Shown here: in pieces, positions 1 through 42,577 of the stretch
How positions within the stretch are numbered: position 1 is the first letter of the stretch
How the letters are laid out: the number at the start of each line of letters is the position of its first letter
Virus record (IMG/VR): IMGVR_UViG_3300028429_000229
Length of the DNA: 42,577 nt
Direction: 5' to 3' (one strand)
Origin: a virus
Program-made: the position numbers and the translations under genes
The notes under the pieces: generated by a model
Databases searched by the model: none
Told to the model about the DNA's origin: nothing
Seen by the model: only the letters and a program-made list of their open reading frames with translations

Positions 1-141
1 GATCCCGGCACCGGCGTAAAGGTTGCAAGCCGCGAAGTCACCTATTCGGGTGAGACCGCTCAGGCGCAATCCGTTGGCCTTGTCATGTTCTCTGGCGCGG
101 ATGACGCCAAAACCGCAACGGATGTTTCGACCGGATTCCCC
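1..141. repeat. Terminal overlap, exact copy of 42437..42577 (circular junction)
   Basis: Read by eye: gatcccggcaccggcgtaaaggttgcaagcc...ggattcccc is identical at both ends. It lies inside a coding frame. Confidence 0.95.
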
Positions 142-1566
142 CTTCCTGTCAGCGTGCAAAATGGTTCCGCCATCCTCACGAAAAACCCGATGTTCGAAGA
201 CCCCGGCGCGGTTGTTCGGCAGGCCCCGGCTGATATTTGGTCTGTAAGTTTTGCGGATAGCGGATCAGGTCTGCTCGCGCCGGAGCTTACACAGCGCCGC
301 CTTGGGACCGGCATGGGCGTTAGCCAGTCGTCCAGCAACCTGCTTGTCACGACCGGCACATCGACCAACAGCGAGTTTCTTGCGCGCAGCCTCAAATCGT
401 TCCGGGGGGCCTTTATCGCCCGGCACAAGACCATTCTTTCGCAGCGAATCGCCAACAACAACTTCGCCGTGATGATGGCGGATAGGGAGGGTGAGGGCCT
501 GTCCTGCACCATCAACAGCGCCACCTCGATCAGCGTCACCAAAACGGCTCACGGCTTCACCGCCGCCAATGTCGGTCAATTCATGATGGTGGGAGCCATC
601 AGCGGCGCGACGGGCGTTCCTGGCCGCTATGCGATTGCGTCCATTCCCAATGCCGACACGATCAATTTCACGGTTGCGGGCTGGCCAGCCTCAGGCTCCT
701 GCACGGTGGATCTGTTCGGGTGGAATTACCTTTGGACGCAATACACCGGCACAACGGCGACGAGCGCCAACATTGACGCGCAGCGGCGCGGGTGGAACTC
801 CGGCGTGACGGCGGCGACCATCAACACGACGGCCACCGCCGGCCATGTGATGAACACCTACGCCGATGGCCGGAATGTCAACTGGTCCGATACGCTGGTG
901 GCGTCCGTCACAGGACCAACGGTCACAACCCGCGCGAGCCGCATCGAGAACCTGCCCGACGACGACGTCGAGCTTTACGTCTACCTCTGGGCATGGAACG
1001 GCACGACCGCCCCGGCCAGCACGACAACCTGGACTCTCGGCTTCGTCTCGGTGGAAGATTGCAGCAATGTGGTGAGCTATATTGGCGGTATCCGCCCGCT
1101 TGGCTCTGCCGCACCCTTGCCGGTTTCAGTTTTCGGAACGGTCACCACAAGCTTTACCCAGCCCGCTCTTGTGTCTGGCACTGCTGCGATCGGCGATGTT
1201 GGCGTGCAATATCGCGCGAGCGCATCCGGGGCAGCCTCTTTGGCCAACCTGAACTGCCCAGCAACTCCAGCGGCGCAGTCCGTCAAAGCTACGGGAGGCC
1301 GTTTGCTATCGATTGTGGCGACAAACAATAGTTCTTCGACAAGATGGATCAAGTTTTGGAACACGGCGTCCGCAAGCGTCACAGTCGGAACAACGTCTGC
1401 GATAGCTGAAATTGGCATCCCTCCAAACCAGACTATCAACATACAAAATGAAGGCGGCTTCAGTTTCGCATCCGCCATTACTTTGGCCGTCACGGGCGGG
1501 CAAGGGCTAACGAACAACACGGCTGTAACCCTAGGTGACGTGACAGGCGTCATCGCTTTCGCATGA
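1..1566 (+). CDS. Beta-rich virion-associated protein (distal 521 codons of a 528-aa ORF starting at 42416 across the junction)
   Basis: Frame 1 is open from base 1 to TGA 1564-1566 and is continuous with ATG 42416 through the overlap. Thr/Ser/Gly/Val-rich. The motif PLPVSV occurs twice. The 3' end is visibly lower in GC. Sits in the virion gene block. Confidence 0.75.
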   Translation, partial: DPGTGVKVASREVTYSGETAQAQSVGLVMFSGADDAKTATDVSTGFPLPVSVQNGSAILTKNPMFEDPGAVVRQAPADIWSVSFADSGSGLLAPELTQRRLGTGMGVSQSSSNLLVTTGTSTNSEFLARSLKSFRGAFIARHKTILSQRIANNNFAVMMADREGEGLSCTINSATSISVTKTAHGFTAANVGQFMMVGAISGATGVPGRYAIASIPNADTINFTVAGWPASGSCTVDLFGWNYLWTQYTGTTATSANIDAQRRGWNSGVTAATINTTATAGHVMNTYADGRNVNWSDTLVASVTGPTVTTRASRIENLPDDDVELYVYLWAWNGTTAPASTTTWTLGFVSVEDCSNVVSYIGGIRPLGSAAPLPVSVFGTVTTSFTQPALVSGTAAIGDVGVQYRASASGAASLANLNCPATPAAQSVKATGGRLLSIVATNNSSSTRWIKFWNTASASVTVGTTSAIAEIGIPPNQTINIQNEGGFSFASAITLAVTGGQGLTNNTAVTLGDVTGVIAFA

Positions 1567-1853
1567 TGGAGATGAAAATGCAGAAACAGGTTCACATTCA
1601 AGAGGCTATTCGTGATCCCGATACCAACGATATCACGCACTTTAACCAAGCCCTTGGCGTGACGGATGATGATGGCATCACATGCGTCATCCCCAACGGT
1701 TACGTGCCGCTGATTGAAACAACTGCTGCCGAAGATATCACGGTCACACTCATCCCGCCTCAGACGCAGATCACCCCGGCGACTCTGGTGAGCCGGGTCA
1801 ATGACGCCGAGGCCAACACCTCGACGCTCGTCTTCACCTTCCCCGAAGCCTGA
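1563..1853 (+). CDS. Hypothetical protein
   Basis: ATGA stop/start overlap with the upstream gene. Several in-frame ATGs (1563, 1566, 1572, 1578), so the exact start is uncertain. Lower GC than its surroundings. Confidence 0.6.
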   Translation: MMEMKMQKQVHIQEAIRDPDTNDITHFNQALGVTDDDGITCVIPNGYVPLIETTAAEDITVTLIPPQTQITPATLVSRVNDAEANTSTLVFTFPEA

Positions 1854-1873
1854 CGGAAACCTAGAGCACCGAC

Positions 1874-2281
1874 ATGTTCCTAACCCTGCTTTCAAAGAAG
1901 GCGGCGGGCGGGGCGCTTGTCGGTGCTTCAACTCTAACATTCACGCCGGCGGGCGCGCTGGCGGGAGACGGATCGCTTTCCGGCGCGCTAAACCTGTCGT
2001 TTGCTGCGACGGCAGGCCTTACCGGTTCTGGCGGGGCCGGAGCCAACATCGAAGGCGCAACGTCGCTTGCCTTCACGCCATCTGGTGGGGTAGTAGGTAA
2101 TGGCCCGCTTATCGGCGCTTCTGCACTGGCGTTTGCCGTGGCGGCGGACCTCACCGGCTCCGGCAGTGCTGGAGCCCTTGAGGGGGCGTCAACCCTGCGG
2201 TTTCTGACCGGCCTGCTTTCCGGAAACGGCGGGCCGGCCGGGTCTGGTATCGTGCTGCTGTTTCGCCGGAGGCGCCGTTGA
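1874..2281 (+). CDS. Repeat protein: five ~21-24 aa Gly/Ala/Leu-rich repeats plus a C-terminal LLFRRRRR tail
   Basis: Translation shows GASTLTFTPAGALAGDG / GALNLSFAATAGLTGSG / GATSLAFTPSGGVVGNG / GASALAFAVAADLTGSG / GASTLRFLTGLLSGNG. It is the only same-strand ORF filling the 1854..2277 gap. The RBS is weak. Confidence 0.55.
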   Translation: MFLTLLSKKAAGGALVGASTLTFTPAGALAGDGSLSGALNLSFAATAGLTGSGGAGANIEGATSLAFTPSGGVVGNGPLIGASALAFAVAADLTGSGSAGALEGASTLRFLTGLLSGNGGPAGSGIVLLFRRRRR

Positions 2282-2568
2282 ACATCCCGCCGAAGATCAA
2301 AGCCAAGGTCCGGCAGCAGGCGCTGCGCGCCATGTGCTGCGACAGCAAAGGCCAGCTCACGAAGAATGGCAAGGTTGTTCTTGCCTACCTTCGCGACTTC
2401 TGCGCGGCAGATGGCCGAGGTAACGCATTCCCCCGTGACGCCACGGGAGCACTTGACCCGCTCGGAATGGCCCGAGCGGCAGGGCGGCGAGAAGTCTACG
2501 ACCTGCTCGTTCACATGCTGAACGTGAAGCTCGAAGATCGCCACAACCTTGAGGACGGACTGCAATGA
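2278..2568 (+). CDS. Hypothetical conserved phage protein upstream of the scaffold gene
   Basis: TTG start overlapping the upstream TGA (GTTGA). An alternative ATG lies at 2332. Its stop overlaps the scaffold start (ATGA). Confidence 0.55.
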   Translation: MNIPPKIKAKVRQQALRAMCCDSKGQLTKNGKVVLAYLRDFCAADGRGNAFPRDATGALDPLGMARAAGRREVYDLLVHMLNVKLEDRHNLEDGLQ

Positions 2569-3434
2569 CTGAGAACGTACAGACTGCCCCGGTGGGGGAC
2601 CAAGCGGCCCCAACGCCCGCCCCGGAGCCCACGCCGGCGCCGCCGGCTGGCGCTTCATGGCGCAGCAAGCTGCCCGGCGATCTGGCAGAGTGGGCGGACG
2701 CCAAAGGCTACAAGCCAGACCTGCCCGCCGAAGATGTCGCCACCATGGCGCTGCAGAGTTACAACAGCCTTGAAAAGCTGTTCGGCGCCGACAAGGCGGG
2801 CCGCACGGTCCAGCTTCCGAAGGATGAAAGTGATACGGCGGCGCTGGATGCAATCTTCGACCGCCTCGGCCGGCCGAAGGACGCCAACGGCTACGAGATC
2901 AAGATCGACGGCGCGGATGAAAAGTTCCTCGGCACGGCGAAGGGCTGGTTCCACAAAGCCGGCCTGCTGCCGAAGCAGGCGCAAATGGTCGCTGAACTGT
3001 ATCGTGCCGCCGAACTCGACAGCGTGCGGAAGGTCCAGCAGGATCACGCAACCGAGATCGAAGGGCTTGAGCGCGAGTGGGGCCCGCAGTTCGAGCAGAA
3101 GGTCGAGGTCGGAAAGGCCGCAGCGAAAGCCGCAGGCATGCCCGAGGAGGACATCAAGGCCGCCGAGGCGGTTTGGGGTCCTGCCAAGGCGGCCAAGTAT
3201 TTCGAGTTCTTCGGGCGGAACTACGTCGAGGCGCAGCCGCCCGGCGCAGAGAACCGCACGCAGACACCGGGCTTTGCGCAGCACACACCCGCGACCGCCA
3301 AGGCGAAGATGGATGCGCTCTACGGCGACCGGCTATTCATGGAGCGGTACAACAGCCCCGACCCGAAGGTTCGGGCCGTTGCGATGGCCGAGATGGATGC
3401 GCTCGCGAAACTTGCGGTCAACGCGAAGATGTGA
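2565..3434 (+). CDS. Scaffolding protein
   Basis: 289 aa with an Ala/Pro-rich N-terminus and a helical, charged body. Motifs LGRPKDANGYE and NSPDPKVRAVAMAEMDAL are typical of podovirus scaffolds. It lies immediately upstream of the capsid gene. Confidence 0.75.
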   Translation: MTENVQTAPVGDQAAPTPAPEPTPAPPAGASWRSKLPGDLAEWADAKGYKPDLPAEDVATMALQSYNSLEKLFGADKAGRTVQLPKDESDTAALDAIFDRLGRPKDANGYEIKIDGADEKFLGTAKGWFHKAGLLPKQAQMVAELYRAAELDSVRKVQQDHATEIEGLEREWGPQFEQKVEVGKAAAKAAGMPEEDIKAAEAVWGPAKAAKYFEFFGRNYVEAQPPGAENRTQTPGFAQHTPATAKAKMDALYGDRLFMERYNSPDPKVRAVAMAEMDALAKLAVNAKM

Positions 3435-3496
3435 GATACGGGAGGGGGCGCGATTGCTCCGACCAGCAAGCTCGTCGGTTTTGCTCCCTGTTCCTC

Positions 3497-3526
3497 AGCG
3501 CCGCCCCTCACCGGGCGGCGCTTTTT
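3497..3526 (+). terminator. Rho-independent terminator after the scaffold gene
   Basis: Perfect 10-bp stem agcgccgccc/gggcggcgct, loop ctcacc, followed by a T run (ctttttcg). Confidence 0.8.
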
Positions 3527-3533
3527 CGTTGCG

Positions 3534-3562
3534 TTGACAGTGTCGAAACGTCAGGTTACAAA
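3534..3562 (+). promoter_or_regulatory. sigma70-like promoter for the capsid gene
   Basis: TTGACA (3534-3539), a 17-bp spacer, then TACAAA (3557-3562). This implies a leader of about 120 nt before ATG 3688. Confidence 0.6.
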
Positions 3563-3687
3563 TCACGCAGCGTCGGGGTTGACGGGCCGCACAGGCACAA
3601 GCCCCACACCCGACCGACCCCGACATCATGTCGGCCCGGCTTGCCGGATAACCGCGAAACAGGAACCCACACTCGCGGAGATCCGCC

Positions 3688-4629
3688 ATGTCTTTCACTG
3701 TGCAGCAGCACCACGTTCTGACGTTCTCGCGCAACGTCGAGCACCTTCTTCAGCAGTCCGGTATGCGCCTTCCTGCCTATGTTTCGCAGGGCTCGTACCA
3801 GGGCAAGGCCGCTTCGCCGGTCGAGCAGTTCGGCACCATCGGCCGCACGCGAAACCGCGCCCGCCACACGGATACGCCGCACTTCAACGTGCCCGGCAAC
3901 CGTCGGTGGGTGTTCCCGAACAGCGTCACCACCTCGACCTTGATCGAGCAGCTTGACATTCAGCGCATGCTGATCGACCTGCGCTCGCCCTGCACCGAGG
4001 CCATCGCCAACTCCCTTGGGCGCGGCGTGGACGATGAAATCGGCACTTCGTTCTTCTCCGCGGCGTTCACGGGTGAGAACGGCACGATCAGCACGCCGTT
4101 CCTCGCGGCGCAGGAAGTCGGCGTCAACGTCGGCGGCGCGAACTCGGGGCTGAACGTTCCGAAGCTCCGCGCCGCGAAGCGCATCCTCATGGCGTCCGGT
4201 CTCGACCTGGCGCGCGAGCAGGCGTACATCGCGATCACGTCGGTCGAGCACGACAACCTGCTTGGCGAACTGCAGGTGACGAACATGGACTACAACGACC
4301 GCCCGACCCTTGTGGACGGCCGCGTCACGTCGTTCATGGGCTTCAACTTCGTCCACGTTGAGTGGCAGGCGGCGGAAGATGACGGCACCACGCCGGTCTA
4401 CCCGCTGTCGGTCCCGACCATCATTCCGGGCGGCATCGCGTCCCTGACCCGCAACATTCCGTGTTGGGTGGCGAGCGGCGTGCATTACGCGCAGTGGCAG
4501 GGCGTGGACGTCCGTGTCGATACCCGGCCGGACAAGAACTACAACACGCAGATTTGGGGCGAGATGAACGTCGGCGCCACCCGCACGCAGGAAAAGAAGG
4601 TCGTGCGTATCGTCTGCAACAGCGCGTGA
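3688..4629 (+). CDS. Major capsid protein (HK97-fold type)
   Basis: 313 aa, positioned after the scaffold gene. GGAGA RBS. The N-terminal region (QQHHVLTFSRNVEHLLQQSG...) resembles podovirus major capsid proteins. It has its own promoter and flanking hairpins. Confidence 0.8.
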   Translation: MSFTVQQHHVLTFSRNVEHLLQQSGMRLPAYVSQGSYQGKAASPVEQFGTIGRTRNRARHTDTPHFNVPGNRRWVFPNSVTTSTLIEQLDIQRMLIDLRSPCTEAIANSLGRGVDDEIGTSFFSAAFTGENGTISTPFLAAQEVGVNVGGANSGLNVPKLRAAKRILMASGLDLAREQAYIAITSVEHDNLLGELQVTNMDYNDRPTLVDGRVTSFMGFNFVHVEWQAAEDDGTTPVYPLSVPTIIPGGIASLTRNIPCWVASGVHYAQWQGVDVRVDTRPDKNYNTQIWGEMNVGATRTQEKKVVRIVCNSA

Positions 4630-4630
4630 T

Positions 4631-4650
4631 GAAGGGGCTCCGGCCCCTTC
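4631..4650 (+). terminator. GC hairpin directly after the capsid stop (no U tract)
   Basis: gaaggggc-tccg-gccccttc, a perfect 8-bp stem. It may act as a partial terminator or an mRNA stabiliser. Confidence 0.4.
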
Positions 4651-4683
4651 CGTCTCATCCAATCCAGATCAGGAGTAATCTCC

Positions 4684-5148
4684 ATGCCGACTTTCTACTC
4701 GAACGAAATGCGTGGCGTCGCCGACGTCCCGCGCAACCTCGTGGGCAACGAGGCCCTTGGCGGGCGCGTGCGCGTCTTCCGGGCCACGATCCCGCTCGAC
4801 GCACCGAACCTGAACTCGACCTCGGCCGGCACCGTAATCACGTCGGCCGACCCGGTGGTGCTGGCCCGTGTCCCGGCCGGCTACCGCTTTGCTGGCGGCG
4901 AGCTTGTGTCGTCGGTGTCGCTCGGTACGTCCACCGTCGCGATCGGTATCGCCGGCACGACCGGCAAGTATCGCGCTGCGGCGGTGTTCACTGCGGTAGA
5001 CACGCCGACCAACTTCGGCACGGCGCTCCGGTTTGCGGACCCGCCGCTCGCCGCCGAGGAAGAGATTATCATGACCACCGCGACCGCTTCGCTTCCGACC
5101 ACCGCCGGCGCGCGACTGGTCGTTGACCTTTACTTCGTCGGCCCGTAA
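4684..5148 (+). CDS. Putative capsid decoration/cement protein
   Basis: 154 aa and beta-rich, immediately after the capsid gene. AGGAG RBS. The function is inferred from position and size only. Confidence 0.5.
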   Translation: MPTFYSNEMRGVADVPRNLVGNEALGGRVRVFRATIPLDAPNLNSTSAGTVITSADPVVLARVPAGYRFAGGELVSSVSLGTSTVAIGIAGTTGKYRAAAVFTAVDTPTNFGTALRFADPPLAAEEEIIMTTATASLPTTAGARLVVDLYFVGP

Positions 5149-5176
5149 ATTCGGTTCCGACCGAATGTCTCGCGTT

Positions 5177-5210
5177 GCGCCGGGGCGGTCACGCCCCGGC
5201 GCATTTGCTT
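5177..5210 (+). terminator. Terminator-like hairpin
   Basis: Perfect 11-bp stem gcgccggggcg/cgccccggcgc, loop gtca, followed by atttgctt. A second small hairpin lies upstream at 5149..5166. Confidence 0.6.
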
Positions 5211-5224
5211 GAAGGGATGCCACG

Positions 5225-5836
5225 ATGGCCGTGTCTCGAACCTCTGTCATCAATCTGGCGCTGCAATCCATTGCGGCGAACGGCATCGCCGACCCCGACG
5301 AGGACACCGAGAGCGCGCGCCAGGCTAAGGTCTGCTACGATCAGGTCGTGCGCCGCGAGATCGCCACGCACCCGTGGTACTTCGCCAAAGAGCAGGCAGC
5401 GCTGCCGGCCAACGCCGGGGCACCGCTGTACAAATTCGCCCGTTCGTTCAACCTGCCGTCTGCGTTTCTGCGGCTTGTCGAGCTTGAGCAGCGATGGGTG
5501 TTCTCGATGCTGCGCAACATCGACACGAACCCGGTTCCACCTTACGAGATACAGGGCCGAGCGATCCTGACCGACTTCGGTGCGCCGCTGAACATCACAT
5601 ACCTCGCCGACAAGACCGACGATCCGTCGTTGTGGCCGCCTGAGTTCGTGCAGGCTGCGGCCATGGCGCTTGCGGTGCGTTTGGCCTATCCGCTCACCAA
5701 GTCCGATGGTGCGGTCAAGATGGCGAAGGAAAACTACGCCGAAGCCCTGACCTCGGCTCGCAAGAATAACGCGATCCAGCGGCCCCCGGAGCAGATGCCT
5801 GACGGGTCGTGGATGGCTGCACGGGGGCTTGCCTGA
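5225..5836 (+). CDS. Head-tail adaptor / tail tubular protein A (T7 gp11-like)
   Basis: 203 aa. N-terminal pattern VINLALQSIAANGI...ESARQAKVCYDQVVRREIATHPWYFA is typical of gp11-like adaptors. Followed by a gp12-like gene. Confidence 0.75.
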   Translation: MAVSRTSVINLALQSIAANGIADPDEDTESARQAKVCYDQVVRREIATHPWYFAKEQAALPANAGAPLYKFARSFNLPSAFLRLVELEQRWVFSMLRNIDTNPVPPYEIQGRAILTDFGAPLNITYLADKTDDPSLWPPEFVQAAAMALAVRLAYPLTKSDGAVKMAKENYAEALTSARKNNAIQRPPEQMPDGSWMAARGLA

Positions 5837-5837
5837 C

Positions 5838-8105
5838 ATGCCGCGCGCCCGCCCCATCATCACGGCGTTCAACGCTGGCGAGCTGACCCCGCTGCTCGAC
5901 GGACGGGTCGATCAGGACAAATATTACTCGGGGTGCAAGCAACTTTCCAATTTCATCCCGACCGTGCAGGGTCCGGCCCGGCGGCGCGGCGGCACGCGCT
6001 TCGTGGCGACGGTAAAAAACAGCGCCAAGCGGACGTGGCTGACCGACTTCCGATTTTCGGTCACGCAGTCCTACATTTTGGAGTTCGGCGAAAATTACAT
6101 TCGCTTTTACGTCAACCGCGGCCAGCTTCTCAGCGGCGGGTCGGCCTATGAGGTTTCGACGCCGTACAGCGAAGCCGACCTAGTGACGATCGAGGGCACG
6201 TTCGCGCTGCGCACGCTGCAATCCGGCGACATTATGTGGGTTGTCCATGTGGAAGGCAAACACCCGCCCTACAAGCTGTCGCGCCTCGGGGCGACGAATT
6301 GGACGTTCCTGCAGGAAGTGTTCGTCGGCGGGCCGTTTCGCGACATCAACACCGACAAGGCGATCTCTGTGCAGGCATCGGCGGTCACGGGCACCGGCAT
6401 CACGATCACATGCACTACCGGGCAGTCCATCTTTCAGTCCGGTCACATCGGGTCTCTGTTCCTGCTTGAAAGCCAGAACCCGAGCACGTTGCCGCCGTAC
6501 CAGACCGGCGTTGGCACGGCTATCAGCGCAGGCAACCAGATCCGAAACGCGGGCAACGTGTACGAAGCGCAGAACTCGTACACAGTTCCAAGCGGCAGCA
6601 CCATTCAACGGTACGTGCCGGTTCATACTGAAGGCGACGCATTCGACGGCGCAATAACCTGGCGATATCTGCACTCGGGGTATGGGTGGGCGCGGATAAC
6701 CGCCGTTGCGTCAGGCGGTGTGTCGTGCACTGCGGATGTCGTATCGCAGCTTCCGCTGCAGACGGTCAACAGCCCGACAAACCGCTGGTCGCACAGTCAC
6801 TTTTCATCTGTTTACGGCTGGCCGACGACGATCGCGTTTTTCAAAGAACGGCTTGTCTACACGCGAAACCGAACTGCGTTCCTGTCCGTGGTCGGTGATT
6901 TTAGCAACTTCTCGCGGCGCGACGCCGGGCTTGTCACAAAAGAGACCGCCATGATCCTGACGCTGGCGGCGGACAGGCTCGGCGACATTCGGTGGACCGC
7001 GCCGTCGAAAGCGCTGCTGATGGGGTCGGCTGAAAGCGAGATTGCGCTACGCGAACAGACGACGCAGACCGTGTTCGCCGCCGATAACGTCCAGTCCGAC
7101 CCGCAGACCGATTACGGCGCGCGGCTGCTGCGCCCGTTGAAGGTCGGGGAGAGTATCCTGTTTGTCGAGCGCGCAGGCCACCGCATCCGCGACACCCGGT
7201 TCTCGTTCGAGATTGACCGGTATAAAGCCGAAGACCTGACGGTGCTGTCGGAGCATATCTTCGACGGCTCGGAAATCACAGGGGATACCGAGCAAGAGCA
7301 GCGCGAGATCGTGGATTGGGCGTACCAGCAGCAGCGCGACAGCATTGTGTGGTGCGTACTTTCCGACGGCACAACGGCTGCGCTGGTACTGAACCGCGAG
7401 CGCGGCGTCATTGCGTGGGCACCGCAATACTTCGGCGGGGACGCGGTTGTCGAGGCGGTTCAGTCGATACCGTCGCCCGACGGCAGGACTGACGACGCTT
7501 GGTTCATCGTCCGGCGCACCGTCAACGGCGCGACGCAGCGCTCGATCGAGTACATGACCGATTACCGGCTTGTGAAGAAGGGCGCGGCGGAGGCGGTGCA
7601 CGTCGATTGCAGCGTGACATATCGCGGCACCGCGACCGCGACGATCACCGGGCTCGGCCACATGGAAGGCAAGACTGTCAGCATCTGCGCGAACGGGGCG
7701 AACCATCCAGACCGCGTCGTGACGGGCGGGCAGATTACGCTCGACCGAACCGTTACGCTGGCGCACGTTGGCTACCGGTTCGTGAGCCGCATGCAGACGA
7801 TGCGGATGGAAGTGAGCGGCGGCATCGGTACGGCGCAGGCCGCGCGCAAAGCCATTGGAGAAGTGAAGCTGCGGCTGCAATCGACCATTGGCGGGCGGGC
7901 CGGCCCGAGTTTCGAGCGCATGGACGACATCAAGACGCTGAACCCGGCAGCGCCGGTCGGCACACCGCCGGCCCTGTTTTCCGGAGACTACAAGCTCACG
8001 TCCCCCGGCGGGTATGACACCGATGGATACGTCTGCTACGAACAGTCGATGCCGCTTCCGGCAACTCTCGTCGCGGTGATCAGCGATGCGCAAATCAATA
8101 ATTGA
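5838..8105 (+). CDS. Tail nozzle / tail tubular protein B (T7 gp12-like)
   Basis: 755 aa counted from ATG 5838 (the track's 5829 start is a TTG). N-terminal FNAGELTPLLDGRVDQDKYYSGCKQLSNFIPTVQGPARRRGG is typical of the nozzle family. Confidence 0.75.
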   Translation: MPRARPIITAFNAGELTPLLDGRVDQDKYYSGCKQLSNFIPTVQGPARRRGGTRFVATVKNSAKRTWLTDFRFSVTQSYILEFGENYIRFYVNRGQLLSGGSAYEVSTPYSEADLVTIEGTFALRTLQSGDIMWVVHVEGKHPPYKLSRLGATNWTFLQEVFVGGPFRDINTDKAISVQASAVTGTGITITCTTGQSIFQSGHIGSLFLLESQNPSTLPPYQTGVGTAISAGNQIRNAGNVYEAQNSYTVPSGSTIQRYVPVHTEGDAFDGAITWRYLHSGYGWARITAVASGGVSCTADVVSQLPLQTVNSPTNRWSHSHFSSVYGWPTTIAFFKERLVYTRNRTAFLSVVGDFSNFSRRDAGLVTKETAMILTLAADRLGDIRWTAPSKALLMGSAESEIALREQTTQTVFAADNVQSDPQTDYGARLLRPLKVGESILFVERAGHRIRDTRFSFEIDRYKAEDLTVLSEHIFDGSEITGDTEQEQREIVDWAYQQQRDSIVWCVLSDGTTAALVLNRERGVIAWAPQYFGGDAVVEAVQSIPSPDGRTDDAWFIVRRTVNGATQRSIEYMTDYRLVKKGAAEAVHVDCSVTYRGTATATITGLGHMEGKTVSICANGANHPDRVVTGGQITLDRTVTLAHVGYRFVSRMQTMRMEVSGGIGTAQAARKAIGEVKLRLQSTIGGRAGPSFERMDDIKTLNPAAPVGTPPALFSGDYKLTSPGGYDTDGYVCYEQSMPLPATLVAVISDAQINN

Positions 8106-8526
8106 GATCACGCGCGACATTCGCCCCTCCATGGCGCTCGAGCTCGAGCCGCAGCCCGCGCAGCGCCGTCAATCGCCGTGCACGCCGGATAACCTGTTTC
8201 GGCTCATCCAGTCTGGTCCGGTGTGGGGCGTCAGGATGAACGGGAAGCTCGTCGCGCTCGGCGGCCACACGCCGATGTGGCAAGGCCGAACGGCGGTGTG
8301 GGGGTTCATCGGCGCGGATAGCGGCCCGGCCATGTTGGCGATGACACGCGAAATCCGCCGGCAACTTGAAGTTCTACAGGTTGAGTTTGAGCGCGTCGAA
8401 GCGTATGTTGACCGGCACCACGCCGAAGGGCACCGCTGGATGCGCGCGCTCGGGTTTCACAAGGAGGGCCTTATGCGCAAATTCGCGAACGGAATTGACT
8501 ATGTGATGTACGCACGGACGGTGTGA
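8086..8526 (+). CDS. GNAT-like (acetyltransferase-fold) protein in the T7 gp13 position
   Basis: C-terminal VEAYVDRHHAEGHRWMRALGFHKEGLMRKF resembles the RimJ/RimL-type GNAT C-terminus. The start is ambiguous (8086 or 8131). Confidence 0.5.
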   Translation: MRKSIIEITRDIRPSMALELEPQPAQRRQSPCTPDNLFRLIQSGPVWGVRMNGKLVALGGHTPMWQGRTAVWGFIGADSGPAMLAMTREIRRQLEVLQVEFERVEAYVDRHHAEGHRWMRALGFHKEGLMRKFANGIDYVMYARTV

Positions 8527-8527
8527 C

Positions 8528-9073
8528 ATGGCCTTTCTTATCCCGGTTGTTTCGAGTGTCGCCTCGGCGATTGGCAGTGTGTTCGGTGCGGGCACGGCCG
8601 CAGCGGGCGCGACGGCCGCCACGGCTGGATCGGGGTTTTCGCTTGGCACGGCGCTGACTGTCGGCTCGACGCTGATCGGGACGCTTGGTGCGCTGCAACA
8701 GGGTCAGGCGGCGTCTGACGCGGCAAAATACAACGCCGAGGTCCAGCGGCAGCAAGCCGACCAGGAGAACCAGAACGCGGCGGCGCGAGCGTCCGAGCAG
8801 GCGACGCGCACGCGGCAGAAGGTCGCCGCCACGCGAGCGGCATCGCTTCAGAGTGGCTTCGACACAGAGGGCAGCGTCGCGGACATCCTGAACGTGGTCG
8901 AAACGCAGGGGGCGCTTGAAGGGCTGACCGCACTGTACGAGGGCAGCGTGCGAGCGCGCGGACTGCGCGCTTCGGCGTCCTTGAGCGAGGCCAACGCGCG
9001 AAACTCCCGCACCGCCGGGTTCATCAACGCGGGCACCACACTTCTGACCGGCGCGAGCCGGGTTTACGGGTGA
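8528..9073 (+). CDS. Internal virion protein (gp14-like)
   Basis: 181 aa with a Gly/Ala-rich hydrophobic N-terminus followed by a helical region. It is the first of three ejection-protein genes. Confidence 0.6.
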   Translation: MAFLIPVVSSVASAIGSVFGAGTAAAGATAATAGSGFSLGTALTVGSTLIGTLGALQQGQAASDAAKYNAEVQRQQADQENQNAAARASEQATRTRQKVAATRAASLQSGFDTEGSVADILNVVETQGALEGLTALYEGSVRARGLRASASLSEANARNSRTAGFINAGTTLLTGASRVYG

Positions 9074-9076
9074 CAG

Positions 9077-11818
9077 ATGGCACGGCTTCCGCTTGACTTG
9101 ATGACGGCGGGCAACCGCGAAGACCTGCCAAACGCGCGCATGCAGGTTGACCGCGCCAACGCCGACGATTTCGGCGGCCAGATCGGTCGTGCCACGCAGG
9201 GACTGGCAGACGCGGGGCTTCAGCTTGCGGCCAAAATCAAGGCGAACGCCGACCGCGTGAAAGACTTCGACTACGAGAAGCAATTCCTGCAGCTTCAGGA
9301 GCAGGACAATCTCGACTACCAAGAGCGCCAGCGCACGATGCAGGGCGCGGCAGACGGGCATTGGATGACGGCGCGCGACGCGACCGCCGGGCGCTTCGGG
9401 CAGTGGCTGGAAAGCCTGCCCGCCGACAAGCGGGCCGAGTACGCCGCCAAAGCGCAGTCGTTCCAGAACCGCCGAACCGCGCAAGCGTTCCAGGATCAGT
9501 ACCAGCAACAGGATGCGAACACGCGGCTGACCCTGACCGAGGAACAGCGCAAGGCCGGCGTCGCGGTGCAGCAGCAGCCAGCGAGTTATGAACAGTTCGT
9601 CAAAGATCAGGAAGATCTGATCGACAAGTCCACGCTGACGCCGCTCGAGAAGCAGGCCCGCAAGCAGGAGCTGCGCAATTCGCTGGCGTTCACGGCGGCG
9701 CAAGCCGAGGCGCAACAGAACCCGGAAGGTTACATTTCCGCCAACATGCAGCCGGGCCTCGGCGGCATGAAAGACCTGCTGCGGCGCAAAGAGGGTTTTC
9801 GCGAAACTCCGTATTGGGACGTGAACGCCTGGCGCATCGGTTACGGCAGTGACACGATAACCAAAGCCGACGGGACTGTTGTTCGCGTCGAGCAAGGGAT
9901 GAGCGTCAGCCGCGAAGACGCAGAACGCGACCTCGACCGTCGGGTCAAGAACGAGTACATGCCGGCTGCGGTGGCGGCCATCGGCAAGGACGCATGGGAG
10001 AAGCTGTCCCCGGCGGCGCAGGCCGTCATGGTGTCGCTGTCCTATAACTACGGGGCAGGGGCGTGGGACGGCCCCGGCGAGCGCGCAGGTGGATCGCGCG
10101 GCGCGCTGAACTCGGTGGCCGTAGCGGCTCAGTCAGGCGACCCGCAGCGGCTCGCGGCGGCCGTTCGCAATCTTGCGTCTCACAACAACGGGGTGAACGC
10201 CGCCCGGCGAAACTCCGAAGCGGATATGGTGGTTTCCGGCAGGGGCGCGGGGGCGCCGGCTCCCGCATATGCTCAGGCGCTGACGCCGCAGCAGAGCGCG
10301 GCGGTGCTGGAAACGGCGAAAAGCGCGCTGGCCGAACAGCAAAAAGCGACGGACGCGGCGAACCAGGCGCAACTGGCCGCGCAGCGCAACAGCGTGTACG
10401 TCCAGTTGAAAGAAGGCCCGGCGCCCGAAGCGACATACGAAGCAGCGCGGCGAACCGGCGTGCTGACCGACATCAGCGACATCCAGCGTGCCGAGCGCAT
10501 CATCAAGGACCGGCAGGAAGCGAGCGCCGACCTGAACGTCGGCATCGGCTTGGCGCAGGGCGGGCGCGGCGTCGCAAACCCTTACGACAGCTCGCACAAG
10601 CGCGGCGTCGGCGCGGTGTTCGACAGCATGGTCAAGCAGGGCGCAGCGCCCGCCGAGGCGGCGGCTGTCCTGTTCGACCGCACAGGCATCATGCCGCAGC
10701 AGTTCGCCACGGCAATGCGCGGCGCGATGATCTCCGAAGACCCGCAGAAGATGACGGCGGCGCTGACCGCTGCATCCAACATGCTGCGGCAGAACCCGAA
10801 CGCGATGGCCGGCGTCGAGGGCGGTGCGGACTTGCAGAAGCAGGCGCAGCGGTACGACTTTTTGACGCAGGATTTCGGGCTGTCGTCCGAGCAGGCCGTG
10901 CAGCGCATGATCCAGGAGAACCGCGACCCCGAGCGGCTGAACCCGGTCAAGTCCGAGCAGATGGACAAGTTCCGCAAGGACTACCTGACGCAGGAGAAGG
11001 TTGAAAGTCGGCTGACTGGTAGCTGGTTCGGTACGATCGGCGGGCAAATGCCGAAGGGTCCGCAGCGCACGGCGATCAGCTCGATCTACGCCGAGTTTGC
11101 GCGCGAGGGGTTCGAGGTCCACCGCGATCCAGCCGTGGCGATGAAGTACGCCGACGCCAAGATGAAAGAGCAGTTCAGCGTGCAGAACGGCGTCATCACG
11201 CGATACCCGCCGGACAAGGCCGGGTTGCCGGCGCTGCCCGGCGCCCGAGACGGACACAAGTGGGTCAGTGAACAGGCGACGCAGATCGTGCAGCAACGTC
11301 TCGGCGTGGTTGTCGGAGCCGATCAGGTTGTGCTGATGCCGGTCGAGCGCGACGGGGTAAGCACGAGTTCCGTGTTCCGCAGCCGGCAGGGCGTCGAGGT
11401 CACGCGCAGCGACAGCGGCAATCCGCAGCAGCGCACGAGCTACCGATCGGTGCCGTACCAGATTGTCGTCACGCCGAAAGATGAAACGCAACAGCTTCTG
11501 GTCCTTGATGGGGCGTTCTTTCCGGACATCGAGCAGTACGTGACCGACAAGAACAAGGCCAACGCGGAACTGGTCGCCAAGGGTCCGGTCGAGTATATCG
11601 ACCAGTTCGGGTTGCCGGCCACGCTGCCGCCGTACCTTGCCGACCAGGTATTGACGCCCGAGCAGGCGCAGCGCAAGCAGCGCCGCGAAGCCGAACAGCG
11701 GCTGCGCGAGGAAACCGAGCGGTTCCGCGCGGATCGAGCCGCCATCAAAGACCAGCAGAAGTTGATTGACGTCGAACGGGCGGCGCAGGCCAAGGCGCAG
11801 GAGAGGGTTGTCCGATGA
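9077..11818 (+). CDS. Internal virion protein with a lysozyme-like muralytic domain
   Basis: 913 aa. Segment LLRRKEGFRETPYWDVNAWRIGYGSDT matches the catalytic region pattern of T4/lambda-type lysozymes (EG..aY.D..G..TiGyG). Confidence 0.75.
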   Translation: MARLPLDLMTAGNREDLPNARMQVDRANADDFGGQIGRATQGLADAGLQLAAKIKANADRVKDFDYEKQFLQLQEQDNLDYQERQRTMQGAADGHWMTARDATAGRFGQWLESLPADKRAEYAAKAQSFQNRRTAQAFQDQYQQQDANTRLTLTEEQRKAGVAVQQQPASYEQFVKDQEDLIDKSTLTPLEKQARKQELRNSLAFTAAQAEAQQNPEGYISANMQPGLGGMKDLLRRKEGFRETPYWDVNAWRIGYGSDTITKADGTVVRVEQGMSVSREDAERDLDRRVKNEYMPAAVAAIGKDAWEKLSPAAQAVMVSLSYNYGAGAWDGPGERAGGSRGALNSVAVAAQSGDPQRLAAAVRNLASHNNGVNAARRNSEADMVVSGRGAGAPAPAYAQALTPQQSAAVLETAKSALAEQQKATDAANQAQLAAQRNSVYVQLKEGPAPEATYEAARRTGVLTDISDIQRAERIIKDRQEASADLNVGIGLAQGGRGVANPYDSSHKRGVGAVFDSMVKQGAAPAEAAAVLFDRTGIMPQQFATAMRGAMISEDPQKMTAALTAASNMLRQNPNAMAGVEGGADLQKQAQRYDFLTQDFGLSSEQAVQRMIQENRDPERLNPVKSEQMDKFRKDYLTQEKVESRLTGSWFGTIGGQMPKGPQRTAISSIYAEFAREGFEVHRDPAVAMKYADAKMKEQFSVQNGVITRYPPDKAGLPALPGARDGHKWVSEQATQIVQQRLGVVVGADQVVLMPVERDGVSTSSVFRSRQGVEVTRSDSGNPQQRTSYRSVPYQIVVTPKDETQQLLVLDGAFFPDIEQYVTDKNKANAELVAKGPVEYIDQFGLPATLPPYLADQVLTPEQAQRKQRREAEQRLREETERFRADRAAIKDQQKLIDVERAAQAKAQERVVR

Positions 11819-14800
11819 CGTTCAAGACATTCGACGAGTTGGATCAGCAGGCAGGGCCGGCGGCGCTGTTCGCGAACTATGCGAAACCGCCGCTCGCCGA
11901 AACGACCGCCGGCTACGATACCGAAGCGTCGTTGGCGCGGGCGCAGGAACTGGCGTCACGCTCGGTCTTTGCTGCGGCGTTCCGGCAGGACAACACCGTG
12001 GCATCCATGCTGTCGCGCAAGGACCTCGGCGTGGACAACGATGACGACGGGCAGTTCGATCCGGTTGAGTACGTGCGCAGCAACAACCTTCAAGGCTACG
12101 AGGATAGTTTTATCGGGGTACTGAACGCCCGGCGCGCGGACGCCGTGAAGGCGCAAATCGAGATGGAGCAGCGGGACCGCGAAACCCTGGCCGCTTCCGG
12201 ATGGGCCGGCACATTCGCGCAGATCGCGGCGGGCGTATTCGACGCCCCGACGCTGATCCCCGGCACCGTGGCTGTGCGCGGCGCAAAGGGCGGCTGGTCG
12301 ATTGGCAGGTCCATGCTTCTCGGCGGCGTCAGCGCGGGCGCCACGCAGGCCGCGACCGAAGGGTTTCTGCAGGCAACGCAGGAGACGCGCACGGCGGCGG
12401 AAAGCGCGATCAACATCGGTGCGGCGGCAGTGCTCGGGTCGCTGCTTGGCGGAGGTGTCGCGGCAGTGCTCGGCAAGAACGAGCGCATCGCTGCGCAGAA
12501 GGCACTGGAAAACATCGCAGACATTCAATCAGGAAAGGTTCCGAATGAGTTCGTTCCTGAACAACTGGCCGCCGGGCGTCCTGCTGCTGGCGGTGCTGAC
12601 ATCGCCGAAGGTTCGTTCTTTGTCGATCCAGTGGACGCGCCACGTAGCCGCGCAGATCTGGAAGTGCAGGGCGCGGCGGCCCGCGCAGTGGTGCAGACGA
12701 CGTGGCGGTTCAACCCGGTCCTGCGCGCGACGCAGCGGTACGCGGCTTCGGCTCGGCAGATCGGCAACGTAGTTTACGAGAACACCATCTACCGCGCCAT
12801 GCACTCGGCAGGCGAGACGACGGGCGTGTCGGTCGAGGCAGCCATTCGCACCCGCGTTACAGCGCTGCAGGCCGAAGCCGCGACACAGGCGCAGGCGGCG
12901 TACAAGGAAATGCGCAAGGCCGGCGTCCGAATGGGCGAGGACGATTTCTACAAGGCCGTCGGCGTAGCGATGCGCAACAACGACCAGTCGGACAACCCGG
13001 CCGTCGCGCGGGCCGCGCAGGCGTACCGCAAGCTGTTCGGCACGTTCACCGACGACGCACTGAAGATGAAGCGGTCGGACGGGACGTACCTGCTCGACGA
13101 GCGCGACTTGGACGTAAAGACGGCCGCCAGCTACTTCAGCCGTATTTACAATCGGGATCGGCTGCTCGCGTCCGAGCCCGAGTTCCTGGACTTGATCGGG
13201 CGGCAATTTGCCGAGCGCATGGGGGTTGCCTACAGCGAAGACGCGGCCAAGGTCACGGCCTCGCGGGCGCTGTACCGTCAGCGACTGGACGACCTTCGGC
13301 AGACAGGCGATGCGCGAGCCGCCCGCATGGCGGAGATCGAGCGGCAGGGCGAACTGCTGGACCAGCAGAACCCCGTGCACGTAGACGCCCGAAGCGACCT
13401 TAAAGTCCTGCGCGGCGAGTTGCGGGCAGCGAGAACACCGGCTGAACGGGCAGAAGCTAAAGCCAAGATTGAAAAGCTGAGGCAGCAAGGCGGGCCGGAA
13501 CTGGAAGCGTACCTAGAAAAGTCCGCCGAGTTGAAGACCAGAATGCGCAACCTGCGTGAGCGCAACCCGGATGCACAGCTTGCGCGCGGCGAGCGTCTGC
13601 AGGAGCGCATCGAGGAACTGGAAGATCAGGTCAGCGGCTCACTGGCGGCGTTCGCCAAGCGCACGAAGAACCTGCTGAACGACATTCGCCGTGACCCGGA
13701 AGGTCGCGCAGCCGAGGCGGCGGACAGCGTGCGCGAGCAGATCGTGAAGCTGCGCGAGCAGGCAACCAAGACTGCGGAGCGCGCCAACAAACTCGGCGCG
13801 CAATATGTCGAGGCGATGGACCCGCAGCGAGCGTTTCAGGAAGCGGCGGCCCGTGCAGCGGCGCAGGGGCAGGAAGGTCAGGCAGCGATCCGTGCCGGTA
13901 CGCGCGAGGCGGATCGCGTCACGAAGCAGATCGACCAGTCCAAGACGGTCATCGCGCAGTACGAGCGCCAGATCGCGAAGCTGGAAGATCTGGCCGACCG
14001 CATGTCGCGGCGCGAAACCGCCGTCGAGGCGGCGCGCGACTTTGCCGCAGAGCTAGAGGCGACGTTGAAATCCGTGAACGAACAGGTCGCAGCGCGCAGC
14101 ATCCGGCGCGGCGAGAAGTCCGCGGAGCTGAAGGCGAGGGCGGCCAAGTTGACGCCCGAGCAGGTCGCCGAGCGGGCGACCCGGCAAGAGGCGCAGTACG
14201 GCAAGGTGCTGGAAGACGTTGAAGGTCGGTTCGACAACCGGTGGGGCGCGCGCAAAGCGCTTGGCATCGAGCGCGGTGAGCGGTACGACTTCGAAGCCGC
14301 CGGGCGGCAGGCCGCGAAAGATGTTTACGACACGATCACCGGCAAGGTGCAGCAGCGCGAGGACATTCCGTCGTTCATCACTAAGGTCAGCACCGGCCCG
14401 CTGAAGGATCGCACGTTCATGGTGCCGGACGAATTGCTGGCCGGGCGTGGCTGGCTGGTCGATGACGTGCGCGAGGTCGCGAACCGGTATGCCCGCGCCA
14501 TGGCAGGCGAGATCGAGCTGACCCGACGGTTCGGGCGTGCAGACATGGCCGACCAGCTTGCGGTCGTCGCTAAGGAATATAGCGACATGCGCGTCGCTGT
14601 CGATCAGGCCAAGGGTGTCGCGGGCATCAATGCGGTGCTCGGGCGCGACAAGTTCGGGCCGAAGCAGAACCTCGCGGCGGCCAAGGTCGAGGCAAACCGG
14701 CTGCTCGCGGCGGACGAGGCGTCAGCGATTGAGGACATTCAGGTCGGGCGCGACAAAATCCGTGGCACGCACAACGCGGGCGTGAACAACTCGAACTTCG

Positions 14801-16131
14801 GCGCGATCACGCGGATGCTGATGCACTTCAACTACATCCGGCTGATGGGCGGCATACTGCTGGCGAACATCGGCGAATTTTACCGACCCGCAATGGTGCA
14901 TGGGCTTGAACCGTACATGCGCAACATGCCGGACCTGATGGCGCAGGCGTTCAACGCCGGCAGCGAAGGGCTGAAGCTGTCGCTGCGGGAAGCGAAGCTG
15001 TCAGGCTTGGTCGCCGGGCGCGTCACCCACGCCATGCAGGTCGCGAACGGCGACATTGCCGATCCGTTCATCAACGGCGTCACGAGCGTCGAGCGGGTCA
15101 TGCAGAAGGCCACGAACATCGCGTCGCGATGGAACTTCGTGAACCTGTTTACAGACGCGCAGCAGGCCATCGCGTCCACGTTATCGCAGCATCGAATACT
15201 GGAAGCCGTGCTGAACGCCAAACCGCAGGACGGGTCATTCGTTCGCGGCGATCCGCAGGCGCTGCTGCGCATGCTTGGGATCGGCAAGCAGACGCAGGCC
15301 GACATCGCGCGGTACGTCACCGCGCACGGTCAGACGGTCGATGGCATCCGGGTCGCCAACACCGAGCGTTGGCTGGCCGCCGCGAACGCGACTGGCAGCG
15401 CAACCGAAATCGCCCGCGCCGAGAACGCGGTGCGGACGTACCGGGCTGCGGTCAATACCGACGTGAACAGCATCATCTCCCTGCGCAAGTCTGGCGACGC
15501 GCCGCTGTTTGTAAACCATCCGATCGGCAGGGTGCTCACGCAGTTCTCGGGCTACGCAATGGGCGCGCACAGCAACGTTATGATCCGGGGCCTGCAGGAA
15601 AGCCATAGCCGCCTGATTGGCGGATTGGTCGTTATGACCTCGCTCGGGGCGCTGACCTCCTATCTGGCGGCGTGGCGCGGCGGGCAGGAGCGCTGGAAGA
15701 AGTACGTCGAGGACACGACCAAAAACCCGGCGCTGCTGATCGGCGAGGGGCTGGACCGGTCGGGCTTCTTTCCGCTGCTGTTCGACCTTAGCAACCGCGC
15801 CGAGCGCGTCACAGGGGCGGTCGGCTACCAGTATAGGTTCAACCCGGTGAAATCGCCCATTGCGGCCCTGGGCGGCTCGGGCGGGCTCGGCGTCACAAGC
15901 ACGCGCGGGTCGGAAAGCTCGGCCGCGTTTGGTGCGCTGCTCGGGCCGACCGCCGGACTGGTGGATAGCGGCATCGCGGCGGGTCGCGTGGCGGCGGACC
16001 TCGCGGCGGGTCGCGACCCGCCGAAGCGCGACGTCAACCAAGCGCTTGCCGTGGTCCCGTACCAGAGTTACTATGGCATGCGCGAATTGCTGCAAGTCCT
16101 AACCGGCAACTCTAATTACACAAGGAACTGA
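11815..16131 (+). CDS. Large internal virion / DNA ejection protein (gp16-like)
   Basis: 1438 aa. ATGA overlap with the upstream gene. Long charged coiled-coil middle region and a hydrophobic C-terminal part. Position is between the muralytic core protein and the tail fibre. Confidence 0.7.
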   Translation: MTFKTFDELDQQAGPAALFANYAKPPLAETTAGYDTEASLARAQELASRSVFAAAFRQDNTVASMLSRKDLGVDNDDDGQFDPVEYVRSNNLQGYEDSFIGVLNARRADAVKAQIEMEQRDRETLAASGWAGTFAQIAAGVFDAPTLIPGTVAVRGAKGGWSIGRSMLLGGVSAGATQAATEGFLQATQETRTAAESAINIGAAAVLGSLLGGGVAAVLGKNERIAAQKALENIADIQSGKVPNEFVPEQLAAGRPAAGGADIAEGSFFVDPVDAPRSRADLEVQGAAARAVVQTTWRFNPVLRATQRYAASARQIGNVVYENTIYRAMHSAGETTGVSVEAAIRTRVTALQAEAATQAQAAYKEMRKAGVRMGEDDFYKAVGVAMRNNDQSDNPAVARAAQAYRKLFGTFTDDALKMKRSDGTYLLDERDLDVKTAASYFSRIYNRDRLLASEPEFLDLIGRQFAERMGVAYSEDAAKVTASRALYRQRLDDLRQTGDARAARMAEIERQGELLDQQNPVHVDARSDLKVLRGELRAARTPAERAEAKAKIEKLRQQGGPELEAYLEKSAELKTRMRNLRERNPDAQLARGERLQERIEELEDQVSGSLAAFAKRTKNLLNDIRRDPEGRAAEAADSVREQIVKLREQATKTAERANKLGAQYVEAMDPQRAFQEAAARAAAQGQEGQAAIRAGTREADRVTKQIDQSKTVIAQYERQIAKLEDLADRMSRRETAVEAARDFAAELEATLKSVNEQVAARSIRRGEKSAELKARAAKLTPEQVAERATRQEAQYGKVLEDVEGRFDNRWGARKALGIERGERYDFEAAGRQAAKDVYDTITGKVQQREDIPSFITKVSTGPLKDRTFMVPDELLAGRGWLVDDVREVANRYARAMAGEIELTRRFGRADMADQLAVVAKEYSDMRVAVDQAKGVAGINAVLGRDKFGPKQNLAAAKVEANRLLAADEASAIEDIQVGRDKIRGTHNAGVNNSNFGAITRMLMHFNYIRLMGGILLANIGEFYRPAMVHGLEPYMRNMPDLMAQAFNAGSEGLKLSLREAKLSGLVAGRVTHAMQVANGDIADPFINGVTSVERVMQKATNIASRWNFVNLFTDAQQAIASTLSQHRILEAVLNAKPQDGSFVRGDPQALLRMLGIGKQTQADIARYVTAHGQTVDGIRVANTERWLAAANATGSATEIARAENAVRTYRAAVNTDVNSIISLRKSGDAPLFVNHPIGRVLTQFSGYAMGAHSNVMIRGLQESHSRLIGGLVVMTSLGALTSYLAAWRGGQERWKKYVEDTTKNPALLIGEGLDRSGFFPLLFDLSNRAERVTGAVGYQYRFNPVKSPIAALGGSGGLGVTSTRGSESSAAFGALLGPTAGLVDSGIAAGRVAADLAAGRDPPKRDVNQALAVVPYQSYYGMRELLQVLTGNSNYTRN

Positions 16132-16133
16132 CC

Positions 16134-17474
16134 GTGACCGTGGCATCCTCGACCGCCAAGTATGTCTACACGGGCGACGGCACGTCTGTCGCGTTCGCGT
16201 TTCCCTCGCTGTTCTTTCTGAACAACGACATCCTGGTCGGGGTGAACGGGGTTTTGCAGACTACCGGCTACACCGTAACCGGTGCCGGAAATCCGGCGGG
16301 CGGCACGGTGACGTTCAGCACCGCCCCGGCCAGTGGGGCCGTGGTCCTGCTTCTGCGCAAACCCGCGTTCCAGCAGCTTGTCGATTTTGTGAACGGGCAG
16401 ACTGTTCTTGAAGGCACGATCGAAACTGCGCTTGATCGCCTGACCATGATGTCTCAGTACCTGCTTGACGCGCTGTCGCGCAGCTTGCGCGTGGGCGATC
16501 TAGACACCCTGACGGCAACCGAAGACTTGCTGCTTCCGAGTGCGACGGCGCGCGCGGGTAAGCTTCTCGGGTTCGACACCGCTGGACGTCCGGCCCCGAC
16601 ATCCCCGTCAGGTTCTATAGCGCCGGGCTCGATTTCGGACACGGACCTGGTTGATATGGCAGAGGCCGCCGTGAAGGGGCGGGCCGCCGGCGCAGGACCT
16701 GGACCACCTGGCGATCTGACACCCGTGCAACTTGCCGCCATCGTGGCTCTAGGGGGTGGCGCCGCGATTGACGGCGCGAACCTCAACAATGGTTCGGTTG
16801 CCAATTCCAAGCTGGCCAATATGGCGCAGGGCACGCTCAAAGGTCGAGCGGCAGGGGCGGGAACTGGCCCGCCGATTGACGTCACCGGCGCGGAGCTGCG
16901 CACGATCATCGGGAATGTATCGAGCGCGACTGCCGGCCTCGCACCAGCCTCTGGCGGCGGCACGGTAAACTTTCTCAGGGCTGACGGAGCGTGGGCGCCG
17001 CCCGGCGATATCGTGCTTGCGACACAGCAAGCCACGACCAGCGGCACGCAGTTCGATTTCACAGGTCTGCCGGCCGGCCTCAACGAAATTGTAGTAGCTT
17101 TCGACGGGGTTTCACTAAGCGGCACAGATCATCTGTTGGTGCAGCTTGGAACAAGCGGAGGCATAGAAGCTACAGGATACGTTTCAACCTCGGGCTTGGT
17201 GTTCGCTGGCGCCGCTATTCAAGCGGCTAATAGCACGACTGGTTTTGTGTTATTTGTTGGTGACGCAACCAGGTCTCCTTCCGGCCAATTAATAATTAGG
17301 CGTATGAGCGGAAACAAGTGGACGCAAAGTCACGCTAATGTTCACAGCACAATCTCTATAATAACCGGAGCGGGGATAAAAACCCTTTCAGGTGAGATCG
17401 ACCGTATTCGTATTTTGGCAACTGGCGCGAACACATTCGACGCTGGCGCGGTCAACATCAGCTACACTCGGTGA
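16134..17474 (+). CDS. Tail fibre protein
   Basis: GTG start with AAGGA upstream. N-terminal YVYTGDGTSVAFAFPSLFF...GYTVTG...TVTF resembles a T7-tail-fibre-type adaptor domain. Internal duplicated KGRAAGAG.GPP.D(L/V)T motif. Low-GC 3' end. Confidence 0.8.
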   Translation: MTVASSTAKYVYTGDGTSVAFAFPSLFFLNNDILVGVNGVLQTTGYTVTGAGNPAGGTVTFSTAPASGAVVLLLRKPAFQQLVDFVNGQTVLEGTIETALDRLTMMSQYLLDALSRSLRVGDLDTLTATEDLLLPSATARAGKLLGFDTAGRPAPTSPSGSIAPGSISDTDLVDMAEAAVKGRAAGAGPGPPGDLTPVQLAAIVALGGGAAIDGANLNNGSVANSKLANMAQGTLKGRAAGAGTGPPIDVTGAELRTIIGNVSSATAGLAPASGGGTVNFLRADGAWAPPGDIVLATQQATTSGTQFDFTGLPAGLNEIVVAFDGVSLSGTDHLLVQLGTSGGIEATGYVSTSGLVFAGAAIQAANSTTGFVLFVGDATRSPSGQLIIRRMSGNKWTQSHANVHSTISIITGAGIKTLSGEIDRIRILATGANTFDAGAVNISYTR

Positions 17475-17483
17475 GGCGGCGAG

Positions 17484-18014
17484 ATGCTCCCAAGGAAATA
17501 CGAATACCTTTCCCGCGAGGGCGGACCCAAAATGCTTGTGGAGGCGCTTCGCCTTCATGGCACGCGGGAAACCGCAGGGCCGGGCAATACGCCGGAGATC
17601 ATGGGCTGGGCACGCGAAATGGGCGGCGACCTCGCGCGTGTCTTCACGGCTGATGCCATCCCTTGGTGCGGTCTTTTCATGGCCATCGTGGCCCGGCGCG
17701 CCGGCAAGCCAGACTGCGTGCAGCCGCTGTGGGCGCGCGCATGGGCAAGCTGGGGGCAAGCTTCGCCGCGTGCCTCGCTGGGGGATGTCCTCGTTTTCGT
17801 TCGACGGGGCGGGGGGCATGTCGGGATCTATGTCGGCGATGACGGCACGCATTACCACGTTCTCGGCGGCAACCAAGGCAACGCGGTGAGCATTATCCGC
17901 ATCGCCAAAGCTCGCTGCATCGCTGTGCGGCGTTTCTATCGCATCGCCCCTCCGGCGAATGTTCGGCCCATTCGCCTTGCCGCGAGCGGGCCTGTCTCGA
18001 CCAACGAAGCATAA
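17484..18014 (+). CDS. Endolysin (TIGR02594 / NlpC-P60-CHAP-like peptidase)
   Basis: Motifs NTPEIMGWAREMG, IPWCGLFMA, GDVLVFVRRGGGHVGIYVG and VLGGNQGNAVS. GAGG RBS. Confidence 0.8.
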   Translation: MLPRKYEYLSREGGPKMLVEALRLHGTRETAGPGNTPEIMGWAREMGGDLARVFTADAIPWCGLFMAIVARRAGKPDCVQPLWARAWASWGQASPRASLGDVLVFVRRGGGHVGIYVGDDGTHYHVLGGNQGNAVSIIRIAKARCIAVRRFYRIAPPANVRPIRLAASGPVSTNEA

Positions 18015-18034
18015 CCAACCCAAAGGAGTTACCC

Positions 18035-18232
18035 ATGAGTGCAATTCTTCAGCTCGGTGCGGGCTACCGCACCTACATCATCGCCGCCGTGCTCGTGCTC
18101 GTCGTGGCCGTCGAGAAGGGCCTCGGCATCGATGTGCCGGGCGTCGATGTCGGGTCTGACTGGCTCACCCACGTCCTTGCCGCGCTTGGCCTTGGAACCC
18201 TGCGGGCGGGCTTCTCTGGCACTGGCAAGTGA
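18035..18232 (+). CDS. Holin (two predicted transmembrane segments)
   Basis: 65 aa. Hydrophobic stretches YIIAAVLVLVVAV and LTHVLAALGLGTL. AAGGAG RBS. Adjacent to the endolysin. Confidence 0.7.
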   Translation: MSAILQLGAGYRTYIIAAVLVLVVAVEKGLGIDVPGVDVGSDWLTHVLAALGLGTLRAGFSGTGK

Positions 18233-18477
18233 GCGCCCTTCTCGCCGCGATCCTGAAGGGGTTCGGCGATTTTCTCGCGCGTCTCGTCGCCGATTGGCGG
18301 CGCGACCGCGACCTTCAGGACAAGGGCCGGGCCGAGGGCTCGGCTGATCTCAACCGGGGAATCGCGGGAGTCGCCGATGATCAGGCGAAAAACAATTCTG
18401 TTGAGCGCGGCGGCGCTGCTGACGTTCTTGACCGGCTGCGCAAGCGGCCCAGGACCGATGGCGCTGGCCGTCCATGA
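18229..18477 (+). CDS. Putative i-spanin (Rz-like), atypical
   Basis: GTGA overlap with the holin stop. Contains the start of the lipoprotein gene in another frame. The N-terminal hydrophobic segment is weak (it contains K, D and R). Confidence 0.4.
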   Translation: MSALLAAILKGFGDFLARLVADWRRDRDLQDKGRAEGSADLNRGIAGVADDQAKNNSVERGGAADVLDRLRKRPRTDGAGRP

Positions 18478-18676
18478 ACCGGGGTTCGACGCCTCCAAGC
18501 TCGCAACCCAGCGCACCATTGCGCCCGCCTGCCCGACACCATCGAGCGCCGAAAAGCTCCGCGTGATCGAGGTGGAAATAGAAGCGGCTATTCGGGCCGG
18601 GGCCGCACCGGATGCGCTCGCGACCGAGTGGGAGCGGCTCGACGAGGCCGCGCGCATTTGCAGGGGGCGGAAATGA
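18377..18676 (+). CDS. o-spanin (Rz1-like outer-membrane lipoprotein)
   Basis: Signal peptide MIRRKTILLSAAALLTFLTGC with lipobox LTGC. Starts inside the preceding ORF and extends beyond it (overlapped spanin architecture). Confidence 0.7.
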   Translation: MIRRKTILLSAAALLTFLTGCASGPGPMALAVHEPGFDASKLATQRTIAPACPTPSSAEKLRVIEVEIEAAIRAGAAPDALATEWERLDEAARICRGRK

Positions 18677-18710
18677 AGCAGAACAATGCGCTGCGGAAGG
18701 GGTATTGCCG

Positions 18711-18923
18711 ATGAAAACCCCAGACGTTGAAGCGATTAATCTCGACGCTCGCTTGGCCACTTTTGACGATGGCGGCACGGGCATCATTACGGATATGTTC
18801 GATGCCGATGGCGAGGATACCGCTGACCCTGAAGAAGCCGTTGCCGTGGTGATTGAGCACAAGAAAAGTGGGCGTTTCTTTGTCGGGCTACCAGAGGACT
18901 TTGATTCAGGGGTCTTGCAATGA
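18711..18923 (+). CDS. Hypothetical acidic protein
   Basis: 70 aa counted from ATG 18711. Lower-GC segment after the lysis cassette. Confidence 0.5.
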   Translation: MKTPDVEAINLDARLATFDDGGTGIITDMFDADGEDTADPEEAVAVVIEHKKSGRFFVGLPEDFDSGVLQ

Positions 18924-19150
18924 GTGAAGATACGCGCGACATTGCTATTGCAACCAAAACTGAGGTTGCCCGCCTGCGTGAAGATGTCAGGGAAATGCGC
19001 GATGAGATTGCCGAGTTTAAGCGCGACCTAAACGAGCGGCGCGGCATGGAAAAGCTCGCGGGCTGGATGCGAACAACCATCGGCGGGGGCATTGGTTCCG
19101 GTCTGACAATCGTTGCTTACAAGCTAATGGGCCTTCCCCTCCCCAAATAA
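18920..19150 (+). CDS. Hypothetical membrane-anchored protein
   Basis: ATGA overlap. Coiled-coil N-terminus and a C-terminal hydrophobic segment GGGIGSGLTIVAYKLMGL. Confidence 0.55.
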   Translation: MSEDTRDIAIATKTEVARLREDVREMRDEIAEFKRDLNERRGMEKLAGWMRTTIGGGIGSGLTIVAYKLMGLPLPK

Positions 19151-19160
19151 GGAGCCGCCT

Positions 19161-19529
19161 ATGTTCGGCACGCCTTTTGGACCACCGCCCCCGGAGTGTC
19201 GCGGTTCATTTCGCACAGCTCTCTTTCTGTTCGTGGTGTTCTTTGTCCTGTTTGGCGTGGGTGCTTACCACGCAAGGGCGCATAGCTGGTATCCATATGA
19301 ATGCTGCTCGGAAGTTGATTGCTTCCCTGTCCCGGTTCCGCGCACCGAGATCGAGCGCACGCCGGATGGATGGCGGCTCAAGAAGGAGGGGGTTGTCATC
19401 CCCTTTGATGCGGCGCGGACTTCGCCCGATGGGCAATTCCATCTCTGCCGGGATGAGCGTGGCAAGGGAAAGCTCATCACGCCCTACGGAAAGCCGCCAT
19501 GCTTTTGGGTGCCGGAGCCGGGAGGGTGA
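19161..19529 (+). CDS. Cys-rich secreted or membrane protein
   Basis: AAGGAG RBS. N-terminal TM/signal LFLFVVFFVLFGVGAY followed by HSWYPYECCSEVDCFPV. Last gene of the rightward block. Confidence 0.65.
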   Translation: MFGTPFGPPPPECRGSFRTALFLFVVFFVLFGVGAYHARAHSWYPYECCSEVDCFPVPVPRTEIERTPDGWRLKKEGVVIPFDAARTSPDGQFHLCRDERGKGKLITPYGKPPCFWVPEPGG

Positions 19530-19567
19530 AGTCACGCCTTCTTTGCGTGTCGCCGATCCCCACTTGG

Positions 19568-19593
19568 TGAACAACAAGCGCGGTTGTGGTTCA
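19568..19593. terminator. Hairpin between the convergent operon ends
   Basis: tgaacaacaa-gcgcgg-ttgtggttca (9 of 10 bp paired). Lies between stop 19529 (+) and stop 19602 (-). No clear U tract on either strand. Confidence 0.4.
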
Positions 19594-19601
19594 TGGGTTG
19601 A

Positions 19602-20111
19602 TCATTTGACCCCTGCTTCGTAAAGCGCTCGGGCGCGGAGGAGATCATCCCATTCGAATCCTGTAAACCATCCATCAGGGTTTGAAGCTGGATGATCTGC
19701 CGGATACTCGGCAGCGCAACTTTCGACATCGGCGCACATTTCAGCGAACGGCTTCAGCGCCTCTCTCAGGGCGAGAACGTGCCGCCCCGCGAACTCGGCG
19801 CGCTTATGATGATACTCGTTGAGGCGTTCGAGCCGCCCGACCTTGCCGCGCAAGGCTTCATTCTCTTTTCGGAGGCGGGCAGTCTTTTCGCGTTCCTCGA
19901 CAAGCCATCCGTAATGCTCGACGGCATGAGCGCGGTTTATGTCATTCTCTGCCCGGAGGCGTTCAATTTCGCGAGCAGCTTCGACTTTGATAGGCGTGGT
20001 CCGAAATGTCTGCACAAAGTAGTTCTCGTTGTCCGGCGTCGCCTCCACGGAAAGCGTCGCGGAATCTCGCACGCGATAGACGCCCAGCAGCCTCTCCACC
20101 AGATCACTCAT
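19602..20111 (-). CDS. Hypothetical coiled-coil protein
   Basis: ATG 20111 preceded by GGGAGGAA (the track's 20144 start is a TTG). Overlaps the upstream stop by 8 nt. Confidence 0.6.
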   Translation of the reverse strand: MSDLVERLLGVYRVRDSATLSVEATPDNENYFVQTFRTTPIKVEAAREIERLRAENDINRAHAVEHYGWLVEEREKTARLRKENEALRGKVGRLERLNEYHHKRAEFAGRHVLALREALKPFAEMCADVESCAAEYPADHPASNPDGWFTGFEWDDLLRARALYEAGVK

Positions 20112-20418
20112 CGTTTCCTCCCAGGTCGCGGATGGCGGTTTCAATCCAGAGCGAAACGTCTTGTGCCGCTATGTCGTAGACCTCTGACGGAGATTGTTCG
20201 TCTCGCCAAACATCGGGAACACTGAAGCGATTTGGCGTCCCGTATTCACCGGCGATCCTCGCGCACCGCTCCCGCTCTTCCATGATCGCGCGGGCGATGA
20301 CCCTGATATCAAGCCGCTCCGCCTGTGATCCCTGATAGTGAGGGCTGGTAGTTTCCAGCACGTCATAGACCGTCTCAGCCTTTGCCAGGATGTCCTCGGG
20401 TATCTCGCTCATTTCCAT
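20104..20418 (-). CDS. Hypothetical protein
   Basis: ATG 20418 with AGGAGA upstream. Confidence 0.6.
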   Translation of the reverse strand: MEMSEIPEDILAKAETVYDVLETTSPHYQGSQAERLDIRVIARAIMEERERCARIAGEYGTPNRFSVPDVWRDEQSPSEVYDIAAQDVSLWIETAIRDLGGNDE

Positions 20419-20433
20419 CACTCTTCTCCTTCC

Positions 20434-22422
20434 CTACGCCTCGATGACCACATAGCGCCGGGCCGTGTCTCCGCCCGGCACCGTCTTGGTCTGAACGCTG
20501 ACGCGCAAGCCGCCGTCAACCTCAACGGGTGTCGCCAGCCTCAACTCGACCAGCACCTTCAGGTGCCGCAGGTCGCCACTCGCCGGCACCTGCTCGCGGA
20601 AATACGGCTCGGCGTCAGTCAGAACCTTGGCCGCATCGTGGGTCAGCAGATGCTGCGTCCCGTGGCGATCCATGTAGCTCGCCAGAATGGTTGCCATCAT
20701 GCGCCCCTCGCCTGCCGACGTGGCCGTGGTGTCGAACGGGCGCAGCGCGTAGCTGCTGTCGCCATTCGGCAGCGGGAAGCCTTGCCGTTCCAGCCACAGG
20801 GGCTTCGTCTCGATCGCGGCGTTGTTCGACTTGGCGTCGTCGATGCGAACGTACTTGGCCCGGTAGCCTTCGCCGAACCCGTATAGCGCTGCGTCGTGCT
20901 CGTCGGCAGCGTACATGGTCGCCGTGATCCGAACCGCGTTGACGATGTTGCCCGCACCGCGCACTGCGTCCTGCGAGCCGGCGGCGCGCACACCCTTGGG
21001 CGTGTGCTGCAACACCAGCGACGCCACGTTGGCGAGGCGGGCCAGCCCGTTCACAGCTTCCATGACTTCGCCCATCGCCACGTTGTCGTTTTCTTCCTCG
21101 TGGTGCAGGCTCACCAGCGGGTCAAGGGTCAGCACGTCGAAGCTCTCGCCTTTGATCAGCCTCGCCAATTCCTGCACATCGGCCATCACGACCTGGTGGT
21201 TCTTGTCCATCAGCCGGAACCGCATCTCGCGACCCGGCCACAGCAGAACGTTCCGCTCGACCTCGGCGACATCCAGACCGTAGATCGCGCATGTCGCGTA
21301 CAGCCGCGCTTCCATCTCGTGCCGGTCATCTTCGAGGTTGTAGATCACGGTCTTGAACGGGCGGGGCACATGGTAGTTCCCGAACGGTCGGCCGACCGCG
21401 CCGTGCGCAGCGATCGCCAGCGACAGCGCCGACTTGCCGACGCCGCCCGCGCCGGCCAGCACGGTCGTCTCGCGCCGCAGCAGCAGCCTGTGCATCACCC
21501 ACTCACGCGCAGGAATATTCTCGATCGGCGTGAGCTTGCGCTTCTGAAACACGCTGTCGAACTTCCCGCGCGACGACGGGGCTGGCAGCGTGACCGGCTC
21601 GCCGGCTTGGTCCTTCAGCGATGACACGCCACCGGACCCCTGCCGGGCCAGTGCGTAGTTCGCCGCATTGCCGCAGATCGTCACAAGCTCGGCGATGTCC
21701 CACGGCGGCGAACAGCGCGGGTTCCAGTGCTCAGCCATCAGTTCGGCCGCGCGCTCGCCCGACACGCCGATCTCGATCAGCCGGGCCGCCACGGCATAGG
21801 TTGTGTTGTTCCCGCCCCGCCCCTCGACCGCAGCGGGCGCATCCTTCTCGAGATAGTGGATGGCGAACACGATGTCGTCGGGATCGTCCACGCTGACGGC
21901 CGCCGCGCGGTCGCGCTGCTTCGGCTCCCCGCATTGCAGGATAAAGCTGGCCGGCGCAGCAGCGGCCTGCCGGTCCTCGACCAGCGTGTACGCGCCGCGG
22001 TACCCCTTGGCCCCGTCGGCGTCGTCAAACACAGAGCCGGGGCCGACGACGTAGCCGCCCTTCGATCGGATGTCGATGCCGGGCGCCACGCGATCCACGC
22101 TGTTCGCCACATCCGGCCCGCGATAGTACAGGTGCATCCCGCCGCCGGGCGTCCTGACGGTCAACGTCTCGGGCAGGTCCACGTCCAGCAGCGACGCGAA
22201 GCCGTTCTTGCCGGCGTCCACATCCACGATCAGCCAGCCGTCACCGCCCGCCACGCCGTAGTTGTAGCTCGGGTTGAACGCCCACCACGCGCGGATCTTG
22301 GCCGGATCACTGGTCGCTTCGGCCCGCCACAGCAGGCCCTTGGGCGGCACCTTGCTGCCGGGCTGGATCGGGAAGATGCGGAAGCCGCGCGCGGCCCACG
22401 CCAGGGCGTAGTCCAGTAGCAT
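20434..22422 (-). CDS. Bifunctional primase-polymerase (PrimPol) / helicase
   Basis: N-terminal GFRIFPIQPGSKVP, LIVDVDAGKNG and GGGMHLYY (PrimPol motifs). Central Walker A is LAGAGGVGKS (RepA/DnaB-like ATPase). Confidence 0.85.
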   Translation of the reverse strand: MLLDYALAWAARGFRIFPIQPGSKVPPKGLLWRAEATSDPAKIRAWWAFNPSYNYGVAGGDGWLIVDVDAGKNGFASLLDVDLPETLTVRTPGGGMHLYYRGPDVANSVDRVAPGIDIRSKGGYVVGPGSVFDDADGAKGYRGAYTLVEDRQAAAAPASFILQCGEPKQRDRAAAVSVDDPDDIVFAIHYLEKDAPAAVEGRGGNNTTYAVAARLIEIGVSGERAAELMAEHWNPRCSPPWDIAELVTICGNAANYALARQGSGGVSSLKDQAGEPVTLPAPSSRGKFDSVFQKRKLTPIENIPAREWVMHRLLLRRETTVLAGAGGVGKSALSLAIAAHGAVGRPFGNYHVPRPFKTVIYNLEDDRHEMEARLYATCAIYGLDVAEVERNVLLWPGREMRFRLMDKNHQVVMADVQELARLIKGESFDVLTLDPLVSLHHEEENDNVAMGEVMEAVNGLARLANVASLVLQHTPKGVRAAGSQDAVRGAGNIVNAVRITATMYAADEHDAALYGFGEGYRAKYVRIDDAKSNNAAIETKPLWLERQGFPLPNGDSSYALRPFDTTATSAGEGRMMATILASYMDRHGTQHLLTHDAAKVLTDAEPYFREQVPASGDLRHLKVLVELRLATPVEVDGGLRVSVQTKTVPGGDTARRYVVIEA

Positions 22423-22667
22423 CACCGCACCCGCTTCACGGCGCGGTAGCTGTTCTTCAGTTCGCCGAGCGCCAGCACGTAGCCCTCACGCTTCAGCGCT
22501 GTGCGAGCCTCGCCAATGGCGCGGCTGCACCGGCTGTGCATTTGCGTCGGCGTCAAGCTGTCCGACGGCTCGCGGCTCACGATCCGGTAGATCTGTTCGA
22601 GCTTGATGTCCTGACCTGGCAGGTTCATGAACGTCCGAACCAGTTCCTCGTAAGCCTTCTTTTTCAT
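22422..22667 (-). CDS. Small hypothetical protein, possible DNA-binding regulator
   Basis: 81 aa. AGGAGA RBS. First gene behind promoter/operator copy A. Its stop overlaps the primase ATG by 1 nt. Confidence 0.6.
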   Translation of the reverse strand: MKKKAYEELVRTFMNLPGQDIKLEQIYRIVSREPSDSLTPTQMHSRCSRAIGEARTALKREGYVLALGELKNSYRAVKRVR

Positions 22668-22683
22668 GCGTCTGTCTCCTGTC

Positions 22684-22719
22684 GCATAAATGTTTATGCG
22701 CGTTTCGCCTGCCGGTCAA
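22684..22719 (-). promoter_or_regulatory. Promoter P_A plus palindromic operator
   Basis: Minus strand reads TTGACC (22719-22714), a 15-bp spacer, then CATAAA (22698-22693). The palindrome gcataaatgtttatgc occupies 22684-22699. Confidence 0.6.
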
Positions 22720-22900
22720 TAGCGATTTCGACCGCAAGGTTCAGCGCATCGACAATCCGTTCGGCGTCGTCCCGGTTGAAGCACATGGCGACAGCCTTGA
22801 TGGCTTTCGTTTCGCCGACCGCCGGGTGTCCGCGCTTGCGGTCGAACACGAACCATCGCCCGCGCACATCTTCCGTAGTCTCGTAGTAGTAGCGGTTCAT
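22694..22900 (-). CDS. Hypothetical protein
   Basis: ATG 22900 with AGGAGG upstream and an ATGA overlap with the polymerase stop. Its TAA stop lies inside the operator half-site. Confidence 0.6.
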   Translation of the reverse strand: MNRYYYETTEDVRGRWFVFDRKRGHPAVGETKAIKAVAMCFNRDDAERIVDALNLAVEIAIDRQAKRA

Positions 22901-25026
22901 TTCACAAACCTCCTGTCGCGCCACGCGGCGCTGGTTAACGGGAAGCCGGCAGCCCAAGACGGCAGCACGGCCATGAGTTCCTGCACTTCAGCCTTGTCCC
23001 CGGTGCCGATCAGAACCTCGAACACGCCTTCATCATGGACATGGAGCACAACCGGGTAGCCGGCGCGCTCGCAGTTCATCATGCCGAACACAAGCAGATC
23101 GCGGCACAAACCCTGGATGATGTTCTCCCATATCAGCCCGCCGTAGAGCGACACATCGCCCCACTTGTTCAAGCGGCTGTCCCCTCCCTCGACGATGACC
23201 TGCCGCCGAATACGGCCGGCTTCCTTCGTCTCGCGGATGCGCGGGTAAAAATATGACAGCGGCCTGCCGCTCGGCAGATAGATGTGCAGGAACTTGCGGT
23301 TGCGTGCGCAGTACATCCTGACCTTGCCGCCGAGTAGCTGGACCATCTGGCCCGGCTCGCTGACGGCCTCGACCACGGCGTCCTGCACGTCCCACCACGA
23401 CTGAACCGTGCGCGGGTGGCCGGCTCGCCAGCCGTCCACGACGTAGCGCAGCGAGGTCCACACATCTTCGGACAGCCCGAACTTCGCGCTGTTCTCGAAC
23501 TTGACCCGCGACTTCTCCCACATCACAGGGTCGGCGGTCGGCATCACGACTCGCGCGATGGCGTCCGGCTTGAACCCGTAGTTCGCAGCGCCGGACAGGA
23601 ACGCGCCGACCGCACCCTGGTAGCCGAGGAACAGTTCCTGCACCTTGCCGATCTGGCGCTTCGGCCCCTTGCCGATGCTCTCGACCGGCTCGCCGAACGA
23701 CTTGCTGTATGACAGCTTGTACAGGTCCGGCCCGATCCCCGCGTCGTATTCGCGGAACGCCTCGGTCTTCCACGTCTCGCCGGCCAGCCACGCCGAGCCG
23801 CGCCCCTCGACGTTCGAGTAGTCGCAGCCGATCAGTTCCTTGCCGTCCTCGGCGACGATCATCGCGCGGGTGCACTTGCCGATCGCGCGCATCGGCACGT
23901 AGCCGAGCAGTTCGCACCAGTCCACGGCATCGGCCGGCGAAGCGGCGTTCCGCAGGATGTGCAGCATGTTCTCGATCAGCGGCCCGTCTTCGTCGGGGTC
24001 TATGCGCTCAAGGTTGTGCGGCTGGTACAGCGACCCGGCCCACCGGCCGGTGCTGGCCTTGTGGTAAACCAGCAGGCCGCGCGCCCGCTCGTCGAAGTTC
24101 ACGCAGCGCAGACCCGCCCCGTACTTCGCCAGACTGGTCGCCTTTGCCCCGAGCCGGCGCAGCGTCACGACGCGCTCGGCCAGTTCGTCCTCGAACAGCC
24201 GGGCGTGGTCGATGATGTCCTCGACATCGCCCTTGCTCATGCTCTCGACCGGGATGCCGCGCCCGCGCAGCCACGTCTTGATGCTTTCAAGCTGCGTGGC
24301 CTTCGCCACAGCGCCGTCCGTCAGCGCGCACAACTCGACATCGACGCGGCGCTTCGCCTCGTCCAGGAATGCGTCGGCCTTGCGCATCAGTTCCGTATCG
24401 AGACGGAAGCCGCGCAGGTTCACAACAAGATCAAAATGGTAGACCTCGCGCTCTCCGTCGCTGAACGGCGGCAGTTCCTTGTCAAGGTCGATCGTCGTCC
24501 ACACGTCGTCCGGACAGTAAACGTACAGCTTTCTGAAATCCTCAGGGTCTTCGTTCCATAGGATCACATCAGTCGGCTCGCCTTTCTTCGGCTTGCGCGG
24601 CTTGCACAGCCGCACCATCGCCGCGTGACCCTCGGCGTTCTTGCGGGCCTTGACCCGCAGCAGCGTGCTCGCGCCGTCCAGTGATCCCATCAGGGACATG
24701 ATGTGCGACCGCGCCATCGTGCAGTCCATCTGATGCGGAGACAGCTTGCCCCACCCAAGGCGCGGTTCGCAAACGTAGGTCCAGATCATCAGCTCGAACA
24801 TGGCGTTGTGTGCCACGATCGTCGCGCCTGCGGCCACGGCGTCGATCAGGTTTCGTGGCGGCGGGTCGCCCCGCCGCCACAGGGTCATGGAACCGTGGCC
24901 CCATTCATCCTCGATCAGATACGCCGCGCACAGAACCTCCGTCGTGGGATCCTGCGCGTAACGCGCGGATCCGCACTTCACCAGGTCGCATGCACTGCGC
25001 GTTTCGAAATCGAGATAAATCTTCAT
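22897..25026 (-). CDS. Family A DNA polymerase with 3'-5' exonuclease domain
   Basis: 709 aa counted from ATG 25026. ExoI IYLDFETRS, motif A CDYSNVEGR, motif B RQIGKVQELFLGYQG, motif C LHVHDEG. Confidence 0.9.
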   Translation of the reverse strand: MKIYLDFETRSACDLVKCGSARYAQDPTTEVLCAAYLIEDEWGHGSMTLWRRGDPPPRNLIDAVAAGATIVAHNAMFELMIWTYVCEPRLGWGKLSPHQMDCTMARSHIMSLMGSLDGASTLLRVKARKNAEGHAAMVRLCKPRKPKKGEPTDVILWNEDPEDFRKLYVYCPDDVWTTIDLDKELPPFSDGEREVYHFDLVVNLRGFRLDTELMRKADAFLDEAKRRVDVELCALTDGAVAKATQLESIKTWLRGRGIPVESMSKGDVEDIIDHARLFEDELAERVVTLRRLGAKATSLAKYGAGLRCVNFDERARGLLVYHKASTGRWAGSLYQPHNLERIDPDEDGPLIENMLHILRNAASPADAVDWCELLGYVPMRAIGKCTRAMIVAEDGKELIGCDYSNVEGRGSAWLAGETWKTEAFREYDAGIGPDLYKLSYSKSFGEPVESIGKGPKRQIGKVQELFLGYQGAVGAFLSGAANYGFKPDAIARVVMPTADPVMWEKSRVKFENSAKFGLSEDVWTSLRYVVDGWRAGHPRTVQSWWDVQDAVVEAVSEPGQMVQLLGGKVRMYCARNRKFLHIYLPSGRPLSYFYPRIRETKEAGRIRRQVIVEGGDSRLNKWGDVSLYGGLIWENIIQGLCRDLLVFGMMNCERAGYPVVLHVHDEGVFEVLIGTGDKAEVQELMAVLPSWAAGFPLTSAAWRDRRFVK

Positions 25027-25196
25027 CCGAACATTCCGATCCCTTGGGGTGCACCTGCTTGACTTCTTGCTTCCGCGCCCACAGTGCACCTTGCATCCAT
25101 TGCTGCGCGTCCTTGGTTCCAAGGTCGAACGGGCATACGGCAGCCGCGGTCCTTCGGCGCAAGTCTTCCACGCCTTTTCTGTAAGGGTTCACGTTA

Positions 25197-25940
25197 TTAC
25201 CCCCACCCGTCGCTGCCGCCGGCCGCAGCCGTGGACTGCATGATCTGGTTCGGGTCTTCGACCCCGAGCGCGACCGCCTCGCCGCCCTCGTCAGCCGACG
25301 CGCCGCCCCCGCCACCGAGGAAGTTGTCGTCGGCCAGCTTCCACAGGCCCTGCAACCCAAGAGCCACGCCGGGATTGGCCGACGTGGTGGACTTGAAGCA
25401 GACCAGCTTCGCCTCGACCCACGCGCCGCCGTACATTTCCTTTTCCAGTTCTTCGGGCAGGATCGGCACCCACCGCCCGGCAACCGCCTTGAAGCACGGG
25501 ACCTGCCGACCGGACTTGGCGTTGAAGAACGGCAGGCCGACGACATAGCCGTCGCTGGTGCCCTTCATCGGCTCACGCCCACCGTCGGCGACGTTGACCT
25601 TCAGAGCCTGGTCCTTGATCGGCGAGTTCTTGCTGTACTTGTCCATGAACATGGACGGGTCGGTGACGCTCGGATACGCAGCGCGCGCCGTGCTCTTGCA
25701 CAACTCGGCAAGCGGGCCGATGTTCGTGGTCGGGAACAGTCCGGCCGCCTGATACTTGCCTTCGGCGTTCGGGTCGCGAAGGTTCTTGGCTCGCTTCGCA
25801 AGGCTCGGGTACGACAGGCGCACCGCGCCGCTCAGCACGCCGCCACCTTCGGCGACGCGCATCGGTTTGCTGCGCAGCAGGAAGTTGATCTGCTCCAGCG
25901 TCAGGCGCGTATTCATGCGCGGGTCAATCGCGGTCAACAT
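25197..25940 (-). CDS. DUF2815-type phage single-stranded DNA-binding protein
   Basis: VRLSYPSLAKRA...GKYQAAGLFP pattern. Gly-rich, acidic C-terminal tail. Canonical position between the DUF2800 nuclease and the polymerase. Confidence 0.7.
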   Translation of the reverse strand: MLTAIDPRMNTRLTLEQINFLLRSKPMRVAEGGGVLSGAVRLSYPSLAKRAKNLRDPNAEGKYQAAGLFPTTNIGPLAELCKSTARAAYPSVTDPSMFMDKYSKNSPIKDQALKVNVADGGREPMKGTSDGYVVGLPFFNAKSGRQVPCFKAVAGRWVPILPEELEKEMYGGAWVEAKLVCFKSTTSANPGVALGLQGLWKLADDNFLGGGGGASADEGGEAVALGVEDPNQIMQSTAAAGGSDGWG

Positions 25941-25956
25941 TTTCGATCTCCGATTT

Positions 25957-27153
25957 TCAGGGTTGCGGCAGCGCGACAGGCGCTCCGACCGTGGCAGTCA
26001 TTGCAGCGGCGGGGTCCACGGCCTCCCCCTTCGCCGTCTCAGGGACCAGCTTCAATCCCGAAGATTTCTTCTCGACAAACGCGGCCATGGATTTCACGGC
26101 GGCCTTGTCGGACTTGATCAGCTTCTCCGCCTGCGCGACGGTCAGCAGCTTGCGCGGCGCGTACTCGTCCTCGTCGAGTATGGTGTTCTCGGCGAACCAT
26201 CTCTTCGCCCCTTCGGCGTTCTCCCACGACCGGCGAGCCTGCTTCTCGATCAACTTCATGCCGGGGATCTTCGTGCCGCCCATCGCCATCGACAGGGCGG
26301 CGTCCTCGATGCCGTCGATGAACGCCTGCAGCACGGGCAGCAGCGCCAGCGTCTCGGCCAGTTTCTGCGGATCGCGGCATGAACCGGCAGGCGGTAACGT
26401 TACAGTTACGCTGTCGCCGTGCACCGGCCATATCTCGGTTGCGCGGACCGCTGTTCGCGGCAGCGCCGGGCAGTCCGGCGCGCCCGCGCACCACTGGCAC
26501 CACGAACCCGGCGTCGGTTCTGGCTCGACCGCCAGCGCGTTCGCCCTTGCCTCGTCAATCTCACCGTCGAGCACCATCAGGTCCGCCGGCCCGTAGAGCA
26601 TCGTGCGGATCGGCTCGGCACCGAACGCGCGTGGCTGGATCACAGTTGCCTCGATACGACGAACCGGGTGCTGCCAGTTGATCGTTGCGCACAAGGCGTA
26701 AAACCGAAGCTGCACCGCCGCCGCGTCAACCAGTTTATAGCCGTGCTTGTAGTCGATGACGCGCAGCGTCTCGGATGCCGGGTCGTAGATCACGCAATCC
26801 GCCGTGCCGCCCGTATCCTCGTGCAGCTTGAACTTCTGCTCGATCAGCACGATTGCATCCGGCTCATGCAGCAGCGGCAGGATGAAATCGACGGCCTTCT
26901 GCACCGCCTCGACATCCTCGGCGTCGTATTCGACGTGGCCCGGCAGCAGAGCCTGGCCCTCGAACTCCAACACGCTGTCCCGCCGCTCGCGCAGCGCCAG
27001 TTCCAGCAGGGCATGGGCATGGGTGCCGCGCATGGCGTGCTCGCTCGGCGGGCTTGGCGGCGCGGCGGCGCACAGCTTGACGGACGCCGCGCACCGCAAC
27101 CAGCGGTGCGCGTTCGATCCGCCGAACGGAAGATGTTCCCGTTCGTCTGACAT
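25957..27153 (-). CDS. DUF2800-type PD-(D/E)XK (Cas4-like) nuclease
   Basis: GGSNAHRWLRCAAS, GTHAHALLE, VIDYKHGYKLV and QLRFYAL motifs. C-terminal Cys cluster WCQWCAGAPDCPA. Confidence 0.8.
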   Translation of the reverse strand: MSDEREHLPFGGSNAHRWLRCAASVKLCAAAPPSPPSEHAMRGTHAHALLELALRERRDSVLEFEGQALLPGHVEYDAEDVEAVQKAVDFILPLLHEPDAIVLIEQKFKLHEDTGGTADCVIYDPASETLRVIDYKHGYKLVDAAAVQLRFYALCATINWQHPVRRIEATVIQPRAFGAEPIRTMLYGPADLMVLDGEIDEARANALAVEPEPTPGSWCQWCAGAPDCPALPRTAVRATEIWPVHGDSVTVTLPPAGSCRDPQKLAETLALLPVLQAFIDGIEDAALSMAMGGTKIPGMKLIEKQARRSWENAEGAKRWFAENTILDEDEYAPRKLLTVAQAEKLIKSDKAAVKSMAAFVEKKSSGLKLVPETAKGEAVDPAAAMTATVGAPVALPQP

Positions 27154-27154
27154 A

Positions 27155-27574
27155 TCAGATCACCTTCTTGCCGGCGGCAAAAGCGTTCAGGTCGGCGAGC
27201 AGCCGCGCGCGCTGATCGGCGCGAACCGTGCGCAGACCGGCGGGCGAGCCGTCGTCCTTCTGGAACGTGGCCGCAATGTATTCCTTCACCCTGGCCTGCG
27301 CGCCGGCACCGAGCTTGTCGATGGCGCTGTTCGCCGCCGTCGACAGTTCCGCCTCAGTCGGCACGTAGTCAGAAGGGGCGCCTGCGGTAATGGCGGCAGG
27401 TGCGGGCTCCGGGGCTGCGGGGGTTTCCTTCTTCTCGGCCTTGGCCTTGGGCGGGGCCGACGGCGTAGGCACGGCGGCCGGGGCGGGAAAACCGTGCGTC
27501 CCGGCCAAGGCACTCAGTACCCGAGCAACGTCGTCCTTTTCCGTGTCGAGATTGATTTGAATGTGGATTTGCAT
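27155..27574 (-). CDS. Hypothetical protein with a Pro/Ala-rich linker
   Basis: ATG 27574 with AGGAGA upstream. Sits immediately behind promoter P_B. Confidence 0.6.
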   Translation of the reverse strand: MQIHIQINLDTEKDDVARVLSALAGTHGFPAPAAVPTPSAPPKAKAEKKETPAAPEPAPAAITAGAPSDYVPTEAELSTAANSAIDKLGAGAQARVKEYIAATFQKDDGSPAGLRTVRADQRARLLADLNAFAAGKKVI

Positions 27575-27601
27575 GTCGATGTTTCTCCTGTGTTGATCGA
27601 C

Positions 27602-27638
27602 GCATAAAATATTATACATACTGGCGGGTCGGTGTCAA
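27602..27638 (-). promoter_or_regulatory. Promoter P_B plus operator
   Basis: Minus strand reads TTGACA (27638-27633), a 16-bp spacer, then TATAAT (27616-27611). The palindrome gcataaaatattatac occupies 27602-27617 (1 mismatch). Confidence 0.75.
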
Positions 27639-27853
27639 CCGTCGCCTTTGATGAGTGCGCCGATGCGCGCAAAGTTTTCCGGCGTTATGGCGCCGGCTTC
27701 GTCGATCCATACTCGGGTTAAAGTTGGGGTTTTTATCACTTTCGGCTGGCGACACAGCAGCGGATAATTGTGTCGGTGCCGCGCTCCCGCCGCGTAACTC
27801 GTGAACCGAGCGCCGCACGCGCAACCGTATGTCTCAGACCAGTGGCGTTTCAT
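27635..27853 (-). CDS. Small protein with a C2H2-like zinc-finger motif
   Basis: 72 aa counted from ATG 27853 (GGAGG RBS). Motif YGCACGARFTSYAAGARHRH fits C-x-C-x12-H-x-H. Confidence 0.55.
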   Translation of the reverse strand: MKRHWSETYGCACGARFTSYAAGARHRHNYPLLCRQPKVIKTPTLTRVWIDEAGAITPENFARIGALIKGDG

Positions 27854-27878
27854 GCCATTGCCTCCTGTGTTGATCGAC

Positions 27879-27915
27879 GCATAAAATATTATGCAGATTG
27901 GCGGGTTGGTGTCAA
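27879..27915 (-). promoter_or_regulatory. Promoter P_C plus operator
   Basis: Minus strand reads TTGACA (27915-27910), a 16-bp spacer, then CATAAT (27893-27888). The perfect palindrome gcataaaatattatgc occupies 27879-27894. Confidence 0.75.
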
Positions 27916-28157
27916 CGCGATTTTCTAAATTCCAATAGCGCATCGGCAACTTTGAATGCCGCTCTCGCGATGTCATCGGACCTATGTCTCGACAAGAAAT
28001 CCGTGTTCGACATAAGCCCGGCTACAGCCTGCCCCGCGAACCAATCGCGCAAGGACATGCCGGACACCGTGCCGTGGTGCCAAGTGTACCCGTCGCTACA
28101 CACTTTCGAGTATTCTGCGTGTGTTGGAAACGCCTGTCCGCCATCTTTCACATTCAT
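27912..28157 (-). CDS. Hypothetical conserved phage protein
   Basis: ATG 28157 with GGAGGAG upstream. Motif DGGQAFP...GMSLRDWFAGQA is common in small phage proteins. Confidence 0.6.
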   Translation of the reverse strand: MNVKDGGQAFPTHAEYSKVCSDGYTWHHGTVSGMSLRDWFAGQAVAGLMSNTDFLSRHRSDDIARAAFKVADALLEFRKSR

Positions 28158-28158
28158 G

Positions 28159-28485
28159 TTACGCTCCTCCTTGCTCAAATTCGCGAACCGCGTCGAGCAC
28201 AGCACCTGCCACACCCTGCGGTTCGCCCTCGTCGCCGCGCGTCATGGCGGCGGACAGCTCTGCGATCGTTGCGCCGTGTTGCAGCGCGATGCTGATCAGC
28301 GTGGCAGTGTCGCGGGCGGCAACGTCCATGGCAGTTGTCGGCTTGTTAGCCGAGATAAATACTTCCTTCGGAGTGCCGGCCTCGTCGAACCCGACCATCA
28401 CGTCGTAGACCAAAACGGAAATATTGCCGGGGTGCGGCAGTGTAAACGTTAACCCCGGCCTGCGGTTCTTCAATCGTGACCTCAC
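28159..28485 (-). CDS. Stand-alone domain resembling the C-terminal (TSCPD-type) region of class II ribonucleotide reductase
   Basis: GTGA-coupled start. Pattern VMVGFDEAGTPKEVFISANK...ATLISIALQHGATIAELS...EPQGVAGAVLDAV parallels the NrdJ C-terminus (G.lgEiFid..K.G...a...S..LQ.G.p...P.G....S.lD.v). Confidence 0.45.
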   Translation of the reverse strand: MRSRLKNRRPGLTFTLPHPGNISVLVYDVMVGFDEAGTPKEVFISANKPTTAMDVAARDTATLISIALQHGATIAELSAAMTRGDEGEPQGVAGAVLDAVREFEQGGA

Positions 28486-29831
28486 GCCATCGCCTCCTGT
28501 AGATTGTCCTTCGCGGTGATCGAGACGATCGTATTGGCCTTGCGGGTTACGATCGAGGCGACCGTTTGATCGAAGCTGTTTTGCAGCATCACGAAGCGCG
28601 CGAAGGTGGGGCGCTTCTGTCCCTTGCGGCGCACGCGGCGCACAGCCTGGATGTTATCGGCCGGCGTCCACGAGCTTTCCAGCATGTCGAGCCGGCAAGC
28701 CGCAGTCAACGTGATGCCGGTGCCTGCGGCGGTGATGTTCCCGACGAGGACCCGCACGCCGTCCTGTTCGTGCTGGAAGCTCTGCACCGCATCTGTGCGC
28801 GCCTTCTCGCTCGTGCCGCCGACAATCGCGGCGGTGCGGATACCAGCCTGCGTCAAATGGTCCGCGACAAGCTGGATCGCGCGGCGGTGGTGCGCCATCA
28901 CGACCAGTTTGTCGATCGTGCCGGACTTGATCTCGTCCGTGATGAGCCGGGCGTAGCCGGGTGCCTTGGCCTCGGCAATCAGCGCGCGCAAGGTGGCGAC
29001 ATGGGTGCTGTCGTCGAACGACAGCGCACCTTCGGCCTCGACGGCCTGCACAATCCGCTGATCGAGCCCTGGATACTGCCGCAGGTAGTTCACGATTTCC
29101 TCGCGGGATCCGTCCACTGCCAGCGGGTCGATGCGGATCGGCGGTAACTGTTCGCCCACGTCGTCGAATGTCCGCATGATCGACATCGTGCGCAGCAGCG
29201 CCTGCAACTCGGGCAGCGCCTCCTTGCGCACCGTATTGGACACCGAAAATGTGCCGATCCGCTGCTTGAAGTAGCGCTTCTGGAATGCAGTGAACGCGAG
29301 CGGCGTCGCGCCGGCCAGCCGCATCGGCACCCATAAATCCGCCGGGTCGTTCTTGATTGGCGTGCCGGTCAGGCACCACACATGGTTCGCCATTGCGGCC
29401 ACGCCGCCGAGCCCGTTCGCCCCGATAATCGCCTTGGTGCGCTTCGCCTCGGGGTTCTTGAGGTAGTGGCTTTCGTCAATCACCAGCAGGTCGAAGAAAT
29501 CCGCCGCGAGGTCCGCCGACCAGTTGGTTGCCTGCTCGAACGACACGACCAGCACGTCGATCTTGTCCCGCTGCCACATATCCAGGTCGAACACGCTGTC
29601 GGCCTTGCACACCCGCGCACCGTCGCGGCCCCACAGCTTGAACTGGTAGGGCCAGACCTGCCGCACGCCGGCCGGGCAGATGACCAGCGTGCGCCCGGCG
29701 CGCACAAGCTCGCGGGCGCGGATGGCCTGCGCGGTCTTGCCGAGCCCCGGCTCGTCGAAGATCGAGGCGCGGTGCTTGCTCGCGAGAAACGCCGCGCCCT
29801 GAAGCTGGTATGGCTCAAGCTGGTCGGTCAC
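28482..29831 (-). CDS. SNF2-family helicase
   Basis: Walker A DEPGLGKTAQAI, motif II LVIDESHYLKN, C-terminal helicase motif GNITAAGTGITLTAA. GTG start overlapping the upstream stop. Confidence 0.85.
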   Translation of the reverse strand: MTDQLEPYQLQGAAFLASKHRASIFDEPGLGKTAQAIRARELVRAGRTLVICPAGVRQVWPYQFKLWGRDGARVCKADSVFDLDMWQRDKIDVLVVSFEQATNWSADLAADFFDLLVIDESHYLKNPEAKRTKAIIGANGLGGVAAMANHVWCLTGTPIKNDPADLWVPMRLAGATPLAFTAFQKRYFKQRIGTFSVSNTVRKEALPELQALLRTMSIMRTFDDVGEQLPPIRIDPLAVDGSREEIVNYLRQYPGLDQRIVQAVEAEGALSFDDSTHVATLRALIAEAKAPGYARLITDEIKSGTIDKLVVMAHHRRAIQLVADHLTQAGIRTAAIVGGTSEKARTDAVQSFQHEQDGVRVLVGNITAAGTGITLTAACRLDMLESSWTPADNIQAVRRVRRKGQKRPTFARFVMLQNSFDQTVASIVTRKANTIVSITAKDNLQEAMA

Positions 29832-30175
29832 TTCGGGTCATCCACTTTGAAGTTGACGGCCTCGGCGCCCTTGGTCACGAGCAGGCCCACTGTATCGCAG
29901 ATCTTCATTCCGTGCCGGGCAGCAAAGCGGTAAATCAGGTCGCACGTATCTTCGCGCAGACGGACGTTCATCTGCGTGTAGGTGTTGCGCGTGTCCGGCT
30001 TCGTGCCGTGGTAAATGTGCCGCCGGGACACGCCGATCAGCTTCGCGATCTTGTTGGGCAGAAACCCGGCAGCGCGCAACTCGCGCACAACCTCGTTGCG
30101 CTCCTGCACGGTCGTCCAAAAATATCGGCGCTCCTCGCCATTGACGTGCGCAACGACGGTGCGGTTTCCCTTCAT
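29828..30175 (-). CDS. DNA-binding protein: HTH plus a ribbon-helix-helix-like C-terminus
   Basis: Likely start ATG 30175 (ATGA overlap). HTH is PNKIAKLIGVSRRHIYHG. C-terminal MNVRLREDTCDLIYRFAARHGMKICDTVGLLV fits an RHH pattern. Confidence 0.6.
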   Translation of the reverse strand: MKGNRTVVAHVNGEERRYFWTTVQERNEVVRELRAAGFLPNKIAKLIGVSRRHIYHGTKPDTRNTYTQMNVRLREDTCDLIYRFAARHGMKICDTVGLLVTKGAEAVNFKVDDPK

Positions 30176-30381
30176 CGCTGGCATGTCGGACAAACCTTCT
30201 TGAGACTAATCGCCGCGACGATCCCGCGCCACTGCTTATCCTGCGGGTGTTCCACCTTGGCCCGCAAAGCCGCCACGGCCTCGCTAAAGTCGGCAAGCAT
30301 CTGGCCTTGGGTTTTGTGCTTCTTCAGTCGCACATTCACGCGGAATGCCGCTTCGGGCCACACCTGTTTCTCGGTCATCAT
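30172..30381 (-). CDS. Small protein, possible RHH-like regulator
   Basis: ATG 30381 with an ATGA overlap on the RusA stop. Segment AFRVNVRLKKHKTQGQMLADFSEAVAAL. Confidence 0.5.
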   Translation of the reverse strand: MMTEKQVWPEAAFRVNVRLKKHKTQGQMLADFSEAVAALRAKVEHPQDKQWRGIVAAISLKKVCPTCQR

Positions 30382-30821
30382 CCGATCCTCATCATCACGT
30401 AGCCCGGCCAGTCGGCCTCGGCTACGACGGTTGCAATACATTGGTCGTTCGGAAGTCCGTCGCACATATGCACCATGTGGTCGCGCATGTCGGCGTCATC
30501 AACCACGATTGCCAGCCCCTCGCGGGCTTGGTTCGCGACGCTCGGCGCGCGCAGCACGTCGGAGATCAGCTTGGTTCGGTTGTCGCTGTCACCTTTCATG
30601 TTCTTCGGCAGGTCGATCCATAGGCAGTAGCGGCCATTGCGGAACATCGGCAGCTTGTCGAAGTCGCCGAGTGTATCGCAGACCTGCTGCCACCAGAACC
30701 GATAAGCGGCGGTCTTGGCCGTGCGGTGCGAGTGACCCCGAGACGCGAACGCAGCGTTCACGCTCGGCGGCAGCGGCAGCCGCACGGACACAAGGTTCTG
30801 GCGAACGCGCGGCGGCATCAA
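30378..30821 (-). CDS. rusA: RusA-like Holliday junction resolvase
   Basis: LPLPPSVNAAF near the N-terminus and GDSDNRTKLISDVL (D.DN..K...D) motifs. Confidence 0.7.
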   Translation of the reverse strand: MMPPRVRQNLVSVRLPLPPSVNAAFASRGHSHRTAKTAAYRFWWQQVCDTLGDFDKLPMFRNGRYCLWIDLPKNMKGDSDNRTKLISDVLRAPSVANQAREGLAIVVDDADMRDHMVHMCDGLPNDQCIATVVAEADWPGYVMMRIG

Positions 30822-31024
30822 TCACCCTCGCGGTTTCGATCAACGCGCAGCAGCGTGTCGCGATGGCGCTTGTACATCTCGGCGCGCAACTCGGCCTGAC
30901 GGCGCGTGAGCCGCTCGGCCGCGAGCATGTCCGACATGTACATCCACACCGCCAGCCCGCAGCAGACGGCCGACACAACGGCCACGAACGCGAACCATGC
31001 GAATTGCTGAACCTCGGGCGTCAT
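30818..31024 (-). CDS. Small membrane protein
   Basis: TM segment FAWFAFVAVVSAVCCGLAVWMY. ATGA overlaps on both sides. Confidence 0.6.
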   Translation of the reverse strand: MTPEVQQFAWFAFVAVVSAVCCGLAVWMYMSDMLAAERLTRRQAELRAEMYKRHRDTLLRVDRNREGD

Positions 31025-31989
31025 GGTGCACCTGCCTCGCTGATCGCGTCCTGCGCCACCTTGGCCTTGTGCTCGGCGATGGCGCGCAGCGCAGCCATGC
31101 GCTCGGGCGTGGCCGGCGACCAGGTGCGTTCACCTTTGCGCATCAGCGACAGGTACGGGCGACTGATGCCAATCGCCTCGGCCAGATCGGCGTCACGCAC
31201 GCCAAGCTCCGAAAGATGCGCGGCGATCGACGCGACCGGGCTGACAGGGGCGTCACCCTTGGTTGCTTTGGCCGGGGCGGGCGTGGCGGGTGCCGGTTCA
31301 TCATCCCATCCGTCATCGCTGCTCGGCTCGGGTTCGGGCTGCTCAAATGCCTTCGCCACGAATGCCGGCGGCTTGAAGTCGTCGCCGTAACCGGCGGCCA
31401 GTTCGGGCGCAAACCCGATCACGCGGGCGCTACCTTCGATAAGCGGGCCGGCAGTTTTCAGATTATCGGCCGCGTCCTGGTAGATATCTTTCTTGCGCCG
31501 ATCCAGGTCAGCCGGGATTTCCAACTCGTGCTTCGGCTTCTGCGGCAGCGCGGCACCATGCAGGTGCGCGAGACGCGGTTCACTGCCGACGAACTCGCGA
31601 AGCTGCTTCCCGTCAACGGTCGAGATCGGCATGCCCGCGACGGCCAAGCCGAACGCCTGCCGGATGGCCGCGACACGCGCGGTCCAGTCCGACGCCTCGT
31701 AAATCGGCGTGGTTTCAACTTCCAGTCCCGGCGCGAACCGGGCGATGACCTCATCGAGATCAGCCAGCCCGCCGTTTTCCTCGATCTCGACCTCGCAGGC
31801 GACGGCCACGTCATCGACGAGCTTGCCGAGCCCGCGCGAGATCGCGGAACGGGCGTTTTCGCGGATCGCCGCGTTGGCCTTGTCCGTGACTGAAAGCCAC
31901 GTATCAGACGATCCGAACGCGGTTGGATCGTCGCGCAGCGAAAGCGGCCATTCGGCCGCCGCCCGCTCGATTTCTGCTCTGATGTCCAT
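31021..31989 (-). CDS. Hypothetical protein with a C-terminal HTH
   Basis: 322 aa. GAGAGGTGA RBS. First gene behind P_D. C-terminal DLAEAIGISRPYLSLMRKGER is Xre-like. Confidence 0.65.
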   Translation of the reverse strand: MDIRAEIERAAAEWPLSLRDDPTAFGSSDTWLSVTDKANAAIRENARSAISRGLGKLVDDVAVACEVEIEENGGLADLDEVIARFAPGLEVETTPIYEASDWTARVAAIRQAFGLAVAGMPISTVDGKQLREFVGSEPRLAHLHGAALPQKPKHELEIPADLDRRKKDIYQDAADNLKTAGPLIEGSARVIGFAPELAAGYGDDFKPPAFVAKAFEQPEPEPSSDDGWDDEPAPATPAPAKATKGDAPVSPVASIAAHLSELGVRDADLAEAIGISRPYLSLMRKGERTWSPATPERMAALRAIAEHKAKVAQDAISEAGAP

Positions 31990-32008
31990 TGGTTTTCACC
32001 TCTCGTTT

Positions 32009-32045
32009 GCATAAACCATTATGCGACCCCTGGCTGTCATGTCAA
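32009..32045 (-). promoter_or_regulatory. Promoter P_D plus operator
   Basis: Minus strand reads TTGACA (32045-32040), a 16-bp spacer, then CATAAT (32023-32018). The perfect palindrome gcataaaccattatgc occupies 32009-32024. Confidence 0.75.
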
Positions 32046-32317
32046 GAGTTCGCGTGGCGATCAGGCGCGGACTTCCGGTTCTGATCCTCTGCAGCCTTGT
32101 GTGCGGCATCGAATGTCCGAAACAGTCTCGGGCATCCTCGCGCGTCGAGCAGCTCCGCTTTGTGTGGCTGCGCGTCATCGTTCCAGACACGCCACATCGG
32201 CTTTCCGGCTTTTGTCATATACCCGCTTGCGGGTTTCCATGGGCCGGTCAAAGGAATGCGTTTTCGCGTCCACCTTTTAGGGTCGGTCAGGTTATGCGGA
32301 TCGTGTAGCGGGGCCAT
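32042..32317 (-). CDS. Hypothetical protein
   Basis: ATG 32317 behind repeat copy 1 (AAGGGTGA RBS). The track's 32326 start is a GTG. Confidence 0.55.
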   Translation of the reverse strand: MAPLHDPHNLTDPKRWTRKRIPLTGPWKPASGYMTKAGKPMWRVWNDDAQPHKAELLDARGCPRLFRTFDAAHKAAEDQNRKSAPDRHANS

Positions 32318-32319
32318 CT

Positions 32320-32352
32320 TTTTCACCCTTGGTTGCCTGGTTGCGTTGAAGC
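32320..32352 (-). repeat. 33-bp intercistronic leader repeat, copy 1
   Basis: ttttcacccttggttgcctggttgcgttgaagc is identical to 32608..32640. It ends 2-3 nt from the start codon. Confidence 0.9.
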
Positions 32353-32359
32353 GTGGCGG

Positions 32360-32605
32360 TCAGACCGCAACGCCGTTACCGAAAATAATCCGAACCGCGC
32401 ACAAACCTTCACTAGCGCGCTCGAACGCGATCGGGAGCCGGTTCCCGTGAAAAGGAAGCACGGCCAGCTTTTCGGCTTGGCAGGCTTTAGCGTAAGTCGC
32501 GGCGCGTTCCCGCACCGCGGCAGCTTCAAGCCGTGCCGCGTTCAGTTCACGCTCTATGCGCAAAGCCTCGTGCATCATGTCTGCGAAGAAACGCAGGTCG
32601 CCCAT
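32360..32605 (-). CDS. Hypothetical protein
   Basis: ATG 32605 behind repeat copy 2 (AAGGGTGA RBS). Confidence 0.55.
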   Translation of the reverse strand: MGDLRFFADMMHEALRIERELNAARLEAAAVRERAATYAKACQAEKLAVLPFHGNRLPIAFERASEGLCAVRIIFGNGVAV

Positions 32606-32607
32606 CG

Positions 32608-32640
32608 TTTTCACCCTTGGTTGCCTGGTTGCGTTGAAGC
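32608..32640 (-). repeat. 33-bp intercistronic leader repeat, copy 2
   Basis: Identical to 32320..32352. Confidence 0.9.
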
Positions 32641-32653
32641 ATGGCGCTTCCCG

Positions 32654-32680
32654 GTGAACCGCCTCACCTGGGCGGTTCAC
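32654..32680 (-). other. Perfect 10-bp hairpin after the stop of gene 32690..33094
   Basis: gtgaaccgcc-tcacctg-ggcggttcac. No U tract follows. Confidence 0.6.
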
Positions 32681-32689
32681 GAAGCAGCG

Positions 32690-33094
32690 TCACACGGCTT
32701 GCCAAACGGTGAAACCGGTTTTCTCTAAGCGCCGGCCCCAATGGAAACCGTTGTCGTCAAGGCAGGCCGTAACAAACTCATCAACGAAGTCGTGCCACGG
32801 GCGCCCATCCGTTTCGGCGATGCGGCATTCTTTGGCGCGCGCTTTGACTTTCTCGGCAAGCCGGCCTTTGCGCACCACATCAGCAACGGCCGCAGAATGC
32901 TTGTCGTATCCGCCCCCGCCCGCGAAGCCGCGCACCATCGGAACGCCGATCCAATGCACATAAGCATACAGGCGGCCAGCGCCGTCGCGCGGATACTTGA
33001 AGGCGATCGTTGCCACGCGAGCGCCATTGCGGGCGATGACATAGGCCGAGACGTTCGGGAAGGCGGCTTTGTGCTGGGCGTAAATGTCGGGCAT
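32690..33094 (-). CDS. Hypothetical protein
   Basis: 134 aa. AAGGA RBS. Direct repeat ACAACCGACA x2 lies in the upstream leader (33095..33131). Confidence 0.6.
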   Translation of the reverse strand: MPDIYAQHKAAFPNVSAYVIARNGARVATIAFKYPRDGAGRLYAYVHWIGVPMVRGFAGGGGYDKHSAAVADVVRKGRLAEKVKARAKECRIAETDGRPWHDFVDEFVTACLDDNGFHWGRRLEKTGFTVWQAV

Positions 33095-33134
33095 TGTCGG
33101 TTGTCCTTGCGTGTCGGTTGTGAGGATGGCCGCT

Positions 33135-33623
33135 TCAGGCCGTCAGAACGGCTAGTGTGTCTTGTGCAGAAGTGATTTTCTTCTTGATTGCGACGGCCGC
33201 CGCGCTTTGGGCTTCCGGGAGGATCTCGTTCGCCACGGTGACAAGATACGAATTATCCCCGTGAGGCCAATTCGCATCAACGCCCCACAAAGCGCATTCG
33301 TAATCATCCAGAAGCTGGAAACCGCCTTTTTCAGCGGTCACGGCAACGGCGCAATAGATCATCTCCCCTGCGCGGTGCATGGCCATAACGGCTTCGCAAT
33401 CGGCCATCTGCTGCGCATAGGATTTGCGCGGGTTATCGCCGATCCAGCCAGGAGCGGAACGGTCGAGAGAAGGCCAGAAACCTTCGTCGTTATCTTCTGG
33501 TTTCCCTGCATAATCGTCGCAGTGGATCGTCGCCGTGTAGGTCACGCCGTCAACCGTACATTTGATCGTATCGCCGTTGTGAACTTTGCCACTCGGGCGA
33601 TTGGAGAAAAGGCCGGTAAACAT
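33135..33623 (-). CDS. Hypothetical protein
   Basis: 162 aa. AAGGAA RBS. Confidence 0.6.
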   Translation of the reverse strand: MFTGLFSNRPSGKVHNGDTIKCTVDGVTYTATIHCDDYAGKPEDNDEGFWPSLDRSAPGWIGDNPRKSYAQQMADCEAVMAMHRAGEMIYCAVAVTAEKGGFQLLDDYECALWGVDANWPHGDNSYLVTVANEILPEAQSAAAVAIKKKITSAQDTLAVLTA

Positions 33624-33641
33624 TATCTCAGTTCCTTCTGG

Positions 33642-33779
33642 TTAGCGCATCGCGTGGATGCAGGTTGCGCGGGAATGGTAACGCTCGCACTGTTCGAGTG
33701 CTCGGGCGTAATTGCGGTTCAACATCGCAAACGTGACCAGGATCACGGCGATGACCGAGAGAATGGTGAGGCGGTTCAT
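33642..33779 (-). CDS. Small membrane protein
   Basis: 45 aa counted from ATG 33779 (ATGA overlap). TM segment LTILSVIAVILVTFAML. Confidence 0.5.
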   Translation of the reverse strand: MNRLTILSVIAVILVTFAMLNRNYARALEQCERYHSRATCIHAMR

Positions 33780-34018
33780 TGGTCGGCGGCCTTTGCGGCC
33801 GCGTGATTGTCGAACAGCTCGCGATATTCGTCGCACCACGAATTGAAATAGATGGGCGCGAGCTGAGAATAGACGCCCTCCACATTCTCGATTGCTTCCG
33901 CCGCGTCGTCGCCGGGCTGGAAGAAAACAGACGTGTTATCGCGCTTGCGAGTGATGGAAGCTCCACCGCCGCGATGCGTCGCAAAAGTGTATTTTTCCGT
34001 TTCATAAATGACTGGCAT
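33776..34018 (-). CDS. Hypothetical protein
   Basis: 80 aa counted from ATG 34018 (ACGGGGA RBS). Sits behind promoter 34053..34081. Confidence 0.55.
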   Translation of the reverse strand: MPVIYETEKYTFATHRGGGASITRKRDNTSVFFQPGDDAAEAIENVEGVYSQLAPIYFNSWCDEYRELFDNHAAAKAADQ

Positions 34019-34052
34019 CGGTGTATCCCCGTGTTTGTGTGTCGGTGTTGCG

Positions 34053-34081
34053 TATATAGCGGGTTGTAACATTCGTGTCAA
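34053..34081 (-). promoter_or_regulatory. sigma70-like promoter P_E (no palindromic operator)
   Basis: Minus strand reads TTGACA (34081-34076), a 17-bp spacer, then TATATA (34058-34053). Confidence 0.65.
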
Positions 34082-34608
34082 TCCCATCCGTCGCCGGCAT
34101 CGAATGGAAATTTTCCGTCACGGAGATAGGCGACCATATCCGCATACAGAAATTTTACACCGTCGCATTGAACGACGCGCTCTTCGCGGCCGCGCCATAC
34201 CGGCGCGCCGGTTATAGGTGATCCTGCTCTATATGTGCCGTCGCGCACGTCGCGCGCCCATACCAGGCGCGAGCCATCGAGACGGATTGCCGCGTGAATG
34301 CGGTCCGGGCGGATGCGCTCGCGGTTATCCGCCCATCCCGTGCTATCCGTGTCCCAGGGCCACGCATACCCGTCACGGATCGCTGCGGCGATATCGCCGG
34401 TCAGGTAAAACCGCCATCCGCATTTTACCATTCGGCCTCGGCCGTGAACGGGTTGCCCGTGACCTGCGGGTTCGCCGAACGGCACACGTTTCGGCTTTGA
34501 GAAGCGGGAAGCGCGCGGAAGTGCCGCCGCTTGCGCCTCGGAAACCCATGTAACAATACCGTCCACTAACGTCATGTAATCGAGGGGATCGACGATCCGT
34601 TCGGCCAT
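34078..34608 (-). CDS. Hypothetical protein, first gene of the leftward block
   Basis: 176 aa. AAAGGGG RBS. Its TGA stop lies inside the P_E -35 hexamer. Confidence 0.6.
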   Translation of the reverse strand: MAERIVDPLDYMTLVDGIVTWVSEAQAAALPRASRFSKPKRVPFGEPAGHGQPVHGRGRMVKCGWRFYLTGDIAAAIRDGYAWPWDTDSTGWADNRERIRPDRIHAAIRLDGSRLVWARDVRDGTYRAGSPITGAPVWRGREERVVQCDGVKFLYADMVAYLRDGKFPFDAGDGWD

Positions 34609-34688
34609 TTTTAGCCCCTTTCGTTTGCTATAGGCGTAAACAATAAACTACGCAAATTAGTAAGACGTCAAGTCGCTCATCATAAAGA

Positions 34689-34719
34689 GGCAGAGCGCCG
34701 GAACACGGCGCGCTCTGCC
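34689..34719. other. Strong GC hairpin in the control region
   Basis: ggcagagcgc...gcgctctgcc, perfect 10-bp arms. On the minus strand it is followed by tctttatgatg. Confidence 0.6.
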
Positions 34720-34742
34720 CGTCTCGTGTTGTGGTGGATTGG

Positions 34743-34804
34743 GGGCGGGATAAGGCGACACATAGAGGCCCCGTGTGGCCTATGTGGTGCTATATCTTCC
34801 GCCC
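34743..34804. other. About 60-nt extended imperfect hairpin (candidate structured RNA or DNA element)
   Basis: The outer stem gggcggga/ttccgccc encloses the inner stem ggcgacacatagaggcc/ggcctatgtggtgc, which has a 2-nt bulge and one mismatch. Confidence 0.45.
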
Positions 34805-34859
34805 TGTAATCGGATAGATTGGTTGTGTCGCCGGTTCGGTGTGTCAGCGTGACAACGGG

Positions 34860-34883
34860 GGTTATGCTCGAATTGAGAATAAG
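34860..34883. repeat. 24-bp imperfect direct repeat, copy 1
   Basis: ggttatgctcgaattgagaataag versus copy 2, 20 of 24 identical. Contains the TTATGC half-site. Confidence 0.7.
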
Positions 34884-34928
34884 CGCGGCGGTGTTGCAGT
34901 GAATTGCAGAGGAAAAGCCGTGCGCGTT

Positions 34929-34952
34929 GGTTATGCTCAGGTTGAGGATAAG
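34929..34952. repeat. 24-bp imperfect direct repeat, copy 2
   Basis: ggttatgctcaggttgaggataag. Confidence 0.7.
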
Positions 34953-35002
34953 GTGCTACGGGCGCTTACCTGATCCGCCGGTCTCGATCAGCCAGACTGC
35001 GC

Positions 35003-35066
35003 AACAATATTTCAATAATAACATAAAGTTGCGCCAAACAACCGTATCTTAAAATAAAACATCACG
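35003..35066. other. AT-rich tract in an otherwise GC-rich genome
   Basis: aacaatatttcaataataacataaagtt...cttaaaataaaacatcac. Confidence 0.7.
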
Positions 35067-35079
35067 AAAGCACCGGCTC

Positions 35080-35096
35080 GCGCAATTTTATTGCGC
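35080..35096. repeat. Perfect palindrome GCGCAAT-ttt-ATTGCGC
   Basis: Read directly from the sequence. Confidence 0.85.
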
Positions 35097-35130
35097 ATCG
35101 CATTCCGCTGATCCGCCCCAGCTTGCCCGA

Positions 35131-35178
35131 TTGTTGGGCTTTTTGTTGGGCTTTTTGTTGGGCTTTTTGTTGGGCTTT
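35131..35178. repeat. Tandem repeat, 12 bp x 4 (ttgttgggcttt)
   Basis: Four perfect head-to-tail copies. It yields the QQKA repeat in a spurious minus-strand ORF. Confidence 0.95.
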
Positions 35179-35180
35179 CC

Positions 35181-35202
35181 CGATATCGGCATGACGATAT
35201 CG
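35181..35202. repeat. Two copies of the 8-bp palindrome CGATATCG, 14 bp apart
   Basis: Copies at 35181-35188 and 35195-35202. Confidence 0.85.
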
Positions 35203-35230
35203 CAGCAATATTAACAGCTTAGCGCCGCAA

Positions 35231-35255
35231 TGCGGTTCCCCGCCGAGGAACCGCA
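35231..35255. other. Perfect 9-bp hairpin
   Basis: tgcggttcc-ccgccga-ggaaccgca. Confidence 0.7.
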
Positions 35256-35492
35256 GCGTCACGCGCACGCACATGCGCGCGCCATGCGAGACGCGCGTGC
35301 TGGCGCGATGCTGACCAGGCCGGGGCGGGTCCCCCACCGCGCCGCCACACCGCCGCGCGAGTCCTGATCCACGTTTTTCCGGATCGTCGAACCGCCGTAA
35401 CGCCAACGTGACAACTCTGCACCCCCTCCCCAAGTCGGCAAAAAGCTGCTATAGCAACTTGACAACCCATCAGAACCAATGGCAGACATACC

Positions 35493-35513
35493 GACATGCG
35501 CAAGGACCCGCCC
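35493..35513 (+). repeat. 21-bp direct repeat GACATGCGCAAGGACCCGCCC, copy 1
   Basis: Identical to 36034..36054. A partial third copy TGCGCAAGGA lies at 35574-35583. Confidence 0.9.
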
Positions 35514-35591
35514 TTGCCCTTTGCGCCGCTTTCTGCCGCGCGATGGCCGCGAAATCGAAGTGACTGGCATCCTTGCGCAAGGAGAGGACCG

Positions 35592-36035
35592 ATGTCGGAC
35601 GTTATTCAACTTGACGATCACCGGAGCCCAAAAGGGAGCGAACCTGGCCCGGACGCGGTTTGGCGGTGTGGGTGCGGATGTACAAGCTACTTCGCTCGGG
35701 CGGACGGACAGCTTGAGTGTGTGAGTTGCGGGTCTGTGGCCGACGGAGTGAACGGGGAGTGGCGGGCGAAGTTGCCGGACGCGAGCGCGCAACCACTGGC
35801 CCCGATGGAAACAGGAGGCTCCACGATTGTTACGGCACTTGGGTCAAGCGGGGCAGCGTGCCGACGCATTCTCGCGGCCGACCCCGAGGAGCTTGTTGCG
35901 GCCATTACTTTTGATAAAAACGGCACCATCGGGGCGTGGGGCCTCGGTTTTAACTGCCGCGAGAAACTGGAATGGCTCGATGAAAAGCTGGCGGTGGCGC
36001 GAAAGCTACTGACGGAAACAGGGAAACCGACCTGA
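35592..36035 (+). CDS. Zinc-ribbon protein, first gene of the rightward operon
   Basis: ATG 35592 with AAGGAGAGG RBS. Motif WRCGCGCTSYF...LECVSCG (Cys cluster plus CxxC). Confidence 0.65.
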   Translation: MSDVIQLDDHRSPKGSEPGPDAVWRCGCGCTSYFARADGQLECVSCGSVADGVNGEWRAKLPDASAQPLAPMETGGSTIVTALGSSGAACRRILAADPEELVAAITFDKNGTIGAWGLGFNCREKLEWLDEKLAVARKLLTETGKPT

Positions 36036-36054
36036 CATGCGCAAGGACCCGCCC
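36034..36054 (+). repeat. 21-bp direct repeat, copy 2
   Basis: Spans the stop of 35592..36035 and ATG 36037. Confidence 0.9.
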
Positions 36055-36855
36055 CACAAAACCGCACACGGCATCATGGGCCGCCCGAGATTGCCGGCGC
36101 CGCTACCGCCGGGCGAACTGCCCGACGAGAACAGCCGGATATGGTCGTATCCGCCCGCGGCGATCCGGCACGGGGAGGCGCATATCCAGCCGGATACGCG
36201 AGAGTGGTTCCGCCAGAAGGACGGCGTTGTGGCGATCTGCCGGTTCTACCCGGATCATCCGCGCTGGAACCTTGGGGCGGACAAGAAATCGAACATCCTG
36301 AATGACCAGATTTGCGGCGAGGTCCATATGCTCGCGCGCATCGAGGCCGGGCTGCCCGAGCTGCCCAAGGTTGCCATCCGGCAGATGGAAGTGAAGCAGG
36401 TCCAGGCGGACACGGCGTTTCGGCTGGTATCCGCCGTGCGCAAGGTATCCACGTCGGAGCGGCTGACGGATACGCTCGAGCGTTTGGCCGATCGGCAGCC
36501 GGGGCAGTATCTGAAGCTGGTGCGCGATCTGGCGCGGTCAACCTATCTGCCGGCCGGGGTTGAGCCGGTGCAGCACGCGCCGGACAGCAAGCAACTTGAT
36601 TTGATCATCGAGGCGCTCGGGGATGAGCTTCGGCGTCGCGAGCAGGAGATGAAGATCATCACGGTCAACCCGCAGGACGTAGAATTTGCGGAGCCGGCGG
36701 ATGCGTTCGTGACACGGGCGATGGTGCTGCACGACGCGGCGAATATCACGGAGGACCGGAAACCCGGCCTCGTGGCGCCGGACGACAGCCGGGCAGTCAC
36801 GGGACTGCGCGGGGTTGTTGATGTCAACGCGGAGGATTACGACGATGGGTGGTAG
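36037..36855 (+). CDS. Hypothetical protein, possible terminase small subunit or DNA-binding protein
   Basis: 272 aa. Alternative start at 36076 (MGRPRLP, an N-terminus common in small terminases). No strong RBS for either start. Confidence 0.55.
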   Translation: MRKDPPHKTAHGIMGRPRLPAPLPPGELPDENSRIWSYPPAAIRHGEAHIQPDTREWFRQKDGVVAICRFYPDHPRWNLGADKKSNILNDQICGEVHMLARIEAGLPELPKVAIRQMEVKQVQADTAFRLVSAVRKVSTSERLTDTLERLADRQPGQYLKLVRDLARSTYLPAGVEPVQHAPDSKQLDLIIEALGDELRRREQEMKIITVNPQDVEFAEPADAFVTRAMVLHDAANITEDRKPGLVAPDDSRAVTGLRGVVDVNAEDYDDGW

Positions 36856-36991
36856 CTTCTGGTTGGCGGTTGCTGCGATTGGCTCCCTCATCCTGCTGCT
36901 GGCGAGCGCCAGTCATGCGCGCTCGTGGCGCAATGCGCCCCGCTCACCCGACCCACTTTCCGTCGCCACCAAAACAGGAAAAACGAAATGA
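36845..36991 (+). CDS. Small signal-peptide or membrane protein (48 aa, below the ORF-track cut-off)
   Basis: My translation: MGGSFWLAVAAIGSLILLLASASHARSW...KTGKTK. The ATG overlaps the upstream 3' end and the TGA overlaps the next ATG (ATGA). Confidence 0.45.
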   Translation: MGGSFWLAVAAIGSLILLLASASHARSWRNAPRSPDPLSVATKTGKTK

Positions 36992-37518
36992 GTGAACGTC
37001 TTGAGGCGATCCGCGCGGCGAATGCGGGCAAACTGGTCGATACGGCCAAGGGGTTGTCGCGCGAGGAAGTGCGCGAGCAGACGTTCTCCGCCGACGCGCG
37101 CAAGGCCCGCGATCTGGTGAAGGCGCAGGCGTGGCAGTCGCTGCCCGATCTGGCGCGCGCCATGCTGCCTCTGATCCTTGAGAAATCGCTGAAGCAGAAG
37201 CTCGGCGCGGCGATCGAGGAACTGGCCGCAGCGAACGACGAGTACCGCACGGTCGAGACGCTGCCGCCCGGTATGGTGCAGTGGATGGGCGGATACACGA
37301 TGTCGAACGGCCTGCTGCCGCAGCTTCTCGACGGGGTGCCCGAGCACAAGCGCCGGTTTGCGAAAGCGTGGAACGGGCTGCTCGTCACGGTGAACGAGAT
37401 CACCAAGGTCGGCATCACCAAGCGCTCGCGCTCGCTGCCGATTACGCTGCAGGTCGATCTCGACGCAACCGAGGTTTCACGGGTTCAGGTTCAGGGGTTC
37501 AGCGCCGATGGCTGGTGA
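36988..37518 (+). CDS. Hypothetical protein, alternative terminase small subunit candidate
   Basis: 176 aa counted from ATG 36988 (AGGA upstream). Helical N-terminus. Size and position upstream of terL. Confidence 0.55.
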   Translation: MSERLEAIRAANAGKLVDTAKGLSREEVREQTFSADARKARDLVKAQAWQSLPDLARAMLPLILEKSLKQKLGAAIEELAAANDEYRTVETLPPGMVQWMGGYTMSNGLLPQLLDGVPEHKRRFAKAWNGLLVTVNEITKVGITKRSRSLPITLQVDLDATEVSRVQVQGFSADGW

Positions 37519-37783
37519 ACTGGACGACCTGATCGGCGAGCGGGGGAAAACTCACGGCGACTATGCGGCCGTGGCGGACACTTACGCCACGCTGCTCGCG
37601 GCATGGCAATCCTCTGGCCAGCCACTGCCGGAAACGTCCGCCCTTGCGCTGACGATGATCTTCGTGAAGATTGCGCGCATTCTCAACGGCGACCCGAGCC
37701 ACGCCGATCACTGGATCGACATTGCCGGGTACGCCAAGTTGGTGGCGGATCATCTCAGCCATGGACCTGACCAAACTCACTGA
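37508..37783 (+). CDS. Conserved small phage protein (DUF6378-like pattern)
   Basis: GERGKTHGDY...IFVKIARILNGDPSHADHWIDIAGYAKL. Overlaps the terL start by 23 nt. Confidence 0.55.
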   Translation: MAGELDDLIGERGKTHGDYAAVADTYATLLAAWQSSGQPLPETSALALTMIFVKIARILNGDPSHADHWIDIAGYAKLVADHLSHGPDQTH

Positions 37784-39209
37784 CGAGCAGATCCGCGATG
37801 CCCTGCGCCGGCTTGAGGCGCAGAAGCACGAGGCGGCCAAGCTCAAGAAACTGGAAGATTACCAGCCCTACGCCAAGCAGAAGCTGTTCCATCAGCACGG
37901 CGCCGCGTATCGCGAACGGCTGTTCGCGGCGGGCAATCAGCTTGGCAAGACGTATTCCGGCGCCGCGGAACTCGCCATGCACCTGACCGGGATGTACCCG
38001 CCGTGGTGGAACGGCAGGCGCTGGTCCCGCCCAACCTCGTGGCTCGCCGGATCGGAAAGCGGCGAACTGACCCGAGACGGTATGCAGCGCCTGCTGATGG
38101 GGCCGCCGTCGATCGAGGAACAATGGGGCACGGGGCTGATCCCGCGCGACATGATCGCGCAGAAACCCAAGCGCCGCCCCGGCGTCAAGGACGCGATCGA
38201 CGCCGTGGTTGTGAACCACGTGCAGGGCGGACAGTCCGTCGTGCGCTTCAAGTCGTTCGATCAGGGTCGGTCGAAGTGGCAGGCCGACACCGTGGACGGC
38301 GTGTGGATGGACGAAGAGCCGCCATACGACGTGTACGAGGAAGCGATCACCCGCACCAACGCCACGCAGGGCATGATTTACATCACGTTCACGCCGCTCA
38401 AGGGCATGTCCCAGGTCGTGATGAAGTTCTTCCAGACGCCCGGAAACGACCGCATCGTCGTGCAGATGACGATCGACGACGTGGATCACTACACCGCCGA
38501 GCACAAGGCGAAGATCATCGCGTCCTATGACGACGCGACCCGCGAGGCCCGCACCAAGGGCATCCCGGTCCTTGGCTCGGGCCGCGTCTTTCCGGTGCCC
38601 GAGGAGATGATCAAGGTGTCACCGATCCGCATTCCTGATCACTGGTCGCGGCTCGGGGCGCTGGACTTCGGGTGGGACCATCCGACCGCCGCCGTCGAGA
38701 TGGCATGGGACCGCGACACCGATACGATCTACGTGATTCGGGAATACCGCCAGACCAAGAAAACGCCGGCCGAGCACGGCACGGTTCTGCGCCAATGGGG
38801 CCAGTGGTTGCCGTGGATGTGGCCGCATGACGGCGAGCGCTCGGGCATCGACGGCGGTATCGCCATGGCGAAGCAGTACAAGAACGCCGGGCTGATCGTG
38901 CATCCGACCCATGTAACATTTGATGACGGCTCGATCGCGGTCGAGGCGGGCATCATGGAGATGCTGACCCGCATGAACGAGGGCCGGTGGAAGGTGTTCG
39001 ACACCTGCCCGATGTGGTTCAACGAGTTCTCCCTGTACCATCGCAAGGACGGCCTGATCGTCAAGTTGAACGACGACTTGATCTCGGCGAGCCGCTACGG
39101 CATGATGGGCAGGCGCTTCGGTCGAACGCCGAACCGCAGGCCGTCGTGGAACGGCGATTTCAGGTCCGTCACCGCGCTCGGCACGGGCGAGGTTAGGTTT
39201 GGAGGTTAG
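37761..39209 (+). CDS. terL: Terminase large subunit
   Basis: 482 aa counted from ATG 37761. AAGNQLGKTYSGA (Walker A-like), HLTGMYPPWWNGRRW, and the C-terminal nuclease region LDFGWDHPTA. Confidence 0.85.
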   Translation: MDLTKLTDEQIRDALRRLEAQKHEAAKLKKLEDYQPYAKQKLFHQHGAAYRERLFAAGNQLGKTYSGAAELAMHLTGMYPPWWNGRRWSRPTSWLAGSESGELTRDGMQRLLMGPPSIEEQWGTGLIPRDMIAQKPKRRPGVKDAIDAVVVNHVQGGQSVVRFKSFDQGRSKWQADTVDGVWMDEEPPYDVYEEAITRTNATQGMIYITFTPLKGMSQVVMKFFQTPGNDRIVVQMTIDDVDHYTAEHKAKIIASYDDATREARTKGIPVLGSGRVFPVPEEMIKVSPIRIPDHWSRLGALDFGWDHPTAAVEMAWDRDTDTIYVIREYRQTKKTPAEHGTVLRQWGQWLPWMWPHDGERSGIDGGIAMAKQYKNAGLIVHPTHVTFDDGSIAVEAGIMEMLTRMNEGRWKVFDTCPMWFNEFSLYHRKDGLIVKLNDDLISASRYGMMGRRFGRTPNRRPSWNGDFRSVTALGTGEVRFGG

Positions 39210-39213
39210 CCCC

Positions 39214-39405
39214 ATGGCAACGTTGTTTGGTGGCAGTGGACCGAAGCCGCAGCCGCCCGCCCCGCCGCCGCCGCAGGTCGATGACGCCGTTGCGCGGATG
39301 AACGAGCAGGATCGCGTTGCGCGCCGCTCGGGCCGCCGTACCAGCATCCTGACCAGTGAAAGCGGGCTGCCCGACCTTGGCACCACGACGCGGACGGGCC
39401 AGTGA
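39214..39405 (+). CDS. Small Pro-rich protein between terminase and portal
   Basis: 63 aa counted from ATG 39214 (GGAGG RBS). Motif RRTSILTSESGLPDLG. Confidence 0.55.
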   Translation: MATLFGGSGPKPQPPAPPPPQVDDAVARMNEQDRVARRSGRRTSILTSESGLPDLGTTTRTGQ

Positions 39406-41084
39406 CGATGTACGGCGGCGCGGACGACAAGGCTAAATGGCACAGCGAACGGCTGGCGAAGCTCAAGACGAACCGCGTCAACTTTGACAGCCGGTGGGAT
39501 CGCATTGCGCGCCTTGTGCTGCCGTCCGCCGTCGGCTTCCAGACGACCTACTTTCCCGGCAGCCGCCAGGATTACGACATTTTCGACAGCACGGCGCAGC
39601 TCGCGCTGCCCCGCTTCGCCGCCGCGATCGACACTTTGGTCACTCCGCAAACGACGCGCTGGCACACGCTGGTCCCGAAGCGCAAGACCCTGCGCCAGAA
39701 CCAGCGCGTGCGCCGCTTCTGCGACGACCTGACGGATCTGCTGTTCTCTGTGCGGTATTCGCCGCGCGCCAATTTCGCAAGCCGGGTCAACGAGGTCTAT
39801 ACCAGCGTCGGCGCATTCGGGAATGGCGTGCTGTACATCCACGACGCGCGGCCCGGCATCCGGTATATCACGGTTCACCTGTCCGAGATTTGGTTCGACG
39901 AGGACGCGCAAGGCCGCATCGACACCGCGTATTGGGAGCACGAGTACACCGTGCGTCAGGCCGCCGAAAAGTTCGGCGTGGAAAAGTTGCCGCCCGACAT
40001 CGCGGCGGACATCGAGAAAAATCCACAGCGCTCGGTCAAGTTCTGCAAAGCTGTGTACCCGCGCCGCGACCGTGACCCAAAGAAGCGCGACGCCAAGAAC
40101 ATGCCGTTCGCGTCCTGCACGTTCATCGTCGGCAAGGACAGCACGATTGTCGAGGAAAGCGGCTACCGCACATTCCCGTTCGCGGTTGCCCGTGACGTCA
40201 CCGCGCCGCGCGAGATCTATGCACGCGGTGCTGCCGAGCGATGCCTCGCGGATAACCTAACCTTGCAGGAGATGGCCAAGACCAGCCTGCGCTACGGCCA
40301 GCTTGTCACTGATCCGCCGTGGCTGGCGGTCGATGGCGACAGCCTTGACCCGTTCGCGGCCCGGCCCGGCGCGGTCAATTACGGTTATCTCGGGGCAGAC
40401 GGGCAGCCGCGCGTCGCGCCGCTGCGTCCGCAGGGCGACCCCGGCTTCGGGCTGGAATTGCAGGACCAGCGCCGGCAGGCCATCAACAATGCGTTTCTCG
40501 TCAATCTGTTTCAGGTGCTCGTCGAGAACACGAAGCGCATGACGGCCACTGAGGTCATGCAGCTTGTGCAGGAGAAAGGTGCGCTGCTCGGGCCGCTCGG
40601 CGGGCGGCTGCGCACCGAGTTCCTGTCCGTCATCATCGAGCGTGAGATCGACATCCTGTTCAACGCGGGCGTCGTGTCGGTGAACGACATTCCCGCCGAA
40701 CTGGTCGAGGCCGGCGGGGAGATCGACTTTGAATACGACAGCCCACTGACCCGCGCCATGCGCGCCGAGGAAGGCGTCGGCATCCTGCGCACCTTGGAGT
40801 TCGTCAGCCAGGCGGCCACACAGGTCGCGGCGGCGGATCAGGATCGCGCACGGCGGATCGTGCAGAAGGTCAACTACGAGCGGGCACTGGAACGCATCAC
40901 GGAACTCAACGGCGCCCCGGCGGACATCATGTTCACCGACGACGAAGTGGCCGAGATGGAAGCCGGGCAGCAGCAGCAGGTGCAGGCGCAGCAGATGCTT
41001 CAGGCCGCGCCTGTCATCGCCGACACCGTGAAAACCTTGGCGGAAGCGAACAGCGTTGCCGGAAACCAAACCGCCGTGATATAG
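39402..41084 (+). CDS. Portal (head-to-tail connector) protein
   Basis: 560 aa. N-terminal RLAKLKTNRVNFDSRWDRIARLVLP...FDSTAQLALPRFAAAIDTLVTPQTTRWH is typical of T7-type connector proteins. Follows terL. Confidence 0.85.
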   Translation: MTMYGGADDKAKWHSERLAKLKTNRVNFDSRWDRIARLVLPSAVGFQTTYFPGSRQDYDIFDSTAQLALPRFAAAIDTLVTPQTTRWHTLVPKRKTLRQNQRVRRFCDDLTDLLFSVRYSPRANFASRVNEVYTSVGAFGNGVLYIHDARPGIRYITVHLSEIWFDEDAQGRIDTAYWEHEYTVRQAAEKFGVEKLPPDIAADIEKNPQRSVKFCKAVYPRRDRDPKKRDAKNMPFASCTFIVGKDSTIVEESGYRTFPFAVARDVTAPREIYARGAAERCLADNLTLQEMAKTSLRYGQLVTDPPWLAVDGDSLDPFAARPGAVNYGYLGADGQPRVAPLRPQGDPGFGLELQDQRRQAINNAFLVNLFQVLVENTKRMTATEVMQLVQEKGALLGPLGGRLRTEFLSVIIEREIDILFNAGVVSVNDIPAELVEAGGEIDFEYDSPLTRAMRAEEGVGILRTLEFVSQAATQVAAADQDRARRIVQKVNYERALERITELNGAPADIMFTDDEVAEMEAGQQQQVQAQQMLQAAPVIADTVKTLAEANSVAGNQTAVI

Positions 41085-41093
41085 GACACAGCC

Positions 41094-41441
41094 ATGAGCA
41101 CCATCGACCCGACGATCCAGACGACAGATACCGGACTGATCCGCGTCACGTGGGCCGGTCTTGCGGCCGGCGACGACGGTGCACCGATCGACTATCCGGC
41201 CTACGCTGACCGCACCGTGCAGGTCAGCGGCGTGTTCAACGGCACGACGGTTGTGCTTGAGGGCTCGCTGCTCGATCCGCCAACCGCATGGGCCACGCTG
41301 ACCGACCAGCTTGGCAGTGAAGTGTCCATGTCCGGCGCCGACATCAAGCTTGTGGCCGAGGCAACGACATTCATACGCCCGCGCGTTTTCGGCGGGATTG
41401 ACGTCAACGTCAACGTTACGATGCTCCTGCGGAGGAAGTGA
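41094..41441 (+). CDS. Hypothetical beta-rich protein
   Basis: 115 aa, tightly packed after the portal gene. Confidence 0.6.
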   Translation: MSTIDPTIQTTDTGLIRVTWAGLAAGDDGAPIDYPAYADRTVQVSGVFNGTTVVLEGSLLDPPTAWATLTDQLGSEVSMSGADIKLVAEATTFIRPRVFGGIDVNVNVTMLLRRK

Positions 41442-41911
41442 TGACCGATATGTCGATCCGGGAGGCCCAAACGCAGGTCAAGAACCTGCTGACCACGTTT
41501 CGGGCGCTCAAGCATTTCGAGGCGATCATCGACACCGTGGCGTCTGCGGAGCAGCGCGTCGCCGATTTGGCGACCGTCGAGGCCGAAGCCCGCAAGCGCG
41601 TCGAGGAACTGGACGCGGCGATCACCGCGGCGCAGGAGAACTACGCCAAGCAGCTTTCGGATTTTTCGGCGCAGGCCAAGCAGATCGTCGAAGCTGCGCA
41701 GGAGCAGGCCAACCAGATGCGGGCCGACGCGGCGGCCGCGGTGAGCAACGCCAAAGTGGCGGCGGCCAAGGCCAGCAAGTCCGCCGAAAGTGCGCGAGAG
41801 GCCGAGGCCGAAGCCAGCGCGGCGGTTTCCGCGAAGCAACAGGAACTGGACGACCTTGAAGTCAAGATCGAACAGGCGAAGCAGACTATCCAGAAATTAC
41901 TGACCGGCTGA
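41438..41911 (+). CDS. Coiled-coil protein (Ala/Glu/Gln-rich)
   Basis: 157 aa. ATGA overlap. Heptad-like, low-complexity helical sequence. Confidence 0.6.
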   Translation: MMTDMSIREAQTQVKNLLTTFRALKHFEAIIDTVASAEQRVADLATVEAEARKRVEELDAAITAAQENYAKQLSDFSAQAKQIVEAAQEQANQMRADAAAAVSNAKVAAAKASKSAESAREAEAEASAAVSAKQQELDDLEVKIEQAKQTIQKLLTG

Positions 41912-41923
41912 TAGGGACACGAT

Positions 41924-42370
41924 ATGTCAGCAACAAACGCCTTTGAGACAAGCCTGCTTCAGCATATTTTCCAGAATGCTGCTATCGCGAACATTGGCGA
42001 CGTAACGGGGCTGCCAGCATCCGCTACCGCAGGTTCTTTGTTTGTGTCGCTTCATACGGCAGACCCCGGCGAGGCGGGCGCGCAGAATACCAGCGAGGTA
42101 TCCTATACAGGCTACGCGCGCCAGGCAGTTGCCCGCTCTGGTTCTGGCTGGACAGTATCCGGCAACAATGCATCGAACGCGGCGGCTATTGCATTCGGGC
42201 CTTGCACTGCCGGCTCTGCCACGATCACTCACTTCGGCATTGGCACAGCGGCGTCTGGCGCTGGCAACTTGCTGTTCAAGGGCGCGTTGACCGCTTCGAT
42301 TTCGGTTACGACAAGCTCGAACGCAACGCAGACCTTCGCCGTTGGGGCGCTCGATGTGGATGTGGATTAA
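41924..42370 (+). CDS. Conserved hypothetical virion-block protein
   Basis: 148 aa. Motif LLQHIFQNAA...LFVSLHTADPGEAG...SEVSYTGYARQAV recurs in phage structural regions. Confidence 0.6.
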   Translation: MSATNAFETSLLQHIFQNAAIANIGDVTGLPASATAGSLFVSLHTADPGEAGAQNTSEVSYTGYARQAVARSGSGWTVSGNNASNAAAIAFGPCTAGSATITHFGIGTAASGAGNLLFKGALTASISVTTSSNATQTFAVGALDVDVD

Positions 42371-42415
42371 TCCGCAAACGGTTGAGGCATTCACGATCAC
42401 CGAAGGAAACGCCTG

Positions 42416-42577
42416 ATGTCCGATAATGTTGGCTATGATCCCGGCACCGGCGTAAAGGTTGCAAGCCGCGAAGTCACCTATTCGGGTGAGACCGCTCAGG
42501 CGCAATCCGTTGGCCTTGTCATGTTCTCTGGCGCGGATGACGCCAAAACCGCAACGGATGTTTCGACCGGATTCCCC
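42416..42577 (+). CDS. 5' end of the 528-aa junction-spanning gene (continues at base 1/142)
   Basis: ATG 42416 with AAGGAA 8 nt upstream. The reading frame is continuous into the terminal overlap. Confidence 0.75.
   Translation, partial: MSDNVGYDPGTGVKVASREVTYSGETAQAQSVGLVMFSGADDAKTATDVSTGFP
42437..42577. repeat. Terminal overlap, exact copy of 1..141
   Basis: See feature 1..141. Confidence 0.95.

Follow-up and report, generated by a model that had tools for sequence, protein, structure and literature searches.

Why should several transcription units of one phage begin at predicted promoters whose –10 regions all lie within the same palindrome? The DNA analyzed here (the window, ~42.6 kb) is the complete genome of an uncultured podovirus whose structural genes are T7-like. 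Its initial annotation had described four minus-strand promoters, P_A to P_D, each with its –10 hexamer embedded in a copy of GCATAA-N4-TTATGC, and a fifth, P_E, without one. All four palindromes and all four pairs of promoter hexamers were recovered at the positions given there (Table 1), and P_E, a promoter-like sequence of the early region that serves as a comparator, indeed carries no dyad. Going by sequence, the palindrome most likely serves as a previously undescribed, if otherwise ordinary, site at which a phage regulator binds—and probably as the operator of a phage-encoded dimeric repressor that would shut down or self-limit the replication operons.

Table 1. Palindromes, predicted promoters, and genes discussed in the text (window coordinates).
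Feature	Position	Strand	Description
Palindrome (candidate operator) at P_A	22684–22699	–	GCATAAATGTTTATGC
Palindrome (candidate operator) at P_B	27602–27617	–	GCATAAAATATTATAC; minus strand reads GTATAATATTTTATGC
Palindrome (candidate operator) at P_C	27879–27894	–	GCATAAAATATTATGC
Palindrome (candidate operator) at P_D	32009–32024	–	GCATAAACCATTATGC; minus strand reads GCATAATGGTTTATGC
P_A	22693–22719	–	TTGACC-15-CATAAA
P_B	27611–27638	–	TTGACA-16-TATAAT; 12/12 sigma70 match
P_C	27888–27915	–	TTGACA-16-CATAAT; predicted to drive the inserted 72-aa ORF
P_D	32018–32045	–	TTGACA (32045–32040), 16-nt spacer, CATAAT (32023–32018); 11/12 match
P_E	34053–34081	–	TTGACA-17-TATATA
322-aa protein	31021–31989	–	first gene after P_D; XRE/lambda-repressor-type HTH at C-terminus
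SNF2-family helicase	28482–29831	–	inside P_D unit
72-aa Cys/His-rich ORF	27635–27853		inserted gene behind P_C
139-aa protein	27155–27574	–	first gene after P_B; just after SNF2 helicase
Body of P_B unit	22897–27153	–	nuclease, SSB, and polymerase
DUF2800/PD-(D/E)XK nuclease	25957–27153	–	P_B unit
Enc34-type ssDNA-binding protein (SSB)	25197–25940	–	P_B unit
Family A DNA polymerase (PolA)	22897–25122	–	P_B unit
81-aa winged-helix protein (predicted)	22422–22667	–	first gene after P_A
Prim-Pol/AAA_25 primase-helicase	20434–22425	–	P_A unit

The palindrome is far too frequent at promoters to be a chance pattern. Searching the whole 42.6 kb for GCATAANNNNTTATGC with at most one mismatch returned exactly the four promoter sites and none outside them; shuffled sequence gave a mean of 0.01 matches to GCATAA-N4-TTATGC, and none of 100 shuffles reached four. 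The relaxed core GCATA-N6-TATGC occurs three times exactly in the window (0.02 expected) and four times with up to one mismatch (0.5 expected). Allowing two mismatches yielded no excess (7 vs 9.5 expected), and hence no surrounding set of degenerate copies. All four dyads follow a TTGAC(A/C) –35 box on the minus strand at 14–15 nt, with a Shine-Dalgarno sequence and a start codon within the next 12–45 nt. At P_A, the left half-site contains the TAA stop of an upstream 87-aa ORF, and at P_B a single mismatch turns the –10 into a perfect TATAAT. P_B, P_C, and P_D are the only sigma70 matches of at least 11/12 in the whole window. Judging from ~55 bp that are almost identical between them, including the 5′ UTR gtcgatcaacacaggag, P_C is a recent duplicate of P_B, and its absence from an 87%-identical relative (L028, with three sites only) marks it as a lineage-specific duplicated promoter. 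The window consequently holds three independent instances of the arrangement plus one copy.

The cassette, TTGAC-N15/16-GCATA-N6-TATGC, is kept in more than 20 uncultured relatives (primase ~67% identical) at the same three junctions of the replication module, namely before the 322-aa protein, before the 139-aa protein, and before the 81-aa protein plus primase; its conservation at these junctions is new here. P_D-type copies precede the 322-aa homologue in L019–L022 and L025–L029, orthologous P_B-type copies are found in L002, L003, L005, L009, L019–L022, L025, L026, and L028, and every relative covering the P_A junction has an orthologous copy there. The proteins flanking the three orthologous positions are only 27–75% identical between phages, and mean column identity in the orthologous intergenic alignments is ~50%, with nothing but TTGAC, GCATA, TATGC, and the start codon invariant. 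Among 36 non-redundant contexts from relatives, TTGAC is always on the coding strand, and its end lies 15 nt (21 sites) or 16 nt (11 sites) before the dyad. As read from these alignments, TTGAC and both half-sites are under strong purifying selection at orthologous positions. Accessory genes, when inserted, carry their own cassette copy. In a scan of IMG/VR, multi-site loci were confined to this clade, and matches outside it were single and fell within coding or AT-rich sequence, as expected by chance.

While the dyad first described is real, its conserved core across relatives is shorter, comprising 5+5 bp (GCATA-N6-TATGC), and only the window's own subclade has a fixed sixth base. The sequence of each half-site is itself invariant, beyond mere complementarity, and the 6-nt center is variable and AT-rich (69%)—at the sequence level, the signature of a dimeric protein reading double-stranded DNA. 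That the palindrome instead acts as an RNA or single-stranded DNA hairpin, in the processing, stability, or translational control of read-through transcripts, is highly improbable. As RNA, the four window copies would form stems of 6–8 bp (–5.5 to –7.4 kcal/mol; folding z-scores –2.7 to –3.6 vs shuffles), and read-through transcripts from the upstream unit would include them. However, covariation is absent: on each side, the same five stem bases recur in all 36 diverged contexts, and the sixth pair is often mismatched in relatives (A-C, G-G, T-C). Moreover, a transcript from the cassette's own promoter would start inside the right arm and thus lack the hairpin, and a fixed distance to the –35 box would be meaningless for an RNA element.

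The label 'consensus sigma70 promoters' that had been attached to these sites fits the window's subclade but not the relatives, where the hexamer within the dyad drifts from TATAAT to CATAGA, CATAAC, or CATAGG—poor –10 boxes—or to CATATA, and where most promoters have no recognizable –10 (the T at –7 is missing). This drift argues that selection acts on the dyad and not on the –10 box. At three independent sites (L004 5879, L002 8924, and L029 8815) the dyad lies in the –35/–10 spacer, with TTGAC abutting it and a TAnnnT hexamer 17 nt after TTGACG. Together, –10 drift and spacer-located dyads indicate that selection maintains the dyad for its own sake. Both locations, over the –10 and within the spacer, are classic repressing positions.

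Given the missing –10 in most relatives, an activator-dependent promoter would fit as well as a repressed one. The dyad could then be the recognition element of phage 'middle' promoters that need an early phage protein or a modified RNA polymerase, and the combination of a good –35, no usable –10, and an invariant TTGAC plus dyad is what such promoters would look like. No phage-own RNA polymerase was found in the 42.6-kb genome, and a window-wide scan found the structural side to be without consensus sigma70 promoters, so the host polymerase must be reprogrammed somehow; moreover, the 81-aa protein resembles activator domains of the OmpR/PhoB/ToxR type. T4 MotA/AsiA middle promoters offer a parallel, being a phase-specific class on the replication genes of a lytic phage that combines a host-type core element with a phage-specific one. 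Yet the MotA box is asymmetric and replaces the –35, whereas here the –35 is host-like and the phage element is a dyad over –10/+1, and neither MotA nor AsiA homologues were detected among the window's proteins. We consider positive control unlikely on further grounds. A dimer across –13 to +3 would be expected to collide with sigma region 2 and strand opening, whereas the established binding places of activators are upstream of the –35, over it, or, for the MerR type, within over-long spacers; the spacer-located dyads have a normal 17-nt spacing and not the 19–20 nt of MerR-type promoters. The sites of the window's subclade match constitutive promoters at 12/12 and 11/12, needing no activator, and the genes of both candidate binders lie behind the very promoters that would need switching on.

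Which genes would such a repressor control? The initial annotation had named a C-terminal-HTH protein, two small proteins, and the primase unit. In fact, the units under dyad-bearing promoters comprise essentially the whole replication module: the P_D unit runs from the 322-aa protein through a RusA-like protein, the SNF2 helicase, and small ORFs; the P_B unit comprises the 139-aa protein (conserved, Ala/Pro-rich in its middle, and of no assigned function), the DUF2800 nuclease, SSB, and PolA; and the P_A unit consists of the 81-aa protein and the primase-helicase. Elsewhere in the genome, a large non-coding region at 34.6–35.5 kb carries tandem repeats.

That every site falls within the replication module also raises a replication-coupled role, in which the dyads would bind an initiator or organizer (the 322-aa protein) at transcription-activated origins, with any repression arising as a by-product. 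The gene of the 322-aa protein opens the module, the protein's sequence-specific HTH and long disordered acidic linker, with an invariant aromatic-acidic motif (DGWDDE), would suit partner recruitment, and the 81-aa protein invariably accompanies the primase-helicase. Nevertheless, we give this reading little credence: a promoter, not an origin, needs the fixed spacing to TTGAC and to the RBS and ATG that follow, neither iteron arrays nor AT-rich unwinding elements adjoin the sites, a scatter of three to four sites across 10 kb would be unusual for an origin, and the repeat-bearing non-coding region is a better origin candidate.

A dimeric DNA-binding protein occluding the –10/+1 region remains the best explanation of the dyads. 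In the mechanism we propose, host RNA polymerase with its housekeeping sigma factor would transcribe the replication ('middle') module from P_D, P_B, and P_A, plus the duplicate P_C. Each cassette would consist of a TTGAC(A) –35 box, 14–15 nt, and a 16–18-bp dyad, [c]GCATA-N6-TATGC[g], whose left half supplies the –10 region and whose right half covers the expected transcription start. A phage-encoded dimer seated on two successive major grooves, with half-site centers 11 bp apart, would block RNA polymerase at about –13 to +3, and the outcome would be repression, by which all replication operons would either limit themselves in concert or be shut off late. Since the 81-aa and 322-aa proteins are each encoded first behind a dyad promoter, either would be autoregulated. 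Two features count against an operator: there is one per promoter, without cooperative arrays, and, unlike in classical immunity regions, no regulator gene divergently adjoins any site.

Of the four binders put forward initially, the 81-aa and 322-aa proteins are conserved and are the only conserved DNA-binding candidates; the 115-aa (29828–30175) and 69-aa (30172–30381) proteins are encoded in a variable region, and relatives lacking them still have the operator. Our tentative first choice is the 81-aa protein, a predicted winged helix (AF2 pLDDT 89.7; topology H-H-H plus beta-hairpin) in which helix 3 (H44, R46–G52) is invariant across an alignment of 29 homologues. Its best Foldseek matches are OmpR/PhoB/ToxR-type DNA-binding domains (TM ~0.6, with weak E-values of 0.04 or worse); against the assignment, OmpR/PhoB-type domains usually bind direct repeats and are often activators. 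The 322-aa protein, a possible second choice, consists of a helical N-terminal domain, the disordered linker, and an HTH at about residues 250–300, shows weak sequence similarity to families of XRE HTH proteins and of phage regulators, and in AF2 plus Foldseek comparisons matches P22 c2, 434 repressor, C.Esp1396I, DdrO, and SinR over ~50 residues. It is conserved in all relatives, but its XRE helix varies between subclades at the presumed base-contact positions while GCATA is invariant. That something else binds the dyad is rather doubtful. In particular, it is improbable that the phage has borrowed a host transcription factor, tying its replication genes to host physiology. GCATA is invariant though the clade's own candidate regulators diverge (27–42% identity within the 322-aa family), as a host factor would predict; however, the cassette is restricted to this phage clade in IMG/VR, and the putative recognition helix of the 81-aa protein is equally invariant, so a host protein is not needed to account for invariance. 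We know of no bacterial regulator motif with GCAT-N8-ATGC spacing, and a limited literature search returned none; ARG boxes and the NsrR and AphA/PadR motifs have letters in common but differ in spacing or orientation.

The proposed operator can be set beside several known systems. The lambdoid repressors and Cro (lambda, 434, P22 c2) are XRE-type HTH dimers on 14–18-bp dyad operators overlapping early promoters, and share with the present sites ~5-bp half-sites one helical turn apart, core-promoter overlap, and use of one operator at several promoters. The DNA-binding domains of P22 c2 and 434 repressor can be superposed on the C-terminal domain of the 322-aa protein (rmsd 2.5–2.9 Å, ~50 residues). 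In contrast to lambdoid phages, each promoter has a single operator and not a cooperative triplet, a divergent cI/cro switch is missing, and neither integrase nor any further lysogeny function was detected in the 42.6-kb genome; the genes concerned form the replication operons of a podovirus that appears to be lytic, the HTH is C-terminal behind a long disordered linker, and the operator sequence is unrelated. Like the operator and stoperators of the Cluster A mycobacteriophage (L5-type) immunity repressor, the dyads would serve one phage regulator through many copies of a short conserved site over the early/replication region, recognizable by genome-wide motif counting and conserved with subclade-specific variants; stoperators are asymmetric 13–14-bp sites bound by a monomer, number 20–30 per genome, lie mostly within transcribed regions, and block elongation in one orientation (PMC9283540, PMC6550527). 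The present dyads, unlike stoperators, are palindromic, number three to four per genome, and are strictly promoter-located in a fixed –35 register. A single proposed regulator acting on separate operons through the same operator also recalls P1 C1 and phiC31 c, where one repressor governs several separate operons, including replication, through an operator copy at each promoter. P1 and phiC31 are temperate phages with defined immunity genes, and their operators—asymmetric 17-mers in P1, conserved inverted repeats at early promoters that are phage-specific and not sigma70-like in phiC31—have no sequence similarity to GCATA-N6-TATGC. Finally, the C proteins of restriction-modification systems (C.Esp1396I, C.BclI), among the best fold matches of the 322-aa C-terminal domain, are XRE HTH dimers that bind a dyad at their own promoter for autoregulation and timing; they differ from the 322-aa candidate in being ~80 aa long and in using paired operators near the –35 of a single operon, where they activate at low concentration and then repress.

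Searching the whole window for the GCATAANNNNTTATGC pattern with at most one mismatch, we found four sites and none besides, all in the positions reported by the initial annotation and none outside a promoter. By comparison, 100 dinucleotide-preserving shuffles contained a mean of 0.01 such sites, and none of the 100 attained four. The core of the dyad, GCATA-N6-TATGC, occurred in the window three times exactly (0.02 expected) and, with one mismatch allowed, four times (0.5 expected). Allowing two mismatches gave no excess (seven observed versus 9.5 expected), and the window genome thus holds four sharp dyad copies without a degenerate family.

On the minus strand, every dyad copy lies 14–15 nt 3′ of a −35 element—TTGACC at P_A and TTGACA at the other three sites—and its left half-site therefore holds a −10-like hexamer at a spacing of 15–16 nt (TATAAT once, CATAAT twice, CATAAA once). 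The description of these elements as four consensus sigma70 promoters holds for P_B, P_C, and P_D, which carry TATAAT or CATAAT at 16 nt, close to the sigma70 −10, and are the only matches of at least 11/12 to the sigma70 consensus in the whole window. It does not extend to P_A, whose CATAAA at 15 nt has no T at −7 and a spacing outside 16–18 nt and which is not among the matches listed in the window-wide consensus scan, nor to most hexamers of the relatives. The cassette promoters of the window are predicted to be the strongest in its genome. The fifth promoter, P_E, was found as annotated, without the palindrome. P_B and P_C stem from a recent duplication, as they share ~55 nearly identical bases, leader included. 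Two ORF ends overlap promoter elements, at P_A (the TAA stop in GCA-TAA) and at P_D; the promoters are therefore squeezed into the ends of coding sequences.

We recovered relatives of the window by searching IMG/VR and other assemblies with proteins as anchors, which returned more than 20 related contigs (identities of ~67% for the primase, 64–76% for SNF2, and 26–93% for the 322-aa protein). In every one of them, the coding strand shows TTGAC(A)-N14/15-GCATA-N6-TATGC, with a Shine-Dalgarno sequence and then a start codon downstream. The orthologous junctions are three: directly 5′ of the 322-aa homolog (sometimes with one inserted gene between), directly 3′ of SNF2 and ahead of the 139-aa homolog, and ahead of the 81-aa homolog and the primase. 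When the orthologous intergenic regions were aligned with MAFFT, mean column identity was 50–54%, and the only invariant columns were TTGAC, GCATA, TATGC, and the start codon. Both half-sites, with centers 11 bp apart, were unchanged in all 36 non-redundant site contexts. The distance from the end of TTGAC to the dyad was 15 nt in 21/36 contexts and 16 nt in 11/36, and a ribosome-binding site plus start codon followed 12–45 nt downstream in 35/36, a placement that would be consistent with a transcript start 5–9 nt past the −10. The 6-nt center of the dyad is 69% A+T in these contexts, and a weak symmetric extension (c...g) surrounds the dyad, while center and flanks drift.

A scan of all IMG/VR contigs with a relaxed cassette pattern detected multi-site loci in this clade only; the other ~90 matches were single, either located in contigs richer in AT or falling within coding sequence, which is what chance would give. 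An exact IMG/VR scan for the strict TTGACA-N15-GCATAA-N4-TTATGC gave no match. Searches for a repeated motif or dyad in eight distant relatives (L011–L018), which have the same gene order and a 31–40% identical primase, returned noise only. The dyad is very probably a functional, conserved cis-element of these promoters.

A good −10 in the left arm (CATAAT, TATAAT) is confined to the subclade of the window; the relatives have CATAGA, CATAAC, CATAGG, or CATATA there, with no T at −7. As the hexamer drifts outside the subclade, selection is on GCATA rather than on TATAAT. In 32/36 contexts, the dyad lies over the −10 together with the expected +1; in 3/36, it lies in the −35/−10 spacer. At three independent sites TTGAC abuts the dyad, and TACGGT, TAGGGT, or TAGCTT (TAnnnT) is found 17 nt after TTGACG, so that the dyad can occupy the spacer instead of the −10.

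The poor −10 boxes of the relatives, together with the complete dependence of the phage on host polymerase, might suggest that the dyad is an activator or "middle promoter" element. We consider this improbable, given that the position of the dyad is unfavorable, the window promoters are of consensus quality, and the candidate genes lie 3′ of the sites. In MerR-type activator promoters, the dyad sits in an over-long spacer of 19–20 bp; here, spacers measure 15–16 nt when the dyad covers the −10 and 17 nt when it falls between the two boxes, and the family searches of the window ORFs turned up no MerR-family protein. A bolder version, to which we assign slightly less weight still, posits a new middle-promoter class that joins a host-type −35 to a phage palindrome in place of the −10, with a phage protein activating host polymerase. 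The reader of the palindrome would then be either the 81-aa winged helix or the 322-aa HTH protein, which has acidic DGWDDE motifs; whichever it is, this reader would bring in the host RNA polymerase or remodel it and possibly couple transcription of the replication operons to origin firing. If true, a podovirus without its own RNA polymerase would be timing its genes in a way that has no described precedent.

Three features argue for a dyad read by protein and not merely an elaborate −10 or start region: the drift of the hexamer in the left arm, the two placements of the dyad, and arms that are sequence-invariant while center and flanks drift, as for a dimer contacting two major grooves 11 bp apart. 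The dyad is likely to be a protein operator. As RNA, the window copies can fold into hairpins (−5.5 to −7.4 kcal/mol), but the stem bases never vary, compensatory changes are absent, and in the relatives the sixth pair frequently fails to match, making an RNA or DNA hairpin function most improbable. The window yielded no Rfam family or tRNA.

A dyad over the −10 or in the spacer occupies a classical position for steric repression, and its overlap with core promoter elements suggests polymerase exclusion. In the favored operator reading, RNA polymerase with the host housekeeping sigma factor would transcribe from the cassette promoters, and a phage-encoded dimer on the dyad would occlude approximately −13 to +3. 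All replication operons would thereby come under coordinated negative control, be it as self-limitation or as a shut-off at the turn to late genes. We lean towards this scheme as a whole. A DNA-binding dimer such as the initial annotation proposed remains our preferred explanation; the step from conserved dyads at promoters to a repressor is one of inference.

The window appears to be a complete phage genome, and the same phage was assembled elsewhere as 42.3–42.9 kb contigs. Its plus strand encodes T7-like podovirus structural genes (portal, major head, tail tube B, internal virion proteins, tail fiber, and large terminase), and a minus-strand block from 34.6 to 20.4 kb comprises a lower-GC early region of unknown ORFs and then the replication module (see table). 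Family searches of the window ORFs revealed neither a phage RNA polymerase nor an integrase or CI/Cro pair. The four promoters head replication operons, and the originally proposed target set of a C-terminal-HTH protein, two small proteins, and the primase unit was too narrow.

Features of the window and of related contigs, with their positions
Feature	Source	Position (nt)	Strand	Description
Replication module, start	Window		minus	322-aa protein (31021–31989), RusA-like protein, SNF2 helicase, 139-aa protein
Replication module, next	Window		minus	DUF2800/PD-(D/E)XK nuclease, Enc34-type SSB, family A polymerase
Replication module, end	Window		minus	81-aa protein (22422–22667), Prim-Pol/AAA_25 primase-helicase
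P_E	Window	34081–34053		TTGACA-17-TATATA
ORF upstream of P_A	Window	22694–22957		87 aa; stop codon within P_A left half-site (22694–22699)
ORF at P_D	Window	32042–32326		End overlapped by P_D −35
Dyad abutted by TTGAC	L004	5879
Dyad abutted by TTGAC	L002/L009/L010	8924-type
Dyad abutted by TTGAC	L029	8815
Variable slot, P_D unit, RusA-like gene to SNF2	Window	30172–30381, 29828–30175		69-aa and 115-aa HTH ORFs
Variable slot	L019	9490–9996		HNH/AP2-type endonuclease
Variable slot	L022	9796–10008		NrdR-like zinc-ribbon 70-aa ORF
Variable slot	L021	~9400–9790		Double-HTH ORF
Cys/His-rich ORF	Window	27635–27915		72 aa, begins MKRHWSETYGCACG; behind P_C; span takes in the promoter–operator cassette
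Cys-rich ORFs	L002, L009, L021, L029	8924–9270, 8614, 18717, 8815		96–107 aa, MARKCCNCG.../MRARVCAECG...
Inverted repeat	Window	27575–27601		GTCGAT-N14/15-ATCGAC, P_B leader
CHAP-domain lysin	Window	17484–18014
24-nt direct repeat, two copies	Window	34929–34952, 34860–34883	minus	CTTATyCTCAAyyyGAGCATAACC
Perfect tandem array	Window	35131–35178		Four 12-bp units (TTGTTGGGCTTT)

By megablast, the window has no close DNA relatives among isolated phages. Since the best isolate protein matches (Ralstonia RpY1/DU_RP_II, Burkholderia BcepC6B, and Rhizobium RHph_N65) are just 30–42% identical, no annotated relative could be used. The clade has no close relative in culture, the nearest isolates being 30–35% identical in replication proteins, and in the literature on the nearest named phages we found nothing on regulation. 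An identical 81-aa protein is present on 50 contigs (NCBI, JGI, ENA, and Logan); the clade consists of podoviruses that are abundant in metagenomes and environmentally common.

Across 185,579 species genomes, the sole match to the 81-aa family was a phage-sized contig of 36.7 kb (JADJVZ010000008.1, here L029) in a metagenome-assembled genome of Micropruina sp. (actinobacterial, activated sludge). This contig has three exact core copies, two of them with GCATAC/GTATGC half-sites, plus one mismatched copy. Its binning may be a host clue or, equally, a mis-binning. A host regulator as the reader of the dyad we regard as highly unlikely. The CHAP-domain lysin of the window would fit a Gram-positive host.

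Of the DNA-binding proteins, only the 81-aa and 322-aa ones are conserved across the whole clade; both are encoded by the first gene behind a cassette. The 81-aa protein is tentatively our first choice as the binder, the 322-aa protein follows closely as a possible one, and something else—an early protein or host factor—would be a less likely third. The 81-aa protein, for which searches of Pfam, PHROGs, NCBIfam, and PDB sequences returned nothing meaningful, is confidently modeled as a winged helix of three helices and a beta-hairpin (pLDDT 89.7), with OmpR/PhoB/ToxR-type DNA-binding domains as best fold matches (TM ~0.6, weak E-values). Its helix 3 (H44, R46-C47-S48-R49-A50-I51-G52) is invariant in 29 homologs that are elsewhere 49–85% identical, a striking constancy in keeping with that of GCATA.

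In the 322-aa protein, a helical N-terminal domain is followed by ~100 residues of disordered acidic linker and by a C-terminal domain with weak matches to XRE/phage-regulator profiles that superposes on P22 c2, 434 repressor, C.Esp1396I, DdrO, and SinR (rmsd 2.5–2.9 Å over ~50 residues). The lambda-repressor/XRE fold is archetypal for dyad operators. The residues expected to contact bases vary by subclade (SRPYLSLMRKG, SKGYYSQVRNG, SGPYISMLKSG). That this protein instead acts as a replication initiator at the dyads fits poorly with their promoter register and strikes us as highly unlikely, on a par with the host-regulator reading. Embedded in the hypervariable, Pro/Ala-rich linker (residues ~150–247) is an invariant DGWDDE(P) motif, found as 2–4 repeats in some relatives, which looks like a short linear motif that might recruit a partner (polymerase, helicase, SSB, or RNA polymerase).

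Position 6 of the dyad is A in the subclade of the window (GCATAA/TTATGC; the window and L025–L028), C in L029, and mixed elsewhere. Both candidate binders change between subclades, and we found no discriminating correlation of their residue changes with this position. Likewise, L011–L018 cannot separate the two, as homologs of neither are detectable there. Of the four candidates named in the initial annotation, these two are the conserved ones; the 115-aa HTH and 69-aa proteins are encoded in a variable segment of the P_D unit. L003 lacks that segment, and in L019 and L022 an HNH endonuclease or other genes take its place; because relatives that retain the operator lack the slot or fill it differently, the two proteins are unlikely to be the general binder.

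The dyads share with lambdoid operators their overlap with promoters and an XRE-type candidate, and with P1 C1, phiC31 c, and cluster A mycobacteriophage repressors the organization as a dispersed-operator regulon. Stoperators of cluster A phages are asymmetric, orientation-dependent 13–14-bp sites that number dozens per genome and are mostly intragenic or inter-operon (PMC9283540; for the repressor/stoperator literature see also PMC6550527). In contrast, sites in the clade of the window are palindromic, number 3–4 per genome, and all lie at promoters. Unlike immunity systems, the window has no immunity region and no cooperative operator arrays: each promoter has a single operator, and the ORF family searches gave neither integrase nor a CI/Cro pair. 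The dyad is therefore operator-like in its working, yet not an immunity region, and the system belongs to none of the lambdoid, P1 C1, phiC31 c, or cluster A repressor systems. A literature search for the half-site strings with operator or repressor returned unrelated systems only and no matching operator sequence. This is a previously undescribed promoter–operator cassette and regulon in an uncultured podovirus clade, built on a familiar design principle.

The comparative evidence is the main new result, and its signal is unusually clean and directly testable. For such phages, the cassette provides a testable regulatory map of three promoters, one operator, and two candidate regulators, and it would explain block switching of the replication module in a host-polymerase-dependent phage. 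Three to four copies of TTGAC-N15/16-GCATA-N6-TATGC are a signature that flags clade members and marks operon boundaries. The design itself is already well understood, unless the activator reading is right. The cassette is of modest practical value: given a known binder, it would supply GC-rich hosts with a strong, compact promoter/operator pair that can be repressed.

Small Cys/His-rich ORFs are inserted at varied places of the module, each with its own promoter–operator cassette; in the relatives, the dyad of these insertions is positioned in the spacer. They are moron-like genes under the regulator of the module. Because accessory genes bring their own copy, the cassette behaves as the standard expression unit of the module.

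On the plus-strand structural (late) side (1–19500 and 35500–42577), we found no promoter-like site above the chance level of 9–10/12. With no better-than-chance late promoters and no phage RNA polymerase, late transcription must rely on a mechanism other than consensus promoters or an own polymerase.

In the P_B leader, the 139-aa gene has its Shine-Dalgarno sequence flanked by an inverted repeat, which the subclade of the window has retained (equivalents in L025, L026, and L028). An RBS-sequestering hairpin formed by this repeat was rejected, its stability being no greater than that of shuffles.

A 0.9-kb non-coding region divides the divergent early and structural genes and harbors the tandem array, which has two copies in the 87%-identical relative L028 and is absent from the wider clade; it may represent iterons of an origin or a packaging-related site. 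Also in the large non-coding region, 5′ of the first early gene, are the two 24-nt direct repeats, 69 bp apart and both kept in L028; L019–L021 have one related copy (GTCGCATAACCC) at the corresponding position. The repeat includes the operator half-site GCATAA and may be an early-promoter element, a weak or monomer site of the regulator, or part of an origin.
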